A stretch of DNA of 64,000 nt from Okeania sp. SIO2B3 (GCF_010672525.1 NZ_JAAHGH010000039.1:41-64040); one strand, 5' to 3'. Counted from the first letter of the stretch, positions 1 through 64,000 are shown. Notes: generated from the sequence alone by a model not told the origin. Made by a program: numbers and translations.

Positions 1-3000
1 AGTGTTAAATAAGGGGTCAATTACTTCACTGAGCTGTTCGTATATTTGTTGGTTGAATATATCTTGCCAGCTTTCTACTTGAGTTTCTGATATTTCTGGG
101 TCATAATTATTACTGGTTTGGCTTTCCGTTACTATATATGCAACTAAGCGTTTTTCCCCTAAATTGTCAATCTGTGCTTTGACTGCTGTTTCTTTGACAA
201 ACGAATTTTGATTGAGAATTGTTTCTATTTCTGCTGTTTCTATTCGATATCCTCTGATTTTTACTTGGTTGTCAATGCGACCCAAAAATTCTATGTTCCC
301 ATCTGGCAAATAACGTACTAAGTCTCCCGTTTTATATAATTTGGTAGTGTTTGAGTCATCAAAGGGGTTAGCTATGAATTTGGCCGCTGTTAACTCTGGG
401 CGGTTGTGATACCCTGTTGCTAGTCCATCCCCTCCTATGTGTAGTTCTCCTGGCACTCCTATGGGAACTGGTTGATTATTGGCATCCAGGATGTATACTT
501 GAGTATTAGATATTGGCTTACCAATAGGTACTGATTTTTCTATCTGGCTGTTAGCTTTGACTGGAAAACAGCAAGTGAATGTTGTATTTTCTGTAGGACC
601 ATAACCATTTATTAGTTGACATCCTTCCAGTTGTTCTACTACTTTCTGCACATGGGTTATGGATAATACGTCTCCTCCTGCCAATAGTTGCTTCAATGGT
701 TTTAAGTTTTCTAGTTGCTCTTCTACCATCAACTGGAATAACCCTGCTGTTAACCATAAGGTTGTCACTTGGTTTTCCCTGATAGCTGCTCCTATTTCTG
801 CTAGGGATGGCTGATGGGGTGGCATTAATACTAATGTGCCTCCATTGAGCAGGCTCCCCCAAATTTCTAAGGTGGCTGCATCAAAAGATATAGGTGCTAG
901 TTGTAAAAATACGTCTTCTTTTGTGAGGTTAATATAGTTGGTATTTTTTACCAGTCGTACTACCCCTTGATGTCTGATGTTAACTCCTTTCGGTTCACCT
1001 GTCGAGCCGGAGGTGTACATTACATATGCGTGATGTTTTGCTGTTATTGATACTGTTAAGTTTTCTGAATTTGCTGTAGCTAATGTTTGTTGCTCTGTGT
1101 CTAGATATATTAATTGAGTTACTGTTTCTGGTAGGTGATGTTGCCATTTCTCTTGAGTCAATATGATGGATAGTTGAGTGTCTTCCACCATATAATTCAG
1201 CCGCGACTTAGGATAATTCGGGTCTAATGGCACATAAGCTCCTCCAGCTTTGAGTATGGCTAATAAACCAATTACCATCTCCAAGGAACGCTCATAGCAA
1301 ACACCCACTAGCACTTCTGCTCCCACTCCCAACTTTTGTAAATAATGAGCCAGTTGGTTGGCTTTGCTATTCAACTGGCAGTAAGTTAGCTCTTGTCCTT
1401 CAAATACTACTGCTATTGCATCCGGTGTTTTTTCTACCTGTTCGGCAAATATCTCATGGATACACTTTTCTCTGGGATAATCTGTTTTCGTGTTATTCCA
1501 TTCCACCAATAACTGTTGCTGTTCGCCGTCACTCATCAAAGGTAGTAGACTAATAGGTTGTTCTGGAGTCCTAACTATTGCCTCTAGTAAAGTTTCATAG
1601 TGCGACAACATTCGGCTAATAGTTTCCGCCTCAAACAAGTCTTTGTTGTAAGCACACCATACCTTTAATTCTTCTTTTTCCTGCCATAGATGAAATTCTA
1701 AGTCCATCCGCACTGTCATCTCAATTCCAGTCATGGAAAATAAACTCATTTCTAAGTTAGGCAGACTAAAGTTTGACATGAATGCCTCAGCTTGCTGAAC
1801 GGCAAATGCTACTTGAAATAGAGGGTTATGCTGCAAAGAACGCTCTGGTTGCAATTCATCTACCAATTTCTCAAAAGGTAAGTCTTGGTTAGCATAAGCT
1901 TCTATTGCTGTCTCTCGAACTCTATTCAATACCTCCAGGAAACTAGGTTTTCCTTCAAGGTTTGTATACATGACTAGAGAATTAACAAAAAAACCAATCA
2001 AACCCTCAATTTCTTGGCGGTTGCGGTTAGCACTAGGCGAACCAACTACTATCTTTTCCTGACCACTATAACGATACAGTAACACTTTAAAAGCTGCTAA
2101 CAGAGTGATAAATGGAGTTACACCTTGCTGCTGGCTAAGTTGGTTCAATTTGGCTGTCAGTTCTGTAGAGAAACTGTAAACCTGCTCTTCACCCCGGAAT
2201 GTTTCGATGGCAGGTCGGGGATGGTCTGTTGGCAGTTGCAGTTGGGGGAGTTCTTTGAGTTTTTCCTTCCAGTAGTTAAGTTGTGTTTCTAGGACAGAAC
2301 CTTGCAACATATCGCGTTGCCAGACTGCAAAGTCAGCATACTGCACTGGTAATTCTGGCAATGCTAAAGGTTGGTTGGTAACTCCAGTTTCATAACAAGC
2401 TGCAAGTTCTTCTGCTAATACTGTCATGGACCAGCCATCTGCAGCAATATGGTGTAACACCACTAGCAAGAAATTTTCCTTTTCCCCCAACTTAAATAAC
2501 TTAGCTCGTATTGGTGGGTCTTGTTCTAGATTAAACTGTTGCTGATTTTCCTGTTGCAGCAACTCTAGGAGTTTTGCTTTCTGTGGAGATGATGTCAACC
2601 CACTCAAGTCTACTATTGGCAGTTCTAGTTCATAAGAAGATTGGATTACTTGTACGGGTGCATCATCAATTTCCTTAAATGTAGTTCTGAGAGTTTCGTG
2701 ACGAGCTATTAGCTGGTTAAGACTCTGCTGTAGAGCTTCTAGCTGTAGTTCACCTTTTAGATGCAACGTCAATGGTATATTATAAGCGTTGCTAACTATG
2801 CCTAATTGCTCTAGAACCCACAGTCGTTGTTGAGCAAATGATAATGGTAGTAAATTGTCATTTCGCTCAATAGGTATAAGTGGAGGTTCCTCGTTATCTA
2901 GATCCTCTAAATTAGCTTGCTGTAAAAAAGTAATAATTTCTTGCTTATACTCAGTTAGTTGAGTCCGTAGTTCTGAGGTCAAAACTCCTTCTGGTGCTTT

Positions 3001-3081
3001 ACAGCGTAATTTCCCATCCTCAACCCAGAGCTTAATATCTTGATTAACTAGCTCTAATAAAAAGTTCTCTAGTGTTTTCAC
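1..3081 (-). CDS. Non-ribosomal peptide synthetase, 5' portion (C domain, A domain, beginning of an embedded methyltransferase-like insert); gene continues past the window start
   Basis: Absent from the ORF track because the window edge truncates it. My translation of the minus strand starts at GTG 3081, which overlaps the upstream gene's stop as GTGA: VKTLENFLLELVNQDIKLWVEDGKLRCKAPEG... It shows a C-domain His motif LHHIAADGWS (~2431-2461), A3 MYTSGSTGEPKG (~990-1030) and A8 KIRGYRIE (~240-265). It then reads ...ETQVESWQDIFNQ...DPLFNT, which resembles the start of MT inserts in A domains. The frame stays open to nt 1. Confidence 0.85.
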   Translation of the reverse strand, partial: MKTLENFLLELVNQDIKLWVEDGKLRCKAPEGVLTSELRTQLTEYKQEIITFLQQANLEDLDNEEPPLIPIERNDNLLPLSFAQQRLWVLEQLGIVSNAYNIPLTLHLKGELQLEALQQSLNQLIARHETLRTTFKEIDDAPVQVIQSSYELELPIVDLSGLTSSPQKAKLLELLQQENQQQFNLEQDPPIRAKLFKLGEKENFLLVVLHHIAADGWSMTVLAEELAACYETGVTNQPLALPELPVQYADFAVWQRDMLQGSVLETQLNYWKEKLKELPQLQLPTDHPRPAIETFRGEEQVYSFSTELTAKLNQLSQQQGVTPFITLLAAFKVLLYRYSGQEKIVVGSPSANRNRQEIEGLIGFFVNSLVMYTNLEGKPSFLEVLNRVRETAIEAYANQDLPFEKLVDELQPERSLQHNPLFQVAFAVQQAEAFMSNFSLPNLEMSLFSMTGIEMTVRMDLEFHLWQEKEELKVWCAYNKDLFEAETISRMLSHYETLLEAIVRTPEQPISLLPLMSDGEQQQLLVEWNNTKTDYPREKCIHEIFAEQVEKTPDAIAVVFEGQELTYCQLNSKANQLAHYLQKLGVGAEVLVGVCYERSLEMVIGLLAILKAGGAYVPLDPNYPKSRLNYMVEDTQLSIILTQEKWQHHLPETVTQLIYLDTEQQTLATANSENLTVSITAKHHAYVMYTSGSTGEPKGVNIRHQGVVRLVKNTNYINLTKEDVFLQLAPISFDAATLEIWGSLLNGGTLVLMPPHQPSLAEIGAAIRENQVTTLWLTAGLFQLMVEEQLENLKPLKQLLAGGDVLSITHVQKVVEQLEGCQLINGYGPTENTTFTCCFPVKANSQIEKSVPIGKPISNTQVYILDANNQPVPIGVPGELHIGGDGLATGYHNRPELTAAKFIANPFDDSNTTKLYKTGDLVRYLPDGNIEFLGRIDNQVKIRGYRIETAEIETILNQNSFVKETAVKAQIDNLGEKRLVAYIVTESQTSNNYDPEISETQVESWQDIFNQQIYEQLSEVIDPLFNT

Positions 3082-6000
3082 AGCTCAATTTCCTCCCATT
3101 TTTCTTGATTGTTAGAAGCAGTTTGTAGTTGTTTGGCCAAAGATAATTGATTCTTGCTATTTGCCTCAATTTCAATGCTTAACTCAGCTACAGTAGGTTT
3201 TTCAAACAACTTACCTACAGGTAGCTTTACCTTCAAAGTTTCCTGCACTCTGGAAACCACTTGAATCATCTTCAGAGAATCACCTCTCAACTCAAAGAAG
3301 TTATCGTGAATACCCACACTAGACAAGCCCAAAACTTCCTGGAAAATACCTACAAGCTTGCTTTCAGTATCATTTCTGGGCTGAGTTTGTCGGCGATCGC
3401 CAGAACTACGACCACCTACTAACTGTTCTCGATCTATTTCTCCAGTCTCAGTCTGTGGCATTTGTTCCAGTTGCACCCACTGACAATGAGTTGGTTGACC
3501 AAAGCGATCGCTCACCTGCCATTCTGGTAATTTCACTTTAGCCAATTCACCAGTCTTTTTAGCTGTAAAGTACCCAGTAAACTGTTGCCTGCTTTCACAT
3601 TTCCCAGAATATTTTTTCATCAGCGGTTTACTATCATCTAAACCCACTATTAGATTATTCTTTCCATGACCTAAAACTGCTAACAAAGAATATATCCCTT
3701 GTAATGGTGAAATTTCATAGTAACCCTTGGCACGACTTTGTTCTTTCATTTGATAACCTTGACTCATACCCGTCTCATCCCACATACTCCATGCCAAACA
3801 ATAGCTTTGTATATTACTATGAATTCTTTGGCGATCGCAGAAAGCTGTTTGAAAACTATTAGCTGCTGCATAAGCACCCACACCTATTCCTCCAAAGAAA
3901 CCATTGACTGAGGCAAAATGGATGAACAAACCATCACTATTATGCTCTTTTAGTAATTGATGTAACACCCAAGTTCCTAATACTTTTGGTCGTAACACTT
4001 TTGCTAGAGTTTCTTTAGTTTCTGTTAATAGCAGTTTATCCTCTAAAACTCCAGCTAGATGAATTACTCCATCTAATTTACCTCCCCATTTTGATAATGC
4101 GTCTGTTACTACCTGCTGCAACTCAGACAAATTGCATATATCTACAGCTTGATATGTTACTGTTCCTAGTTGCTGCAATTGTTGATATGCCTGATTTTTT
4201 TCTGATGTTACCAGGTCGTTTTTAGCCACGAGGGAACTTCTACCCACTAATATTAGTTTTGCTTGGTAATGCTCTAACAGATATTTAGCAATTTCTCTAC
4301 CTATTCCTCCTAAACCTCCACTAATTAGATAAATACCACCCTCCTTAAAAGGCAATTGCTTTTGTTCTGCTGATGCAAAGTTCACTGCTTCTATACCAGA
4401 TACAAGGCGTTTTCCTTCTCGATATGCTACTTCTGCTACTGGAGAAACATCAAACAATTCTTGCCATAAATAATTGCCATTTATTTCTACCTCTTCTATT
4501 GGCAAATCAATGTGACGACAACTTAACCAAGGCATTTCCTGGGGAATAGTTTTTAGTAACCCTAAAACTGTCGATTTTTCACAATCAATTTTATCTGTTG
4601 GTAAAACTGACTGACTGTAACTGCTAACACACAATAATTGCACTTCATGTTGGCTACCTTGATTTTTTTCTAATTCTTGAACTAAAGATAACAAACTATA
4701 AATCTCTTGGCTATAAGAATCTTCTAGACTTTCTATATTGGCTATTTCTGCTGAATATTCTTTGTATTGAACTAGATATATTATTCTGCTAATAGGTGTT
4801 TTTCTTGTTGCTATTAACTTGAATAATTCTTGATAACTTTCTTGTTCTCCAGCCACAATTGAGTAGCTATTTTCATTTATTTGTTTAAATTCTGAACCTG
4901 TTTCTATTTGAATATAAGGTTGATTAGTTTTATGTGATTTTTTACATAACCAATTTCCTAATCCCAAACCATCAATAAATACTAAAGTTAAACCCTGACT
5001 TACATATTGACTAATTAAAGCTTCTTTTCGACCCCAAACTTGTTGGTAAAACCAGTCAGGAATAGTATTACTATTTTCCAGTAATAAATCGACCTGCTTC
5101 TGACTAGACCTAAATTCACCAGCTTCAAAACTTTGTTTGAGTTGTGTACGTTGAATTTTTCCAATTGCTGTTTTGGGAATTATTTCTTGGTCTACAGGAA
5201 TTAAATAATCTGGATTAATACCGATAGATTTGACTACAGTAGAACGCATTTCTTTGAGCAATTCTTTCAATTCATTATCGTCTGTTTTTTTGGTGCTAAA
5301 AAATATAGCTAACTTATCTGTATTAGTTTCAGCATCTCGAATTGCACAAGCCGCAGTATAAGAAACTTCTATTCCTGATAATTCTTCGACAACTGCTTCT
5401 ATTTCATGGCTATAATAGTTGAGACCGTTAATAATAATAACATCTTTTTGTCGTCCAGTAATTGTTAAATGCCCAGCTTTGAGAAATCCTAAATCTCCCG
5501 TATTAAACCAGCCATCTTCTGTAAAAGCTTCTTGGGTAGCAACTGCATTTTGATAATAACCTGATGTGACAGATGCTCCTCTAACTTGTAAAAATCCCAC
5601 AACACCTTCTGCAACTACTTGCTGATTAACATCAACAATTCTCAAACAAGCACCCGAAATTGGTTTCCCAAGCTCCACAAATTTATCCTCATCAGATGAA
5701 GCTTCCAGAGAAAAACTATTTGACCAGGTAATACCAGAACAAGTTTCACACATTCCAAAAGCTGGATGAATAGCTTTTGAGGATAAACCATGAGGACTTA
5801 AAAGTTTAAGAAAGTTTCTCGCAGTTTTCGTTACTATTGCTTCTCCTGCATTCACTAAAAATCTCATTGAAGACAAATTCCAGTTTCGTTTTTTGACTTC
5901 TTGTATCCGATCGCCAATCAGAGTAAAGGCAAAATTAGGAGCCCAACTAATTGTAGCTTGATAATTGTCAATTAAATCTAACCATTTTAAAGGATTTTGT

Positions 6001-9000
6001 AAAATCAACTCTGTGGGGACATGAATCTGCTGACATCCTAAATCTACGGCCATTATACTCAAAAATACTAAGGCTCCTACATGATCCATTGGCATCCAGT
6101 TCAATGTAACATCCTGACTAGAAAATTGGTTCATTTTAATAGTCCCAACAGACATACTCAATAAATTACAGTGCTTGAGCATGACTGCTTTTGGTTTGCC
6201 CGTGCTACCAGAAGTCAGTAACAATATTGCCAAATCTTCTGGCCTACTGTTGTAAATATTCCTATCTGGTTCACACTCTTGTAGCCTTTCCAGTGTTTCT
6301 AGCTCCAAGTTTTCTAAATTGGATTTTTGAAACCATTCCTTAATTTTTGGTGCTAACTGACTATCTGTCAATATCAATGGCTTTTCCAACATATACCAGA
6401 TATTTTCCAGTTTACTCAAAGCGTTATTGCCTTGGCCATCACTACGGACAATTGATACTGGTACTGGTATAAATCCTCCTAACAAACATCCCCAAAATGC
6501 ACTAATAAAATCTGGGATTTCTTGAAGTTGAAAAATTACTTTATCTTGAGGTTTAAGACCTAATTTTCTCAATCCTGCTAAAATTATTTGTGCATCTTTG
6601 AGTAAGTCTCCATAAGATTGAATTGATTCTTTCCCATCGCCGTTAATATAAACTATTCCTCGTTCGGAATGCTGTTGTGCTGCTTTTTGTAGTCCTTCTA
6701 CTAGGGTTTGTGGCTGATTTTCTCCTATGATTAATTTACCACCATCACTCAAAGCTGGTATAAATTCTGCTTGATTTTCGGTTGGAGATGAAACTTCAAC
6801 CTCAGACTCTACTGTTGCTGATAATATACCTGCCTTCATTGCATCAGGAACTAAATCTAACACATGAACTGGCCGTCGTACTTTGCTTGTCTTCGGCAAT
6901 AATACCACTGCTGCTTGTTCTACTTCTGGATGAGAGCGTAGTTTTTCCTCCCATTTTTCTCTTAACTGGGAATCTATTACTTCTATACTTGCTAAACTTT
7001 TTTCGTCTATTTGTCCTGATGCTGTTAGGGGTAATGCTGATACCTGTACATAAGCATCTGGCTGCATATTCCTTGGGAACTGTAATTTTAGTTGCTCCAG
7101 AATTAATTCTGTAGATAAGGCATTTGATACTTCCAAATAAGCTACTAATTGTTCCTCTCTTACTAAGACATAGCAGTCTTTTACTTCTGGATGCGATCGC
7201 AAAGCAACTTCAATTTCTTCAAGATTAATTTGCTTCCCTTTTACTCTTACTAACTTATGGATATCACCCCTCCATTCCAGGAAACCATTTGGTAATCTCC
7301 TACCCCACTGTTGAGTTGTTCTAATTAGACCTAGTTGAAAATGTTCGTAGAGTCCACTTGAATTTAAAGGTAGTCCCGATGCAGCGACATATATTTCTCC
7401 GTCTACACCAACAGGAGCCAATTGTTTGTTACTATCTAGGACATAAATAGGTAAATTATCTAGCGATAGTGGAGAGATACAGTTGTTGTTATCTGAATTC
7501 TGACTTATTTCTAATAGCTTTTGTTGTTCTGCTACCGTTAACAATGATAATTGAGCTACTTTTTGTTCTGGATTACTAACAATCGCTTCTAACAGTGTTT
7601 TAATATGGTCTAACCAACGCTTAATTGTAGTATCATCAAATAAATCTACATTGTAATCTAAATTGAACAACAACTCATTTTCTGTTTCCGTAATATCCAA
7701 AACTATATCGTAGGGAACAAACCGTTTCGGAACCGATATCAACCTAGTTTTCAATCCATACATATTTGGCCTATTTCTGATGCGGTCTAGGTTAAATAAT
7801 GTTGATACTAAAATAGGTCTACTTGGGTCTCTTTCAAGAGAGAGTTTAGTCATCAATGTAGGAAATGGATAATCTTGATTTTGATAATCACCTAGTAAAA
7901 TGTCCCTGGTTTTGATTAAAAATTCTGAAAAAGTCAGAGACTCTTCAATATTACTCCTAATAGGCAACACATTATTACAGTAACCTATCATATTTTCACT
8001 ACCTTCAAAACTGCGCCCTCTTGCTGGAGTACCTACTACTATATCTGTATCACCTGTAAGTTTACTTAAGAAAATATTATAGATTGCCAAAAGTGACATA
8101 AATAGTGTACAGCCTTTCTGCCTACTAACTTTTTTTATTTGTTCAAGCAACTCACCATCTAACTTAAGAGTTTGTCTACTACCCCTATAAGTCATTACTG
8201 GTGGACGTAGGCGATCGCTAGGCAAATCCAGAACTGGAATTGAACCAGAAAACTTACTTAACCAGTGTAGTTCACTAGCTGCCATTTTCTCTGTCTGGCT
8301 AATTTGGTTTTGCCACTCTATATATTCTCTAAATTGCATTGGTTTTTCTAATTGGCAGACTTTCCGTTCACATTGGGCTGAGTAAAAAGCTGCTATCTCC
8401 TGCAAAATTATTTCTATGGACAAACCATCATTAATAATATGATGAATTCTTAACACTAGCCAATGCAGTTTCTCTTCCAATTTAAGAATATAAACTCGCC
8501 AGAGAGGGGCTTGCTCAAGATTAAAGGGTTTTTTAATTTTTCCCTCCATCCATTCAGTAACTTTCGCCTCGCGATCCTTAGGCGAAACATTAGAGAAGTC
8601 AATCAAGGGAATCTTGATTGTGCTCTCTGGCAATACCTCCTGAAAATCTCCCTCAGAACATATTCTTGTCCGTAGAGCTTCATGGCGTTCTAAAATCTTT
8701 GGGATTGCTTGTTCCATTGCCTGAAAATCAAATACTCCCTCTAGCTCAAGACACACTTGGTCAACATAAGCTTGTCTGCTGTTTTCATCAAGTTGGTCTA
8801 AAAAACAAAATTGTTTTTGGGCTGCACTCAGAGGAAAGACTACTGATGGCCACCGTTCGGTGTCCTGAATCTCACTTTGGGAGTTTTGATTTTGACCATC
8901 ACGAAGTAGTTCTAAAATTTCCGTTTTGTATTCCTTGAGTATCGCCAATATTGAGTCCATTGAATCGTTATTGGGAGCATCGTAGCATAATTGTCCTTTT

Positions 9001-9062
9001 TCACTCCACAGTTCCCAACCTTGCTTATAAATCTCTTGTAAAAACTCTACTAAATTATTCAT
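3078..9062 (-). CDS. Hybrid NRPS, 1994 aa: C domain / orphan A5-A10-like remnant / acyl-AMP-ligase-like A domain / KR / A9-A10-like piece / carrier domain
   Basis: From the ORF track, in N-to-C order:
- C-domain motif HHIINDGLS (aa 207-215).
- Remnant at aa ~540-690 (PVGVDGEIYV; RGDIHKLVRVKGKQINLEEIE; SGQIDEKSL) with no A1-A4 motifs.
- Full adenylation domain (LLLTSGSTGKPKAV aa ~947-960, NWMPMDHVG, AFGMCET, WFNTGDLG, PKTAIGKIQR).
- KR (ISGGLGGIGREIAKYL ~aa 1580, YAAAN).
- LPEWQV...TETGEIDRE (~aa 1845-1880).
- Carrier motif FFELRGDSLKMIQV (~aa 1922). Confidence 0.88.
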   Translation of the reverse strand: MNNLVEFLQEIYKQGWELWSEKGQLCYDAPNNDSMDSILAILKEYKTEILELLRDGQNQNSQSEIQDTERWPSVVFPLSAAQKQFCFLDQLDENSRQAYVDQVCLELEGVFDFQAMEQAIPKILERHEALRTRICSEGDFQEVLPESTIKIPLIDFSNVSPKDREAKVTEWMEGKIKKPFNLEQAPLWRVYILKLEEKLHWLVLRIHHIINDGLSIEIILQEIAAFYSAQCERKVCQLEKPMQFREYIEWQNQISQTEKMAASELHWLSKFSGSIPVLDLPSDRLRPPVMTYRGSRQTLKLDGELLEQIKKVSRQKGCTLFMSLLAIYNIFLSKLTGDTDIVVGTPARGRSFEGSENMIGYCNNVLPIRSNIEESLTFSEFLIKTRDILLGDYQNQDYPFPTLMTKLSLERDPSRPILVSTLFNLDRIRNRPNMYGLKTRLISVPKRFVPYDIVLDITETENELLFNLDYNVDLFDDTTIKRWLDHIKTLLEAIVSNPEQKVAQLSLLTVAEQQKLLEISQNSDNNNCISPLSLDNLPIYVLDSNKQLAPVGVDGEIYVAASGLPLNSSGLYEHFQLGLIRTTQQWGRRLPNGFLEWRGDIHKLVRVKGKQINLEEIEVALRSHPEVKDCYVLVREEQLVAYLEVSNALSTELILEQLKLQFPRNMQPDAYVQVSALPLTASGQIDEKSLASIEVIDSQLREKWEEKLRSHPEVEQAAVVLLPKTSKVRRPVHVLDLVPDAMKAGILSATVESEVEVSSPTENQAEFIPALSDGGKLIIGENQPQTLVEGLQKAAQQHSERGIVYINGDGKESIQSYGDLLKDAQIILAGLRKLGLKPQDKVIFQLQEIPDFISAFWGCLLGGFIPVPVSIVRSDGQGNNALSKLENIWYMLEKPLILTDSQLAPKIKEWFQKSNLENLELETLERLQECEPDRNIYNSRPEDLAILLLTSGSTGKPKAVMLKHCNLLSMSVGTIKMNQFSSQDVTLNWMPMDHVGALVFLSIMAVDLGCQQIHVPTELILQNPLKWLDLIDNYQATISWAPNFAFTLIGDRIQEVKKRNWNLSSMRFLVNAGEAIVTKTARNFLKLLSPHGLSSKAIHPAFGMCETCSGITWSNSFSLEASSDEDKFVELGKPISGACLRIVDVNQQVVAEGVVGFLQVRGASVTSGYYQNAVATQEAFTEDGWFNTGDLGFLKAGHLTITGRQKDVIIINGLNYYSHEIEAVVEELSGIEVSYTAACAIRDAETNTDKLAIFFSTKKTDDNELKELLKEMRSTVVKSIGINPDYLIPVDQEIIPKTAIGKIQRTQLKQSFEAGEFRSSQKQVDLLLENSNTIPDWFYQQVWGRKEALISQYVSQGLTLVFIDGLGLGNWLCKKSHKTNQPYIQIETGSEFKQINENSYSIVAGEQESYQELFKLIATRKTPISRIIYLVQYKEYSAEIANIESLEDSYSQEIYSLLSLVQELEKNQGSQHEVQLLCVSSYSQSVLPTDKIDCEKSTVLGLLKTIPQEMPWLSCRHIDLPIEEVEINGNYLWQELFDVSPVAEVAYREGKRLVSGIEAVNFASAEQKQLPFKEGGIYLISGGLGGIGREIAKYLLEHYQAKLILVGRSSLVAKNDLVTSEKNQAYQQLQQLGTVTYQAVDICNLSELQQVVTDALSKWGGKLDGVIHLAGVLEDKLLLTETKETLAKVLRPKVLGTWVLHQLLKEHNSDGLFIHFASVNGFFGGIGVGAYAAANSFQTAFCDRQRIHSNIQSYCLAWSMWDETGMSQGYQMKEQSRAKGYYEISPLQGIYSLLAVLGHGKNNLIVGLDDSKPLMKKYSGKCESRQQFTGYFTAKKTGELAKVKLPEWQVSDRFGQPTHCQWVQLEQMPQTETGEIDREQLVGGRSSGDRRQTQPRNDTESKLVGIFQEVLGLSSVGIHDNFFELRGDSLKMIQVVSRVQETLKVKLPVGKLFEKPTVAELSIEIEANSKNQLSLAKQLQTASNNQEKWEEIEL

Positions 9063-9408
9063 AATAGGCCAGCTTAAAATTGGTAAATAATAATAAAATG
9101 ATAGCCCTCAGTATAGCAACTGCCAGGGCAGTTAAGTTATTATGCATTTAAATTAAATTAACTCATAGGGTGACAAGCCCCTCAAAACCATTGTTAAATA
9201 AGAGTTAAGACTATAATATGGGTGTTGAAAATCCAAGTTTTTTTTGATCGGGACTTACGCAAATACAATATATATAGTGCATGGTAAATAGAGCGATCGC
9301 TGAGACAAATCTCTGCTAACGCTATATTAATTTTAATGCGATCCCCCTAAATTTTCTCACCAAAACCCAGAATAACTGGAGTTGAAGGAGAAAGTTTTTT
9401 GATCACTA

Positions 9409-9683
9409 ATTAGGGTTTGCTGATTAACTATAAAAGTATTGACATATAAAGGTTTCAACCTAATAAGGCTGAAAAAAGTGCGCCTGTTTTTGGTAAAGAT
9501 TGCTCAAAAAACTAGCATTTTGTGCAAGAGTTGGGCAGAAAAATTAAGGGACAATTCTTCCAACTACATCCTCTGTAATTCCCATTTCTCCTGTCTCCTG
9601 TCTTCCCCTCCCCTCCCAGGAGGGGCCCGCGGGTGGGTTGTCTCCTACCCTCACCCATAAGACTTTTTCAGCAAACCCTAATT
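9409..9683 (+). mobile_element. MITE family A copy 1 (TIRs ..TAATTAGGGTTTGCTGA / TCAGCAAACCCTAATTA), carrying a CCCCTCCCAGGAGGGG core
   Basis: Terminal inverted repeats read directly. The same ~250-310 bp element recurs 7 times in the window. This copy interrupts a family-B end (GATCACTAATTA|...|TAATTATCCGGACATGATAT). Confidence 0.8.
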
Positions 9684-9748
9684 ATCCGGACATGATATAA
9701 GCCTAAAATATAACGATTGCTTTGGGATGTTCAGAGTTGACAACAGTT

Positions 9749-9925
9749 AATATCATGTCCGTTGGTATAGTCCTGTGTAAAAGTTGGGGAAATATCTACC
9801 GCCATATAAGTAAAATTTTTCCTTTTCTTAAAGCTTCTTGCTTCTTGCTTCTTGCTTCTTGCTTCTTGCTTCTTGCTTCTTGCTTACCTTCTCTATACAA
9901 GACCGATGCTACCGGACATGATATA
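9749..9925. mobile_element. MITE family B copy (TIR AATATCATGTCCG..../....CGGACATGATATA) containing a (GCTTCTT)7 STRR array at 9833-9885
   Basis: Left end AATATCATGTCCGTTGGTATAG. The reverse complement of the right end is TATATCATGTCCGGTAGCATC. The heptamer array was counted directly. Confidence 0.7.
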
Positions 9926-10233
9926 ACCAGTTATTTTACTGCCAAAATAACAGAGTTTCCCGTCAGTCAATTGCAATATTTGGAGGTTGGCGATCGTTGT
10001 GGTACAATAACTTAGATTTTTCCTTCTGCTTTGATTCAGTTGGAGTCATTTCCATTAGATGTAGTGATCAAATTACGGTCAAGCGATCGCTTGTTTCACC
10101 AACGTTGCTAAAGGTGATTATCCAGACTTGAGTTGACAGCGCTTTTCATATTGATCAACCACATCGTCACAATCACGCGGCCAGTAGGGATGTTCCATGG
10201 AACGTCCCTACTGTGGTCTACCCTGTATGATAA

Positions 10234-10539
10234 CTAGGGCTTGCTGATTAATTCTAAAAGTATTGACTGATATTGGTTTTAGCGTTTTAGAGTTGAAAAA
10301 AGTACCAGCTTTGTGGTGGAAAAAGCTCATGCATGCTAGTATTTTGGGACGATTATGGTAGAAAAATTGAGAGACAAAACGCCCGCTCCTACCTCCTCTA
10401 CATTCCCATTTCTCCTGTCTTCCCCTCCCCTCCTGGGAGGGGTTAGGGGTGGGTTGGGAGGGGCCCGCGGGTGGGTTGTCTCCAGTATAGCTGTCTCCTA
10501 CAAAAAGCAAAAAGACTTTCCATACGTAAACCCTAATTA
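10234..10539 (+). mobile_element. MITE family A copy 2
   Basis: CTAGGGCTTGCTGATTAA ... ACGTAAACCCTAATTA. The internal CCCCTCCCCTCCTGGGAGGGGTTAGGGGTGGGTT core is duplicated. It is followed by ATTATCGGGACATGGTATTA, a family-B-like end. Confidence 0.75.
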
Positions 10540-10599
10540 TCGGGACATGGTATTAAGTCTTAGCTAAAATCAACATTAAAATCTATCATTGATGGATGA

Positions 10600-11622
10600 C
10601 TATTCCTGTGCAAAAAATGCTGGATAAACAAAAGCAAAAGCGGTGGAACTAGGAATAGTTGTACCATCGAATTCTTCAACAATCACAGTTTGCATTTGAC
10701 TGTCCCATTTTGCACGAATTTTTCGCCCATTAAATTCTACAATTTTTTCTTTTAGTTGCTTAATTTCTGAGTGTAGAAACTGAGCGCTACTACCTGAGAA
10801 ATAATTTTGAGGTGTTTCTCGGTCTGCTTCCCATACATAACTAATAATAGCCTTGGGATGTTGGTTAATTTGGTCTTGATTTCTGACTGGAAAAATCAAC
10901 ATTTTATCAGTATAGTAGCTGCCATAAGGATAGTTAAAATAGTCACGTTTATAACCTGTTTTTGTAGATAAAATTTTACTATTAGGATGGGCTGCTAACC
11001 AATTTTCCAGGGTGGTTTTAATGGCAGAAATTCTATTTAAGTTACTGTTAACATTCCGACCAAGAATACCAATAGCCCAAGGTTGAGAATAAAGAGTATC
11101 ATTGGAGCGGTTGTACATAACTAAACAACTTTGATAAAGTTTTCCAGAAACTCCATAAGTTGTATTGCCTCGTTCAAATCCGATTATTGTGTCACAAAGA
11201 GGGCAATAAGAGACAGTAATATTCATTCCTCCTACTGTATCATTAACAATTTCATGCCAATTCATAATGCCAAAAGGATAAGCAACAGCTTCACCGTTTA
11301 TTTCTATACCAATTACTGTTTCGTTAGTAGAAAAAGGTGTTGTTGTAGCAGTATCAAATTTGGGATTATCAATAGAGGGAATACCATCTTTTGGCGGTCC
11401 GCCGTTCAAAAGTTCAGCTAAATTAATTCGACTATATTTTTGAGGGTCGAGATTTTGTGCTTGAATATCTTGGAGTTCTCTATCTTGATTATTTAGATAT
11501 TGTGTGAGATGAGAATAGCGTAGTTTAAAGTTATCCCAGCTACCTGCTTGTATGACTATAGAACTTAAACCAAAGCTAGCAAATAAAGCAGTATTGAGAA
11601 TGATTTTAGCTAGTTTTTTCAT
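10600..11622 (-). CDS. DUF3179 domain-containing protein (secreted or membrane-anchored)
   Basis: 340-aa ORF with an N-terminal hydrophobic signal. GGPPKDGIPSIDNPKF and VSYCPLCDT motifs are characteristic of DUF3179. Confidence 0.75.
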   Translation of the reverse strand: MKKLAKIILNTALFASFGLSSIVIQAGSWDNFKLRYSHLTQYLNNQDRELQDIQAQNLDPQKYSRINLAELLNGGPPKDGIPSIDNPKFDTATTTPFSTNETVIGIEINGEAVAYPFGIMNWHEIVNDTVGGMNITVSYCPLCDTIIGFERGNTTYGVSGKLYQSCLVMYNRSNDTLYSQPWAIGILGRNVNSNLNRISAIKTTLENWLAAHPNSKILSTKTGYKRDYFNYPYGSYYTDKMLIFPVRNQDQINQHPKAIISYVWEADRETPQNYFSGSSAQFLHSEIKQLKEKIVEFNGRKIRAKWDSQMQTVIVEEFDGTTIPSSTAFAFVYPAFFAQE

Positions 11623-12525
11623 AATTCAATAAGGAAATAAGAAGGAAGAAGGAAGAAGGAAGAAGTAATACCAGTTTGATAAATCTTTGCTACAAATATT
11701 TAGGTTACTGCTTAGGAGTCAACCCACCCCTCGCCCCTCCCCCTCCCCTAACCCCTCCCAGGAGGGGAGGGGAAGACAGGAGTCAGGAGTCAGAATGAAT
11801 GGATTTGATTCCATTTCTTATCTAGTAATTTATCTTTTTCGTCCAATAGATATTTCCTACAAATTATTTTAATACTGCTTATTATTTGTAACATTCTTTT
11901 TTCACGCTTGGTATAAGAAGTAATATCGTCCGCTTGAATACTTATACTTTGGTGGAAGGAAGACAGAGAGGTTTCTTTCAATTGTGACTTGATTCTATAC
12001 ACAAACGATGCTACTGGACATGATATAATCAGGAAAAAATTTTCCTTCTTCCTTCTTCTTTCTTCCTTCTTCCTTCTGCTATAAAATTACAATATTTTCA
12101 ATTTTAAGAATGGTGTATATACCTTAAATTAAACTGAGTTAAAAATGAAGTTAAGATAAATAATTAGATTGTGTCCATTTGAATACTTATAAATAAATGT
12201 TCAACAATTAATAATTGACAATTACCTCTCCTGAAAATGGATAGGATTCGCGAAAAGTATTTTTTATCTTTATTTCTTCTTCAAAGAAGAGGCTTTAAAC
12301 CTTAATTACTTAGAAATATTCTTTTTTTCAATTGGTATTACACTTTTTGAAAGTCGTTTATCTAATCAAATCGCATCTATCTAGATATGAAAGTAATAGC
12401 TTTATCTAAAAATTTATTTGTTATTTTTGTCTGTTGTCAAATAATATCAAATCCATTTAATTAGCTATACAAACATTCTCCTTCTTCACCATTACCTAAT
12501 CTTTATAACTGTTTTCTATCCTGAG

Positions 12526-12688
12526 ATTATGTCCAGATAATTAGTGATAGAAAACTTTCTCCTTCTCTTCCTCTTTCTTCCCTCCTGACTCGGTCCTTCC
12601 CTTCCCCTCCTGGGAGGGTTAGGGGTGGGTTGACTCCTGACTCCTACCTTCAAAATATTTTATACCGATATTACCGGACTTGATATTA
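12526..12688. mobile_element. MITE family B copy with embedded CCCCTCCTGGGAGGG core, abutting the stop codon of the nSTAND gene
   Basis: GATTATGTCCAGATAATTAGTGATAGAAAACTTTCTCC ... TTACCGGACTTGATATTA. Same layout as the 50844-51006 copy. Confidence 0.6.
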
Positions 12689-14863
12689 CATAATATCTCT
12701 CTCAAATTCAAATTCAGAAATTGATTTTTCTCCTTCCTGTTTCTGTTCTCGAACTAAAGGAATTAAATAATTATGAGCTAATTGATAGCTATCTTCTGGT
12801 AACTCTGGCAGCAATAAAACTAATCCTCGAGCAACTAATACATCTAAAACTAAATCTAGTTTATTGGCTTCCATTAATAATTCTGATGCTAATTCAGCAC
12901 GAGTTTTTAGAGGGCGAGTACCATGTTCATTTGTTAATAAGTATAAAACAGATATTGCTGTTCGTCCGTTCAGAAAACCACAATCTTTTATTGCTCCATC
13001 TACAAAATTTATTGTGAGTTTTTTGATAGGATTATCTCCTAGTTTATGATATGCTTCAAAAGTTGTAATTGCTTCTTCTTGAAGTTCAGTACCTACTACT
13101 TGTAATTCCATCGGACTTACTGTATTATCTGCTGAACTTAAATCTTTTACTACTTGATAAATTAAATCTGGCTCCCAATTTAATTGAGCAGGTTCAATTA
13201 AGTTTTTGATAATTTCTTGACTATGATTTGGCTCAAAATTACTTATGTAGTAAAGAATTTCCTTAGATAAAATTTCATAGTTAATTACTGTTTCTAAGTT
13301 TGTCAGGCGGTCGCATTCTAATAAGTAATGTAAGTAATTTGTTTGGATAGATAAAACTACTTTAACAAAATTTAAGTTTAAACATTCATATAAAAATTGA
13401 TAAAGTGGTAGTCTTTGAGCTGGTTTAGGACAGACAGTAAATAACTCTTCAAACTGGTCTAAAATTAATACTTTTAAATTATTTTTTTGATGGTTTTTAC
13501 GCAATGTTTCTAGTACATATTCTAGATTCCAAGTTGCAGAGTCAGAATTTCTCATCCAATCTGTATAAACTCGCAGTAGTATGGGTGAAATTGCTTGATT
13601 ATCTTCTGAATTTTCTGCGAGTAGAGTAGGTATTAACCCAGAATTAATTAAAGAACTTTTACCCACACCAGAGACACCATGTATAACTATTAGTTTATGA
13701 TCCTGGCTTTTGATTCTTGCCACTAAATTATTCACGTCTTCTAGACGACCAGAAACTTTAATTTCTCTAGGAATTATCGGACTACTATCAGATTTTTGTT
13801 GTGGTTGTAATGGATTTATTCCGATAAAAGCTTTTAATCCATATTGATGCTCAACTCGTAATTGTTCTTCTTTGATTATGGCAGATTTTCCATATTGGTC
13901 TTGGTCAAAATAAAGCTTTTTTAATGCTTTTAATATAGAAATATAAGAGTGTAAATCATGATGGGGGCTTGTTTTTCGTCGCGCTTTTTCTAGTTGATTA
14001 ACAGTAGCTTGCCACTCTTCTAAATTACTTTGAGATTCACTTAAAATTGAGAAATAAGAATTCTGATCTTGTGCAATTTCTAGAGGATTTGCCATAGATT
14101 GATTTTGAATGGCAACTGCTAATTCTGCTAATTGACTAGCATGGTCCCATTTTGACTCGTGCATTGCTGCCTCGGCCAAAAATCCGTAATCTTGAGCAAT
14201 TTGCTCTTCTGTTCCGTAAGTTAAATGTAGTTCTAAAGCGCGTTGAGCAAGCTTGTATAGATGGCTCCATGCTTCTAATTTTTTCAGAACTTCACCTTGC
14301 TGAATGATGAATTTAGCTACTAATTCTTGTCGGTCTATTTGAGCAAATAAATCTAAGCTTTGCTTAAAATTCTTTTGTGCTTGTTGCCAATAATTATTTT
14401 TTTGTTCTACTGAAATGTTTAAATTACCTTGATGCTCATAACATAATCCGATATGAAAAAGGACAGCTCCTATTTTTTCTAATCTTTCATTGATTTGTGG
14501 AGTGACCACTTCCCCGGGTAAAAGTTTTGTACTTTTTTCCCAGATTAATAGGCTATTTTTAAATTTATTTAATGCTTGCTCTATTTGATTTTTAGCATAA
14601 TCCTCTCGACCAAGAATAAAATCTATATTGGCAATTTGTAATTGTGATATTTGCTGTCTTTTATAATTACTAGATAAATGTTCAATTGCTGCTTTTAGTT
14701 GTTGAGTATCTGTTTCATTCAGGATATTTGAATAGCTTTGAAACTGAATAATATGAGAATCTAAAATATTAGAAAAAATTTTACTGGTACAGTCTTCAAT
14801 TACACTAATAGCTGTATCATAAATAAGTTGAGCTATATTATTTTTTTTGTATTTGTCAGTCAT
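12686..14863 (-). CDS. nSTAND1-type P-loop NTPase with a TPR-like helical N-terminal region
   Basis: 725 aa. Walker A is IHGVSGVGKSSLINSGLIPTLL (~nt 13660-13690). Walker B is LKVLILDQFEELF, matching the GxSGxGKSSL / DQFEELF signature of nSTAND1 NTPases. The N-terminal ~380 aa is made of helical repeats (LGREDYAKNQIEQALNKFKNSL, IGLCYEHQGN..., etc.). There is no WD40 or other long C-terminal repeat array. Confidence 0.7.
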   Translation of the reverse strand: MTDKYKKNNIAQLIYDTAISVIEDCTSKIFSNILDSHIIQFQSYSNILNETDTQQLKAAIEHLSSNYKRQQISQLQIANIDFILGREDYAKNQIEQALNKFKNSLLIWEKSTKLLPGEVVTPQINERLEKIGAVLFHIGLCYEHQGNLNISVEQKNNYWQQAQKNFKQSLDLFAQIDRQELVAKFIIQQGEVLKKLEAWSHLYKLAQRALELHLTYGTEEQIAQDYGFLAEAAMHESKWDHASQLAELAVAIQNQSMANPLEIAQDQNSYFSILSESQSNLEEWQATVNQLEKARRKTSPHHDLHSYISILKALKKLYFDQDQYGKSAIIKEEQLRVEHQYGLKAFIGINPLQPQQKSDSSPIIPREIKVSGRLEDVNNLVARIKSQDHKLIVIHGVSGVGKSSLINSGLIPTLLAENSEDNQAISPILLRVYTDWMRNSDSATWNLEYVLETLRKNHQKNNLKVLILDQFEELFTVCPKPAQRLPLYQFLYECLNLNFVKVVLSIQTNYLHYLLECDRLTNLETVINYEILSKEILYYISNFEPNHSQEIIKNLIEPAQLNWEPDLIYQVVKDLSSADNTVSPMELQVVGTELQEEAITTFEAYHKLGDNPIKKLTINFVDGAIKDCGFLNGRTAISVLYLLTNEHGTRPLKTRAELASELLMEANKLDLVLDVLVARGLVLLLPELPEDSYQLAHNYLIPLVREQKQEGEKSISEFEFERDIM

Positions 14864-14977
14864 AGCTAATATTTTTTAATTTTTACTAATAGGCCAGGGA
14901 GTTTAAATTTATATTTTTCAATTATGGGAATTAGTTTTAAATTTAATTCATTCTAACACTTTTCAGAATTATAAGTA

Positions 14978-15128
14978 ATATCATGTCCGTTGGAATAGTT
15001 ACACTTTGGAGAAAGGAAGGCAGAGGGCAGCTATGCTGTTTGCGCAGCATTCCGCACCGAAAGGCAGAAGGGAATATTGGCTCAAGGGTAGAAAGTTTTT
15101 TGTTTGCTGATTATCCGAACATTATATA
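14978..15128. mobile_element. MITE family B copy, inverted relative to 12526-12688
   Basis: AATATCATGTCCGTTGGAATAG ... GAAAGTTTTTTGTTTGCTGATTATCCGAACATTATATA. Confidence 0.55.
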
Positions 15129-15298
15129 AATAGGTAGTCAAGCAAAATTAATTGTATATTTGACGGTTAGCTTAAGTAGGTAGGAAAAAATATTTTTAGA
15201 TTGATTTATTGTGCACAAAAGTATATTTTTTATGCCCTACTCCCTAATGACAAATCTTAAATTAATTTTGCACAGGTACTTATGAAATTTTGTAGAAA

Positions 15299-18200
15299 TC
15301 AAAGGTGAGCTAAGGGTAAAAGTAACTTACTTTCTACTAAACCACTTTCTTGTAAATTTAACTCCAGTTCTCCTCCCATTTGTTGAATTACTCGCCTACA
15401 GATAATTAAATGTTTGCCTGGAGGTGAAACCAAGGGAGAAGGTTCTAATACATCTGGGATAGAAGCAGAGTTAAATTCTGCAATTAATTTTGAGCTAATC
15501 TTACCTGCATCAAGAATAGAAATTTCTAGCCATTCTTCATCTAAAATTTGGCATTTTATATCAATTTTTCCTCCTGTTTGAGAACGACGACAGGCACTAA
15601 TCAAAAGCTCGTAAACAACTAATTCTAACTTAATACTATCTCCATAAATATTCAAATTTCCTTCCCGATGAACTTCTAATTGCAGTTGTCTTTTCTTAAC
15701 TAGGGAATCAATCCGAATTAGCGATCGCCTCAACAAATTAGCTACAGATACAACATCAAAATTTGCTTGTAAACGCCATTTTTCTTGTTTCAATAATGAA
15801 GTAGTAGATGATAAAACATTCCCAATTTGTCGTAATAATTGCTGATAACGTAGATTTGTCAACACATTTTTTTGTTGGGCCGGATTTTCTGATGGAGTAT
15901 AATGCAATTCACTTAACTGTTTAAAACCAGAACCAACAGTACGGTAAAGTTCTTCTAAACGCCTTTGTTTATACCAATTTAACCACTCTAATTCCTCTCG
16001 TTGAGATTCCAAAGTAGTCTTGACTATCAAATAGCGACGAGACCATGCAAACTGAGAAACCAAATTAGTCAATAAATTTTTCAGAGTTTCAGTAGGAGAA
16101 TTTTGTGGTTGTGGCACTTGTGTTTTTTGCCATAAAATTTTGTGAGGGTCTGCAAGTAACAATATACCCGTTGGTTGATGTTCAACAGCAGTACGCAAAG
16201 CAGTTGCTATGACCTGACCGCTATCAAGAATATTGAGCCACCTTAGAGTTTTTGCTGGTACATCACTCACACTCAGATGCAACCAACCATTTGTAGAAAT
16301 TATTTGTTGAATCCAAGAATCAGTGCGAACTGGAATCGAAATTTTCTCAGTGCTAGTAATATGAGACTCAGGATAACTATAGCTCATAACTCTACCTGTT
16401 TGTGATACTGGATACCAGGTAATTAAACCAACTAGGGGAATAGTTTGCAGGTTTATCTCTGCTATTTCCACAATTGCTTGAGCAATAAATTCGAGAAAGT
16501 TTCGTTCGAGATGGTCTAGGGATAAATTTCCTAATACACTCTGTTCTCCAACTGGTTCCAAATTTTTCACTTCTTGCAATAATAAGGAGTTGGAAGGGTC
16601 GATCGATATTTTTGTTGAATTTGCCTGTATTGTAGTTGGTTGTAAAGTAGTTAAACCAGACTGAAGATATTGCATATATTGCTGCTGCTTGTTTATGATC
16701 TGATTAATATGTCTTTGATGCAGGAGAAAACCTAACTGTTGACTGGCAATTTGCACTAATTCTCGTTCATTGCGACTCCAGGTGCGAGGAGTTTCATAAC
16801 CAATAATTACGAGTCCTTCGGGTTGGTTGTATCGATCGCCTTGATTTTTTGTAATAAATTCTTCTTGCTCCTTTTTCCCCGCTCCTATTGTGCTACACAA
16901 GAGAAGAGAACGTACTCCAAGTTTTTCAAAATCTTCCTGCCAAGCACCCAATATATGACTTTCTGACCAATTTTCAATTCCTACTACTTCAGCATTTCGC
17001 TCTAGCAAGGTCATATCTTCTTTACTGAGGGGGGGGAGAGCAGTTTTGACTGTTCGACTTTGGGTAGAATGATTTTGATAAACAACTTCAAACTGCCCTC
17101 CGTTGCGGATAGTCAACATAAAATATTTAGCACCTAAGCGCTGAGATATTTTTTCCGCTGTTGTTTTTAGGGTTTTCTGCCAATCATCATCACCGTAAAT
17201 AGCGCGAGTTATGCCTGCAGTTAAGGTTTGGTCTAGTTTAGCTTGACGAATTTTGTCCTGCATTTCTGAGAGGGGAGAAGTTAAAGCTAGCAGTTGACCT
17301 ACTCCTTGCAAATAGTTTTTTTCATCATCTTGCCATGGACGGTTGTGTTGTTCTTCTACGGCAATAAATCCTAATAATTCGTCTTCTAAGATAATTGGTG
17401 CTGCTAATACAGAAGAAGCTCTGATTTGTCGGGTCAGTCTGCGAGTAATATCATTGTCTACAGAAGTGTAATATTCTCCGATACAGATAATTTGTCCAGT
17501 TAATAGTACATGATAGAATTCACCTAAATCTTGCAGTGTAATACCAGAAACAGGACGTTTAAAGTCACTCCATTCTACTATTACTTGATGATTACTAGCA
17601 CGACGCCAAAAATAGCGTCCATTGGGATAATACCAGTAAATATTTGTGCGAGATGGTTGTAAAAATTGATGAGTTATTTCTGCAACTGTTTCGAGGCGTT
17701 GATCTAGGGTTGTTAATTTTCCTAATTGAGATAGTAATGAGAGTATTGGTTCATCAGGTCGTTTTGCTTGTTGCTGTTGCCATTCTTTTTCTATTTTTTG
17801 TAATGTTTGCCCTAGTTCACCCCAAATTAAAGATAGTAGTGCTTTTTCTTCGGACTCTAAAGAGGTTCCCCACTCTTGTGAACCTATTAAGGCAATACCA
17901 AAACATTTTTCTTTGTAATGTATAGGAAAAAAAATGGTACCTTTAATCTGATATGTTTGTGCTATTTTTACCCATTCCCCAACTTGCTTTTCCGCCCTTA
18001 AGTCAGCAACTTTAATTGCTTTTATTTCCATTAATACTTGTTCTAATATATCGCCATGACTTATTGTAAATTTTTGTTTGAGAGCAGAAATTTCACCATT
18101 GGGAGTAATTCCACCTTTGCCTACTATTTTATTTGCTAATCGATCGTACAGGCATACCCAAATCAAACAACAATCAAATTCTGACTGAAGATAATTTATG

Positions 18201-18310
18201 ACTTTTTTGATGAGGAAATCTAAATCTTCTTCTTCTCTAATTGCTCTAATTATGCTTTCTAAAGCAATCAAATTATTATGATTTTTTTTTGATTTATTTT
18301 TTTTGAACAT
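15299..18310 (-). CDS. Multi-GAF-domain sensor protein with a degenerate histidine-kinase-like C-terminus
   Basis: 1003 aa with several GAF-like blocks. The C-terminal HATPase-like region reads ...IYGDSIKLELVVYELLISACRR..., ISILDAGKI, PGKHLIICRRVIQQMGGELEL. Where the H-box is expected the sequence reads ELEWLNWYKQRRLEELY, with no His. Confidence 0.7.
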   Translation of the reverse strand: MFKKNKSKKNHNNLIALESIIRAIREEEDLDFLIKKVINYLQSEFDCCLIWVCLYDRLANKIVGKGGITPNGEISALKQKFTISHGDILEQVLMEIKAIKVADLRAEKQVGEWVKIAQTYQIKGTIFFPIHYKEKCFGIALIGSQEWGTSLESEEKALLSLIWGELGQTLQKIEKEWQQQQAKRPDEPILSLLSQLGKLTTLDQRLETVAEITHQFLQPSRTNIYWYYPNGRYFWRRASNHQVIVEWSDFKRPVSGITLQDLGEFYHVLLTGQIICIGEYYTSVDNDITRRLTRQIRASSVLAAPIILEDELLGFIAVEEQHNRPWQDDEKNYLQGVGQLLALTSPLSEMQDKIRQAKLDQTLTAGITRAIYGDDDWQKTLKTTAEKISQRLGAKYFMLTIRNGGQFEVVYQNHSTQSRTVKTALPPLSKEDMTLLERNAEVVGIENWSESHILGAWQEDFEKLGVRSLLLCSTIGAGKKEQEEFITKNQGDRYNQPEGLVIIGYETPRTWSRNERELVQIASQQLGFLLHQRHINQIINKQQQYMQYLQSGLTTLQPTTIQANSTKISIDPSNSLLLQEVKNLEPVGEQSVLGNLSLDHLERNFLEFIAQAIVEIAEINLQTIPLVGLITWYPVSQTGRVMSYSYPESHITSTEKISIPVRTDSWIQQIISTNGWLHLSVSDVPAKTLRWLNILDSGQVIATALRTAVEHQPTGILLLADPHKILWQKTQVPQPQNSPTETLKNLLTNLVSQFAWSRRYLIVKTTLESQREELEWLNWYKQRRLEELYRTVGSGFKQLSELHYTPSENPAQQKNVLTNLRYQQLLRQIGNVLSSTTSLLKQEKWRLQANFDVVSVANLLRRSLIRIDSLVKKRQLQLEVHREGNLNIYGDSIKLELVVYELLISACRRSQTGGKIDIKCQILDEEWLEISILDAGKISSKLIAEFNSASIPDVLEPSPLVSPPGKHLIICRRVIQQMGGELELNLQESGLVESKLLLPLAHL

Positions 18311-18813
18311 CGATAAATTATCCTCATTATTTAATAGTTATTTTGAGAAGAGAAGAAATAGATTATAGTATGTCAGCTTAATTAGTTAGAGGTCAAAAAC
18401 TTTCTCTTCCTATGGTCTATTGTCTGATTTATGCTCTCATAACCCATATTCGGCATTCCCTATTACTGTTCATTTATAAGTATTCAACTAGACATAATAT
18501 TATCAATATTTTTTACTCATAGGTATTAATTTTTATCCGCTAAATCTAGTAAATATGGCTTAATATCAACTTTAGATAAGCCGTGATCAATAAAATATCT
18601 TGCTTTTGGTGGTGAGAAACAAAAATTGTCTAAAATTTTCCTGTTGAGACGAGTGCATATCTCTACGTCTTATTGATCAATAATATTCAACTTCACTCGA
18701 TCTAAATGATATATTAACGATCAATAATTAATTAGTGTGCTTTGATTAAAAAGAGTCTTGTCATCTCAAGATTATACTTTATAAAAATTTGAGTTTTCAT
18801 TTTTAGTTTTTAA

Positions 18814-20016
18814 TTGTCAACTACTATTTACAATCAAGTGTTAAATATTTATCCTTCTGTCATACTTCCGACTCTATTTTCTGTATTAAAATCCGATCCA
18901 GAATGGGTACATCATCAAGCCCTAAATATTCTCAGTTTTATGGATACTAACTCCTCCAGTAAACTAATAAGTGGGTTGCAGACAATGATGCAAAAATCTT
19001 TATGTTTTGAGGATATTCGCCTAGAACAAACTTTATGGGGATTAAACTTTAAAAATCCCGTGGGTTTAGCTGCAGGATTTGATAAAGATGGTGTGGCCAT
19101 TAATGCCTGGCCTCAATTAGGTTTTGGGTTTGCTGAACTTGGTACAGTTACTCTTCATCAACAACCGGGAAATCCTCAACCAAGATTGTTTCGTTTGCCA
19201 ATGGATCGAGCTGCTTTGAATAGAATGGGATTTAATAATCAAGGTGCTGCTGCTTTAGCTATGAGATTACAATCTCAAGGAAAAAATATTCCAGAGGCTC
19301 TCAGATTACAGGAGAATAATTATTCTTTTTATCCGAATTTTTTTCCTTATGGTATAAATATTGGTAAATCCAAGATAACATCTTTAGAGGCAGCAGCAAC
19401 AGATTATTTAGGTAGTTTTAGATTGTTAAAAGATTGGGGTGATTATTTTGTAGTTAATGTTTCTTCTCCTAATACTCCAGGGTTACGTTCCCTGCAAAAT
19501 GCCGATAATTTAAGTAAAATCTTAGCAGATTTACAAGCCGAAAATCAAGGAATCAAGCCAATTTTAATTAAGATTGCACCAGATTTAGAAAAGGAAGCGA
19601 TCGCCTCAATACTAGACCTAATTAAAGCATATCAAATATCTGGTATAATTGCCACTAATACAACTATTAGTCGTGAGGGATTAAAAACTAAAATTCTTGC
19701 AGCAACAGGTAAAGCTGTAACTGAAGAAGCAGGTGGAATTAGTGGCGCACCATTAACCCAAAGATCGACAGAAATAATTAAATTCATCTGGCAAGAAACA
19801 GAGGGAAAATTACCAATAATTGGTGTAGGTGGTATATTTACTGCGGAAGATGCGTGGAATAAAATTACCGCGGGGGCAAGTCTAATTCAAGTTTATACAG
19901 GATGGGTATATCAAGGACCGGGAATGGTCAAACAAATTCTTCAGGGACTACTACAAAAGTTAGATGAAGAGGGATTAAATTCTATTTCTGAAGCTGTTGG
20001 TTTAGCAAATAAATAG
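18814..20016 (+). CDS. pyrD: Dihydroorotate dehydrogenase (quinone), class 2
   Basis: Motifs [43 protein letters not shown] and IIGVGGI. The track uses a TTG start, so the exact start is uncertain. Confidence 0.9.
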
Positions 20017-20218
20017 GTTCTAAGCATTTTCGTTCCGGAATGCTGCGCAAACAGCTATTAGCTGTCAGCTCAAGCACAATAAGACCTCACTTTTGTAGTA
20101 AGATTTAACTCTGGCTCAATAAAGCTTTTATCTAATACCAAAAGCCATCGCTGAAGTCCGCAGTTCCTCTGCAGGAGACTAGCTAACGGCTAAGTGCTTA
20201 CGAAAGTATTTCTTTTTT

Positions 20219-20484
20219 AATTATGGCTTGCTGATTAATTATCAAACCATTTACAGGTAAAGCTTTGATCCTTCTTGTCTTCCCAAAAAGTGTGCTTGTT
20301 TTAGTCTAAAACCCTCAAAAAGTTAGCATAAAAGGCAAACCTTCGGACAGAAAAATTGAGGTACAAAACGCCCGCTCCTACCTCCTATAAATTCCCTATT
20401 TCTCCTGACTCGGTCCTTCCCCTCCCAGGAGGGGAGGGGTTAGGGATGGGTTGACTCATACTTTCCATACGCAAACCCTAATTA
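20219..20484 (+). mobile_element. MITE family A copy 3, ending a few nt before the SanA-like ORF
   Basis: AATTATGGCTTGCTGATTAATT ... ACGCAAACCCTAATTA. The internal segment AAAACGCCCGCTCCTACCTCCT is shared with copies 2, 4 and 7. Confidence 0.75.
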
Positions 20485-20488
20485 ATTA

Positions 20489-21154
20489 TTGCCTATGTTA
20501 CCTAAATTATTGTTACTCAATCAACGCTTAGTTATGTGGTTATTAGTATTAACAATACTATTAATTCCTCTGGCTTTAAACTTTTACATCAAAGTAGCTA
20601 CAAGCAAATATCGCTACAAAAATCCAGAAGAAGTGCCAGCTAAACCTATTGCCATAGTTTTTGGGGCAGGAGTTTGGGAAGATGGTACCCCCACACCAAT
20701 GTTAGCTGACCGAGTACAAGGAGCGGTTAATTTATACAACATTGGTAGTATTAAAAAAATTTTGATGACTGGTGACAATAGCACCCCTGATTATAATGAG
20801 GTAAAAGCTATGGAAGAATATGCTATTAATCATGGTGTATCTGTTGAAGATATTACTCTAGATTATGCTGGTTTTAGCACTTATGAAAGTTGTTATCGGG
20901 CAAAAGAAATATTTGGTATTACCCAAGCAGTTTTAGTAACTCAAAACTATCATTTACCTCGTGCAGTTTATACCTGTCGTCAACTAGGAGTAGATGCTCT
21001 AGGTTTAGGTACACCAGATTGGGGAAAATTTAGAAATGATTCTATGAGACGTTATTCTATCCGTGAATTTTTGGCAGTCTTAAAAGCATTGTTGGAAGTT
21101 CATATTACTCGTCCTAAACCAACTTTTTTAGGACCTTTTGAGGGAATTAGTTAA
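20489..21154 (+). CDS. SanA/YdcF (DUF218) family protein
   Basis: 221 aa. It has an N-terminal TM helix, then IAIVFGAGVWEDGTPTPMLADRV, KILMTGDNSTPDYNE and LVTQNYHLPRAVY, typical of SanA-like DUF218 proteins. The likely ATG is at 20495. Confidence 0.7.
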   Translation: MPMLPKLLLLNQRLVMWLLVLTILLIPLALNFYIKVATSKYRYKNPEEVPAKPIAIVFGAGVWEDGTPTPMLADRVQGAVNLYNIGSIKKILMTGDNSTPDYNEVKAMEEYAINHGVSVEDITLDYAGFSTYESCYRAKEIFGITQAVLVTQNYHLPRAVYTCRQLGVDALGLGTPDWGKFRNDSMRRYSIREFLAVLKALLEVHITRPKPTFLGPFEGIS

Positions 21155-21255
21155 TTAATGGGAAAGGCAGAAATAAACAATTAATAATTAATAATTAATA
21201 ATTAACAATTACCTCTTCTGTATTGATTTTTTGATGATTTTTAATAGGAGGAAAA

Positions 21256-21894
21256 ATGGTTCTTTATCTTGACTCAGCAATAGTAACAGAAGCAAGAGTT
21301 GCCAGTAAATTTGGTTGGATATCTGGGGTGACAACTAACCCAACTTTGCTGGCAAAAAGTGATTTGTCTCCAGAAGCAACATTAAAGGAACTTTCAGAAA
21401 TTGTTTCAGGAGAATTATATTATCAACTTACTGCTACTAACTTTGATGACATGATGGCGGAAGCGAAAGCTGCATCAAAATTAATTGGTCATAAAATAGT
21501 TCTGAAAATTCCGGCAACTGCCACTGGTTTTCAATTGGTATCCCATTTGTCTGAAGATATTGACTGTTCGGTAACCGGAATATATCATCCCGCTCAAGCA
21601 GTAGTAGCTGCAGAAGCAGGTGCTAAATATGCGATCGCCTACGTCAACCGGGCAACAAGATTATTGGGAGATGGTTTAAAGTTGGTGCGAGAGATGGCTG
21701 AGGTAGTTCAGGGTAGCGGTACAGAAATTTTAGCAGCAAGTGTGAAATCTCCTGATGAGGCTGTGGCCACCTTACTGGCAGGTGCTAATCATCTGACATT
21801 ACCATTTTCTGTGTTACAAGCAATGACGACCCAGGAATTATCAGAGCAAACTTTTAAAGAATTTAATGAAAAAGGAAGAGGAATTATGTATTAA
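21256..21894 (+). CDS. Transaldolase / fructose-6-phosphate aldolase family protein (short Tal/FSA type)
   Basis: 212 aa with GVTTNPTLL and the Schiff-base lysine context IVLKIPAT. Confidence 0.75.
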   Translation: MVLYLDSAIVTEARVASKFGWISGVTTNPTLLAKSDLSPEATLKELSEIVSGELYYQLTATNFDDMMAEAKAASKLIGHKIVLKIPATATGFQLVSHLSEDIDCSVTGIYHPAQAVVAAEAGAKYAIAYVNRATRLLGDGLKLVREMAEVVQGSGTEILAASVKSPDEAVATLLAGANHLTLPFSVLQAMTTQELSEQTFKEFNEKGRGIMY

Positions 21895-22319
21895 TTGACA
21901 TTGACACTCCACGGACTAAAGTCGTGTGGATTATTAAGGGTCATAAATTTGACGGACTTTCGTCACGTCAAATTTTACCCTTAATGGCATGGCCAAAGAT
22001 GTCTCTAATCTGTCCGGGGTAAACCCCCATAAGGTTGCTTTTTATTCCAATATTTGCAGCACCATTGACGCTGGTTTCCCACTTACCGAAATTTTACGAT
22101 GAGAAAATATCTGTAGGAGGAAGCTAATATGGAGGATAAATTATAGAAATTTCCAAACACAGGCAGAATAATTTTACCCTATTAGCCATTTAGTGTGAAT
22201 TATTCATGTTTTTACTTCTCGGCCACTACCCTGCTCCCCCACTCAAAAACTTTTCTAAATTTTTTTGAGAAATGGTATAATATCGTATTGGTATTATTTT
22301 TTAATTCTGAACTTGAATA

Positions 22320-22874
22320 TTATTCAAATAATAATTCTCTGGCTCCAGCATAACCAGATTCTACTATTTGACAAGCCATTTGTTCATAAACTCCGGACTC
22401 ATTTGGTGTAGTAGTTGCCAAACCATCTACATAGCGATTAAACATACAAAAAGCTGCTGCAATTAATACTGTGTCGTGAATTTCTCTATCTGTTGCACCT
22501 ATACTTTTTGCCTTTTGAATATCATCCTCAGAAACTTGTTTGCCACCAAGCTGTACTTTTGCTGCTATTTTCAATAGAGCTTTAAGTTTGTCGGTAATAT
22601 CTGCATTCTCAACGTTGTCGTAAACTGCATCAACTAAATTACTATTGCGTTTGAGAAGTTGTTTTGCAACCGTACCATGAACACCTGTACAAAAGTTACA
22701 TTCGTTCAAGTGGGATACATAAGCACCTATTAACTCCCGCTCCTCAACTGATAGGGGTGAGTTTCCTCTCAATAAGGTTTCGCTCAATTCCAACAGTAGT
22801 TTGCCTGTATCTGGTCGATATTTCATTAAACCTGCAATGCCTGGAAATCCTGATGGTATATCTATATGTGCCAT
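22320..22874 (-). CDS. Carboxymuconolactone decarboxylase / AhpD-like peroxidase-related protein
   Basis: 184 aa. A CxxC-type motif (LNECNFCTGVHG) lies in an all-helical protein, as in AhpD/CMD family members. Confidence 0.65.
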   Translation of the reverse strand: MAHIDIPSGFPGIAGLMKYRPDTGKLLLELSETLLRGNSPLSVEERELIGAYVSHLNECNFCTGVHGTVAKQLLKRNSNLVDAVYDNVENADITDKLKALLKIAAKVQLGGKQVSEDDIQKAKSIGATDREIHDTVLIAAAFCMFNRYVDGLATTTPNESGVYEQMACQIVESGYAGARELLFE

Positions 22875-22977
22875 CTGTCGCTCCTCTTCTGTTTTTGTTA
22901 ACTAAATGTTTAGTTAGTAACTAAGATAAAGCTTTTAAATGTTGCTTGTCAAGAGTTAACGAAGCAAATGCTAATAT

Positions 22978-23276
22978 TAATTAGGGTTTGCTGAAAAAGT
23001 CTTATGGGTGAGGGTAGGAGACAGGAGACAACCCACCCCTCGCCCCTCCCCCTCCCAACCCACCCCTAACCCCTCCCAGGAGGGGAGGGGAGAAATGGCT
23101 CGGGAGCGATGAGGTAGGAGCGGGCGTTTTGTAAGAATGATTTTTCTGCCCAAATCTTGCCAAAATACTAAATTTTTGAGTGTTTTAGACTGAAACAGGC
23201 GCACTGCAATTCGACCCTAAAAAGGCACTTACCTTTATCTGTAAATACTTTGATATTTAATCAGCAAGCCCTAATT
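22978..23276 (-). mobile_element. MITE family A copy 4 (inverted orientation)
   Basis: TAATTAGGGTTTGCTGAAAAAGTCTTATGGGTGAGGGTAGGAGACAGGAGACAACCC ... ATTTAATCAGCAAGCCCTAATT. Confidence 0.8.
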
Positions 23277-23613
23277 CGCTAAGGATTAAGGCCAAAATAT
23301 GGCCATATAAATTAGTGTAAAGCTTGGCCTTTTCAGAGCAAGGCATTAACGAAGTCAAAAGTCACAAGCGAGTGTGTAATTCTGAGGTCTCCTACGGGGC
23401 GCCTACTGTGCGGAAGTAATTCCGCACACAACCCCTCCAGAATGTAAGACACACTTCATTTCAGTCAGAAGTTAACCCACCCGCGGGGCCCTCCCAGGAG
23501 GGGAGGGGAAGTAGGGGATTAAAGCAACCCTCCAAAAACATTTTGCCTTAAAAGACGGGGTTGCGCGACCCAATTATTTTGATAAACTTTTTGGGAGTCT
23601 ATTTATAAAAGTT

Positions 23614-24285
23614 GTGAACCATCAAGGCAAAAAAAAACCATCGCCTAACAAGAAAGAAAGGTTGCGTGATCGAGAAGCAACAAAAGCAGAAATTTTAGAT
23701 GCAGCAGAAGAGGAATTTGCGAAATATGGTTTAGCAGGGGCAAAGATAGATGCGATCGCCGCTCGTACAGGAGTAACAAAAGCCATGATTTACTATTACT
23801 TCAAAAGTAAGGATGCTTTGTATCAGGAAGTTTTTCAACGCTTGGTCAGAGAACTTAATCAAATGATTCAGCAGTCGCACCTGGACCAGTTGCCAGCAGA
23901 AGTAGCTTTGAAAATGGTAATACGTTCAGCGATCGCCTACGAAGCATCTCATCCGTATAGAGGGAGACTATGGTTCCATGAAGCAATTCAAAATCAGGGT
24001 AAATACGGAAAATTAACTGGTTGGCAAGATAGCTTTGTATTTTTAATGGGTATTTTGGAGCGGGGAATAGCAGAAGGAAGTTTCCGGCAAGTTGACCCAT
24101 TTTTGACAACTATTAATATTCTGGGGATTTGTGTTTTTTATTTTGATGCTCAAGAAAATCTCAGTTATCTCAAACCTGATCGACAACTTTTGAGTCAGGA
24201 AATGATTGAAAAACAAACTCAAGAAGTCATCAATTTAGTTCTAGGTGGCGTGCTTTTATATTCAGAAAACTCTAGTAAAGTTTAA
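23614..24285 (+). CDS. TetR/AcrR family transcriptional regulator
   Basis: N-terminal HTH ILDAAEEEFAKYGLAGAKIDAIAARTGVTKAMIYYYFKSKDALY. GTG start in the track. Confidence 0.85.
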   Translation: MNHQGKKKPSPNKKERLRDREATKAEILDAAEEEFAKYGLAGAKIDAIAARTGVTKAMIYYYFKSKDALYQEVFQRLVRELNQMIQQSHLDQLPAEVALKMVIRSAIAYEASHPYRGRLWFHEAIQNQGKYGKLTGWQDSFVFLMGILERGIAEGSFRQVDPFLTTINILGICVFYFDAQENLSYLKPDRQLLSQEMIEKQTQEVINLVLGGVLLYSENSSKV

Positions 24286-24442
24286 AAGACAAAAAAAAGT
24301 TAAATTTTTCTATAGTAATTTAATTAGTTTATTTTGGACATCTATAATTAACTTTTAATAATTTGGAAGCTATTCGGGATAGAGGATCGTCATAATGGCT
24401 GTTTATATTGATGATCCCTAATCAATAAATCCCCAATATTTT

Positions 24443-25129
24443 ATGTTGAAAAATAGAATTTTTCGATTGGTATTAAGTATTATTTTGTTCATAATCATTT
24501 GCTTAATTATTGGTTATTTGACTCCGAGAAATTGGCGCGATAATTCTTGCAATATAAATTTATTAGACCAAGGTATATCTATCTATATTTATAATACTGG
24601 TATCCATACAGATATTCTAGTTCCAGTCAGAACTAAAACTTGGGATTGGCAGCAATATTTCAACTTAAAATTAATAGCTAATCCATCAGTTTCCATAAAT
24701 TATCTAGCTTTTGGCCTTGGCGATCGAGCTTATTTTCTCGAAACTTATACTGGGACATCATTGCCAATTGTGACAATTTTTAAGGCCATGTTCCTACCAA
24801 CACCCTCTGCCATGAGGGTATTAGCATATAAAAATATTCCTCAACAATATGAAATTAAGTGTGCTATAATTAATCAATCTAATTACCGTAGGCTGATGAA
24901 ATTCATCAATAATTCCTTCCAGTTAGATGCCCAAGGTAATAAAATAAACCTGCTCGTAGACAATAATTATGGAGGTGGTTTTTATGCAGCAAAAGGTAGT
25001 TATTCAATTTTAAGAGCTTGTAATGATTGGACTGCAGAAGGTATGAAATTAGCAGGAATAAAAACTCCTCTATGGTCAGGACTTTCTAGTTCTATTATGT
25101 ATCATATTAACAGTGGGTGCAACTGTTAA
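24443..25129 (+). CDS. DUF2459 / TIGR02117-like membrane-anchored protein
   Basis: 228 aa with an N-terminal TM helix, GIHTDILVPV and a C-terminal ACNDWTAEGMKLAGI motif. Confidence 0.6.
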   Translation: MLKNRIFRLVLSIILFIIICLIIGYLTPRNWRDNSCNINLLDQGISIYIYNTGIHTDILVPVRTKTWDWQQYFNLKLIANPSVSINYLAFGLGDRAYFLETYTGTSLPIVTIFKAMFLPTPSAMRVLAYKNIPQQYEIKCAIINQSNYRRLMKFINNSFQLDAQGNKINLLVDNNYGGGFYAAKGSYSILRACNDWTAEGMKLAGIKTPLWSGLSSSIMYHINSGCNC

Positions 25130-25164
25130 AAAAATAGTAGTTTTGAATACAAAAAATATTTTCT

Positions 25165-25938
25165 ATGAAGATTATTCCCGCAATCGATATATTAGATGGA
25201 CGTTGTGTACGGTTATATCAAGGAGATTATCAGCGAACGCAAGTGTTTAATGATAACCCAGTTGATGTAGCAAAAAGGTGGGTAGATGAAGGAGCAACAA
25301 AGCTACATTTGGTAGACTTAGACGGTGCAAAAGCAGGTCAACCTGTAAATCAAAGGACAATAGAAGCGATTATCAAAGCAGTAGATGTACCAATACAGTT
25401 AGGTGGAGGTTTACGCAACTATTCTACAGTGGCAAGTGTGCTTGCTCTTGGTGTCAAACAGGCTATTTTAGGTACTGTAGCGGTCGAACGACCTCAGTTA
25501 ATATGTAATCTCTGTCAAGAATTTCCTGGTCAAATTATTGTAGGCATTGATGCCAAAGATGGTAAAGTCGCGACTAAAGGGTGGTTAGAAACATCTGAGG
25601 TCTCAGCAACTGACCTCGCTCGGCAAATGGCTAAACTAAAAGTTGCGGCGATCGTCTATACTGATATTCGCCGAGATGGTACTCTCAAAGGGCCTAATAT
25701 ACAATCCTTAAGGGAATTAGCTGCTGTCATCAATATTCCCATTATCGCTTCTGGCGGTATTAGTTCAATTACTGATTTGTTAAGTCTGTTAGCATTAGAA
25801 CCCATGGGGGTAGAAGGTGCAATTGTTGGTCGTGCTTTGTACACTGGTGATATTAGTCTTACAGAAGCAAATCAAGCTGTAGGTCAAGGACGTTGGCAAG
25901 ATATTCCTCCACATTTAGGATATTCTGCTTTTGCCTAA
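25165..25938 (+). CDS. hisA: 1-(5-phosphoribosyl)-5-[(5-phosphoribosylamino)methylideneamino]imidazole-4-carboxamide isomerase
   Basis: [38 protein letters not shown] and IASGGISS. Confidence 0.92.
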
Positions 25939-26330
25939 CATCAGATCCGTTTAATTGCATATAGATCCAATTTAGACTGATATAGAATAGGAAATATAGC
26001 AGGGAATAGCGGTGCGACCCCGCGTTGGTGGTATACGTACCTGGTAGTGCACTCGGTGTGAGGCAAAAGTGGGAAAACATTTTCCCTGATTAGGTTCATC
26101 ATCAGTATTTGAGTCAAACACCAACTCGTTCCTTGCTATTGTTTCTGTGTTGATCATTCTCATTCTTGATTCCCTCAAAGTCTAGGATATTTCACAATTC
26201 AAATCATAAATTAGTTAGAAAAAATGATTTAATTGCAGTTGAATGCTTAAATATTAAACGGCATCATAATATAACACCAATGCTACTGGATTTGATATCA
26301 TTAGGTTATTTTTCTAATACCTACAACCTA

Positions 26331-26957
26331 TCACCTACCACCTTCTGACAATTCTTTAGTAAAAATAGTTAGTAATACTGCTCCTAACAAATAGTGATTT
26401 GCTTGTAAATTTAATCCAACTTCTTTACCTAATTGTTCGCGAGCTGTTGGACTATAAAGCTTAATTCCACCAGGAGTAATACTCAAAGACTGAAATTCAT
26501 CTTGCCACTTAAAATAGGAATCAACTAAATAGAAAAATCCTCCTGGGCGTAAAACTCGACTCACTTCATTAAATACTTGCTGAGGATGAGGATAATGTAA
26601 AAAACTAATTGTATTAAAAACGGCATCAAATTGTTCATTAGCAAAAGGCATTTCTTCAGCATTTCCTAGTAAAAATGTTACACTTTCTGGATGACGATTA
26701 CGACTATTAGCTTGATCGACCATTTCGGGAGATAAATCTAAACCAGTACCTTGAAGATTGGGAAATTTAACAGCAAGACGATGCAGAAGTTTTCCAGTAC
26801 CACAACCTAAATCTAGTACATTTGCTGGACTTGGCAAATTTACATATTCCAGTAATCTTTGATGTACCGCTTGATAAACTACAGATGGAAATAACCAATC
26901 ATAATTAGGTGCCCAAAGATCGAAAAATTTTTGTTTAGAGGAAGTATTATTTGTCAT
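26331..26957 (-). CDS. Class I SAM-dependent methyltransferase
   Basis: Motif I VLDLGCGTGKL, plus post-motif RVLRPGGFFYLVD. Confidence 0.8.
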   Translation of the reverse strand: MTNNTSSKQKFFDLWAPNYDWLFPSVVYQAVHQRLLEYVNLPSPANVLDLGCGTGKLLHRLAVKFPNLQGTGLDLSPEMVDQANSRNRHPESVTFLLGNAEEMPFANEQFDAVFNTISFLHYPHPQQVFNEVSRVLRPGGFFYLVDSYFKWQDEFQSLSITPGGIKLYSPTAREQLGKEVGLNLQANHYLLGAVLLTIFTKELSEGGR

Positions 26958-26993
26958 ATAGCAATGATGTTTGAGTTTATAGGAAAATAAATA

Positions 26994-27626
26994 TTATTTC
27001 GTTCCATACAAGCGATCGCCTGCATCTCCTAATCCTGGAATAATATAACCATGTTCGTCTAATTTTTCATCAATAGCAGCAGTATATAAAGATACCTCTG
27101 GGTGATTTTCATGGAAATGTTGAATTCCCTCTGGTGCTGCCAATAAACACAGAAATCGAATTGATTCTGGGTTAAATTCTTTAATCCGATCGACTGCTGC
27201 TACTGCTGAATTTCCAGTTGCCAACATTGGGTCAACTATTAACACATCTCGCTGGTCAATATCATGGGGGACTTTGAAATAATATTCTACAGCAACTAAA
27301 GTGCTAGGGTCACGATACAAACCAATATGTCCTACTCTTGCTGTAGGTATTAGCTCTAAAATTCCATCAAGAAGTCCTTGACCTGCTCGCATAATGGAAA
27401 CAATCACCATTTTTTTTTCAGCAGCTAACATTGGTGCTTCCATTAATGTCATTGGTGTCTGAATTTGTTGATATTTTATGGGTAAATCGCGAGTTACTTC
27501 ATAAGCTAATAACATTCCTATTTCTTTGAGCAGTTGGCGAAATTGAGCAGTGGTAGTCTCGACTTGACGTAATAATGTCAATTTATGCTGAACTAATGGA
27601 TGATTAATGATAGTAGTTTTTGTCAT
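26994..27626 (-). CDS. upp: Uracil phosphoribosyltransferase
   Basis: 210 aa with PRPP loop [13 protein letters not shown] and C-terminal [16 protein letters not shown]. Confidence 0.92.
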
Positions 27627-27909
27627 TTTATGACCTAGTTGAATTCATCAGGAAGAACTAAGAAGGAAGAAGGAAAAATCTGGCGTTGTCTAATTTTTAA
27701 GCTTTTTATGTGTTCTAACCTTTGTTTCAACTGCTATAATTACTGATTAATTAAGTGGGCATAAATCAACATTCACCTCCACTCCATAGTGGATAATTTT
27801 TATATTTTTACCGAATAATTAAGGTAAAATGCCTCTCCTTTAAAGGAGAAACAAGGTTTATAAATCAGCTCTAAAATAGAGACCTTTAGAGACTGTTTGT
27901 TAGCTAAAG

Positions 27910-28186
27910 ATTATAGGGCTTGCTGATTAAATATAAAAGCATTGACAGATAAGGGTTTTAGCCTTTTTCGGTCGAAAAAAGTGCCTGGTTTTCAGTTGAT
28001 TTGGCTCAAAAAGTTAGCATAAAAGGCAGGGGGATAGCAAAAAAAATCACTCTGACAAATATATCCGACTATCTCCTTTATAATTCCTCGTTTCTCCTAA
28101 TTACTCTGTACTCCCCTTTTCCCCTCCTGGGAGGGGTTAGGGGAGAGTTTCCTACTCCTTAAAAAGACTTTTTCAGCAAACCCTAA
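27910..28186 (+). mobile_element. MITE family A copy 5
   Basis: ATTATAGGGCTTGCTGATTAAAT ... AAAAAGACTTTTTCAGCAAACCCTAA, with an internal CCCCTCCTGGGAGGGGTTAGGGG core. Confidence 0.8.
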
Positions 28187-28294
28187 GTAGGGTGTGTGAG
28201 GGCACCCTTACCATTTCTAGAATAATGCTCGCTTTTACACCTCACCCACCGCGTGCTGTGGTATAGTCCCTTACGTGAAATTAACGCACCCTAC
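28187..28294. repeat. Short inverted-repeat element (GTAGGGTGTGT...ACGCACCCTAC)
   Basis: The ends are reverse complements (GTAGGGTGTGT / GTAGGGTGCGT). It lies directly against MITE-A copy 5. Confidence 0.45.
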
Positions 28295-28431
28295 TGGACC
28301 GACACAGCTAAAATGGTGCATTAGAGGAGTAGGGGAGTAGGGGAGTAGGGGAGAAAGATTTTTGTTGAGTTTATCCTACGGATAAGCTGCGAAGATCAGT
28401 CCCTCAACCCAACCTACAGTTATTGCAACAT

Positions 28432-28748
28432 TTAAGCCCACATTCGGAACTTCAATTTGTAACATCAAAAGTAGTATGCAAATCCGTAGCTTGGTAAGTA
28501 TTTATACTATGCAAATCATCTCAATTACTTTTTTCGTTGATCAAATTCCGAGTCAAAAATTTACGCATAAATACTTGCAGTATTGATGACTCAATCACGG
28601 CAGCTATGATTTTCTTCTAAAATTCTGTCTCCTGTCTCCCCCTCCCCTCCTGGGAGGGGTTAGGGGTGGGTTGGGAGGGGTTAGGGGTGGGTTGTCTCCT
28701 GACTCCTGATTCTATACTACATTTTGTGGTGCGGAATGTGGGTTTAAG
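28432..28748 (+). mobile_element. MITE family C copy A (TIR TTAAGCCCACATTCGGAAC / GCGGAATGTGGGTTTAA) with a nested tandem GGGAGGGGTTAGGGGTGGGTT insertion
   Basis: TIRs read directly. The interior aligns with the reverse complement of 37491-37734 (for example GTAACATCAAAAGTAGTATGCAAATCCGTAGCTTGG against GTAACATGAAAGTTAGTATAAAATCCGTAGCTTGC). Confidence 0.7.
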
Positions 28749-29086
28749 GTGAAATAGTCCACTACTAGACCTACTAGACCGACACAACTAAAATGGTAGA
28801 TTATATCATTGGGGGCGGGTTTATCTAATTTGTTAAGACTCATTAATTTAACGTGGAACCCGTCCCTACTATTGCAACATTTTAGGTGTGTCACGCCACT
28901 ACGTGATTTAATATTCATTTTACAAACACTCTCTTAGCTGAAACGTCTCTAGAGCAAATTTAGATAGAATTTACAATAGTAGGGAGGTACATTTTTTTAA
29001 CTTTATTAAATTCTCTAAAAATCAAAATAAAGTATGTACTTTACCACATTAAAAAATCGTCTAAATTAGCAAATTTATTAACTAAA

Positions 29087-29461
29087 TTAGTTATATACTA
29101 ATGCTTCCTTTGCTCTAGTAATTTCAATAGTAACTTTGCCACTAAAATCCGGTATTGGAGCTGCTAACTTAGTTAAACTAACCTTAACATTTTGTACTAA
29201 TGGTTCTTTCAAAATAGCCGTAGCGATCGCATCAGCTACTTTTTCTAACAAAGCAAACTTAGAATTTTTCACAAGCTGTTGGACAGTATTAACTATGCTG
29301 CCGTAATCTACAGTATCTTCTAAAGCATCGCTTTGACTAGCAGCATTCAAATCTAACCCTAGAATTAAATCTACTTCAAACCATTGTCCCAATACTTTTT
29401 CTTCTGGAAAAAACCCGATGTACCCGTAGCAGCGAATTCCAGTAATTGAGATTGAGTCCAT
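29087..29461 (-). CDS. folB: Dihydroneopterin aldolase
   Basis: 124 aa reading SITGIRCYGYIGFFPEEKVLGQWFEVDLIL...DYG. It begins 9 nt after the DUF1688 stop. Confidence 0.85.
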   Translation of the reverse strand: MDSISITGIRCYGYIGFFPEEKVLGQWFEVDLILGLDLNAASQSDALEDTVDYGSIVNTVQQLVKNSKFALLEKVADAIATAILKEPLVQNVKVSLTKLAAPIPDFSGKVTIEITRAKEALVYN

Positions 29462-29470
29462 AATTACTAA

Positions 29471-30859
29471 TTAAAAAACTGTTCCATCACTTTTTATTTT
29501 AATCGGAGGCGCACCATCTTTTCTTAATTCTTTTGCTATTTTTCGCCCTGCGGTCCATGTGCCACCTTGTAAGACTTTTACCAGTGGTAATTCTGAGGCA
29601 TTTAAGTTAAGTTTTTCTTGAATTACTTGAGCAACTTTGTCTAAAAGACTAATAGTTAGTGCTCTCCATTCTACAATAATTTCTGAGCCTGGTAAATGTT
29701 GTTGTTGTACAATCAAAGGATTTTTGATTTTTATTAGTTCCATGTCTATAAATAAGCCACCATTCCGATATTCTGCTAATCCAGTTAAATCATCTAATCC
29801 AATTATGTTTAAACCCAATTCTTGTAATGGTTCTAGCAATGAATATGTTAACCATTGAGATAATTTATGAAAAGGTATATATTCATCCCCCAAGCGATCG
29901 CTTTTGAGTAGAGAATGAGGCCAAACATCCCCTAAATTAATCCCTGAAATAGTACTGCGCCCTGGCCAAATATCACCTAATCCCTCCAATACAGTATTTA
30001 ATACTAAAGTAGCTTTAATTACTTCTTTATCTTTTCTGTTCTGTGGCGGGTTTAATACCCCACCATCTACACGGTGCTGAAAATTGTTTGGGGTTTGAGT
30101 CCATAAGCAATCTTTCCTTCTGCTTCCCCCCCTTTCAAAGGGGGGTAGGGGGGATACCTTCTTCCTTCTGCCTTCTTCAATGGCCTGATTTTGCCACAAA
30201 TAATCAACCATATTTCCTGGACGTGGACTATCAATGCCAAATAACTGAGAATTTTGATTTAACACTTGTCCCAAGCGTTGCAGCAATTCCAGACGACCTT
30301 CAAGACCCACCAAGGGATTTTCTGGACTAACTTGGAATCCTTGAGTTAAAGTCTGGACATCAATTTGGGAAAGTCCTCTAGTATCTGCTTGCCAGGGAAA
30401 ATCGGGATTACTAGAAAAAAAACCTTGGCAAAATAGTCGGAAACTACAAACTGCTAGACCTTCCGAACGACTAAATATTAAGCCAGTTTCAGGTTCAGTG
30501 TATTGCCAGTTTGCCCCGGCACCTGCATCTAGTAGTACACTAATAATGGCTAAATCAAATTTTACTTTGGCCTTTTCTACAGGCGTGAGTCCAGCCAACA
30601 TTTGGTCAAGTTCAGCTAGGCGAGGTATATCTCCTACTTGGAAATGTTGCCAACGACTATGGAAGGGTATGTTTAATGTGGGATAGCGATCGTAAATAAT
30701 ATTAATGACATAATTAGCACATTTATCTAGTTGAGTTAAATCGATTCGAAAATTATTGAGTTGGTCTTGACAAGCAAGATTAAATATGCGATTGCACCTT
30801 TCTCGAATGGCCTCGGGAGTTCTTAGATATGTAATAATTTCTGGGATTTTTTTATTCAT
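29471..30859 (-). CDS. DUF1688 (URC4-like) family protein carrying an in-frame repeat-derived insertion
   Basis: 462 aa, with length and conserved blocks typical of DUF1688. The segment EEGRRKKVSPLPPFERGGSRRKDC is encoded by heptamer repeats plus a CCCCCTTTCAAAGGGGGG palindrome at ~30113-30178. Confidence 0.65.
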   Translation of the reverse strand: MNKKIPEIITYLRTPEAIRERCNRIFNLACQDQLNNFRIDLTQLDKCANYVINIIYDRYPTLNIPFHSRWQHFQVGDIPRLAELDQMLAGLTPVEKAKVKFDLAIISVLLDAGAGANWQYTEPETGLIFSRSEGLAVCSFRLFCQGFFSSNPDFPWQADTRGLSQIDVQTLTQGFQVSPENPLVGLEGRLELLQRLGQVLNQNSQLFGIDSPRPGNMVDYLWQNQAIEEGRRKKVSPLPPFERGGSRRKDCLWTQTPNNFQHRVDGGVLNPPQNRKDKEVIKATLVLNTVLEGLGDIWPGRSTISGINLGDVWPHSLLKSDRLGDEYIPFHKLSQWLTYSLLEPLQELGLNIIGLDDLTGLAEYRNGGLFIDMELIKIKNPLIVQQQHLPGSEIIVEWRALTISLLDKVAQVIQEKLNLNASELPLVKVLQGGTWTAGRKIAKELRKDGAPPIKIKSDGTVF

Positions 30860-31023
30860 TAAAAGTCAGAGTTAAGGAATATAATATAAATAGTAAGCTA
30901 GAAAAAAACTATCACAAGCATGATGCTATTAAGCACAATTTAGTTGATGAGAAACTTGGATAGTTTCTTGTTAGTTTTTCTAAATTTAATTCAGCCAAAA
31001 ATCAGGTCAAAAATTCCCCAGTA

Positions 31024-31539
31024 ATGTCTAATCAAACTCACTTCAGTCAATCAGAAAAACAAGAGAATAATGTAGCTGTGGCTCTTGGTAGTAATCTCGG
31101 TGATTCTTTAACTATTCTCGAAAATGCAATCCAAACTTTATCAAAAACTCCAGGTATTACCTTAAAGACTTATTCTAGCTGGTATCGGACTAAACCTATT
31201 GGTCCAGAACAACCAGATTATCTCAATGGTTGTGCATTATTAAAAGTAGAATTAACACCCCATAAACTATTAGAAATTCTCTTAGATGTTGAACAACAAT
31301 TTAAGCGAGTACGTTTAGAACATTGGGGACCTAGAACTCTAGACCTAGACTTAATCTTATATGATGATTTAATATTAGATACTCCAAACCTGCAAATACC
31401 CCATCCTCGGATGAGAGAAAGAGCTTTTGTGCTTGTACCCCTAGCAGAAATAGCTCCTGACTGGATAGACCCAGTATCAGGAAAGGCGATCGCTCAACTT
31501 CTAGAAGAGGTAGAATGTGATGGAGTATCTAAACTTTAA
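31024..31539 (+). CDS. folK: 2-amino-4-hydroxy-6-hydroxymethyldihydropteridine diphosphokinase (HPPK)
   Basis: VAVALGSNLGDS, WGPRTLDLDLILYDD and IPHPRMRERAFVLVPLAEI. Confidence 0.88.
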   Translation: MSNQTHFSQSEKQENNVAVALGSNLGDSLTILENAIQTLSKTPGITLKTYSSWYRTKPIGPEQPDYLNGCALLKVELTPHKLLEILLDVEQQFKRVRLEHWGPRTLDLDLILYDDLILDTPNLQIPHPRMRERAFVLVPLAEIAPDWIDPVSGKAIAQLLEEVECDGVSKL

Positions 31540-31568
31540 ACTGGCAAGTTAAAATAGCGATTCTACTA

Positions 31569-32291
31569 ATGATTAAAAAAGCACTTGTTACAGGTTCAGC
31601 AGTGGGAATAGGCAGAGTGATCGCTCTAGACTTAGCTAGCAAAGGATTTGATGTAGCATTTCACTATAATAAAAGTGTAGAAGCAGCCAATCAAGCAAGT
31701 CAAGAAGCAACAAGCTACGGAGTCAAATCTATTGCTCTACAAGCAGATGTGACTAAACCAGAGCAAGCTCAGTCTCTTGTGGAAAATGCAGCAGAAAAAC
31801 TAGGAGGGTTATCTGTTGTAGTTAATAATGTGGGCAACTATTTGGAAAAACGAATCAGTCAAACATCTATAGAAGAATGGCATCAAATGCTTGATTCTAA
31901 CCTAAATTCCACTTTCTATGTTACTCAAGCAGCAATTCCTTACTTGAAAACAGCAGGGTGGGGACGTATCATTAACTTTGCCTTCGCTAGTGCCCAAAAT
32001 GTGATAGCAAGTAATATACAAACAGCCTATAGAGTTGCTAAGACTGGTATTATAATCTACACTAAGTCACTAGCTAAAGAGTTAATTAAGGACAAAATTA
32101 CTGCCAATGTCATTGCTCCAGGAGTCGCAGAAAATTCTGTTGGTTTAGACGAAAAAACTATCTCTCTCCTACCAAATAAACGACCCGCAACTTTAAAAGA
32201 AATCAGCAATGCAGTTGTTTTTTTTATCACTCCTGAAGCAGATTACATTACAGGACAAGTTTTGGAAGTAGCAGGGGGTATGAGATTGTAG
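31569..32291 (+). CDS. SDR family oxidoreductase (FabG / pteridine-reductase-like)
   Basis: 240 aa with TGSAVGIGR (TGxxxGIG), NNVG and YRVAKTG (YxxxK). Confidence 0.8.
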   Translation: MIKKALVTGSAVGIGRVIALDLASKGFDVAFHYNKSVEAANQASQEATSYGVKSIALQADVTKPEQAQSLVENAAEKLGGLSVVVNNVGNYLEKRISQTSIEEWHQMLDSNLNSTFYVTQAAIPYLKTAGWGRIINFAFASAQNVIASNIQTAYRVAKTGIIIYTKSLAKELIKDKITANVIAPGVAENSVGLDEKTISLLPNKRPATLKEISNAVVFFITPEADYITGQVLEVAGGMRL

Positions 32292-32469
32292 CTGTACATA
32301 GATTCCCTAGATTATGATTGCATAGATGTTTTGAAAGTAAGGCTGTAAACCCCTCCTCAACCCCCCCTACAAAAAGAGTTGTTCATAACAGCTATTCCTG
32401 GGCAATGGGAGTTAGTAGGGAATTTTGGCCAGACTGAAAATTACTATTTTTGATTACAGGAGTTGAACA

Positions 32470-33369
32470 ATGCTTACTCTAGCAGATATTTGCGAAGTGT
32501 ATGACAAACATCAGGATGACTACAATACCCAAGTTGAAGAATTCACTATTGGGAATAAAAAGTTTAACTTTAATTCTCAAACAGCGCTTTTAGGAATTAT
32601 TAATCTTTCCACTGATTCTTGGCATAATCACGCTATCTGTTACACCCCCGAACAAGCTATTGAGCGTGGCAAGGTTTTAACAGCTCAAGGTGCCGACATT
32701 ATAGATATTGGTGCGGAATCTAGTGTACCAAAGACACAAAGAGTTGATGAGTTTAAACAAAAAAGTTCACTTTTGCCTGTAATTGAAGCTCTTACTCAAG
32801 AAGGTGTATTGACTTCAGTTGAAACCTATTACCCTGAACTTGCAAGAATTTGTTTAAAAGCTGGTGCAAAGGTTGTTAACTTTACTGGAACTGAAAATAG
32901 TGAAGAAATGTATCGAGCTGTAGCTGATTTCGATGCAGCAATCATTATTTGTTACCTTCAAGAAAAAAACGTTAGAGATGTAAAGGACTTCGATTATACA
33001 TTAGCTAATGACCCAATAGATTTAGTCTATGATTATTTTGGCAAAGAGATAGAAAAAGCAACTAAACTAGGAGTCAAAAAAATTTTTGTAGATCCAGCAG
33101 TCGCTCTTCTTGGCCCTAGAAAAGAAGGTTTATATGCGTCAACTCAGATTAAATATCAAATCAGAAGCCTTTTAAATGCTTTTCGGCTAAGAAAATTAGG
33201 GTTTCCAGTTTTACATACGCTCTTCACTGCCAAAGAAATTTTTGGAGAAGAACTCAGAAGTGGTCAAGTTTTTACCTCAGTTTTTGCAGCATTAGGAAAA
33301 AATGATATGCTCAGAACTCACGAAGTTTCTAAAGTTAAAGCTGTTTTAGAGTGTATGAGTTTATTTTGA
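32470..33369 (+). CDS. Pterin-binding (dihydropteroate synthase-fold) protein, divergent
   Basis: 299 aa. It is collinear with the DHPS motifs, but they are altered: GIINLSTDSWHNHA, DIGAESSVPK, SVETYY, VVNFTG, VDPAVALLG and LRTHEV. Confidence 0.6.
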   Translation: MLTLADICEVYDKHQDDYNTQVEEFTIGNKKFNFNSQTALLGIINLSTDSWHNHAICYTPEQAIERGKVLTAQGADIIDIGAESSVPKTQRVDEFKQKSSLLPVIEALTQEGVLTSVETYYPELARICLKAGAKVVNFTGTENSEEMYRAVADFDAAIIICYLQEKNVRDVKDFDYTLANDPIDLVYDYFGKEIEKATKLGVKKIFVDPAVALLGPRKEGLYASTQIKYQIRSLLNAFRLRKLGFPVLHTLFTAKEIFGEELRSGQVFTSVFAALGKNDMLRTHEVSKVKAVLECMSLF

Positions 33370-33873
33370 CATCCTCCCCGGGGTTGACGCTTTGCTTCGC
33401 ATAGCTGTCGCTAACACAGGGTGCTGCTTCCTTGGCGGTAGTCTGATGCTTCCCTCCACGTCCGTTTAGAGTTTCCGTTAGCGTAGCTCCTCCGGAGGAG
33501 GCGTGCCCCCCGGCAACTAATAACAGTTTAGCATATATCCAATTCACTTGCATGCTCAAATAAAAAGTCGCCCTACAAGGGCGAGGCTTTAAACCCAATT
33601 TTTCGGTAAAAGTTTGGATGTTAAGATTTAGCTCACTCCATAGGAAGAATCCAAATTTTTGACGTTGGTGAATTGTAATGCTTTTGCCTCAAATATCTAT
33701 AGTTTTGCGGTTCATAAGTATTGAAGAGCATTACCTGATCGGCAACCCCAAATTTTTTAATCTCCCTCACTAAGAATAGGTTAGGAATGTCCGTCCGTTT
33801 TACAGCACAGAGGATGTCAAAATTTATCTCAGATAAAATTTGTACAACTTAATTTTTACCGAATAATTAATAC

Positions 33874-33962
33874 AGGACTTACGCAAAGACACTATTTATA
33901 GAGTAAATTAACTGTTGGACAATAGTTTTGAGTGTTATATATAGCATATCTGCGTAAGTCCT
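33874..33962. repeat. Hairpin element with 12-bp terminal inverted repeat AGGACTTACGCA / TGCGTAAGTCCT
   Basis: Read directly. A related element lies at 51377-51469, and solo ends occur near 9251 and 62911. Confidence 0.6.
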
Positions 33963-34160
33963 ATAATAATTAAATAATTCGCGCCTTGAAGCCTCCCTTT
34001 TTAAGGGAAAAAAAGCGGTCGATCTTCGTAGCTTCCCGAAGGGTGGGATGGATGGGTTTCCTAACCATATCCATGAGACTAAGATAAGAAATAATATTAC
34101 CTTATATTCAATTCCATAACGGTTTTAACCAGAGGTAATTATCAATTATTCATTAATGAA

Positions 34161-34907
34161 ATGGCTCCTAAATTTAGCTTAAGGACAATGATCAAAAAAT
34201 CACTTGTAACAAGTTCAGCAGTGGGAATAGGTAGAGCGATCACTCTCGACTTAGCAAGTAAAGTATTTGATGTAGCCTTTCATTATAACAAAAGCGTAGA
34301 AGCAGCCAACCAAGCAGCTCAAGAAGCAACTAATTATGGAGTAAAAGCGATCGTCAAACAAGCAGATATTACCAAACCCGAACAAGCTCAGTCTCTAGTC
34401 GAAAATGCAGCAGCACAATTGAGTGGTTTATCAGTAGTAGTTAATAATGTGGGTAACTACCTGAGAAAACCCATTAGCAAAACATCTATAAAAGAGTGGC
34501 AAGAAGTTATTAATTCTAACCTTAATGCCACTTTTTATATTACTAAAGCAGCACTTCCCTATCTCAAAGCAGCAAATGGCGCACGCATAGTTAATTTTGC
34601 TTGTGCCAGTGCCCAAAAAATGGCAGCACGCCAGACTAATACAGCTTATATAATTGCCAAAACTGGTATTATCATCTATACTAAATCATTAGCTGTGGAG
34701 CTAATAAAAGATAAAATTACTGTTAATGTAGTATCTCCTGGAGTCGCATAAAATTCTTGGGATATAGAAGAAATGATTCCTAAATAACCAGTTAAACGTC
34801 CAGCAAAGTTGACATAAATTAACCATGCTGTTTGGTTTTTTATTAACCCTAATTATAATTATATTACAGGGCAAGTTTTGGAAGTTTCTGGTGGTTGGAG
34901 TTTGTAG
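34161..34907 (+). pseudogene. Decayed paralog of the SDR gene at 31569-32291 (three in-frame TAA stops)
   Basis: It aligns codon by codon with the intact copy. GVAENSVG (gca gaa aat) becomes GVA*NSW (gca taa aat) at 34749. Two further TAA stops follow. The frame is retained to a shared C-terminus, YITGQVLEV(A/S)GG...L*. Confidence 0.8.
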
Positions 34908-34971
34908 TTATAATTTTTTTATCCAGATTTCTGAAAATTTATATTATTGATTATTTCAACATAAAATCACA

Positions 34972-35379
34972 ATGACATCAAATTCAGAAACTTGGATAAT
35001 AGGTAAAGAATTTAGATTTGAAGCTTCCCATCAACTACCTAATCATGATGGGAAATGTGCAAGATTACACGGTCATTCTTGGCGCGGCATTATTTATGTT
35101 TATGGTAATAAATTAGAAGATTCTGGATCAAAGCAGGGTATGATTATGGATTATGGAGATATAAAAAAATATCTAAAACCCCTACTTGATGATTATTTAG
35201 ACCATTATCACTTAAACGAAACTACAGGCTTAGTTAATCCTACTAGTGAAGCGATCGCTAAATGGATTTATGAGCAATTAGAAGATAAAATTCCTGGACT
35301 TGTAGCAGTTAGAATTGATGAAACTTGTACGAGTCAATGTATTTATTCAAAAGGAAAAAGTAATTTTTTGATTCTATAA
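34972..35379 (+). CDS. 6-pyruvoyl-tetrahydropterin synthase / 6-carboxytetrahydropterin synthase (PTPS/QueD family)
   Basis: 135 aa with EASHQLPNHDGKCARLHGHSW (the Cys plus HGH zinc and catalytic signature). Confidence 0.8.
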   Translation: MTSNSETWIIGKEFRFEASHQLPNHDGKCARLHGHSWRGIIYVYGNKLEDSGSKQGMIMDYGDIKKYLKPLLDDYLDHYHLNETTGLVNPTSEAIAKWIYEQLEDKIPGLVAVRIDETCTSQCIYSKGKSNFLIL

Positions 35380-35729
35380 AATTAGGAGCGCTATACTAAC
35401 TTATTACTCCTAAATTGGTTGTGATAAATTTGAGTGTATTTATTTTGTCAGCATTTCCTCCGGAATGCTGACAGCTGAATGCTTACTTTATTTTTTTCAG
35501 AAAAAATATTTTTTTGATGTTATGGAAGTTGCTATTTTATTAGGATTAATTTGGGGTAAATGATATTAGGTAAAGGCACTAAATTATTTGTAGTAGGCAA
35601 AAAATATAACCTTAGAAATATATAGTTTTTAGAACTAAAAATGCTTCAGTTATGTAAATTTAAATTAATTTGTCACAGGTACTTATGATTGGTAAGATTG
35701 CCAAATTATTACTATAAATAAATAACAAA

Positions 35730-37067
35730 ATGAAATTACTTAGTATATTCATTTTACTTAGTATCACTACTACCGTGTTGGCCTTGATAATCTTAAGTTT
35801 TCCCTGGAGACATCCCTTGCTCACAAACCTACAGATGAAATCTTTATTAGGTGCATTTCGGATATTATGGGGAATTTATTTTCGAGGCAAGTACAGTTAT
35901 ACTCAAGTCACCTTGATTGAGTCAGAAAAATATGTTTTACCAACAACATTAAAAGAGTTTGCCGATACTGAAAAAAATATCATCAGACAACCTTCTCGTC
36001 CAGTGGGCATGGAATATTTCTTTGCTGGTTTTGTCTACCCATTCTTACCCCTTGACTTAAGCGGTTCTGAGACCCCTAGTTGGCAGCGAATAATGCAGGG
36101 GTTTAAGGCCATTATGTCCCACTTCGAGCTTGAGGACAGATGTGGAGCGATCGCTACAACGCAAGTGTATAAGTTAACGAATTTAGAAGAAGAGTTAGTT
36201 ATAGATAACATTTTGCGTTGCTTGATTGTAGATATAATGTGGTGTGCTATTTTGGATGTTGAAACAAAGGATGATAGCTGGGAGTTAAATACTAAGCAAC
36301 TTCTATACAACCTGATTGAAGATATTTCCCTTTGCTTTACAGAAAATCTAGACCCTGACTGGAAACAACGTTTGGAATGGTGTAAACATCTTGCCCACTT
36401 CTTTGAAGAGGGTGGGAAAAATAGTAGCAATTTGGATTTTTTGGTTCAGTTAAGAATTACTTATTCTTTATCAATGCAAGAATGGTTAACAGCTATTGTT
36501 ATGGAATTTTTTGTCACCCCTGCTTTAGAAATTAGTGAGGTTATTACTAATATTTTTAAAGAATATGAAGACCATCCAGAAATTCTAGAACGTGCTGTTA
36601 AGGATAAGAAATATCTGAGAGCTGTGATTTTGGCAATAGCTTGTAAGTATCCTGTTCTAGAAAATATGTTTCGCGTAGCTGATGGTAAGGATGTGCCCTA
36701 TCATATTAATGTTGAAGTTGCTGATCAAACTGACTTACAATTTAATCCAGAAGATTTCTGCTCAAATAGTCCTCCCCCCTACCAATGGATCGGTTTTGGT
36801 AGTGGCCCTCGTGTTTGTAAGGGGCGTGTTCTGGCTATAAATATTATTGAATCTATAATAAAAGCTATCTACACCAAGTTTGAGGGATGGCCTAAAATGG
36901 AAATTAGCAGTGGTAGGCGGGTACATCCTAGTGTTTCGTTAGATGAGCGATTTTTACGTCTTTATGGCAGGGCATGGGTTGGCCGTGTTTTTTATAGGAT
37001 AGATAAAGTCATCCGACCTTCTTGCCCTCCTGCTCGCTTATATTTACCAGATTCTCTTTTTTCCTGA
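35730..37067 (+). CDS. Cytochrome P450-like protein, divergent, with an N-terminal membrane anchor
   Basis: 445 aa. The heme-thiolate loop is FNPEDF...WIGFGSGPRVCKGRVLA (FxxGxRxCxG). The N-terminus is hydrophobic (LLSIFILLSITTTVLALIILSF). I could not find I-helix or ExxR motifs in canonical form. Confidence 0.55.
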   Translation: MKLLSIFILLSITTTVLALIILSFPWRHPLLTNLQMKSLLGAFRILWGIYFRGKYSYTQVTLIESEKYVLPTTLKEFADTEKNIIRQPSRPVGMEYFFAGFVYPFLPLDLSGSETPSWQRIMQGFKAIMSHFELEDRCGAIATTQVYKLTNLEEELVIDNILRCLIVDIMWCAILDVETKDDSWELNTKQLLYNLIEDISLCFTENLDPDWKQRLEWCKHLAHFFEEGGKNSSNLDFLVQLRITYSLSMQEWLTAIVMEFFVTPALEISEVITNIFKEYEDHPEILERAVKDKKYLRAVILAIACKYPVLENMFRVADGKDVPYHINVEVADQTDLQFNPEDFCSNSPPPYQWIGFGSGPRVCKGRVLAINIIESIIKAIYTKFEGWPKMEISSGRRVHPSVSLDERFLRLYGRAWVGRVFYRIDKVIRPSCPPARLYLPDSLFS

Positions 37068-37093
37068 TTAGGTTCAAGCTATAGCGCTGCGCG

Positions 37094-37252
37094 CAGGCAA
37101 CAGGCAACAGGCAACAGGCAACAGGCAACAGGCAACCCACCCCTCGCCCCTCCCCCTCCCAGCTATCCCTGATAAGGAACTCCTGAAACCCTTGTAGGAA
37201 GGTGGGGAAGAGGGGGAAGAGGGGGAAGAGGGGGAAGAGGGGGAAGAGGGGG
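37094..37252. repeat. STRR-type arrays: (CAGGCAA)6 at 37094-37135, a GGGAGGGG-family core, and (AAGAGGGGG)5 at 37208-37252
   Basis: Units counted directly. Confidence 0.9.
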
Positions 37253-37490
37253 AAGTAAGAATTTTGTCTACAGTCCTCACACTTGCGTGTATTTTTCAAT
37301 ACAATTTTCTCCCGAAAAAGCCGCTCTTAGACTTACACATAACTTGTCTTTTTTGTCTACGTTTTATGTTAAGAAAGATGTTTATAAAGCATAGCCCTCC
37401 CAGGAGGGGAAGAAAAAGCGGATAATATAAAACTTTTAGTTATTGGACAATTCCTGTAATTTGTAAATATGCCAGCGCACATTGCTATAC

Positions 37491-37734
37491 AACCCACATT
37501 CCGCACCACAAAATGTAGCATAAACATATAAGTCAAAAGTCAAAAGTAAGAAATAAAAGTAAAGTGGTCAATAGGAGTCAACGATTTAGTAAGTATTTAT
37601 GCTGAATATTTAACTGACAATTTGACTCTTGATAAAGGTAAATGAAGATAATTTATATAGTATCTGTACCTAAGCAAGCTACGGATTTTATACTAACTTT
37701 CATGTTACAAATTGAAGTGCGGAATATGGGATTA
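37491..37734 (-). mobile_element. MITE family C copy B, inverted relative to copy A
   Basis: AACCCACATTCCGCACCACAAAATGTAG ... ATGTTACAAATTGAAGTGCGGAATATGGGATT. Confidence 0.7.
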
Positions 37735-37839
37735 AAAATTTGACAAAATGGGTATTGTATGATTTTTGGAGATGGCGATCGCTATGCCAATCAGCAGTAT
37801 AAGATATACTAAAAGGTTAGAGGCTAGGGAATTAAAAAA

Positions 37840-38439
37840 ATGGTCAACCAAAAACAACCTATCTTAAATAACGATGAAGTTAAACAACTTTTTATTAAAG
37901 GCGTTAACATTTTTTTAGCAGGGTCAGCAATTGCATTAGTATTTGGATTTATGATTTGGTTTGTCCATGGAACTATTATGGTTTCTGACCTATCAGAGAA
38001 AATTGTTGCTAAAGGTTGGGGTGCTTTAATTGCACTAATGGCTGTATTTTTATCTTTTATTGTACCTTCAATTGTTACTCTTTTCGGATTTGCGGTAATG
38101 GCATTATTGGTGTGGTGGTTATCTCGGGTTTTTTCCCAATATGAAGAATTTCAACCTACTGCTTTAATTGTTTATCAATTAGTAGCACCTGTGGGAATGA
38201 TAGCTGCTTTAATATTAGCTTCACCAGTGTTGATTTCCTATGCAGTTATTCGTTTATTTAATGGTAGTGGACAAGCATTAATTTCGGAAGTGAAAGAAGC
38301 ATCAAGTATTCTCTTGCCACTTGAATCTGATAATAAATTTATGAGTGGAACTCCAGCAGTTGAAACTCAATATTTAACAAGGGAAAAATTGATGAGTGAA
38401 ACTCAAGTTAAAACTCAATATTTAGAAGGAGAAAAATAA
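37840..38439 (+). CDS. Hypothetical integral membrane protein
   Basis: 199-aa ORF with about four long hydrophobic segments. I recognise no family motif. Confidence 0.5.
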   Translation: MVNQKQPILNNDEVKQLFIKGVNIFLAGSAIALVFGFMIWFVHGTIMVSDLSEKIVAKGWGALIALMAVFLSFIVPSIVTLFGFAVMALLVWWLSRVFSQYEEFQPTALIVYQLVAPVGMIAALILASPVLISYAVIRLFNGSGQALISEVKEASSILLPLESDNKFMSGTPAVETQYLTREKLMSETQVKTQYLEGEK

Positions 38440-38444
38440 TTGTT

Positions 38445-39941
38445 TTATTTCGGACGTTTAATTCCACCTTTACGTTTAACTTCAAAACCATATCTATAAA
38501 TATCTGGCATATTAATTCGCCGATCTGAGTGACGAATTTCCACAATACCTAATTGTTCTAAGTATTTTAAAATTTCTTGGGGTTTTTTAGAAGGTGGTTC
38601 TTGATTCCATTCTGTCTTTTTTAGTAACTTGAGAAATTTTTCTTCTTCAGTTAGAAGTGTTAAACCTTTGAGTTCTTCTCTTAAAGCATCTAACCAGGGG
38701 TATTCTTCCTTTGTAAGTTCTTCTATTCGATCTTGAGAAGTATCCATTAAAGCTCCTTGTAAGTCAGAAGGTTCTAATAAGCAATTTTCTGCTAAATCTT
38801 TTTCGTCAAATTTTTCTAATCTACGTTTTGCTGCTAAGGAGAATAGCTTTAAAAAAGAGCGTGGAGCAATGCTACGTTTTGCATCTTGAAGGTGATTAGG
38901 AATCCAATTATAAGTGTAACCTTTTCTAGAATTATTGCCCATAAATACTCCGACAATTTTTTCCATTAATAATTTAAAACAAGACTCATCTGATGCTGGC
39001 AATATGCCTAGTGTTTCATCCTTTTTTGAAGTTAAACCAGGAACTATTTGTAAATAATCATTCATTTCTTTTCTAGAGTTAGCTAAACGCTTAACAAATA
39101 CTTGATATAACCATGAAGTTTTCCACTCTAAACTAATTTTATGTCCACTGAGTTTAGAAGCATCTGGAAATCCTAAAAAATTTTCTCCAAATAAATCTGT
39201 GCGTAGAAATATTTTGGGTCTAATTCGTTCCCAACGACGCCATCTATCTAGCCAAAATGCTAATAGTTCGGCGATAGGAGCGCCCAGTTTTATATAAGAA
39301 GGAACAATTCGATCTAGTTCATCATAAGTGATAAATAACCAGCGGTCGCTTGCCAACAATTCCTCATCTAATTTATCCAAAGCATAGTTGATACTTTCAA
39401 AGTTCTGGTGAGCATCTGGAAACCAGCGGGAAAGTAATGATAAATTTTTAGTTAAACTATCTCGAATTTCCTCTGGTATTTCCTCACCCCAACTATGATT
39501 TGATAATTCTTTTTCTTGCTGAAATATTACTCCTACTATTAATCCTATCCAAAAAATACGCCAATCAATTCTATCCTTGTCTTTCATGTATTTTTCTGTT
39601 ATTTCTGGTGCAGGAAATTTTTTTTCCCCAGTCTTAGTACGACCATATCCAGCAATCCATATTGTTCTTTCTAAAGGGGGTAAACCTCTAATATTTAAGT
39701 TTTTTACTAAAGCTTGACGACCAGGAGAGTTTGCTAGTAAACGAAAAAATTCTGTTTTACCAACACCTCTACCACCTAATATTAAAAATGTGTCAACTTC
39801 CAAAGCCATTCGGTAGTTAGGTAAGGGTAAAAAATTTTTGAGGAATATCTTTTCATCATTACTTTCATGTTCAGCTCTACCTTCTCCTGGTGCAACATTA
39901 GCCATAATTTCTAATAGCTTTTTTTTATCAAAGTTAGTCAT
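38445..39941 (-). CDS. P-loop NTPase (Sll1717-like family) with a basic C-terminal wHTH-like tail
   Basis: 498 aa. Walker A is FLILGGRGVGKTEFF and Walker B is RWLFITYDELDRI. The C-terminus reads LEQLGIVEIRHSDRRINMPDIYRYGFEVKRKGGIKRPK. It starts 14 nt after the upstream gene ends. Confidence 0.7.
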   Translation of the reverse strand: MTNFDKKKLLEIMANVAPGEGRAEHESNDEKIFLKNFLPLPNYRMALEVDTFLILGGRGVGKTEFFRLLANSPGRQALVKNLNIRGLPPLERTIWIAGYGRTKTGEKKFPAPEITEKYMKDKDRIDWRIFWIGLIVGVIFQQEKELSNHSWGEEIPEEIRDSLTKNLSLLSRWFPDAHQNFESINYALDKLDEELLASDRWLFITYDELDRIVPSYIKLGAPIAELLAFWLDRWRRWERIRPKIFLRTDLFGENFLGFPDASKLSGHKISLEWKTSWLYQVFVKRLANSRKEMNDYLQIVPGLTSKKDETLGILPASDESCFKLLMEKIVGVFMGNNSRKGYTYNWIPNHLQDAKRSIAPRSFLKLFSLAAKRRLEKFDEKDLAENCLLEPSDLQGALMDTSQDRIEELTKEEYPWLDALREELKGLTLLTEEEKFLKLLKKTEWNQEPPSKKPQEILKYLEQLGIVEIRHSDRRINMPDIYRYGFEVKRKGGIKRPK

Positions 39942-39955
39942 TTTCCTACCTGATT

Positions 39956-41326
39956 TTATTTCTTCAATTTACGCTGACAAATACTGCAAAGTCTTTCTGC
40001 AAGTTCTTGATAAGGTTTACCTGTTAAAACATTAATAATATTTGACAAACGACGCTCCTCATCCGGAGTAGAATCTCGCTCAAATAAACTTATTTCTTTA
40101 CGCAAATCACTTTGCCAATCTATAATTATTGGGTAAAAATTAGCTTCTAGATCGTTGGAGTTAGGAACATCTTCTTCCCTATAGTAATTTTTTTGAAAAA
40201 CAATGTAAGCTTGCTCTCGAAAATCTCTAAGTTCCTGCTCCATTCCTGGTACACCTAATCCCGGAGCTAGAGCATGGACAAGCAAAACTGGCAGCGGTTC
40301 AGGAGCTAAAGGTCTTGCTAGACGACGAATAACATGAGTTAAACCTTTCCAACTTTGACGAGATTGAGTGCCAAAAATGACTGCTGCATGGGATAAGTCA
40401 GCGATCGCCAGTCCACCAAGATCGTGAAACCCGGTTCTGGTATCTAGCAAAATAAAGTCTAACTTTCCCACTGCATTAAGTTCTTTGAACATATTTTGCC
40501 AGGTTTCTAGCAGTTGATTATTAGCGTTGAGCAAATTTTGAAAATCTAGTCTTGCCAACTTTTCCAGATAGTTATCGTCCACGCTACCAGCTCCCAGTAA
40601 ACTCAAACTCTCTCCGGTATCTCCCAACAATTTCGGCTCGTTGACTAATTTCAAATGAGTGCGGAGTTTCCAGTTTTTACTCTGGATATTTTTCTCTAAC
40701 AAATAATCGATCACCCCAGGAATGCTCTCCTCTGATGCAGAGGAGAAAACAGTCGATAGACCAGGAGATTCTAAATCTAAATCGACTATAGCTATACGAT
40801 GACCATGACGAGCCAATGTCAGAGCCGTTGCTACTAATGTTGTTGTGCGACCAACTCCACCCTTAAAGGAAAAAAATGAAACTATTGCTGGTTTGTGCCC
40901 TTCATCTACCACTTTCTGCGACCAAGGAGGCTGACCTACATTTTTATTTGTCCATGCTTGCTTCGCTACATGACGCTCTAACACATACCAATGAGGTTTA
41001 TTTCCATCATCCCATTCTGCCAAAACCCTTTCTTGACAGATGACATCAATCAAGGCTTTATAACCATCTTTTTCGCCCTGTGGTAGCCAAATATCTTCGC
41101 CATAGTAGTTGCCAAGTGTTTTCCTCAGCGAGTTTTCTAGGTCATTTAGGATATCATCTTCTAGCTTACTGTTATTTAAAGGTTCCAGAAAAATCCTAAT
41201 TTTCCCCACAACATCCCGAATTATAGTTATGGATTCTAGATTTTGTGTTAGTTTGTCTTTTATGGGAGATTCCGCAAAACATTCCCGCACTTTTTCAAAT
41301 GTTGCACTGAAAGTTATATCAATCAT
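39956..41326 (-). CDS. ParA/MinD-like (SIMIBI) NTPase with a variant Walker A (KGGVGR) and an unassigned ~150-aa N-terminal domain
   Basis: 456 aa. It shows IVSFFSFKGGVGRTTTLVATALTLARHGHRIAIVDLDLESPGL and ILLDTRTGFHD. Its ATG (41326-41324) directly follows the TAG stop of the HEPN gene. Confidence 0.75.
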   Translation of the reverse strand: MIDITFSATFEKVRECFAESPIKDKLTQNLESITIIRDVVGKIRIFLEPLNNSKLEDDILNDLENSLRKTLGNYYGEDIWLPQGEKDGYKALIDVICQERVLAEWDDGNKPHWYVLERHVAKQAWTNKNVGQPPWSQKVVDEGHKPAIVSFFSFKGGVGRTTTLVATALTLARHGHRIAIVDLDLESPGLSTVFSSASEESIPGVIDYLLEKNIQSKNWKLRTHLKLVNEPKLLGDTGESLSLLGAGSVDDNYLEKLARLDFQNLLNANNQLLETWQNMFKELNAVGKLDFILLDTRTGFHDLGGLAIADLSHAAVIFGTQSRQSWKGLTHVIRRLARPLAPEPLPVLLVHALAPGLGVPGMEQELRDFREQAYIVFQKNYYREEDVPNSNDLEANFYPIIIDWQSDLRKEISLFERDSTPDEERRLSNIINVLTGKPYQELAERLCSICQRKLKK

Positions 41327-41752
41327 CTAAATTTCCCCACTGGAAATTCTGCCATCCAAAATTAATCTAGGAATAATCTCATTATAGATTTTTCCAGCTC
41401 GTTTAACTGCCTCTATTGCTTGACTTTCACACCATAAGTCTGACTTGGCATAGCGTCGCTCTGGATGATCGTCCGCTAAGACTGTCCCGTTTGTACGCGA
41501 AATTGGTAGTTGAGTATCAAGAATGGGATACATTACCCGTAACCTCTCAACAGCTTTGCCTTGAAGTTCTGTTAAATCATGGCCGAATTTGCTACAAGCT
41601 TGATTTTGAATATATTGCTCTACTATAACTTTAAAAGCACATTCTACCACATAACCTGCCAAATAAACAGCATTATCCCAACGATTTTGAGCCAGTAAAA
41701 TTTCTGCATCATGTAAATGCCTTTCCGCAGCTTGAATAAATGAATCTTCCAT
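41327..41752 (-). CDS. HEPN domain protein
   Basis: 141 aa. The pattern AERHLHDAEILLAQNRWDNAVYLAGYVVECAFKVIV ... GHDLTELQ ... HPERRYAKSD..ESQAIEAVKRAGKIYNEI matches the four-helix HEPN layout (helix 1, A.E.alK, tHDL..L, RY). Confidence 0.7.
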   Translation of the reverse strand: MEDSFIQAAERHLHDAEILLAQNRWDNAVYLAGYVVECAFKVIVEQYIQNQACSKFGHDLTELQGKAVERLRVMYPILDTQLPISRTNGTVLADDHPERRYAKSDLWCESQAIEAVKRAGKIYNEIIPRLILDGRISSGEI

Positions 41753-41755
41753 GTT

Positions 41756-43003
41756 TTAATCAGCTAAATTTCTCCCTTTAATCTCTGACAAAACATTCTC
41801 ATCCGGCACCTCCCCATCTGTATAATAACCCGCCGCTTTCTTCGCCGCAATTTCCACTTGCGCATCTTCTGGCACCAAGTCATCAGGAATAGGTACTCGC
41901 TCTACTATCTCAATGCCAGAATTAACAATAGCATTATATTTCATATCGCTCATCGACACCAAACGGTCAATCTTACTCACACCCAACCAATGCAAAACAT
42001 CTGGCATCAATTCCTGAAACCTCATATCTTGTACCCCCGCTACACATTCAGTCCGAGCAAAATAAGCATCCGCGCGATCGCCTCCTTCCTGTCTTTTCCG
42101 AGCATTGTAGACCAAAAATTTAGTCACTTCTCCCAATGCTCTCCCCTCTTTACGGAAATAAACTATCACACCGACTCCTCCCTCTTGCGCTGTCTGAATA
42201 CAAACTTCAATGCCATGCACCAAATAGGGGCGACAAGTACAAATATCAGAACCGAAAACATCTGAACCGTTACACTCATCGTGAACCCTGACTGCCAATT
42301 TTTTAGTAGGGTCAGAAACATCAGCAACATTTCCGACTATATATACTGTCGTACCACCAATAGGAGGCAAAAATAAATGTAAATCTGGGCGCGTTACCAA
42401 CTCTGGGAACATTCCACCCATTTGTTGAAACAACACCCGACGCAAGTCACTTTCTTCCACATTCAGTCGTTTAGCAATTCCTGGCAAATGCCAAACCGGG
42501 TCGATCGCTGCTTTTGTTACCAATAAATTGCCATTATCTTTAACAATATTACCATCAACTTTCAATACACCCCTAGCAACAGCATCCTGTAATTCTGGCA
42601 TATTAATATTTGCCTTCGTGACTGCAATAGTAGGTCGGATATCGTATCCCTGCTCATAGTAAGATGCAAAAACTTCTTCCACTACCGCCCCCCAAGGATC
42701 GAGACAGACAATTTTATCGGGGTTATACCAGCTCCGATGAGGTCCAATGCGTTCTGCTGGAGCAGTATTAGTCAAGTCAGCACGGTGATTTGATTGTAGT
42801 TTACCAGAAGCGATCGCCAAAGCACGATAAACAGCATAAGAACCGGAGTGAGTACCAATCACATTACGATGCTTAGGATTACTCAAAGACCCGATGGCAG
42901 GTCCCCGCTCTATGGGGTCTTGAGCGCCCCACTGCACCGGAATAGTTTTTTTGTCCGCAGGACCAGGATGAGATGTTAATACAATATGTTTATGCTTTGC
43001 CAT
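41756..43003 (-). CDS. GTP cyclohydrolase II-like protein of the URC1 type
   Basis: 415 aa with VRVHDECNGSDVFGSDICTCRPYL, VIVYFRKEGRALGEVTKFLVYNARKRQEGGD and DMRFQELMPDVLHWLGV. It is a GCH-II fold with the long N-terminal extension typical of URC1 homologs. Confidence 0.65.
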   Translation of the reverse strand: MAKHKHIVLTSHPGPADKKTIPVQWGAQDPIERGPAIGSLSNPKHRNVIGTHSGSYAVYRALAIASGKLQSNHRADLTNTAPAERIGPHRSWYNPDKIVCLDPWGAVVEEVFASYYEQGYDIRPTIAVTKANINMPELQDAVARGVLKVDGNIVKDNGNLLVTKAAIDPVWHLPGIAKRLNVEESDLRRVLFQQMGGMFPELVTRPDLHLFLPPIGGTTVYIVGNVADVSDPTKKLAVRVHDECNGSDVFGSDICTCRPYLVHGIEVCIQTAQEGGVGVIVYFRKEGRALGEVTKFLVYNARKRQEGGDRADAYFARTECVAGVQDMRFQELMPDVLHWLGVSKIDRLVSMSDMKYNAIVNSGIEIVERVPIPDDLVPEDAQVEIAAKKAAGYYTDGEVPDENVLSEIKGRNLAD

Positions 43004-43272
43004 TTTTTCTTAACTTTGAGATAATAATTACGTCATTAATTTTAATAAAATTAAGCATAGCATAATGTAACAAAGAAGAACTTCAAGACCTTTTAATTAA
43101 AATTAAATAACATGAATTTATATTGCCATAGTATTCTATAATTAAGTGAGTATTTCTCCATTAATACAGCACTTTTAAGAAGTGTGAGGTATAGTTTAAT
43201 CCCTGTTTCCTATTCTCTGGTGACTTTGTCAACTAAATAACCATAGTCAAATATTAAGTTAAATAGATTCTG

Positions 43273-44497
43273 ATGAATTATATTAATCGTCGTCAATTTA
43301 TTAAGTATAGTAGCCTCGCTATTAGTACCAGCATATTAACAAGTTGTGCTACTCCTAACAACTCCAATTATACTGCTGAAAATAACAAAAATCTTGACAA
43401 AGTAACCTATGGAACTAATTGGTATGCTCAAGGCGAACATGGAGGCTTTTATCAAGCAATTGCTACAGGTATTTATGAAGATTATGGATTAGATGTTACT
43501 ATTAAAATGGGCAATGCTCAGGTGAATGGAACTCAGCTATTAGTAGGAGGAGCAATTGACTTTTATATGGGGGTTTGGTATAGAGGCAATTAGTTCTGTA
43601 GAAGCTGGAATTTCTACCATTACAGTTGCAGCTATTTTCCAAAAATACCCCCAAGTATTAATTGCTCATCCAGGAGTCGGAAATGACTCTTTAGAACAAC
43701 TAAAAGGCAAGCTTATTTTAGTATCCTCTTTATCCGAAAAAGCTTACTGGCGGTTTCTTTATACGAAGTTAGGTTATACAGACGACCAAAGACGTCCTTA
43801 AAATTTTAGTGTAGCTCCATTTTTACTAGATAAAAATGTAATTCAACAAGGTTATCTAACTTCTGAACCTTTTACAATTGAGAAAAAAGGAGGCTTTAAA
43901 CCTGTCGTTATATTATTAGCAGATTATGACTATCAACCTTACGCTACTACTATAGCAAAAACAACAAAAATGGTAGAAAATAATCCCGATTTAGTGCAGA
44001 GATTTGTCGATGCTTCAATTAAAGGTTGGTATAGTTATTTAGAAAATCCTGAACCAGCTAATCAATTAATCAAAAAATATCATCCATAAATGACAGATGA
44101 GTTATTAGTTTATAGCTTAGAAAAAATGAAATAATATGGCATTATTATTTCTGGATATGCTGTAACAAAAGGTATTGGTGCAATGACCGATGAACGGTCA
44201 TTTCAGTTATCAGTTATCAGTTATCAGTTATCAGTACCTCTGCCTGTTTGCGCAGCATTCCGTAGGAAAGTCAGAGGCTTGAAATATTGAACTTGATTTT
44301 TTTTAATCCCCTTGTAGAGCGGTAGCTCGCGGCGCAGCCAAGGGGAGGCTTCAGACCTTATTTTTTGGTGAAAATAATTCTTTGATACTGTTTTAGAAAC
44401 TGGAGTAATTAAGCCAGATACTAACTATAAAAAAGCTTTAACTTTACAATTTGTTAATCGAGGAGTAGAAGCATATAATTCAACAATCAACAATTAA
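43273..44497 (+). pseudogene. ABC transporter substrate-binding protein (NMT1/THI5-like), inactivated
   Basis: The lipoprotein-like N-terminus is ISTSILTSCAT. The lesions are a frameshift near 43570, in-frame TAA stops at 43799, 44087 and 44132, and a ~140-bp STRR/repeat insertion (~44204-44345). A recognisable C-terminus resumes afterwards (...ALTLQFVNRGVEAYNSTINN*, ending at 44497). Confidence 0.75.
44204..44231. repeat. STRR heptamer array (CAGTTAT)4 inside the dead substrate-binding gene
   Basis: Counted directly. Confidence 0.9.
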
Positions 44498-44794
44498 TAA
44501 TTAATTATTAATTATTACCGAAAAATTTTGGTTTAAAGCCTCCCCTTTTAAGGGGATAATAAAGAAAAATTTTCATCTCTTTGTCAATCCTCTTCTTTCA
44601 AGGAGAGGTAATTATTCATTATTCATTATTCATTATTCATTGTTGAACTCTCCTTGAAAACGGATAGGATTAACGCAAATTTGATCCAATCCTCTTATTT
44701 ATTAAGAAGAAGTAATTCTAAATTCTGAATTATTAATTCTTGAAGATTCCTGTATAATAAAAATTAGCCAATAAAATTATGCAAGAGGTAAATT

Positions 44795-45367
44795 ATGTCT
44801 ATTAATCTCAGCAAAGGTGAAAGAGTAAATCTTTCCAAAGAATCTCCCAATTTGAAGCAAGCAGGTATTGGCTTAGGATGGGATGTAAATACTACAGATA
44901 CAGGGGCAGACTTTGACTTAGATGCCTCTATATTTATGTTGGCTGCTAATGGAAAAATTCCGACAGAAAAATACTTTGTTTTCTACAATAACCTCATATC
45001 ACCAGATAGTTCAGTTAAACATTCAGGAGATAGTAGAACAGGAGAAGGTTCTGGGGATGATGAACTAATAGAAATTGATTTAACAAAAGTAGATCCAACC
45101 ATTCAAGAAATAATTTTTGTAGTGACTATCCATGAAGCAGATGCCAGGAGACAAAACTTTGGACAAGTTAGAAATTCTTTTATTAGAATCTATGATATGA
45201 CCACCGAAGAAGAAGTAGCTAAATATGAATTAGAAGAAGATTTTTCACGAGAAACAGCTCTGGAATTTGGCAGACTTTATCGCAAAGATAATGATTGGAG
45301 GTTCCAAGCTGTTGGACAAGGTTATAATTCAGGTTTACAAGGATTTGTTGATAAGTATGCGTCTTAG
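44795..45367 (+). CDS. TerD family stress protein
   Basis: 190 aa with GLGWD, DFDLDASIFML, FYNN, GDSRTGEGSGDDE and IYD blocks. Confidence 0.88.
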   Translation: MSINLSKGERVNLSKESPNLKQAGIGLGWDVNTTDTGADFDLDASIFMLAANGKIPTEKYFVFYNNLISPDSSVKHSGDSRTGEGSGDDELIEIDLTKVDPTIQEIIFVVTIHEADARRQNFGQVRNSFIRIYDMTTEEEVAKYELEEDFSRETALEFGRLYRKDNDWRFQAVGQGYNSGLQGFVDKYAS

Positions 45368-45883
45368 TCTAAATTGTATACAAAATTAGGTAAGAGTAGC
45401 CCACTAAGTTTTTCTGAAGTATTGACTAGATAGTTTTGGTTAGTGTAAAATTTAAGTCTAATTGATACTTGAAAAAGTATAATTTCAATAGGAGTAAAGT
45501 TTGATGGATAATCTCATCTCATAATGAAATACAAAGTGTCAGAATAATACGGGACACCTTTATATATGTACAATGTCAGCCAAGTTAGCCGTCAAGATGC
45601 TAAACTTCCCCAACATCTGCCTCTAAATTGCAAAATACTCTGTACTCTAGAAGGCAAATAGTAATTTAACTATCTGCCACAAGTTAGCTCAATCTAAGAT
45701 GTGAGGCCAATATTATTTCTCAGGGAAAATAGAGTATTCACCTTTCTTAAATCTGCTCACTATGGGCAGTTAATATTAGGTAATTATCACCCTAAATCTA
45801 ATTGTAAATACTCTGGAAATAATTGCCTGAAATTTCCCAATTTTACCAGTTCTTTGTCAATTAAATAATAAGGTAAAAAACAG

Positions 45884-46633
45884 ATGAAAGACCTTGATTT
45901 TGAAGTCCGAATCCCAGAAGAAATTAACAACCTAGTAATTCAGGAAGAATTCTTTTGGTTAAGCCAAAATGGAAAGGAACGTAAGGTGAAATTACACGAC
46001 TATCAAGAACTTTACAGCGTTCCACATTTGTACGAATATATAATGGGAAAATTACAAGAGAAATCCCATAGCGTCCTTTCTTCTTTACTGATAAATCAAG
46101 TTATCCAAAATGGCGGCAATGTTGAAGATTTAGTAGTGCTAGAAGTTGGAGCGGGGAGCGGAATGGTAGGCAAAGCTCTAACAGATTTGGGAGTCAAATC
46201 AATCACTGGAATGGACATTGTTCCAGAAGCAGCAGAAGCAGCAAAAAGAGAGTATCCAGGAGTTTACGAGAATTATTACATTGAAGACCTGACGAATTTA
46301 AGTGAAGCAACACGAGAGACCTTAAGCACTAGAGGTTTTAACTGTATTGTTTGCGGTTCTGCTCTTGGGTTTAATCATATTCCTGCCCAAGCTTGGGCTA
46401 AAGCATTTAACGCGATCGCCCCCAATAGTTGGGTTGCCTTTAATGTACAGAAAGAACGCTGGGAAGACAAAAGCGAAACTTCCTTTTTAGCGTGGCATCC
46501 TTGGGTAGGAGAAAAGAACGTTTTTGAAATTGCTCAGACCCATGACTATCAACATAGATTTTATCTAGATGGACGGTCTCTTTACTATGTAGCCATCATT
46601 GGCAAAAAGCTAGGCAATATATCTCAAAGCTAA
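45884..46633 (+). CDS. Class I SAM-dependent methyltransferase-fold protein (paralog 1)
   Basis: 249 aa with motif I VLEVGAGSGMVGKAL. It aligns along its full length with the 48430-49176 product (EEFFWLSQNGKERKVKLHDY against EEYFWFKQNGTKRKLRLHDY). Confidence 0.75.
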   Translation: MKDLDFEVRIPEEINNLVIQEEFFWLSQNGKERKVKLHDYQELYSVPHLYEYIMGKLQEKSHSVLSSLLINQVIQNGGNVEDLVVLEVGAGSGMVGKALTDLGVKSITGMDIVPEAAEAAKREYPGVYENYYIEDLTNLSEATRETLSTRGFNCIVCGSALGFNHIPAQAWAKAFNAIAPNSWVAFNVQKERWEDKSETSFLAWHPWVGEKNVFEIAQTHDYQHRFYLDGRSLYYVAIIGKKLGNISQS

Positions 46634-46726
46634 CTCAAGAGCGCGGGAACTAAATTTAAATATCCTCAAATTAGGATATTGGCTGCCAAGCTATGGGTTT
46701 TTCTGGGCAAGAAATGTTTTTTATTT

Positions 46727-47881
46727 ATGGAGAAAACAGTGTCGAAACAAAAAAAAGTGACTTACACGAACAGTTGTATTACACCCATATATCAGAATGC
46801 AGCCTATTTTTTTGAAAATACAGAACAGGTCATCAAGTATCACGAAGATGAAGTAAGTCTAGGACGATATGGAAGATATGATAATCCAAATTGGTTAGAA
46901 TTTGAAAGCAAAATGGCTGCTCTGGATAATTATGAGAGCGCTCTAATGTTTTCATCAGGTATGAATGCGATAGTCACAACTGTATGTAGTTTTATTGAAC
47001 AGAACGATCTATTAATTTACACTGGCAAATGTTATAGAAACATTAGAAAGTTTTTTAATCAAGTTTTGCCTAAATGGGGAGTAAAAACAATACCTATAGA
47101 CCCAACAGATAGCGATGATTTTCTACAGAAATATCACAGTAAGGCCAAAATTTTGTTTGTCGAAATGCCATCAAACCCACATTTATATTTGATGGATCTA
47201 GCTAAAATCAAAAGTGAGATTAGCCCTAATACATTATTGATTGTAGATAGTACGCTTTCAACACCATGTAACTTTCAACCCCAAAGGTTTGGGGCAGATT
47301 TGACCATTCATAGTTGTAGCAAGTATATTGGAGGCCATGGCGATACTTTAGGGGGAAGTGTAGCCGGATCGCGAGAACTAATCGAACAAATTAGGAATTA
47401 CCGAAATATTATGGGAGGCATTGCCGACCCCCATACTACTTTTCTGTTGAACAGAAGTTTGGATACCCTGGAAATTAGAATGAGACATTTCAATGAAGCT
47501 GGAATGAAAATCGCCAAATATCTACAAGAGCAACCCCTGGTGAAAAAAGTTTTTTATACTGGTCTTGAAAGTCATCCTCACTCCTCTCTAGCCAAAAAAT
47601 ATTTAACCGGACATGGAGGAGTAGTATCCTTTGAGCTAGACGCATCTCAAGAAGTAACTTCAGAATTTGTGGATGCTCTACAAGTTCCTTTTATGGGAAC
47701 CAACTTTGGCTCTAGTCATGCTATGGTAGAACAATGCAGTGTCTTTACTTACTACCATCTCTCCCCCGCTGAAAAACAAGAGATTGGAATTACTGACAGC
47801 TTGGTTAGATTGAGTATCGGTTATGAAAATAGTGACCTAGCGATCGAAGATATAGACAAAGCCTTAAAAAAGATTAAATAG
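46727..47881 (+). CDS. Cys/Met-metabolism PLP-dependent enzyme (cystathionine gamma-synthase / beta-lyase family)
   Basis: YGRYDNPNW, SSGMNAI and the PLP lysine context HSCSKYIGGHGD. The track begins at TTG 46679, but ATG 46727 (MEKTVSKQ...) looks more plausible. Confidence 0.8.
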   Translation: MEKTVSKQKKVTYTNSCITPIYQNAAYFFENTEQVIKYHEDEVSLGRYGRYDNPNWLEFESKMAALDNYESALMFSSGMNAIVTTVCSFIEQNDLLIYTGKCYRNIRKFFNQVLPKWGVKTIPIDPTDSDDFLQKYHSKAKILFVEMPSNPHLYLMDLAKIKSEISPNTLLIVDSTLSTPCNFQPQRFGADLTIHSCSKYIGGHGDTLGGSVAGSRELIEQIRNYRNIMGGIADPHTTFLLNRSLDTLEIRMRHFNEAGMKIAKYLQEQPLVKKVFYTGLESHPHSSLAKKYLTGHGGVVSFELDASQEVTSEFVDALQVPFMGTNFGSSHAMVEQCSVFTYYHLSPAEKQEIGITDSLVRLSIGYENSDLAIEDIDKALKKIK

Positions 47882-47942
47882 CGTTATTAAAGGAGTCCAG
47901 AACGCTTTGTTATCTATGGCAGAGCTTATGAGTTTACAGCAC

Positions 47943-48187
47943 GGCGTTGGTAATTTGAGGTATGATACCATGTCCAGATAAGAGTGCGATAGAACTCCGT
48001 GACCTTTACGCGACCAAAAAACTTTCTCCTTCTAGTCTGGGTTTCTTTTTCTTTCTTCCCTCCTGACTTCCCCTCCCCTCCTGGGAGGGGTTAGGGGTGG
48101 GTTGGGAGGGGTTAGGGGTGGGTTAACTCCTGACTCCTGACTCCTAAAGAGTTAGGATTAATATCATACACGCGCTTTACCAACGCC
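47943..48187. mobile_element. MITE (family E; TIR GGCGTTGGTAA...GTATGATA) with 8-bp target-site duplication TACAGCAC
   Basis: TACAGCAC occurs at 47935-47942 and again at 48188-48195, immediately outside the inverted ends. The interior carries tandem GGGAGGGGTTAGGGGTGGGTT cores. Confidence 0.75.
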
Positions 48188-48429
48188 TACAGCACTTTGC
48201 CCAGATGGTGAGGTACAGTTGAAGACTAATCTATCTTCCCTATTGACTAAAGTGATAAAACTTTGTACCTCACTAACTCTGAAACTGATATAATCACAGT
48301 TTTACCAATTTTGCTATTCACAATGATCGGGTTGATGTGGTATATCAAGATAGAACGATCAAGTCAATTTGTTCTGATGGAAAAGTGAACAACTTTTTCG
48401 TAACTAACTTATGGAAACTAGAAACAGAT

Positions 48430-49176
48430 ATGCAGAAAATGAATTTTGAGATACAACTACCAGAAATCGACAGTGTTCGCAACTTACCCATCCATGAAGA
48501 ATACTTTTGGTTTAAGCAAAATGGAACAAAACGCAAACTGCGGTTACATGATTATATTGAGGTGTACCAAATTCCCTATCTCTATGAGCATCTGATGGAA
48601 AAGTTGGACAGCAAATCCCATACTGTCCTGACATCTTTATTGGTTGAACAATTTACCCAAGCAGGCGGCACCGTTGAAGACATGGTAGTCCTAGATATCG
48701 GTGCAGGAACTGGTTTGGTTGGCAAAACTCTAGCCGACTTAGGCGTGAAATCAATTGTGGGAATTGATATTGTTCCTGAAGCAGCACAAGCAGCTCAAAG
48801 GCAGTATCCTGGAGTTTATGAGAACTACTATGCTGAGGACTTGACCAAATTAACGCAAATGACTAAGCAGGCATTAAATCTTCGAGGGTTTAACTGCCTG
48901 ATTTGTTGTTCAGCTCTCAGTCAGGGTCATGTTCCTGCTGATGCTTTAAGTGTAGTTTATAATCAGGTTGCCCCTAATGGATTTATTGCCTTCAATGTAG
49001 CCCAGTATTTCTGGGAAGATCATACTGAGACTGGGTTTCGGCAGCAGCACTCTTGGGTAGAAGATCAAGCCATTTTTGAGATTATGCAGATGCACCCCTA
49101 CCGACACCGATTTTATACGGACGGACGCCCTCTAGAATATTTAGCCATTGTCGGTCGTAAACGGTCTAGTTTCTAG
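48430..49176 (+). CDS. Class I SAM-dependent methyltransferase-fold protein (paralog 2)
   Basis: Motif I VLDIGAGTGLVGKTL. The track starts at GTG 48337, but alignment with paralog 1 favours ATG 48430 (MQKMNFEIQLPEI). Confidence 0.72.
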   Translation: MQKMNFEIQLPEIDSVRNLPIHEEYFWFKQNGTKRKLRLHDYIEVYQIPYLYEHLMEKLDSKSHTVLTSLLVEQFTQAGGTVEDMVVLDIGAGTGLVGKTLADLGVKSIVGIDIVPEAAQAAQRQYPGVYENYYAEDLTKLTQMTKQALNLRGFNCLICCSALSQGHVPADALSVVYNQVAPNGFIAFNVAQYFWEDHTETGFRQQHSWVEDQAIFEIMQMHPYRHRFYTDGRPLEYLAIVGRKRSSF

Positions 49177-50220
49177 AAAACTAGCTGTCATAAAGTCTCG
49201 GTCTCAGTTGGTTGTGACCGAGGATTAATTAAATTAAACCTGAAGAAATAGACAATTACTTACTCAAGCATAATTTTGTTAAAGCTTGGGATACCTTCTG
49301 TCAGACTACGGCGTTAGTTATGACTTTTATATTAATAAGAAAATAGGGAATAGGGAATAGGGAATAGGGAACAGGGAGAAGGAATTGATAATTTATAGAT
49401 AATAATTGATTCTATTTTTAATTTTTGGAGATGTCTATTCAACCAGACATGATATAAGTTCTGATTGATCATGTAAATATAGTTGTACTAATTTTACGAT
49501 CATTTCACTACTCTTATTCCAGCTAAGTGTAGCCATCACATACAGTAGTCAGTAGTTATTTCAGTTCTCAGTTAGCCTGCTAGGGTCGGAGCTACGCTAA
49601 CAGTTATCAGTACCTCTGCAATAAGGAGGCTTGAAATATGGAATCTTCTTTTTTTATCCTCTTATAAAGAGGAGGCGTAACTACCCAAATTTTTCGGTGA
49701 AGAAGCAATCAGTCAAATCCATTCAGGAGCATTGACTTAATCAGAGAATAATGATATAATACGTATTTAAGTATACTTTTTGAGAAATGCGGTTGGCTTG
49801 ACCGTTGATGCCTGTGGACGGAGTGCTGCTGACAGTTCCGGTGGAAGCAGGAAGTAAACATTAAAATGTCACTAATTATGACGTTTTATATCGGTTTTAT
49901 GAAGCAGTATATCCTGCGCATATAATTTGAGGTGTTAGTATTTATTATACCCATCATCAGGAAATCAGGTATAGCAATACTTTTGATAATTGGTATTAAT
50001 TACTAGGGATTATACAAACAATCAATCTATTCTTGTTTGAACTCCCCGGTCTGAAATCTTGTTGTATAGTTAGGGAAAAAATTCCTCCGATAATACAAGA
50101 GTGACATTCTATGAAGTTTTCCTACTTATATACAGTATATAATCCTTCCTTTGTGTTGAGTTGTCAGTTTTAAATCATCAAATAAGTGCTTGCACGGATT
50201 GATAATATGAGAACAAACAG

Positions 50221-50538
50221 TTAGTTTACTACCTGGCTATAGTTAACATTTTTCACATTCTGCTTAATATTAAATTTTCTGTCTAGTCCAGTAAGTTCTA
50301 GATAATATTTAACTGGATCGTTCAAATTTATTAGATATAAGTTACAACCATTTTTCTTTGCTATACGATGTAATGTTACCAAAGTCACTAATCCATAATT
50401 ATTAATGGAATGGATAGTCGCAAGGTCTACTACACAGCAATGCTCTGAGCTATTAGCTAGAATTTGTTTCAACTTCTGTTGTAGCAGAGAACTCTTTTTT
50501 TTGTTAAAATAACCTAAAGGACGGATTAAGAGAGCCAT
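50221..50538 (-). CDS. STAS domain protein (anti-sigma-factor antagonist-like)
   Basis: 105 aa with ...VVDLATIHSINNYGLVTLVTLHRIAKKNGCNLYLINLNDPVKYYLELTGLDRKF. Confidence 0.7.
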   Translation of the reverse strand: MALLIRPLGYFNKKKSSLLQQKLKQILANSSEHCCVVDLATIHSINNYGLVTLVTLHRIAKKNGCNLYLINLNDPVKYYLELTGLDRKFNIKQNVKNVNYSQVVN

Positions 50539-50843
50539 GATTTTTTCCTATGTTGCTAATTTGAAATACAAGGTAATTATCTGATATTTTTATGTAGTTA
50601 GTAAGTGATTTCCATAAGTATAATTTAGTGATAAAATTAAGTTTGATTAGTGATAAAATTAAGTTTGGTTAGTGATACTTATGTTGACGAACTAATGATA
50701 TAGATCACAATTGATATTCAGCCGGAAGAAGAAAATTTTAATGACTAATATAATCACTAAAATCAAATAATTGCTATAGCAGGGAAAAGGCAACAGTGGG
50801 AAAAACATTTCCCTCCGTAAAATTCACGATCAATTGAGAGCTT

Positions 50844-51006
50844 AATATCATGTCCGGATAATTAGTGATCAAAAAACTTTCTACTTTTCCTCCTCTTTAT
50901 TCTTTCTTCTTGCTTCTTTCTTCTTCTTTCTTCCCTCCTGACTCCTGAGGACTGACTCCTGAGGACTCCGTCATTTATTTATAAGTATTCAACCGGACAT
51001 GATATA
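50844..51006. mobile_element. MITE family B copy (best-preserved)
   Basis: AATATCATGTCCGGATAATTAGTGATCAAAAAACTTTCT ... ATTCAACCGGACATGATATA. Confidence 0.7.
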
Positions 51007-51145
51007 ATTAATTCTTTCGCCTGCTATGAATAGCTCAGAAAAGCAAATCAGATAGTGATTTTAGCATTTATAGCACAAGGAAGAAGACGTTTAGTTATCT
51101 ACCAGAGAAGGAAAAATCTTGTATTGCCTGAGTTTTACAGAGGTT

Positions 51146-51586
51146 TTCCTGCACGGTAGACCACAGTAAGGACGTTCCATGGAACATCCCTACAAGGTTT
51201 TGGTTGTGGCGATGTAGTTCATCAACTTGAAAAGCGCTGTAAGCTTTTGATATGTCCGCACCCTTTCCTTCTACTGCTATACATTTCAGAAACAGAAAAT
51301 GGCAAAAAATTACATTTTTGAGCAAAGAGCAAATAAAAATAAATTGGTAACAGTAGGAGAGTTTCTGGCATGATTTAGGACTTACGCAGTAGAAGGTAGT
51401 TTCCGTCATTGCGACCGACACCCGAAGCAATCTCAAATGCAACTTTTTCGTGCCTCGTGCGTAAGCCCTGATGATAAAAATCATACAGCGGTTTTCATTT
51501 TGGTAGACCACAGGAGGTTCCATGGAACGTCCCTACAAGGTTTTGTTTGTGAAGATGTGGTTCATCAACTTGAAAAGCGCTGTAAG
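51146..51586. repeat. Two direct ~85-bp repeats (51146-51243 and 51502-51586) centred on the palindrome GTAGGGAYGTTCCATGGAACRTCCCTAC, flanking a hairpin element (51377-51469)
   Basis: Read directly. A third, inverted copy lies at 10135-10222. Confidence 0.8.
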
Positions 51587-52377
51587 ATATAATAAAAAGA
51601 AGATGATCACATTCTTTTCCTAACCTCTAGCTCCTCTATGAAAAAGGTTGAGGATATGTGGCAAGAATTTTAGTATTTCATCTCAATACATCTTGTTGGG
51701 TTTACCCTCCTCAAGTCTAACGAAACCTACTGAGATCAAGTCACATTAATTAACCATACCATAGTATCAATTGACATCTCCAGGGGTTGAAACACCCTGA
51801 ATTCTGTGGCAAATCCACCGCAAATGGGATAAATCCACATTTACTTAAAGCCTGAAGGGCAGACTCCTAAACTCCTCGGCATAGATCGAAATCTAGCTGT
51901 GAGTTTACTTTTTTTTTTGTTAGCTTTCACGAGTGGTTTTACTCGCGCTGGTTGGAGCAATCTTCTCGCTGCTCTAGCTGTCTACTTGCTTTTCGGTGCC
52001 GAATGCGGAGCTAACAGCCGTCGTAGGAAGTTAATTCCCCGTCTCCTGTCCACCGGAATTTCACCGCAAAGCGCGGTCATGTCATGGCGACAAACCTTGT
52101 TCCTTATTCCGCTAGTATAGCAGATTTTTACTTCGCTTTATTACCCGCGTGTCGTTATTCAACCAGCCGTTAAAACAGGCGCTGCGTACTTCCTCCCGAC
52201 GCTTTTTAAGTTTGGATAATTGCTGTTGTTGGCCTCGTTATCAATGTATGAAGGCCAATCGCATGGTGGGACTTTTCGCAGATTCAGTTAAAAATTGTCA
52301 ACGATTGGATAATAATTGCTGAGTTGATGATAGGTTAGAACTTTAGCTATAAATAGCCAAAAATTGAGGAAAAATCT

Positions 52378-52860
52378 ATGGCAGTGCAACCACCTCCACC
52401 TCCATCTATTACTCCACGCCAGATGAATTTGTTGCGGATTGTTGCTTATATGGCATGGTCTGATGGACAACTGGCGCAAGAAGAAGTGGACTTAATGTTA
52501 AATCGATTCAGTAGTCTTTTTGCTACAGGAGATCGACAGCAACAACTTCAGGAAGAATTAAGGGATTATTTCATGCAAAATATCCCATTAGGAGAGTCAA
52601 TTCCTAAATTAGAATCCCAACAAGAACGGGAACTGGTGCTAAAGTTGGGTTACGAAGTAATTGCTTGTAGTGCTCGTACTCCTGAAGAACCTAATATTAA
52701 TGAAGATGAGGAAGTTGCTTATGAAAATTTAAAGCAATTACTGAATCTTCCAGGTGATGTAGTGGAGCGTATAGAAAATGAGGCCAAAACTGAACTGAAT
52801 AACCAAGAGGGAATAGTTGAGATGATGACTCGTGGTTTACAGGAATTTATGCAAAATTAA
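52378..52860 (+). CDS. TerB-like (tellurite-resistance TerB / DjlA-N fold) protein
   Basis: 160 aa. LLRIVAYMAWSDGQLAQEEVDLMLN is the typical TerB-type helix pair, followed by an acidic C-terminus. Confidence 0.5.
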   Translation: MAVQPPPPPSITPRQMNLLRIVAYMAWSDGQLAQEEVDLMLNRFSSLFATGDRQQQLQEELRDYFMQNIPLGESIPKLESQQERELVLKLGYEVIACSARTPEEPNINEDEEVAYENLKQLLNLPGDVVERIENEAKTELNNQEGIVEMMTRGLQEFMQN

Positions 52861-53308
52861 TGGATTGATCTTCAATATTGCAACTCATCTGTTGTTATTT
52901 TATTTATCCTTCTTTTACCTTTTCTACAAGATTAAAGTAAAAGAAGGATGGACTGAAATTTGTAAACCACATTTTCATCCAATGGAAACATATTATGAGA
53001 TACCCGGTGATTCAAACTTTGGAAAAACTCAAAAATGGTCTTTTTTTTGTTCAATGGGTGATGTAGATTTTGAAACTATTGGCTGTAGCTCTATTTATGC
53101 ATATTATGTTCCTTGGGTTGGTTGTAATTTAGATTTAGATTCTCAACAGTCAAATTATTCAACTAAATTTTATAATTTAGTTACAAATAAAGGTTATTAT
53201 CAAAAAGCTAGAAATTTTTGTAGTTCTATGGGATATAGAGACGCTCATGGATGGCCTTTAATCATTTGGACATATAATTGGCATAAAGAATGTAGAACTT
53301 ATAGGTAA
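52832..53308 (+). CDS. Hypothetical Cys-rich protein (real start possibly ATG 52982)
   Basis: ORF only, with eight Cys in the C-terminal ~115 aa. I recognise no family. Confidence 0.3.
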   Translation: MVYRNLCKINGLIFNIATHLLLFYLSFFYLFYKIKVKEGWTEICKPHFHPMETYYEIPGDSNFGKTQKWSFFCSMGDVDFETIGCSSIYAYYVPWVGCNLDLDSQQSNYSTKFYNLVTNKGYYQKARNFCSSMGYRDAHGWPLIIWTYNWHKECRTYR

Positions 53309-53768
53309 TCTTACACCAGGAAGGAAGTAGAACAATAGGCTACCCAAAACTTCATTTCCATATCTATTTTCTGATTATAGAACTGTCTAGTATAGTGTCT
53401 ATCTAGCTTTATTTGTGTAGTGTTATATTTCAAAAATGTTTTTGCTGAGATGAAAAAGATCAACGATTGGTCTACCATACTAAAAATGTGTAACGATCTA
53501 CTAACTTAAGACGAGAAATATCAGTAATTATAATCGGCTTTAATATTAATTCTACAACTCATAATTAATCAGATTAACTTCAACCCAAGTCGTTAGATCA
53601 TCATAATTTCTCCAACTCCAACCATAAATTAAAGAAATTACCAATTATATTATATAAAATAATTAATTTTATGCTGGTACTTCTAAAGATTGAGCCTCCA
53701 TTGAAAATTATCGAAAAATTGAACAGTAAAAAGGAGAGATTAATTTCTCTCCCATTGAAAATAAAAAT

Positions 53769-54320
53769 TTAACTTGGCTTTTGGGAAATCATACCTGTTT
53801 GACGTGCATAGGCAAAAAGACCACCAGCATCAATGACAGGTTTTACTTCTCCCAAAGACTTCAACTGATAAGTCTTACCAAGAGTATGATTAGTTAACTG
53901 ATTTTCTTCAAAATCAATAGTAACTTCCTGACCAGTTTCAAATAACTCACATAGGCGATCTACAGACTCCCAAGGATATAACTCCCCGGTTGCCGAACAA
54001 TTACGAAAAAAGATGCGAGCATAAGATTGAGAAACTACTGCTTGGACACCAGCAGCACCCAAGGCGATGGGTGCGTGTTCTCGCGAAGAACCACAACCAA
54101 AGTTTTCTCCAGCCACAATTATTGGATAATGGGTTTTCATTTCTCCCGGTGAGATAAACTTACCGTAGCGATCGGGTAACCCACATAGAGCATAACTGCC
54201 TAACTTTTCATATTCATCTGGCTTGGAAGGAACCAAAGTCAGGTACTCGGCGGGAATAATTTGGTCGGTATCAATATTGTCATCTACTACAAATATCTTG
54301 CCACTTAGGGATTGGGCCAT
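53769..54320 (-). CDS. leuD: 3-isopropylmalate dehydratase small subunit
   Basis: VVDDNIDTDQIIPAEYL and AGENFGCGSSREHAP. The start is set at MAQSLSGKI, although the track extends to 54371. No leuC is adjacent. Confidence 0.85.
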   Translation of the reverse strand: MAQSLSGKIFVVDDNIDTDQIIPAEYLTLVPSKPDEYEKLGSYALCGLPDRYGKFISPGEMKTHYPIIVAGENFGCGSSREHAPIALGAAGVQAVVSQSYARIFFRNCSATGELYPWESVDRLCELFETGQEVTIDFEENQLTNHTLGKTYQLKSLGEVKPVIDAGGLFAYARQTGMISQKPS

Positions 54321-54401
54321 AATCAATTTCCTGTTTTCCGTTCTACTGAACTTATCCAAACTTACCGTCAATCCTATCTGTTTTCAAGGAGAGGTAATTG
54401 T

Positions 54402-54725
<324 letters not shown>

Positions 54726-55389
54726 AATTAATTATTAATTGTTGAACCTTCTATGTCGCAAATTTTAATATCGGACTTTTAACTTTAAGTAGCTAATACC
54801 GTAGACCTCTTGCAGAATTACTAGACTTCACTATAGTTGCCGGAAAAGTAGAACAGAAAAGAGAAAAAAAAGGATGAGAACAGATTTAATTTTTCTTGAT
54901 ATTAGGAATAGGAAGTGTATTGTACAACTCTACTTTTAATTAGAAGCTACTCATATTAATGAAACGGCCAGTCGATCGGTACAGCCAAGGTTTTATAGTG
55001 GGAATTAAATTATGCAAGGAATATCTTTCATTAATTGATAATGGATAATGGATAATTACCTCTGGTTAAGACCGAGAGGATTGAAGATAAGGAAATATTG
55101 TTTCTTTATTTTCCCCTTGTAGAGCGACAGCTCGCGGCGCAGCCAAGGGGAGGCAGAGTAAGCTAAATTATTTAATTAATAATGATTAATGATTAATTAT
55201 TCGGTAAAAAATTCTAACTCTTTCCCTATCTACATCTTCAGAAAAAGATATAAAGCTATTTATATTTGATTCGATTTTATTGCTTTATTTTGGGTAATAA
55301 TTGTGAAGTCTTACCAAGAAGGTTTAGACAAATTAAAAATTATATTTAACTATCTGAGTTAACTATTAAATCAATTGCAGTAACTACCA

Positions 55390-56253
55390 ATGACAGATCA
55401 AATTAACGATATATTTATACAGGCACGTCAAGGAAGTGTGGCAGCTATTATTCAAGTTCTTAATCAACAGCTTGCTACATTAGATGTAAGAATTAGAGCT
55501 ATATTCTCTGATGGTGTTTTACAGCTTTTATGCGAAGCATCCCAGATTGAACAGTTGGAACAGTCTAACCTTGTACAGCAAGTTAAGCATACTCTTGAAG
55601 ATATCTCACCTCGTAATATCCGAAAAGTAAATATTAATAGTAGGATTGTCCAAGAACAGCAATTACTATGGCTTGATGAAATTACTAAAGACCCAAAAGA
55701 TAAGTTGCTCTGGTCTCAACAAATTACTTTGGCTAGGCCCAATATTTTTAAACAAATAGCACGTCATTTTCAGGCAAATAAGCCTAAATCAATTCCCATA
55801 TCTCTATCTACAAGTCTCGAACGCGCTCAAATGCAAAAGCAAAATCAATTTCAACTGGGTATGATGGGTGGTTTTTTTCTAAGTCTGTTGATGCTAGTTT
55901 TGGGCATCCAAGTTAATAAATGGCTAAACTTTTCTAGGTTAGATAGAATATCAACTATAGAAAATACAAACTTACAGTCTCCCGACCCCACTATTAAAAA
56001 TTTAGAGGATACTATAGCTGAGTCGAAAGAAGCTTTTGCTCAAGCGGTACGGCTTGCTCAAGAAGCTGCTGCTGATGGTAAAACAGCTCAGTCTCAGGAG
56101 GAGTGGACGGCGATCGCCTCCAAATGGCAACAGGCATCACAATTAATGGCCTCTGTTTCTCCAGGTTATTCACGCTATGATGTAGCAGTAAATAGGGCTG
56201 AACTTTACCAAAAATACAGCGATATAGCTAAACAAGAAGCTAATAAAAAATAA
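55390..56253 (+). CDS. Hypothetical membrane protein
   Basis: 287-aa ORF with one central TM segment (GGFFLSLLMLVLGIQV). I cannot name a family. Confidence 0.5.
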   Translation: MTDQINDIFIQARQGSVAAIIQVLNQQLATLDVRIRAIFSDGVLQLLCEASQIEQLEQSNLVQQVKHTLEDISPRNIRKVNINSRIVQEQQLLWLDEITKDPKDKLLWSQQITLARPNIFKQIARHFQANKPKSIPISLSTSLERAQMQKQNQFQLGMMGGFFLSLLMLVLGIQVNKWLNFSRLDRISTIENTNLQSPDPTIKNLEDTIAESKEAFAQAVRLAQEAAADGKTAQSQEEWTAIASKWQQASQLMASVSPGYSRYDVAVNRAELYQKYSDIAKQEANKK

Positions 56254-56295
56254 GAAATTATTTATATTATTTCATTTATCAAAAAGTCAACAACC

Positions 56296-56880
56296 CTAAG
56301 TATTTTAATAAACTGTATAAGAAACTCAGATTATCTCAAAAGTCTCTATCTAGAAAAACATTCATGCTCTAATAATTATCAAAAAGCTAGACTTAAGCTA
56401 GCTCGTATTCACGCAAAAATCAAAGATTCAAGGCTTGACTATACCCATAAACTAACCACTCAACTAATTAGAGAAAATCAAACTATTGTAGTTGAGGACT
56501 TGGCAGTAAAAAACATGGTCAAGAATCATAACCCACCCCCATCCCCTCCCGGGAGGGGAGCAAGAGGGGTGGGTAGTGATGCGAACTGGGGTGAATTAGT
56601 ACGACAATTAGAATACAAAGCAGAATGGTACGGCCGAGAGTTAATCAAAATTGATAGATATTTTCCCAGTTCTAAGCGTTGTTCTAATTGCGGGTATGTG
56701 GTAGATAAACTACCTCTAGATATTAGAGAGTGGAATTGTCCAGAATGTACAGCTCACCACGATCGAGATATCAATGCAAGTATAAATATTTTGGCTGCCG
56801 GGCAGGCAGTGTCAGTCTGTGGAGCGCGCCTTTAGACCCGAAGGGAGTAAATCCCGGAAGGCGGGTGCTATGTTAGCGCA
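56296..56880 (+). pseudogene. tnpB: IS200/IS605-family TnpB remnant (5'-truncated, frameshifted, with an in-frame repeat insertion)
   Basis: ...SNNYQKARLKLARIHAKIKDSRLDYTHKLTTQLIRENQTIVVEDLAVKNMVKNH, then [NPPPSPPGRGARGVGS], then DANWGELVRQLEYKAEWYGRELIKIDRYFPSSKRCSNCGY...WNCPECTAHHDRDINASINI. It has the RuvC and zinc-finger blocks but no N-terminal half. A frameshift lies near 56370. Confidence 0.8.
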
Positions 56881-57621
56881 GCTCCTCTGTCAAGAGGCAG
56901 CAGAAAGCCCCTATTAGTGATATTAGGGAATCTCGCGCTGTCTCCTAGAGCAGCGTCGGGAGGATGTCAAATTATTTCTGTATTATTTTTATCTTTTTTT
57001 TAACAAATTCAAAAAATAATCCGACACCTTATCTTTTAACTCCTGACTCCTTACTTTTGATATCAAATCTGCTCGGGTTAGATATCAAAAAATGTTCCAA
57101 CCGACGTGCCATTGCCAAACCTTTCTCGATTTTCCCCTCCTGGGAGGGGCAGGGGTGAGTTGGGTTAGGGGTGGGTCTCCACACTATGAATCTAATTATA
57201 CCAATGCTATTGAATTTGAATATGATATAAAATCCAGTTATATAGTATATGTTGATAATTCTATAATTACTTCAATATTTAATCTCCCCTACTCCCCCAC
57301 TCCCCTACTCCTCTACTCCCCTACTCCCCCAGGACTAATTCATTGCCTGGGGAGAATATTAAGTATGAAGTACATTTAATTGTGCAAATATACAAATATC
57401 TCCATCTCCCATCACCCCATCCCCCCATCACCCCATCCCCCCATCAATTTTTCTAAGCGTGACAATAAATAGACCCTGCCACACTCCTCTACTCCCCTAC
57501 TCCCCTACTTCCTGGCGCATAGCGCTATAGGTGAAATTGGCATTAATTTACCCATCTTCCTGAATTTTCGTTTCCCAGTTACAATCAATGGACGGTGGAT
57601 AGATTTACATAACTTTATAGT

Positions 57622-59301
57622 ATGCTCACTCAAGATGCCTCTAAGTCCCTTCGTTGGCAACGCACTCAATATTCTCCTCTGACCAGAAAAATAGATGTTT
57701 TTAGTGCCGTCGGAAAATTTTTTTTCTTTTTATGGTGGGACAATTTATTTCAAAATAAGTCTGCCTCTGTGAGAAGGCTTCGTGCTCAGTGGTTGGTGAG
57801 AACTATGCTAGATTTAGGCCCAACTTTTATCAAAATAGGTCAGTCTTTATCCACGCGCGCTGACATATTACCGAAAGAATATGTGGAGGAGTTAGAAAAA
57901 TTACAAGATCGAGTGCCTCCTTTTGAAACGACAGAAGTGATCGCTATTATTGAGTCAGAGCTTGGCAACTCTCTTTATTCTCTCTATCGAGATTTTCAAG
58001 AACGTCCCATTGCTGCGGCTAGTCTTGGACAAGTGCATAAAGCCCAATTACAAACAGGTGAGGAAGTTGTAGTTAAGGTACAGCGCCCTGGATTAAAATC
58101 TTTATTTGACTTGGACGTAAAGGTGGTCAAAAATGTTATCCGTTTTTGTCAAAAGTATTTTGCCTGGGCTAAAAGGTATGAATTAGATGCTATTTATTAT
58201 GATTTTTTTAAAATTCTCTATCAAGAAATTGATTATGTAAATGAGGGTAAAAATGCTGACCGTTTTCGGGAAAATTTTAAAGATTATCCGGAAATAATTG
58301 TACCTTTTGTTTATTGGACTTATACTACGGAAAAAGTTATTACTCTTGAGTATTTACCGGGAATTAAAATTAACGACAAAGTACGACTAGAAGCTTGTAA
58401 TATTAATCCAAAAGGGATTAATCAAATAGGAGTTTGTTGTTATTTAAAGCAATTATTATTAGATGGTTTTTTTCAAGCAGATCCTCATCCAGGAAATTTA
58501 GCTGTTAGTTTAAATGGTGGTGTTATTTTTTATGATTTTGGCATGATGGCTGAGGTAAAGTCATTGACGAAAGACCAGATGATTAAAACGTTTTTTGCTA
58601 TTCTCAGAAAAGATGTTGACCAGGTGCTTAATACTTTGATTAATATTGGTTTAATTGAACCAATGCCTGATATTATGCCTGTAAAAAGATTAGTGAATTT
58701 TCTATTGGAAAATTTTACAGATAAACCTGTAGATTTTTATAATTTTGATGAAATTAAGGAAGAACTTTATGTATTATTTGAGCAGCAACCATTTAGATTA
58801 CCTTCCCAAATGATTTTTATTCTGAAGTCTATATCTACTTTAGATGGTATTGCCAGAGAACTCGATCCTGAGTATAGTTTGGTTACTTGCGCTCAACCTT
58901 TTGTCAAAAGTATTACTGTTGCTCAAGGTAGAGGTAGAGTTGTAGGCGAATTGGCAAAACAGACAAGAGATTTTATTAAGTATAAGTTACAGCAACCTAG
59001 TAAAAGTGAAATTTTAATCCGTCAATTAGAAACGAAAATTGAAGATGGTGAGATTCAATTTAGAGTCCGCTCTATTGAAAATGACCGATTATTAAAACGA
59101 ATTAATTTAGCTTTAAAAATTTTGATTTATACTTGTTTTTCTGGTTTTACTTTCCTCTCAGCTTCAGTTTTATTGGTAGGAGGATTTATGAAACCAGCAA
59201 TAGTAGTTTGTATATTATCAGGGTTAGGATTTATCTTTGTTTTAAAGTCAGGATTTCAGTTATCTGTAAGAGAAAAATTAGACAAAATGGCAGAGAAGTG
59301 A
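57622..59301 (+). CDS. ABC1/UbiB (AarF) family atypical kinase
   Basis: 559 aa with FIKIGQSLSTRADILP, PIAAASLGQVHKA, FQADPHPGNL and C-terminal TM segments. Confidence 0.88.
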   Translation: MLTQDASKSLRWQRTQYSPLTRKIDVFSAVGKFFFFLWWDNLFQNKSASVRRLRAQWLVRTMLDLGPTFIKIGQSLSTRADILPKEYVEELEKLQDRVPPFETTEVIAIIESELGNSLYSLYRDFQERPIAAASLGQVHKAQLQTGEEVVVKVQRPGLKSLFDLDVKVVKNVIRFCQKYFAWAKRYELDAIYYDFFKILYQEIDYVNEGKNADRFRENFKDYPEIIVPFVYWTYTTEKVITLEYLPGIKINDKVRLEACNINPKGINQIGVCCYLKQLLLDGFFQADPHPGNLAVSLNGGVIFYDFGMMAEVKSLTKDQMIKTFFAILRKDVDQVLNTLINIGLIEPMPDIMPVKRLVNFLLENFTDKPVDFYNFDEIKEELYVLFEQQPFRLPSQMIFILKSISTLDGIARELDPEYSLVTCAQPFVKSITVAQGRGRVVGELAKQTRDFIKYKLQQPSKSEILIRQLETKIEDGEIQFRVRSIENDRLLKRINLALKILIYTCFSGFTFLSASVLLVGGFMKPAIVVCILSGLGFIFVLKSGFQLSVREKLDKMAEK

Positions 59302-59423
59302 AGATTTATATATCCCCATCAATTATCTTCATTGACCTTTCTCAAATTAAAATTATCAGGAAAATATTAAGCATCAGGACTTAATTATTTTCTCCATTTT
59401 TTATATTACGTTTTAGAGTGGGG

Positions 59424-59651
59424 GTAAGCATTTCCTCCGGAATGCTGCGCAAACAGCCGTCAGCTATCAGCTATGAGTTATTAGCTCATTATCAGTTCAA
59501 AAGAGGAATTAGTCTCCAAGGAAAATTAAAACTTATAAAAAAAATGTCTTCAGCTAACCTTAGTAAGTTATTAAATTCAAAAGTTGTTTGCGGAGCATTT
59601 CGTACGAAATACTAATAGCTGTTTGCCCAGCATTCCGCAGGAAATGCTTAC
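59424..59651. mobile_element. MITE family D (34-bp TIR GTAAGCATTTCCTCCGGAATGCTGCGCAAACAGC) with 8-bp target-site duplication GAGTGGGG
   Basis: The TIRs differ at 2 of 34 positions. GAGTGGGG occurs at 59416-59423 and at 59652-59659. Related solo ends occur near 15030, 20024, 35445 and 44245. Confidence 0.8.
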
Positions 59652-59876
59652 GAGTGGGGAATGTAGATTTAAGCTTTTTATGGAGACTAATTAGCTAATG
59701 AGCAATTATAGCAGTCTCAAGAAAGGTTAGGGCAGTTAAAAAGTTTAAAACTAAGACAACGTAATACTTTTCCTTCTTCCTTCTTACTTCTTACTTCTTA
59801 CTTCTTACTTCTTACTTCTGCATAGATAATGATAATATCAAGACATTCATATAGTTTTCTTGACTTATCAGTAAAA

Positions 59877-60467
59877 ATGTCTCCAGAAAAATTTTTGTCA
59901 TCCCCTGTTTGGCGCGCCAGAATGAAGACTTACTTCAAACTTATGGATGTCGATAAAAACGGGGTTTTAACCCTCTCCGACTTTGAAGAAATTGCAAATC
60001 GTTTAATTCAACTTCAAAATGATTCATCAAAGAATGAAGAAATTCGCCAGATGTGTCATTCTCTGTTTCAATATTTTATGGCTGGAGGAGGACCAGTTGA
60101 TAGTAACACTCAAATTAGCGAAGAAGATTTGATTACTAATGTTGCAAATACCGTATCATTATCATTAGCTGAATCACCAGATAAAATATATGAAGTAGGC
60201 AGACATAAAAACGAGCTTTTCTTCGATATAATTGACACCGATCATTCTGGGGAAATATCTCGCGAAGAGTACCGAAAGTACCTTGCAATATACACTGGAG
60301 AAGAAAAGCCTGACAATGCTGACCAAGCTTTCGACAGTATCGACTCAGATGGCTCAGGTTCCATCAGTCGTGAGGAGTTTGTCGAAGCTCATATACACTA
60401 CTGGTTTGAAATTGGGGGTGAAAAAGATAATTCTCCCCTTCCCTATGGACAATTAGTCGCTTCATAG
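59877..60467 (+). CDS. EF-hand calcium-binding protein (sarcoplasmic-CaBP / photoprotein-like layout)
   Basis: The EF loops are DVDKNGVLTLSDFE, DTDHSGEISREEY and DSDGSGSISREEF. The N-terminal W..R....F..MD context is present. The track start is 59829, but ATG 59877 is more plausible. Confidence 0.75.
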   Translation: MSPEKFLSSPVWRARMKTYFKLMDVDKNGVLTLSDFEEIANRLIQLQNDSSKNEEIRQMCHSLFQYFMAGGGPVDSNTQISEEDLITNVANTVSLSLAESPDKIYEVGRHKNELFFDIIDTDHSGEISREEYRKYLAIYTGEEKPDNADQAFDSIDSDGSGSISREEFVEAHIHYWFEIGGEKDNSPLPYGQLVAS

Positions 60468-60579
60468 AACTTTTAATATGATCAATAAGTAGGGGTTTTG
60501 GTCAGAATATTTTTCCAAAAAAAGAAGTTGTAGCGATCTGTCTAAGTATCTCTAAATATAACTACTCAAGTATTTTGTC

Positions 60580-60748
60580 ATATCAAGTCCGGTAGTATCG
60601 ATATTGTAAAGGTAAGGAAGAAGGAATAGGAAAGAGGGAAGAAGGCTTTATTTATCTAGAACAGAAGACTTAAAAGTCCGAAAAAACTTAAATTTTCTGT
60701 AGATATTCACCCTTGGGTTTACACAAAAAATACCAGCGGACATAATAT
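60580..60748. mobile_element. MITE family B copy (degenerate)
   Basis: ATATCAAGTCCGGTAGTATCG ... TACCAGCGGACATAATAT. Confidence 0.5.
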
Positions 60749-60781
60749 CAAATATTCTTTTGACTTTGAGCATAGTAGTTT

Positions 60782-61028
60782 TAATTAGGGTTTGCGCTTC
60801 ACTAGTCTTATGGGTGAGGGTAGGAGACAGGAGACAGGAGAAATGGGTCGTGAGCGAGGAGGTAGGAGCGGGCGTTTTGTAAGAATGATTTTTCTGCCCA
60901 ACTATGCGTCTAAAATACGCTCTTTTTTGAGCGTGAAGAACTGAAAACCAGGCACTTTTTCAAAGCCCCAAAAAGGCTAAAATCTTTATCTGTAAATACT
61001 TTTAGATTTAATCAGCAAGCCCTAATTA
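60782..61028 (-). mobile_element. MITE family A copy 7 (inverted; lacks the GGGAGGGG core)
   Basis: TAATTAGGGTTTGCGC...GGGTGAGGGTAGGAGACAGGAGACAGGAGAAATGGG...ATTTAATCAGCAAGCCCTAATTA. Confidence 0.8.
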
Positions 61029-61562
61029 ATTCACTTATGAGGACTTCTCCTTAAGATAAAGGGAAATTAGAGAATCAAAAACTGATAACTTTACCTATTG
61101 TTCAAACCAAAATGAAAATCGGGAAATAACTTGTCTTTGTTGGAAGTGCTGATCGGAAATTATAATATAGCACTACGCAAATAGGCCACAGAAATTCTTC
61201 TATTTCTGATTCTCTACTCCCTACTACCTTTTCCCTCAAATTTATTGTCAAACCCTAAAGAAGGTACTGCTATAATAGTAAAAATTTACCAAAATTATTT
61301 GATATTACTAACTCTCTGTGTGCCTCAAAGAAATACTTACTTATAGTGCTTTTCATATATATGGGGTACAGTGGCCACCTACTGCCTACTCCCTAACCCA
61401 AAATAATTTTGTAGTCTACTTATAGCAGTTTTCATATAGATAGAGTAAAGTGACTAAAGCATTTTCCTACTGCCTACTCCCTAACCCAAAATAACTTTGT
61501 AGTCTACTTAAATGAAAACCGCTGTAATTTTATTTATATTACTTTCAGAGGTTGAATTATTT

Positions 61563-62051
61563 ATGAATAAGCAAGATATAATTGATAAATTATCTTTAGT
61601 TAAACAAATGGAAGGAGGTTATTTTTAAGAAATCTATCGTTCTGATTTAAATATAAATACTGATAGAGAAGGAAGTGAAAGAAAGTTACTTACTTCCATT
61701 TATTATCTGCTCACTGATGACCGTCCAGTTGACCACTTCCATAAGAATAAATCAGATGTTATTCATTATTTTCATGGTGGTTCTCCTGTGAGTTATTTAG
61801 TTCTTGAGCTAAACGGAAAATTGTCAAAATTTAAACTTGGGTTTGATGTTACTAAAGGTCATGTTCCTCAACTATTAGTACCAAAAGATTGTTGGAAAGC
61901 AGCAATACTTGAAGAGGGTGAATTTGGTTTACTTGAAGAAGCTGTTAGTCCAGGCTTTGAATATCAAGATATGGAAATAGCTACACCCGATTATTTTAAA
62001 GCTAATTTTCCTGATTTGTGGGATGAACTCTCCCCCTATGTCAAGCAGTAA
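61563..62051 (+). pseudogene. DUF985 cupin-family protein with one in-frame TAA
   Basis: MNKQDIIDKLSLVKQMEGGYF*EIYRSD...HFHKNKSDVIHYFHGG... continues in the same frame into the track ORF 61788-62051. The stop is at ~61626. Confidence 0.7.
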
Positions 62052-62418
62052 ATTCTCATTTGTACTTAATTTGAAATTTATGAAACCTAGGGGAAGTTTG
62101 TTCTGCTTAGTAGGTTTGTTGAAAGGTTGTCTGATTCTTTTCAATTTCTGAAAAAATCAAGACAAAAATTAGCAGTAGGTTGAGCTTCACTACCTCGCAA
62201 AACCGTGGTTACTAAACTACAGCAAAATATTTCATCTTCTTCTAAAGCTCGAAAAAATTTTGCCCGCGCAGAAAGGAAGATGAGCTTGGATTTTCAAACC
62301 AACTTTGTCATACATTTTGAAGTGCAGAATATTGGTTAATCTATTGACAAAGTTCAATAAAGTTTGACGGTCTGTAATAGTTGTCAATTTGATTAATTTT
62401 GATTAAAGGCACATCACT

Positions 62419-62811
62419 ATGAAGTATTTTTTCCTATTCCTACGCAAGGCATTTATTGTGTCCTTAGTGGGCATATTTTTGTCTGTAAGCACATTTATAG
62501 GGGAAGCAGTTGCTGATGATACACCCCTCCTAAAATGTAGTCCCCATGTTCGCTATGGAGCCAGTACCCACTGTGGAAAGCTGATATTGATACCTACTTT
62601 CTGGGGACTATGAGTTTCTTTGTCTTGGAGAGCAATCGCCCGACCTCAAAAACATTTCTATTTGATATTAGCAATCAAGGTAGATCGGCAAAATGAAAAG
62701 CTTGGGGATAAGTTTAACCTAGATTCACTTTCCATCTCTATTCTCAAGAATGGTGGACCTGTGGATGAAACCATAACTGTTAACAAATTAGACATCTACA
62801 CTCGTCAATAG
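62419..62811 (+). pseudogene. Small signal-peptide protein; two track ORFs share one frame, split by an in-frame TGA (62611)
   Basis: 62419 and 62620 are in the same frame, and the junction reads ...TFWGL*VSLSWRAIA.... I recognise no family. It could equally be two unrelated short ORFs. Confidence 0.3.
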
Positions 62812-63157
62812 CAGGCTATTTAAGTACTGAAGAACCATAATTTTAATCTCTTGACAAAGAGCAATAAAGTTAGAAAGACTCTCATAATTGTCAATTTGAT
62901 TAATTTTGACAGGACTTAAGCAAAGAGACTATACATAGCAAATACTAATTTAGGCGATCGCTAAACCCATAGAGCGATCGCCTTTCTCATCAAAACCCCC
63001 TTAACCCCAGGAACAACATTTTCATTCTATAAAGCTCCAAAAAAACGAAGTGAGGCCGGAAAGAAAATAGGCTTGCATCCTCAAACAAACTCTGATAGTA
63101 TAATGTCATTAGGGAGTGTTCGCTACTACGCTAGATTTTTTATTCAACTAGAAAAAC

Positions 63158-63508
63158 ATGAAAGTTGAAAGTAAAAAAAAATCAAGCGATCGCCTCCCAG
63201 AGAACTCCCAGACAACTCAAACCAAGGCATTCTCTAAAGAACTCCCGAAAAAAGCGACACCGAAAGTAGAATTAGGATTGCCATTTCAAACCAACTGTGA
63301 TAAATTAATCTCAAGATGGGTAACTCGCCTATGTACTAGACTTTTTATTCAACACAAAAAATATACGAAAACTGAAAAAACTCCCTTTGTATATCACACA
63401 AACAATCTTTTGTCAAAGCAACAAAAAACGACCAAAGAAAAATTAGTCATTTTGAGCAAAGAAAATTCAGACAAAGATCGGGCAAGACAACAGCAGAATA
63501 GGAATTAA
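63158..63508 (+). CDS. Hypothetical Lys/Gln-rich protein
   Basis: ORF only, with low-complexity basic composition. Confidence 0.25.
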   Translation: MKVESKKKSSDRLPENSQTTQTKAFSKELPKKATPKVELGLPFQTNCDKLISRWVTRLCTRLFIQHKKYTKTEKTPFVYHTNNLLSKQQKTTKEKLVILSKENSDKDRARQQQNRN

Positions 63509-64000
63509 CAGCCTTAAAACTCAATCAAGATATAGAATGCTCCAACTATATCACAAGTATAGAATATCACAAAATTGAAAAAAACCCCTAAAAATATTGA
63601 AACCTCGTTAACCAACTCAGAAAAATTTCTCCATTTAACAATCAGATAAAAACGGTAAAGTTTAAAATATTAAAACCAAAAACAGAAACCTATAACTACA
63701 TATAATTTAAACCTCCAAAAAAAAATATTATCAACCAAATCAAAAATGAAAAAACAAACATTGATTCAAATAAATATTATTAGGCACATCCGCAGCTCAT
63801 CAATGGAACATTATTCACCGAAAAATTGGGTTTGAAGCCTCCCTCTAAAAGGGGCAGGGCTGTTTCATTCTCGCGAAAAACAGAGAAGGAGATAGATAGA
63901 TGGGTATAACAGGAAAATTTTGGAAAAATAGTCAGGATTTCGGCCAAATTTATCAATTATCCTTGAAGGTAAATTAACGAATTTTTGTTATTTGACCTAA

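Follow-up and report, generated by a model that had tools for sequence, protein, structure and literature searches.

A TmpR-type reductase gene beside a divergent dihydropteroate synthase paralogue, predicted to lack the p-aminobenzoate site, in a folate-gene locus of Okeania sp. SIO2B3

In tetrahydromethanopterin (H4MPT) synthesis, the DHPS-like enzyme of the MJ0301 type joins DHPPP to an arylamine that is not p-aminobenzoate (pABA), and reduction and methylation follow. Another paralogue of dihydropteroate synthase (DHPS), the mycobacterial FolP2, is not known to have DHPS activity. The folP2 gene of M. leprae fails to complement (PMC1971073). Among short-chain reductases (SDRs), the TmpR or Tm8-3 type (NF012208) is a trimethoprim-resistance gene from a soil metagenome (PMC3675766). 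Here we describe a cyanobacterial locus in which an SDR of this type is encoded next to a DHPS-fold paralogue, which we will call DHPSL. We found no literature on the DHPSL family.

The locus lies within a 64,000-nt stretch of DNA from Okeania sp. SIO2B3 (NZ_JAAHGH010000039.1:41-64040), which we will call the window. A previous annotation made from the DNA alone (the sequence-only reading) had called eight ORFs here. All eight are present at the coordinates it gave, and we identified each of them with Pfam and NCBIfam. The features are:

28431-28744, MITE-like inverted repeat, left copy
29087-29461, minus strand, folB, dihydroneopterin aldolase (PF02152, 124 bits; TIGR00525, 103 bits, cutoff 72)
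29471-30859, minus strand, DUF1688, URC4-type (PF07958, 517 bits)
30860-31023, divergent intergenic region of 164 nt, between DUF1688-folB (minus) and folK-SDR-DHPSL (plus), from the ORF coordinates
31024-31539, plus strand, folK (HPPK, product DHPPP; TIGR01498, 147.5 bits, cutoff 54)
31569-32291, plus strand, SDR1, TmpR-type short-chain reductase (NF012208, 378.5 bits, cutoff 325)
32470-33369, plus strand, DHPSL-A, DHPS-fold paralogue of subtype A (PF00809, 104 bits; TIGR01496, 117.8 bits, cutoff 162.6)
34161-34751, plus strand, truncated SDR ORF, part of SDR2 (ORF call)
34188-34907, plus strand, SDR2 pseudogene (NF012208, 350 bits, three in-frame TAA codons)
34972-35379, plus strand, queD, PTPS family, 6-carboxytetrahydropterin synthase (PF01242, 117 bits; TIGR03367, 97.8 bits, cutoff 89.25)
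35730-37067, plus strand, P450-like, divergent, membrane-anchored (PF00067 match at residues 337-385)
37491-37736, MITE-like inverted repeat, right copy

As had been reported, folB lies downstream of DUF1688 on the same strand, with a gap of 9 nt. The divergent spacer is also present, but it measures 164 nt instead of 165. We searched this spacer for promoters and found weak consensus matches, none of them above the expectation from shuffled sequence. The arms of the two MITE-like inverted repeats (I1 and I2) are 47-53 nt long, with 81-85% complementarity. The best match, at 97%, is to Okeania sp. SIO3B5. The core arrangement was found again at 71 cyanobacterial loci, so it is more than a chance association. 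(The sequence-only reading took the Nostocales as its group of reference; the Okeania-like host belongs to the Microcoleaceae.)

Several of these genes have only one copy. The entire 10-Mb genome contains a single match to PF02152 (folB), a single match to PF01288 (folK), and a single match to PF01242 (COG0720-type, queD). Because they are single-copy, folB, folK, and the PTPS-family gene must be housekeeping genes that serve ordinary folate and queuosine synthesis. The translation of queD carries CARLHGH, which fits the C-x3-HGH zinc/catalytic motif, and it scores above the cutoff of the QueD equivalog, TIGR03367 (97.8 vs. 89.25 bits). QueC is encoded elsewhere in the genome (264 bits). In our reading, FolB and FolK make DHPPP for folate and QueD serves queuosine, with all of them drawing on dihydroneopterin triphosphate. 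A canonical folP, which the sequence-only reading had suggested looking for, is encoded on a separate contig, C171 (304 bits to PF00809, vs. 104 bits for DHPSL). DHPSL is therefore an extra paralogue, and not the sole FolP, which that reading had regarded as the sign of a plain folate operon.

The AF2 model of DHPSL (pLDDT of 86) has the TIM-barrel fold of DHPS. When we used it as the query for Foldseek, the top 40+ matches were all DHPS (E ~1e-17, TM 0.7-0.8). DHPSL nevertheless falls below the equivalog cutoff for canonical DHPS (117.8 vs. 162.6 bits for TIGR01496). To compare active sites, we took the roles of the DHPS residues from PMC10328974, and we use E. coli DHPS numbering. DHPSL retains N22, D26, S27, D56, N115, D185, R235, R255, and H257, while D96 is replaced by E. 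Across 43 DHPSL sequences, N22, N115, D185, R255, and H257 are invariant and position 96 is E. R63 and P64 of loop 2 are lost, and these positions vary across the family. S219-R220-K221-S222 is replaced by x-A-x-E, which places an invariant Glu where the Ser of FolP binds the carboxylate of pABA. R63, P64, and S219-R220-K221-S222 are invariant in 18 FolP sequences. The altered motifs that had been noticed earlier are confirmed, and they follow a pattern: the residues of the pABA site are lost, and those for pterin and pyrophosphate (PPi) are kept. Judging from these residues, DHPSL appears to be a cousin of DHPS without a p-aminobenzoate site.

DHPSL proteins share 62-97% identity across many cyanobacteria. 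The copy in the window is atypical among these proteins: another sequence replaces the loop-6 motif, and the residue corresponding to K221 is Lys. Its dN/dS is 0.26-0.50, versus 0.05-0.19 for the adjacent folB, folK, and queD. This copy may be drifting.

The first SDR is present as had been called, but it is not a generic reductase. SDR1 scores above the cutoff of NF012208 (378.5 vs. 325 bits), which is the NCBIfam model of TmpR, a bifunctional dihydropteridine/dihydrofolate reductase, and both its cofactor motif (TGSAVGIG, for TGxxxGIG) and its catalytic motif (YRVAK, for YxxxK) are intact. The other SDR had been described as a dead copy, and we agree. SDR2 aligns over its full length (34188-34904) and in frame, but three TAA stops interrupt it, which makes it a pseudogene even though it scores 350 bits against NF012208. 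It is 76% identical to SDR2 from T. erythraeum, and in its translation the TG of the cofactor motif is altered to TS. SDR2 is the leftover of a second SDR-DHPSL pair, of type B, whose DHPSL-B partner was deleted. We searched the window for a remnant of DHPSL-B and none is left. The window is a reduced version of the cluster that has lost its second pair.

The pairing of the two genes is widespread. In 70 of 82 cases, an SDR is directly upstream of DHPSL, on the same strand and 25-494 nt away. Among the 301 Cyanobacteriota genomes that we sampled, SDR and DHPSL are confined to the identical five genomes. The SDR tree also mirrors the split of DHPSL into subtypes (A, B, and C): it requires 3 changes, versus ~25 in shuffles. 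Upstream of DHPSL, SDR1 is an obligate partner, and together they are a conserved and, in our reading, horizontally mobile two-gene add-on that is set among housekeeping genes. The DHPSL genes of Verrucomicrobia have no SDR partner.

The genes that recur near DHPSL in the 71 cyanobacterial loci are SDR (70 loci), folK (55, counted within 7 kb of DHPSL), NUDIX (45), folB (33), and QueD (21, downstream of DHPSL). Co-localisation, which the sequence-only reading had named as a check, is conserved across many cyanobacteria for folK, SDR, and DHPSL, and often for folB and QueD; the P450-like gene does not share in it, and DUF1688 does so in one lineage. In the window's genome, the NUDIX gene is outside the locus. 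Two methyltransferases recur as well: the EgtD-like MT33 is found in 29/71 loci, every one of type B, and MT388 is found in 12/71 loci, every one of type A or C. Within the 301 genomes, the MT33 subfamily is limited to 3 carriers of DHPSL-B. Neither a beta-RFAP synthase nor any other H4MPT gene was found among the neighbours of DHPSL. The recurrent neighbours also include no cyanopterin-type glycosyltransferase, which argues against the cyanopterin-type product that had been suggested. In the window's genome, we found no methyltransferase or other dedicated partner for SDR-DHPSL.

What we describe above on gene content, copy number, co-occurrence, and the pattern of residues is observed. As the best explanation for them, with a probability of about 0.5, we propose that the locus is a composite of housekeeping genes, an SDR1-DHPSL-A module, and a decayed SDR2-DHPSL-B module, that DUF1688 and the P450-like gene are mere neighbours, and that DHPSL couples a nucleophile other than pABA. 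Most likely, SDR and DHPSL together form a pterin conjugate distinct from folate and then reduce it; the substrate and product are our inference. DHPSL would bind the DHPPP made by FolK, expel pyrophosphate as DHPS does, and hand over the 6-methylene-dihydropterin unit to some nucleophile that is not free pABA. Next, the product, still in its 7,8-dihydro state, would be reduced to a tetrahydropterin by the TmpR-type SDR. Relatives would extend the pathway with methyltransferases that differ by subtype (EgtD-like with B, another with A and C) and with phosphatases; these are lacking in the window's genome. Because there is no dedicated partner in that genome, the acceptor of its DHPSL would have to be a common metabolite, and it may be pABA or pABA-glutamate. 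More tentatively, the SDR, DHPSL, and the relatives' methyltransferases could make an undescribed tetrahydropterin conjugate. Such a C9-N-linked pterin cofactor or metabolite would found a third class beside folate and methanopterin; we consider this less likely than not.

Several observations count against the proposed mechanism: the lack of a dedicated partner and of FolA in the window's genome, the Verrucomicrobial DHPSL without SDR, the two carrier MAGs without FolP, and the atypical DHPSL of the window.

Alternatively, the locus could be an ordinary folate operon that happens to carry alternative isozymes. In that case, DHPSL would be a genuine synthase of dihydropteroate (or of dihydrofolate) with a different way of binding pABA or pABA-glutamate (it might, for example, salvage what is left of degraded folate, or be insensitive to antimetabolites), and the cell would use the SDR as its dihydrofolate reductase. 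The pair is indeed set among folK, folB, and, in relatives, the NUDIX gene, and it can occur without a dedicated acceptor-making gene, but subtype-specific methyltransferases co-occur with DHPSL. Similarly, DHPSL keeps all of the residues for PPi and pterin, but the family as a whole has lost those that hold pABA, with Glu at the position of the carboxylate-binding Ser. Canonical FolP is retained in 42/44 of the DHPSL carrier genomes that we checked (5/5 cyanobacterial carriers from our sample, 5/5 non-cyanobacterial carriers, and 32/34 further carriers; none was detected in two MAGs), so DHPSL is not a replacement for FolP. As for the SDR, FolA is absent from the window's genome, which makes the SDR a candidate for the dihydrofolate reductase of this cell. 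FolA is missing from 38/39 cyanobacterial carriers of DHPSL, and the TmpR model that the SDR passes is named for DHFR activity. Thermus thermophilus, which has no match to FolA, also has a TmpR-type SDR above the NF012208 cutoff. But most cyanobacteria have neither FolA nor a TmpR-type SDR, which implies that the SDR is not a general solution for DHFR. Also, FolA is present in 5/5 non-cyanobacterial carriers, and in one cyanobacterial carrier it occurs together with the SDR. On balance we consider the isozyme explanation unlikely.

It is less plausible still that DHPSL is not an enzyme and instead works with the SDR as a pterin- or folate-binding partner (a carrier, sensor, or regulator). Mycobacterial FolP2 is a precedent for this, and the strict co-inheritance of DHPSL with the SDR would fit, except that Verrucomicrobial DHPSL stands without one. 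The equivalent of Lys221, which is catalytically important, is not conserved in the DHPSL family, but N22, R255, H257, N115, and D185 are invariant in 43 sequences, and it is difficult to see why they would be if DHPSL performed no chemistry on DHPPP.

Two members of the locus deserve separate comment. Among the related loci that we compared, DUF1688 is confined to those that are Okeania/Dapis-like, and T. erythraeum has no DUF1688 between folB and folK. A UPRT gene (26994-27626) and a URC1-type GTP cyclohydrolase II gene (41756-43003) lie within 16 kb of DUF1688, which probably belongs with a dispersed, URC-like set for pyrimidine degradation, outside the pterin module. The P450-like gene is found in 0/79 related loci, including the 97%-identical Okeania locus, and its protein has 6 homologues among 5.8 billion proteins, with the closest in Okeania sp. 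SIO2C9. Its match to PF00067 is limited to residues 337-385 and is barely above the cutoff (25.5 vs. 22.8 bits); this region includes the Cys-ligand loop FGSGPRVCKG (FxxGxRxCxG), and 4/6 homologues bear a precomputed match to PF00067. The P450-like gene is a lineage-specific insertion outside the conserved cluster. The sequence-only reading had joined all eight genes into one modified-pterin pathway, perhaps for a cyanopterin-type compound; physical closeness and the MITE-like inverted repeats that bracket 28.4-37.7 kb favor this, but the comparative data largely refute it and make it very improbable, as the P450-like gene is nearly an orphan, DUF1688 belongs to one lineage and is sited with URC1 and UPRT, folB, folK, and queD are housekeeping genes present in one copy each, and the conserved neighbours include no glycosyltransferase.

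The database label for DHPSL, "dihydropteroate synthase," is probably wrong for the whole family, whose carriers include the bloom-forming and symbiotic Trichodesmium, Okeania, Moorena, Dolichospermum, Richelia, and Prochloron. If SDR-DHPSL does make a new pterin compound, then it represents an extra branch of pterin metabolism from DHPPP, and it bears on the long-standing question of how FolA-less cyanobacteria reduce folates and pterins. A third class of pterins, if real, would concern well over 100 cyanobacterial species as well as some Verrucomicrobia and Proteobacteria. For annotation, our analysis separates the accessory genes in such loci from the housekeeping genes that are shared with folate and queuosine synthesis.

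Among known systems, canonical FolP (EC 2.5.1.15; 1AJ0 from E. coli, 3TYZ from Y. pestis) shares its TIM barrel with DHPSL (TM 0.7-0.8). DHPSL also keeps N22, R255, and H257 for Mg/PPi, as well as N115 and D185 for pterin (with D96 as Glu), and it adjoins folK, the source of DHPPP. In contrast to FolP, DHPSL lacks the Arg-Pro of loop 2 and the Ser-Arg-Lys-Ser motif, it has an added N-terminal helix and hairpin (~36 residues), it is just 21-28% identical, and it is accompanied by a real FolP in 42/44 carriers. Mycobacterial FolP2 (Rv1207; 2VP8) is likewise a second, non-redundant DHPS paralogue, alongside FolP1, but DHPSL is closer to ordinary DHPS (99.6 bits) than to 2VP8 (65.6 bits), and the neighbours of FolP2 are cell-wall genes instead of SDR and folK. 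SDR1 resembles TmpR in exceeding the curated cutoff and in its intact SDR motifs; it differs in being chromosomal and in being paired and co-diverged with a DHPS paralogue, and its TmpR-like activity is predicted from sequence. We also considered DHPSL as a member of the H4MPT-type DHPS-like family itself (TIGR00284) and rejected this assignment (26.4 bits, vs. a cutoff of 256.65). As a working analogy for DHPSL, we use the archaeal and methylotroph DHPS-like enzyme of the H4MPT system (MJ0301 type).

All eight genes that the sequence-only reading had tentatively joined into one modified-pterin pathway were recovered at the same coordinates (29087-37067) by ORF listing and family scans:

29087-29461, minus strand, folB
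29471-30859, minus strand, DUF1688
31024-31539, plus strand, folK
31569-32291, plus strand, SDR (SDR1)
32470-33369, plus strand, DHPS-fold protein (DHPSL)
34161-34751, plus strand, truncated SDR ORF (SDR2)
34972-35379, plus strand, PTPS/QueD-family gene
35730-37067, plus strand, P450-like ORF

The 9-nt gap between DUF1688 and folB is as it had been described; the spacer between the diverging strands measures 164 nt, not 165 bp. Across 28000-38500, neither Rfam nor tRNA scans gave a match, hence no THF or preQ1 riboswitch. Promoter and terminator scans gave signals that were not above shuffle expectation.

Our best reading, to which we assign a probability of about one half, is that housekeeping folB, folK, and queD lie beside an accessory module formed by the SDR and DHPSL. 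This module would draw DHPPP from FolK; DHPSL would join the pterin to some acceptor that is not free pABA, and the coupled product would then be reduced.

In a family-by-family search of the 10.0-Mb genome (99.85% complete), folB, folK, and the PTPS-family gene were each found in one copy, with none outside the window. Given this single copy, a score above the QueD equivalog cutoff (97.8 versus 89.25 bits), and QueC encoded outside the window, we conclude that the PTPS-family gene is the cell's queD. As single-copy genes, folB, folK, and queD cannot serve a special pathway exclusively. A canonical FolP (304 bits to PF00809, with all classic motifs) is encoded on another contig (C171), so DHPSL is not the sole folP. 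No FolA-type DHFR was found in the genome (top score 23.6 bits).

SDR1 scores 378.5 bits (cutoff 325) against the NCBIfam model of the bifunctional dihydropteridine/dihydrofolate reductase TmpR. This enzyme type was first discovered as Tm8-3, a trimethoprim-resistance gene from a soil metagenome (PMC3675766). The strongest rival to our reading, which we consider rather unlikely, is an alternative folate route, for instance with pABA-glutamate, in which the SDR would act as the DHFR. Canonical FolP accompanies DHPSL in 5/5 sampled cyanobacterial carriers, 5/5 non-cyanobacterial carriers, and 32/34 further carriers; both exceptions are MAGs. FolA is present in all five non-cyanobacterial carriers and in one of the 34 further carriers. 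Among the five sampled carriers there was no FolA match at E ≤ 1e-8, and one of the four besides Okeania SIO2B3 had a marginal partial match to PF00186 (26.5 bits). The data hint at mutual exclusion of FolA and the SDR-DHPSL pair, which is not strict, as 1/34 carriers have both and most cyanobacteria have neither. This distribution implies that the pair is an accessory module and not a general cyanobacterial substitute for a missing DHFR. (Across 301 evenly sampled Cyanobacteriota genomes, FolA-type DHFR was found in 16 and TmpR-type SDR in 5; these two families do not account for the DHFR of most cyanobacteria.)

The SDR and DHPSL travel together. We compared 79 loci from GTDB species representatives, and a TmpR-type SDR lies 25-494 nt upstream of 70 of the 82 DHPSL genes, on the same strand. 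Also, DHPSL (above 400 bits) and the SDR (above cutoff) occur in an identical set of five of the 301 sampled genomes. DHPSL sequences fall into three clades (A, B, and C), distant from FolP; their tree is at odds with the species tree, and the SDR tree mirrors these clades, with 3 changes versus about 25 in shuffles. A predicted SDR-DHPSL complex scored 0.00, which gives no verdict for or against, and we did not use it as evidence.

DHPSL scores below the DHPS equivalog cutoff; public records label it dihydropteroate synthase. We found nothing specific in the literature on the family, on cyanobacterial DHPS paralogues, or on DHPS-like proteins. The family is tightly conserved (62-97% identity among Trichodesmium, Okeania, Lyngbya, Moorena, Rivularia, Prochloron, Dolichospermum, and others), and the closest public relative of the window's protein is from Okeania sp. 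SIO3B5 (97%). This match places the organism with Okeania-like oscillatorians and outside Nostocales. Its AlphaFold2 model (pLDDT 86) is a DHPS TIM barrel, and every top Foldseek match is a DHPS (TM 0.7-0.8, 21-28% identity).

We mapped residues of 43 family members onto E. coli FolP and 17 canonical FolPs of carrier genomes, using MAFFT and profile-profile comparison. N22, D26, S27, D56, N115, D185, R235, R255, and H257 (E. coli numbering) are retained, and D96 is replaced by Glu. The active-site motifs are altered, as had been noticed from the sequence alone: R63 and P64 of loop 2 are absent, and S219-R220-K221-S222 becomes x-A-x-E, with an invariant Glu. According to Sul and DHPS structures, this Lys forms a hydrogen bond to the pterin, and the next Ser holds the pABA carboxylate (PMC10328974). 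These residues suggest that DHPSL can bind and ionise DHPPP and that pABA would not be held in the usual manner. That DHPSL is instead a non-catalytic pterin-binding protein seems improbable.

The window's DHPSL is atypical of the family. In this protein and in the Okeania SIO3B5 copy, the loop-6 motif G-x-G-Y-x-N-F-Y-Y is replaced, and both have Lys at the K221 position. We rejected a compensated frameshift as the cause of the odd loop 6, as the segment is also in-frame in Okeania SIO3B5. The dN/dS of the window's DHPSL is 0.26-0.50, versus 0.05-0.19 for the adjacent folB, folK, and queD; it is still under selection, which is less tight.

In Trichodesmium erythraeum, the gene order is SDR1, DHPSL-A, SDR2, DHPSL-B, queD. 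Okeania and Dapis relatives retain pair A, pair B, or both, and several have lost DHPSL-B and have an intact SDR2. The window has DHPSL-A and has lost DHPSL-B by deletion, and its SDR2 is a pseudogene. This SDR copy is orthologous to the second SDR of T. erythraeum (76% identity) and full length at 34188-34904, with its reading frame kept and three TAA stops. The sequence-only reading had rightly called it dead. The window holds a reduced, partly decayed instance of the SDR-DHPSL module. The genome's fourth match to Pterin_bind (locus L004, G000:C186:55540-55914) is interrupted by three stop codons. We rejected it as the missing DHPSL-B, as it has no similarity to DHPSL; it is a candidate folP or metH fragment.

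Two inverted copies of a MITE-like inverted repeat (arms of 47-53 nt, 81-85% complementary) flank the entire folB-to-P450 stretch, from 28.4 to 37.7 kb:

28431-28744, MITE-like repeat
37491-37736, MITE-like repeat, second copy

Divergence from Okeania SIO3B5 is mosaic (dS of 0.03 to 0.52 between neighbouring genes), which suggests recombination.

We clustered all ORFs in the neighbourhood of DHPSL in 71 cyanobacterial loci. Co-localisation is kept in relatives, with folK in 55 loci, folB in 33, and QueD in 21. A NUDIX hydrolase (45/71) is mostly immediately upstream of the SDR or adjoins folB; its orthologue in Okeania SIO2B3 is on a contig other than the window's. A thioredoxin-reductase-like flavoprotein is found in 22 loci. 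An EgtD-like methyltransferase (PF10017, family MT33) is found in 29, all with DHPSL type B, and this subfamily occurs in three of the 301 sampled genomes, each a DHPSL-B carrier. A different methyltransferase (MT388) is found in 12, all of type A or C, often alongside SurE or a HAD phosphatase. Neither methyltransferase is present in the Okeania SIO2B3 genome. A MurL-like protein (20/71 loci) of 463 amino acids, with no Pfam domain, is often 3' of DHPSL-B (L081:7003-8394 and 19 other type-B loci). It is weakly similar (84 bits) to the UDP-MurNAc-L-Ala-L-Glu epimerase MurL, and its target may be a glutamyl or other amino-acid group in the putative product. Verrucomicrobial neighbours (YebC, a UVR-motif protein, and an integrase) are uninformative.

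Some Okeania, Trichodesmium, and Dapis relatives (loci L017, L024, L026, L031, L065, and L066) have a three-gene insert between folK and the SDR; the window lacks it. Its three products are a double N-methyltransferase (sarcosine/dimethylglycine-MT-like), PanD, and a gamma-butyrobetaine/TmpA-like dioxygenase, and together they look like a betaine-type pathway.

A single pathway of all eight genes is very improbable, given the housekeeping roles of folB, folK, and queD and the two non-members described below; it and the non-catalytic role are less likely than the accessory module or the alternative folate route. The P450-like ORF has a clear FxxGxRxCxG haem loop, and its match to PF00067 is limited to this Cys-ligand loop. 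The protein is membrane-anchored and a near-orphan: a search of 5.8 billion proteins gave six homologues, of which one from Okeania sp. SIO2C9 is the closest (93%). None of the 79 loci has a counterpart, including a near-identical Okeania locus, where a 199-aa ORF directly follows queD.

DUF1688 is confined to Okeania/Dapis-like loci among the 79. Two other genes lie near it, all within 16 kb:

26994-27626, minus strand, UPRT
41756-43003, minus strand, URC1-type GTP cyclohydrolase II gene with a GTP_CH_N domain

This set is broken up by the pterin cluster and a defence cassette. We take URC4 to be of the DUF1688 family. Given these neighbours and the yeast URC pathway, a pyrimidine role fits DUF1688 better than a pterin role, and the three genes resemble the yeast URC set for uracil degradation in a dispersed, bacterial form. 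In yeast, URC1 and URC6 (UPRT) turn uracil into ribosylurea, and URC4 then yields urea (PMC7530994).

Follow-up and report, generated by a model that had tools for sequence, protein, structure and literature searches.

A three-gene HEPN, ParA-like, and ORC/BrxC-like cassette of Okeania sp. SIO2B3 assigned to the candidate defence family PDC-M28

Organization of the locus and its Okeania context

Three minus-strand genes, here named A, B, and C, span positions 38445-41752 of a 64,000-nucleotide stretch of Okeania sp. SIO2B3 DNA (the window), as read from the ORF list and the sequence itself (Table 1). The start codon of gene B abuts the stop codon of gene A ('...gaaatt TAG ATG att...'), such that the gap is 0 nt and both genes lie in the same frame, while a short spacer separates B from C. 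The original prediction of three packed genes with 0-nt and 14-nt gaps was confirmed to the base, a translation check located the motifs that it quoted (KGGVGRT, GGRGVGKT, and YDELD), and its statement that the cassette holds no methylase, reverse transcriptase, Cas protein, or second nuclease stands. We read the cassette as a translationally coupled three-gene module.

Table 1. Coordinates of the cassette, its motifs and domains, and its immediate context.
Feature	Position	Strand	Description
Gene A	41327..41752	-	141 aa, HEPN-fold, PDC-M28A
Gene B	39956..41326	-	456 aa, ParA/MinD-type (SIMIBI), KGGVGR variant, PDC-M28B
Gene C	38445..39941	-	498 aa, AAA+ of ORC/Cdc6-BrxC type, Sll1717 family, PDC-M28C
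B-C spacer	39942..39955	-	14 nt, 'TAA aatcaggtaggaaa ATG', RBS-like AGGTAGGA within
B N-terminal domain	40892..41326	-	Residues 1-145; D38, R118, and W125 invariant across phyla
B deviant Walker A KGGVGRT	40844-40864	-	Signature Lys155 kept; canonical P-loop Lys replaced by Arg160
B switch I-like DLDLESPG	40760-40783	-	Conserved; D182/D184
B Walker B-like ILLDTRTG	40430-40453	-	Conserved; D295
C Walker A GGRGVGKT	39753-39776	-	Conserved in orthologs
C Walker B YDELD	39312-39326	-	Conserved in orthologs
C sensor-like KIFLRTDL	39192-39215	-	KIFLR conserved in orthologs
C winged-helix-like module and flexible basic tail	38448..38654	-	...GFEVKRKGGIKRPK; alignment, AF2 model
GTP cyclohydrolase II gene (PRK07198 type), context only	41756..43003 (context row from 41753)	-	NCBIfam NF005536, 756 bits
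Recombination breakpoint in gene B	40300..40400	.	Near residue 325; sliding-window identity, blastn, protein identities

Directly upstream lies a GTP cyclohydrolase II gene, missed in the original prediction, which stops 3 nt before the gene A ATG. We find no terminator and no convincing promoter between this gene and gene A, and promoter-like sites occur only upstream, at 43304-43277; in this genome, transcription of the cassette probably comes from the GTP cyclohydrolase II gene. The cassette had been placed in a repeat-rich accessory stretch, a description that does not fit, as its flanks form a pterin/folate-type metabolic cluster (DUF1688, HPPK, DHPS-like, PTPS, and SDR genes) and the repeats of the window amount to three short arrays. 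When the 34 other ORFs of the window were compared to PADLOC models, 3 gave matches, all to the single generic 'mad2'. Conservation of the flanking genes does not extend beyond Okeania and Trichodesmium, and the linkage to GTP cyclohydrolase II is seen in several Okeania genomes, with Trichodesmium and a related bin keeping a 3' remnant only.

A recombination breakpoint falls within gene B. On its upstream side, the window matches Okeania SIO3B5 with 98-100% identity, and on its downstream side it matches Okeania SIO2C9 with 98.5-100% identity. Between Okeania strains, gene A and the N-terminal half of gene B share 70-80% nucleotide identity, compared to 92-96% for the adjacent housekeeping gene. 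As judged from these metagenome-derived assemblies, the cassette appears to be a recombination mosaic within Okeania, and this mosaicism, together with the low identity of A and the first half of B, points to conflict-type evolution.

Families and predicted folds of the three proteins

Gene A matches the Pfam HEPN family (PF05168) with 28.5 bits (cut-off 22; E 1.9e-6) over positions 4-113 of the 117-position profile, which bears out the original HEPN call, and the fold is retained in structure prediction. For the AF2 model (pLDDT 81.8, pTM 0.81), the top Foldseek matches are all HEPN proteins (1wol, 2hsb, 2q00, 1ufb, 1o3u, AbiV, Csm6, and sacsin), with TM values of up to 0.73 and a probability of 1.0 but weak E-values (at least 0.02). 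The model shows a classical four-helix HEPN fold, shared with the classical HEPN proteins (PF05168; ST0689, AF0298, TT1696, and TM0613) and with AbiV, whose sequence model gene A also matches weakly. Classical stand-alone HEPN proteins, the nearest structural relatives of gene A, are nucleotide-binding. Conserved residues include R11/H12 (41717-41722), D15, E37, K41, G57/H58 (41579-41584), and R100/Y101 (41450-41455). In ortholog alignments, the sequence shows the pattern A.E..K / GHxL / RY, and at least 8 polar residues are invariant. The Rx4-6H RNase motif is absent from the family: R100 is invariant but is followed by S, D, L, and W at positions +4 to +7, with no conserved His after it in alignments of 12 to 67 orthologs. 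The earlier designation of gene A as a HEPN RNase effector is thus not borne out by its motif; RNase activity is an assumption, and the effector chemistry is unproven.

Gene B matches NCBIfam NF047398 (AAA_KGGVGR) with 181.1 bits (cut-off 90) over residues 146-336, in agreement with the original KGGVGR assignment. It also matches Pfam AAA_31, CbiA, and ParA, all above their cut-offs, scores far below the cut-offs of the ParA and MinD equivalog models, and has PDB sequence matches (ArsA, Soj, ParF, and MinD) that are confined to the P-loop region. The Lys-to-Arg change in Walker A, which had been noted from the single sequence, is real, and the motif is invariant in one ortholog alignment. In a set of 76 orthologs, KGGxGR[ST] is found in 73 and a Lys at the P-loop position in none, the remaining 3 calls being truncated or without the motif, such that every complete ortholog has Arg. 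The SIMIBI signature that gene B shares with ParA, MinD, and ArsA (deviant Walker A Lys K155, switch I Asp D182/D184, and Walker B Asp D295) is conserved, and the conservation of the switch I-like and Walker B-like motifs suggests that nucleotide binding is retained. The sequences thus show gene B to be of the ParA/MinD type, with Arg always in place of the P-loop Lys.

Unlike ParA, MinD, and ArsA, gene B combines this Arg P-loop with a private 145-aa N-terminal domain, and unlike ParA and MinD, it is partnered by an AAA+ protein rather than one of the ParB, MinE, or ParG type, with no partition-site repeats. Among 1.84 billion proteins, the N-terminal domain is carried by only 57 representative clusters, nearly all of which have it at the N-terminal end of a chain of about 430-465 aa, and it has no sequence relative in the PDB; as first described, it matches no assignable family. 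Two proteins (P0373 and P0390) carry two B-type P-loops per chain, and these tandem B-B fusions parallel the ArsA pseudo-dimer. The other NF047398 members, the KGGVGR-TPR proteins, have the Arg-variant ParA-like ATPase domain in common with gene B, whereas they are single chains of 780-1060 aa with C-terminal TPR arrays, a STAND-like architecture, and no B N-terminal domain; tblastn detects neither an A homolog nor a full-length C homolog at their loci.

Gene C matches NCBIfam NF047389 (ATPase_Sll1717) with 100.3 bits (cut-off 75) over residues 19-485, again as predicted. It has no sequence-profile match among PDB proteins or Pfam families. For its AF2 model (pLDDT 86.6, pTM 0.86), the best Foldseek matches are to BrxC (9zdx/9zll, E 3.6e-6), followed by archaeal ORC2/Cdc6 (1w5t/1w5s/1fnn), eukaryotic ORC1/Cdc6, HslU, and TnsC; matches to BrxC, ORC2, and Cdc6 have a probability of 1.0 and low TM values (0.3-0.44). 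The full-length structural matches are ORC/Cdc6 proteins, whose last domain is known to be a winged helix, in support of the winged-helix-like tail originally proposed for gene C. The C-terminal part of the model comprises helices at residues 454-464 and 480-486, a strand at 475-477, and residues 493-498 with pLDDT below 50, while R490, G492, and G493 of the tail are invariant across phyla. From its model, gene C resembles AAA+ ATPases of the ORC/Cdc6/BrxC type that end in a winged helix.

The predicted likeness to BrxC of BREX lies in an ORC/Cdc6/STAND-like AAA+ core with a winged helix after it. In BrxC, self-association and DNA binding are regulated by ATP (PMC13326643). BrxC-like DUF499/HmaC ATPases of 'BREX-related' systems often carry a fused N-terminal HEPN domain (PMC12839542), and the pairing of HEPN with an ORC-like ATPase is thus common to DUF499 fusions and the trio. 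BrxC and DUF499 proteins have extra C-terminal modules (a triad of wHTH, alpha+beta, and wHTH, a coiled coil, or an RRM; PMC12839542), for which gene C, at only 498 aa, has no room. BREX and Hma also lack a ParA-like component, whereas the trio lacks a methyltransferase, PglZ, and helicase. In the cassette and the window flanks, we find neither the PglZ and methyltransferase of BREX nor the methyltransferase and helicase of Hma, and the trio matches no PADLOC BrxC or Hma model.

Linkage, mobility, and membership of PDC-M28

The order and strand of A-B-C are the same in at least 59 independently fetched loci, down to 26-37% identity and in more than six phyla (Cyanobacteriota, Bacillota, Acidobacteriota, Planctomycetota, Myxococcota, Bacteroidota, and Pseudomonadota). 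Neighboring genes are separated by 0-16 nt or overlap by 4 nt, and the B-C spacer measures -4 to +20 nt in most of the 59 loci. Such an arrangement far exceeds chance expectation: the three genes are always found together, and the co-occurrence on which the original prediction had staked itself is found widely. In one lineage, B and C are even joined, as a 915-aa protein (L076) consists of the B ATPase (hhalign probability 99.2%) and a near-full-length C (97.9%).

The cassette is also mobile, moving horizontally between bacteria. Copies in Alicyclobacillus and Heliomicrobium are 53-57% identical to cyanobacterial ones, and one Anabaena genome holds two copies. Most copies are chromosomal. A C homolog is found on 21 plasmids, and the full trio was seen on 3 of these, from Paraburkholderia (22.9 kb), Enterobacter (conjugative, IncF), and Calothrix, where it lies beside or near integrases; IS elements also adjoin plasmid copies. 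Phage genomes and IMG/VR contigs yielded no copy.

The check for defence islands put forward in the original prediction finds defence neighbors at only a minority of loci. At one locus (L052), the trio is embedded in a DISARM system, between drmMI and drmA, and at another (L070), it lies among Septu PtuAB, a type I HsdS, and an OLD/HEC-01-like ATPase. At a third (L047), a mad3/mad8-like ATPase is the neighbor, and the Calothrix plasmid has type III res and DUF450 genes next to the trio. Housekeeping genes surround the trio in the Okeania window, which thus offers no defence island, and at most of the 32 loci whose surroundings were scanned.

All three proteins match models of PADLOC candidate PDC-M28: gene A matches PDLC04558 (PDC-M28A; 9.2e-14) over residues 1-50 only, which we attribute to its fast divergence, gene B matches PDLC04559 (PDC-M28B; 5.6e-60) over residues 4-424, and gene C matches PDLC04561 (PDC-M28C; 4.5e-78) over its full length (residues 1-497). 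The PDC-M28 order A>>B>>C, adjacent and on one strand, is also that of the Okeania trio. Judged from these PADLOC-DB family-model matches and the gene order, the trio is an intact member of this candidate family, differing from it in nothing of kind. PDC-M28 corresponds to cassette CAS_00115 (FAM_01482>>FAM_02546>>FAM_01036) and was listed in 2024 by guilt-by-embedding as one of 145 candidates without test, its description being one line of a supplementary table (Payne et al., bioRxiv 10.1101/2024.01.29.577857). In our literature search, PDC-M28 is mentioned in the text of no paper, and no publication reports an anti-phage test of any member. The original prediction, which recognized no named system and counted a match to one against itself, is therefore partly overturned, and the trio is not a new discovery. 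The defining observation behind PDC-M28 is reproduced here in the DISARM embedding and the type I RM neighbors.

Proposed mechanism and alternative readings

To the reading of the trio as a mobile, NTP-switched immunity or abortive-infection module against invading DNA, we give about an even chance; the original term, NTP-gated abortive infection, is plausible. In its favor are the obligate linkage, the mobility, the defence neighbors at some loci, the B-C and B-B fusions, and the conflict-type evolution of the cassette. Against it weigh the missing catalytic His of the HEPN family, the housekeeping neighbors at most scanned loci, and the absence of copies from the phage genomes and IMG/VR contigs searched. 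By analogy with BrxC in BREX, gene C would be a nucleic-acid-binding, ATP-regulated sensor or switch. It may communicate physically with gene B, as suggested by the B-C fusion, and its invariant basic tail (KRKGG) may act on B as an activating peptide of the ParB/MinE type. Gene B would form nucleotide-sandwich dimers, as suggested by the tandem B-B fusions, and the Arg P-loop would make it a slow-hydrolysing, long-lived switch. Its private N-terminal domain would be co-inherited with gene A, and B dimerization would pair two HEPN subunits, which would then be licensed to attack RNA or bind a nucleotide ligand and arrest the infected cell. We infer the A-B contact, the part played by the C tail, and the consequence of the Arg P-loop.

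Control of HEPN dimerization or activation by a nucleotide-binding domain is known from the NTP-gated HEPN nucleases PrrC/RloC and RNase L/Ire1. These nucleases have a canonical HEPN motif and carry their NTP-binding and HEPN domains in one chain, whereas the trio has separate genes, NTPases of the ParA and ORC types, and a non-canonical motif; like the trio, PrrC is also embedded in type I RM loci. HEPN-MNT toxin-antitoxin pairs differ in another way, as the HEPN partner there is a minimal nucleotidyltransferase, while gene A is partnered by two NTPases. No NTase family is matched by A, B, C, or their neighbors, and the G[SG]...DxD pattern was not seen on inspection of the B N-terminal domain.

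Within a conflict or defence reading, it is unlikely that the effector is instead B, an inactive MinD/ParA mimic that is released or activated by C and poisons MinD/ParA-dependent cell division or chromosome/plasmid segregation of the host, with A as a nucleotide/RNA-binding regulator or sensor. The absence of Rx4-6H from gene A and the nucleotide-binding character of its nearest structural relatives would suit such a role for A, just as the universal Arg would suit an inactive B. There is also precedent, in that MinD/ParA-like domains predicted to be inactive are effector modules of NTP-dependent conflict systems, which occur preponderantly in multicellular prokaryotes (Kaur et al. 2020, PMC7159879). 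The strict conservation of B in its signature Lys and in the Asp residues of switch I and Walker B, however, argues for a working switch rather than a dead mimic, and the invariant polar residues of A suggest an active or ligand site of its own. The fusion of the KGGVGR domain to TPR arrays outside the trio counts in favor of this alternative, yet the ATPase there holds the position of the STAND NTPase switch rather than that of the effector.

We regard as quite improbable a maintenance or partition module of mobile elements, in which B and C position or stabilize the element and A is an addiction toxin. Gene B is ParA-like, the winged helix and basic tail of C recall ParA-activating peptides, and plasmid copies adjoin integrases and IS elements; most copies, however, are chromosomal, the 3-nt upstream gap leaves no room for a centromere-like repeat array, and known ParB/ParG adaptors do not approach the size of the AAA+ partner. 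Insertion in a DISARM operon and in a Septu/RM island also speaks against partition, and high allelic diversity and mosaicism are more in keeping with conflict than with segregation. A housekeeping role with the pterin and GTP cyclohydrolase II genes, such as pathway regulation as an Okeania four-gene operon, is suggested by the 3-nt, terminator-free junction, the surrounding metabolic cluster, and the retention of this arrangement in several Okeania genomes, but it is very improbable and largely refuted, as the linkage is restricted to one lineage (with its 3' remnant in Trichodesmium and the related bin), GTP cyclohydrolase II is absent at about 50 other loci and on plasmids, and the cassette is patchily distributed over many phyla, including plasmid copies.

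The immunity reading thus concerns a trio that is real, mobile, and a candidate anti-phage system, which makes it a good experimental target.

Gene layout and distribution of the trio

The ORF list resolves three minus-strand genes in the window, with coordinates identical to those of the original prediction: gene A, encoding a HEPN-fold protein; gene B, encoding an ATPase with the Walker A variant KGGVGR, in which the P-loop Lys is replaced by Arg; and gene C, encoding an AAA+ ATPase of the Sll1717 family. A translation check agrees with the motifs quoted for them, and the domain reading was unusually accurate for all three proteins. At the DNA level, the A/B junction reads '...gaaatt TAG ATG att...', and the B/C junction reads 'TAA aatcaggtaggaaa ATG', where the 14-nt spacer carries an RBS-like AGGTAGGA. 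A GTP cyclohydrolase II gene upstream of A had been missed. Because neither the junction read nor a terminator scan places a terminator between this gene and A, and promoter-like matches (at background frequency) lie solely upstream of it, the trio is probably transcribed from this neighbor in the filamentous marine cyanobacterium Okeania sp. SIO2B3. The promoter and terminator scans gave signals no higher than background.

Features of the window and of related loci
Feature	Location	Strand	Size	Remarks
Gene A	window 41327..41752	-	141 aa	ORF list
Gene B	window 39956..41326	-	456 aa	ORF list
Gene C	window 38445..39941	-	498 aa	ORF list
GTP cyclohydrolase II gene	window 41756..43003			upstream of A; stop 3 nt before A ATG
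Pterin-type cluster	window 29471-43003			interrupted by the cassette; family searches
Tandem arrays CAGGCAA x6 and GGGGAAGAG x5.8	window 37094-37255			perfect, short; gap after P450-like ORF
48-nt unit x2.1	window 38335-38437			3' end of convergent membrane-protein gene, just beyond C stop
Convergent membrane-protein gene	window 37840-38439			downstream of the cassette
Hybrid NRPS/PKS	window 3078-9062		1994 aa
'Novel STAND NTPase 1' protein	window 12686-14863		725 aa
GAF-domain protein	window 15299-18310		1003 aa	beside the STAND protein
Overlapping ORF pair	window 43273-43801		106 aa and 81 aa	between GTP cyclohydrolase II gene and terD
Enterobacter trio	L082 3053-6383			Enterobacter bugandensis conjugative IncF plasmid, pSurvcare220
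Paraburkholderia trio	L081 3180-6383			plasmid pOLGA3
B-C fusion gene	L076 7611-10355		915 aa	Candidatus Angelobacter

The original prediction did not recognize the trio as any named defense system, but all three proteins match existing PADLOC-DB v2 models, PDC-M28A, B, and C. The PDCs, of which there are 145, are 'phage defence candidates' proposed on the ground that they lie embedded in BREX, DISARM, or type I RM loci; among them, PDC-M28 corresponds to cassette CAS_00115, with three families and a count of 121 (10.1101/2024.01.29.577857). The trio is a further instance of this catalogued candidate, here in a metabolic neighborhood, and not a new discovery. PDC-M28 is absent from the experimentally tested candidates in the literature we found, and a full-text search retrieved no paper that names PDC-M28, KGGVGR, or Sll1717. 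NCBI annotation already labels B and C by the two corresponding NCBIfam families.

The three families co-occur well beyond Okeania sp. SIO2B3. Among genomes sampled at one per GTDB species, we found 118 relatives of B and kept 80, and tblastn with ORF extraction yielded 59 fully resolved loci in which A, B, and C lie in the same order and on the same strand, separated in the large majority by 0-16 nt or overlapping by 4 nt. These genes thus form one unit, whose proteins are co-inherited and translationally coupled. The trio is found in Cyanobacteriota, Alicyclobacillus (Bacillota), Acidobacteriota, Planctomycetota, Myxococcota, Bacteroidota, and 'Deltaproteobacteria', with identities down to 26-37%. 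Distant but verifiable trios (hhalign probabilities of 96% for A and 99.9% for B) are carried by the Paraburkholderia and Enterobacter plasmids, where C is 27-30% identical to that of the window, and tyrosine recombinases and IS elements adjoin the trio. In total, a C homolog is present on 21 plasmids. Flanking genes are common to Okeania and Trichodesmium only, and therefore the three genes are the mobile unit, one that moves between genomes and plasmids. No copy was found in phage genomes or IMG/VR contigs, and complete E. coli genomes contain no stretch homologous to the enterobacterial version.

In the Candidatus Angelobacter locus, a single chain comprises the B ATPase followed by a near-full-length C that is devoid of the basic KRKGG tail; upstream of it lies a 140-aa ORF that is weakly HEPN-like. 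Two metagenomic proteins, P0373 (907 aa) and P0390 (918 aa), were considered as additional B-C fusions and rejected, as both are B-B tandems with two KGGVGR P-loops per chain. In Anabaena sp. UHCC 0187, we observe two copies of the trio in one genome, on separate scaffolds (L024 and L034).

Architecture of the three proteins

By its sequence, B is a ParA/MinD-type ATPase. It matches the NCBIfam family 'KGGVGR-motif variant AAA ATPase' with 181 bits, its matches in PDB searches are restricted to ParA-type P-loops, and conservation extends to the signature Lys, the switch motif DLDLE.PG, and the Walker B motif hhhDxRxG. The canonical P-loop Lys is replaced by Arg in 73 of 76 orthologs and retained in none, the other three calls being truncated or missing the motif. 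'Inactive MinD/ParA-like' modules have been described in conflict systems of multicellular bacteria (Kaur et al. 2020, PMC7159879). Residues 1-145 form a domain that a search of 1.84 billion proteins places in just 57 representative clusters, nearly always at the N-terminus of proteins of B's size, and for which no relative was found in Pfam, NCBIfam, or the PDB, even with a 16-sequence cross-phylum profile. The B-B tandems resemble the arrangement of the ArsA pseudo-dimer, a parallel that implies that B would work as a dimer.

Outside the trio, the KGGVGR ATPase domain opens proteins of 780-1060 aa that continue into long TPR arrays, which recalls the domain layout of STAND proteins. Such proteins are found at five loci (L075, L077, L078, L079, and L080, at about 8000-11000 in each).

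C matches the NCBIfam 'Sll1717 family', while Pfam returned nothing even at E <= 1, and sequence and profile searches of PDB chains returned nothing beyond the P-loop. Its structural model is confident (pLDDT 86.6, pTM 0.86) and best matches the BREX ATPase BrxC (E 3.6e-6), followed by archaeal ORC2/Cdc6, eukaryotic ORC1/Cdc6, HslU, and TnsC. The BrxC, ORC, and Cdc6 matches of the model identify C as a predicted ORC/Cdc6/STAND-like AAA+ ATPase. Its motifs include a Walker A GxxGxGKT, a Walker B YDxLD, and a sensor-like KIFLRxDL strand, and at its C-terminus a winged-helix-like module is followed by a basic, disordered tail in which R..GG is invariant. The trio hence contains two different NTP-binding switches. 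In BrxC, ATP regulates DNA binding and self-association (PMC13326643), and BREX-related systems contain BrxC-like DUF499 ATPases fused to HEPN (PMC12839542).

A scores above the cut-off of Pfam HEPN PF05168 in a profile search, and no relatives among PDB chains emerged from sequence or profile comparisons. When its AlphaFold2 model (pLDDT 81.8, pTM 0.81) was compared with the PDB, almost exclusively HEPN structures were retrieved: ST0689, AF0298 (TM 0.71), SsR10 (TM 0.73), TT1696, and TM0613, then AbiV, Csm6, and sacsin, a coherent list despite weak E-values (>= 0.02), as expected for a small helical bundle. Residues H12, D15, E37, K41, G57, H58, R100, and Y101 are invariant across phyla, and R11 is nearly so, in the classical A.E..K / GHxL / RY pattern. 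In the ortholog alignments, the His of the canonical HEPN RNase motif Rx4-6H is missing. For this reason, the chemistry of A is the weakest link of the mechanism; A may be an RNase of a non-canonical kind, or else bind nucleotides or RNA.

Neighborhood and allelic variation

The original prediction placed the genes in a repeat-rich accessory stretch. Instead, the cassette lies inside a pterin/folate-type cluster and adjoins TerD and methyltransferase genes. On one side are genes for DUF1688 (which we take to be the URC4 family), HPPK, two SDRs, a pterin-binding DHPS-like protein, a QueD/PTPS-like protein, and a weakly P450-like ORF; on the other is the GTP cyclohydrolase II with a GTP_CH_N domain, presumably of the URC1 type. 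The repeats of the window amount to three short arrays, and PADLOC models match only 3 of the 34 other ORFs, the sole model being the generic 'mad2'. From the metabolic cluster, the near-empty PADLOC scan, and the three arrays, it follows that an accessory- or defense-island location is not supported in this genome.

Elsewhere, many neighbors are also housekeeping genes, such as those for CobN, GH57, and P-type ATPases, and the trio is occasionally embedded in defense loci. In one DISARM system (L052), a copy separates drmMI from drmA, and all of these genes share a strand; another copy has Septu PtuAB, a type I specificity subunit, and an OLD/HEC-01-like ATPase as neighbors (L070); a third adjoins a mad3/mad8-like ATPase (L047). 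On a Calothrix plasmid, the flanks are a type III res gene, a DUF450 gene, and an integrase.

Two neighbors were rejected as components: the GTP cyclohydrolase II gene, whose linkage is confined to one lineage, and the convergent membrane-protein gene, which lies beside the cassette solely in Okeania and Trichodesmium. In Trichodesmium and a related bin (L006, L010, L051, and L054), a 3' remnant of the GTP cyclohydrolase II gene, its last ~48-100 codons, precedes A, and DNA homology to the window begins about 150-175 nt upstream of the A ATG. This remnant reflects either decay of the gene or an upstream control region that has been conserved and travels with the cassette.

Other loci in the window include the hybrid NRPS/PKS, which has condensation, adenylation, KR, and carrier domains and a TubC-type docking domain, and the STAND NTPase/GAF pair, which lies about 24 kb from the trio and may be another conflict or signaling locus. 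The overlapping ORF pair is probably a frameshifted lipoprotein or substrate-binding-protein gene, a pseudogene.

Within Okeania, comparison of metagenome-derived assemblies reveals a mosaic. Window positions ~41603-40351, which cover most of A and B residues 1-~325, are 98-100% identical in DNA to strain SIO3B5, and positions 40350-38557, with the remainder of B and almost the whole of C, are 98.5-100% identical to SIO2C9 in a block that ends about 110 nt short of the C stop, placing the breakpoint near 40350, inside B. To the other Okeania strains, identity drops to 70-80% over A and the N-terminal half of B. Across the adjacent GTP cyclohydrolase II gene, identity to the three carrier strains (L001, L002, and L005) is uniform at 92-96%, and SIO2C9 (L003) has no copy upstream of its cassette. 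The shuffling of alleles, together with an excess of diversity in A and the B N-domain, fits a conflict system and suggests that the two parts co-adapt.

Possible mechanism and its alternatives

The original interpretation is supported in part: the trio has a cross-phylum co-occurrence and the hallmarks of a conflict system, but it is already catalogued as a candidate, occupies no defense island here, and has a non-canonical HEPN protein. We put at roughly even odds that the trio is a mobile, NTP-switched anti-invader module with approximately the following division of labor. By analogy to BrxC and ORC, C would be the nucleic-acid-facing sensor or switch, acting via its AAA+ core and winged helix, and B would be a dimerizing adaptor whose Arg P-loop could slow hydrolysis and lengthen the signaling state. 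The private N-domain of B would hold A, such that closure of the B dimer would bring two HEPN subunits together. In HEPN nucleases such as RNase L/Ire1 and PrrC, the HEPN subunits are brought together by nucleotide-driven dimerization. ParA-type ATPases are acted upon by peptides of ParB, MinE, and ParG, and the basic tail of C may play this part toward B.

A more specific version, which we regard as speculative and rather unlikely, is a new class of immune switch: a DNA-reading ORC/BrxC-like AAA+ protein would use a ParB-like basic tail to control an Arg-P-loop ParA-type dimer, whose closure would assemble a non-canonical HEPN site from R11, H12, H58, and R100 rather than Rx4-6H, so that partition logic would gate an RNase. 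Somewhat less probable still is that B itself is the effector, as a poison of division or segregation, and we give even less credence to a partition or addiction module of mobile elements. A pterin-linked housekeeping role is largely excluded by the missing co-occurrence and seems very improbable.

With the anti-invader module as the preferred reading, the trio is a well-defined, experimentally tractable, and mechanistically unexplained system. Experimental handles are provided by the conserved residues for mutation, the natural B-C and B-B fusions as predictors of the complex, and the enterobacterial plasmid version, for which E. coli is a naive host as judged by complete genomes. If PDC-M28 is a working defense system, ParA-type ATPases would join the immune switches, and the trio would offer a minimal three-protein setting for sensing and signaling by ORC/BrxC-like ATPases, which are poorly understood in BREX. 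It would also reveal the role of a HEPN domain without Rx4-6H and the purpose of a natural Lys-to-Arg P-loop.
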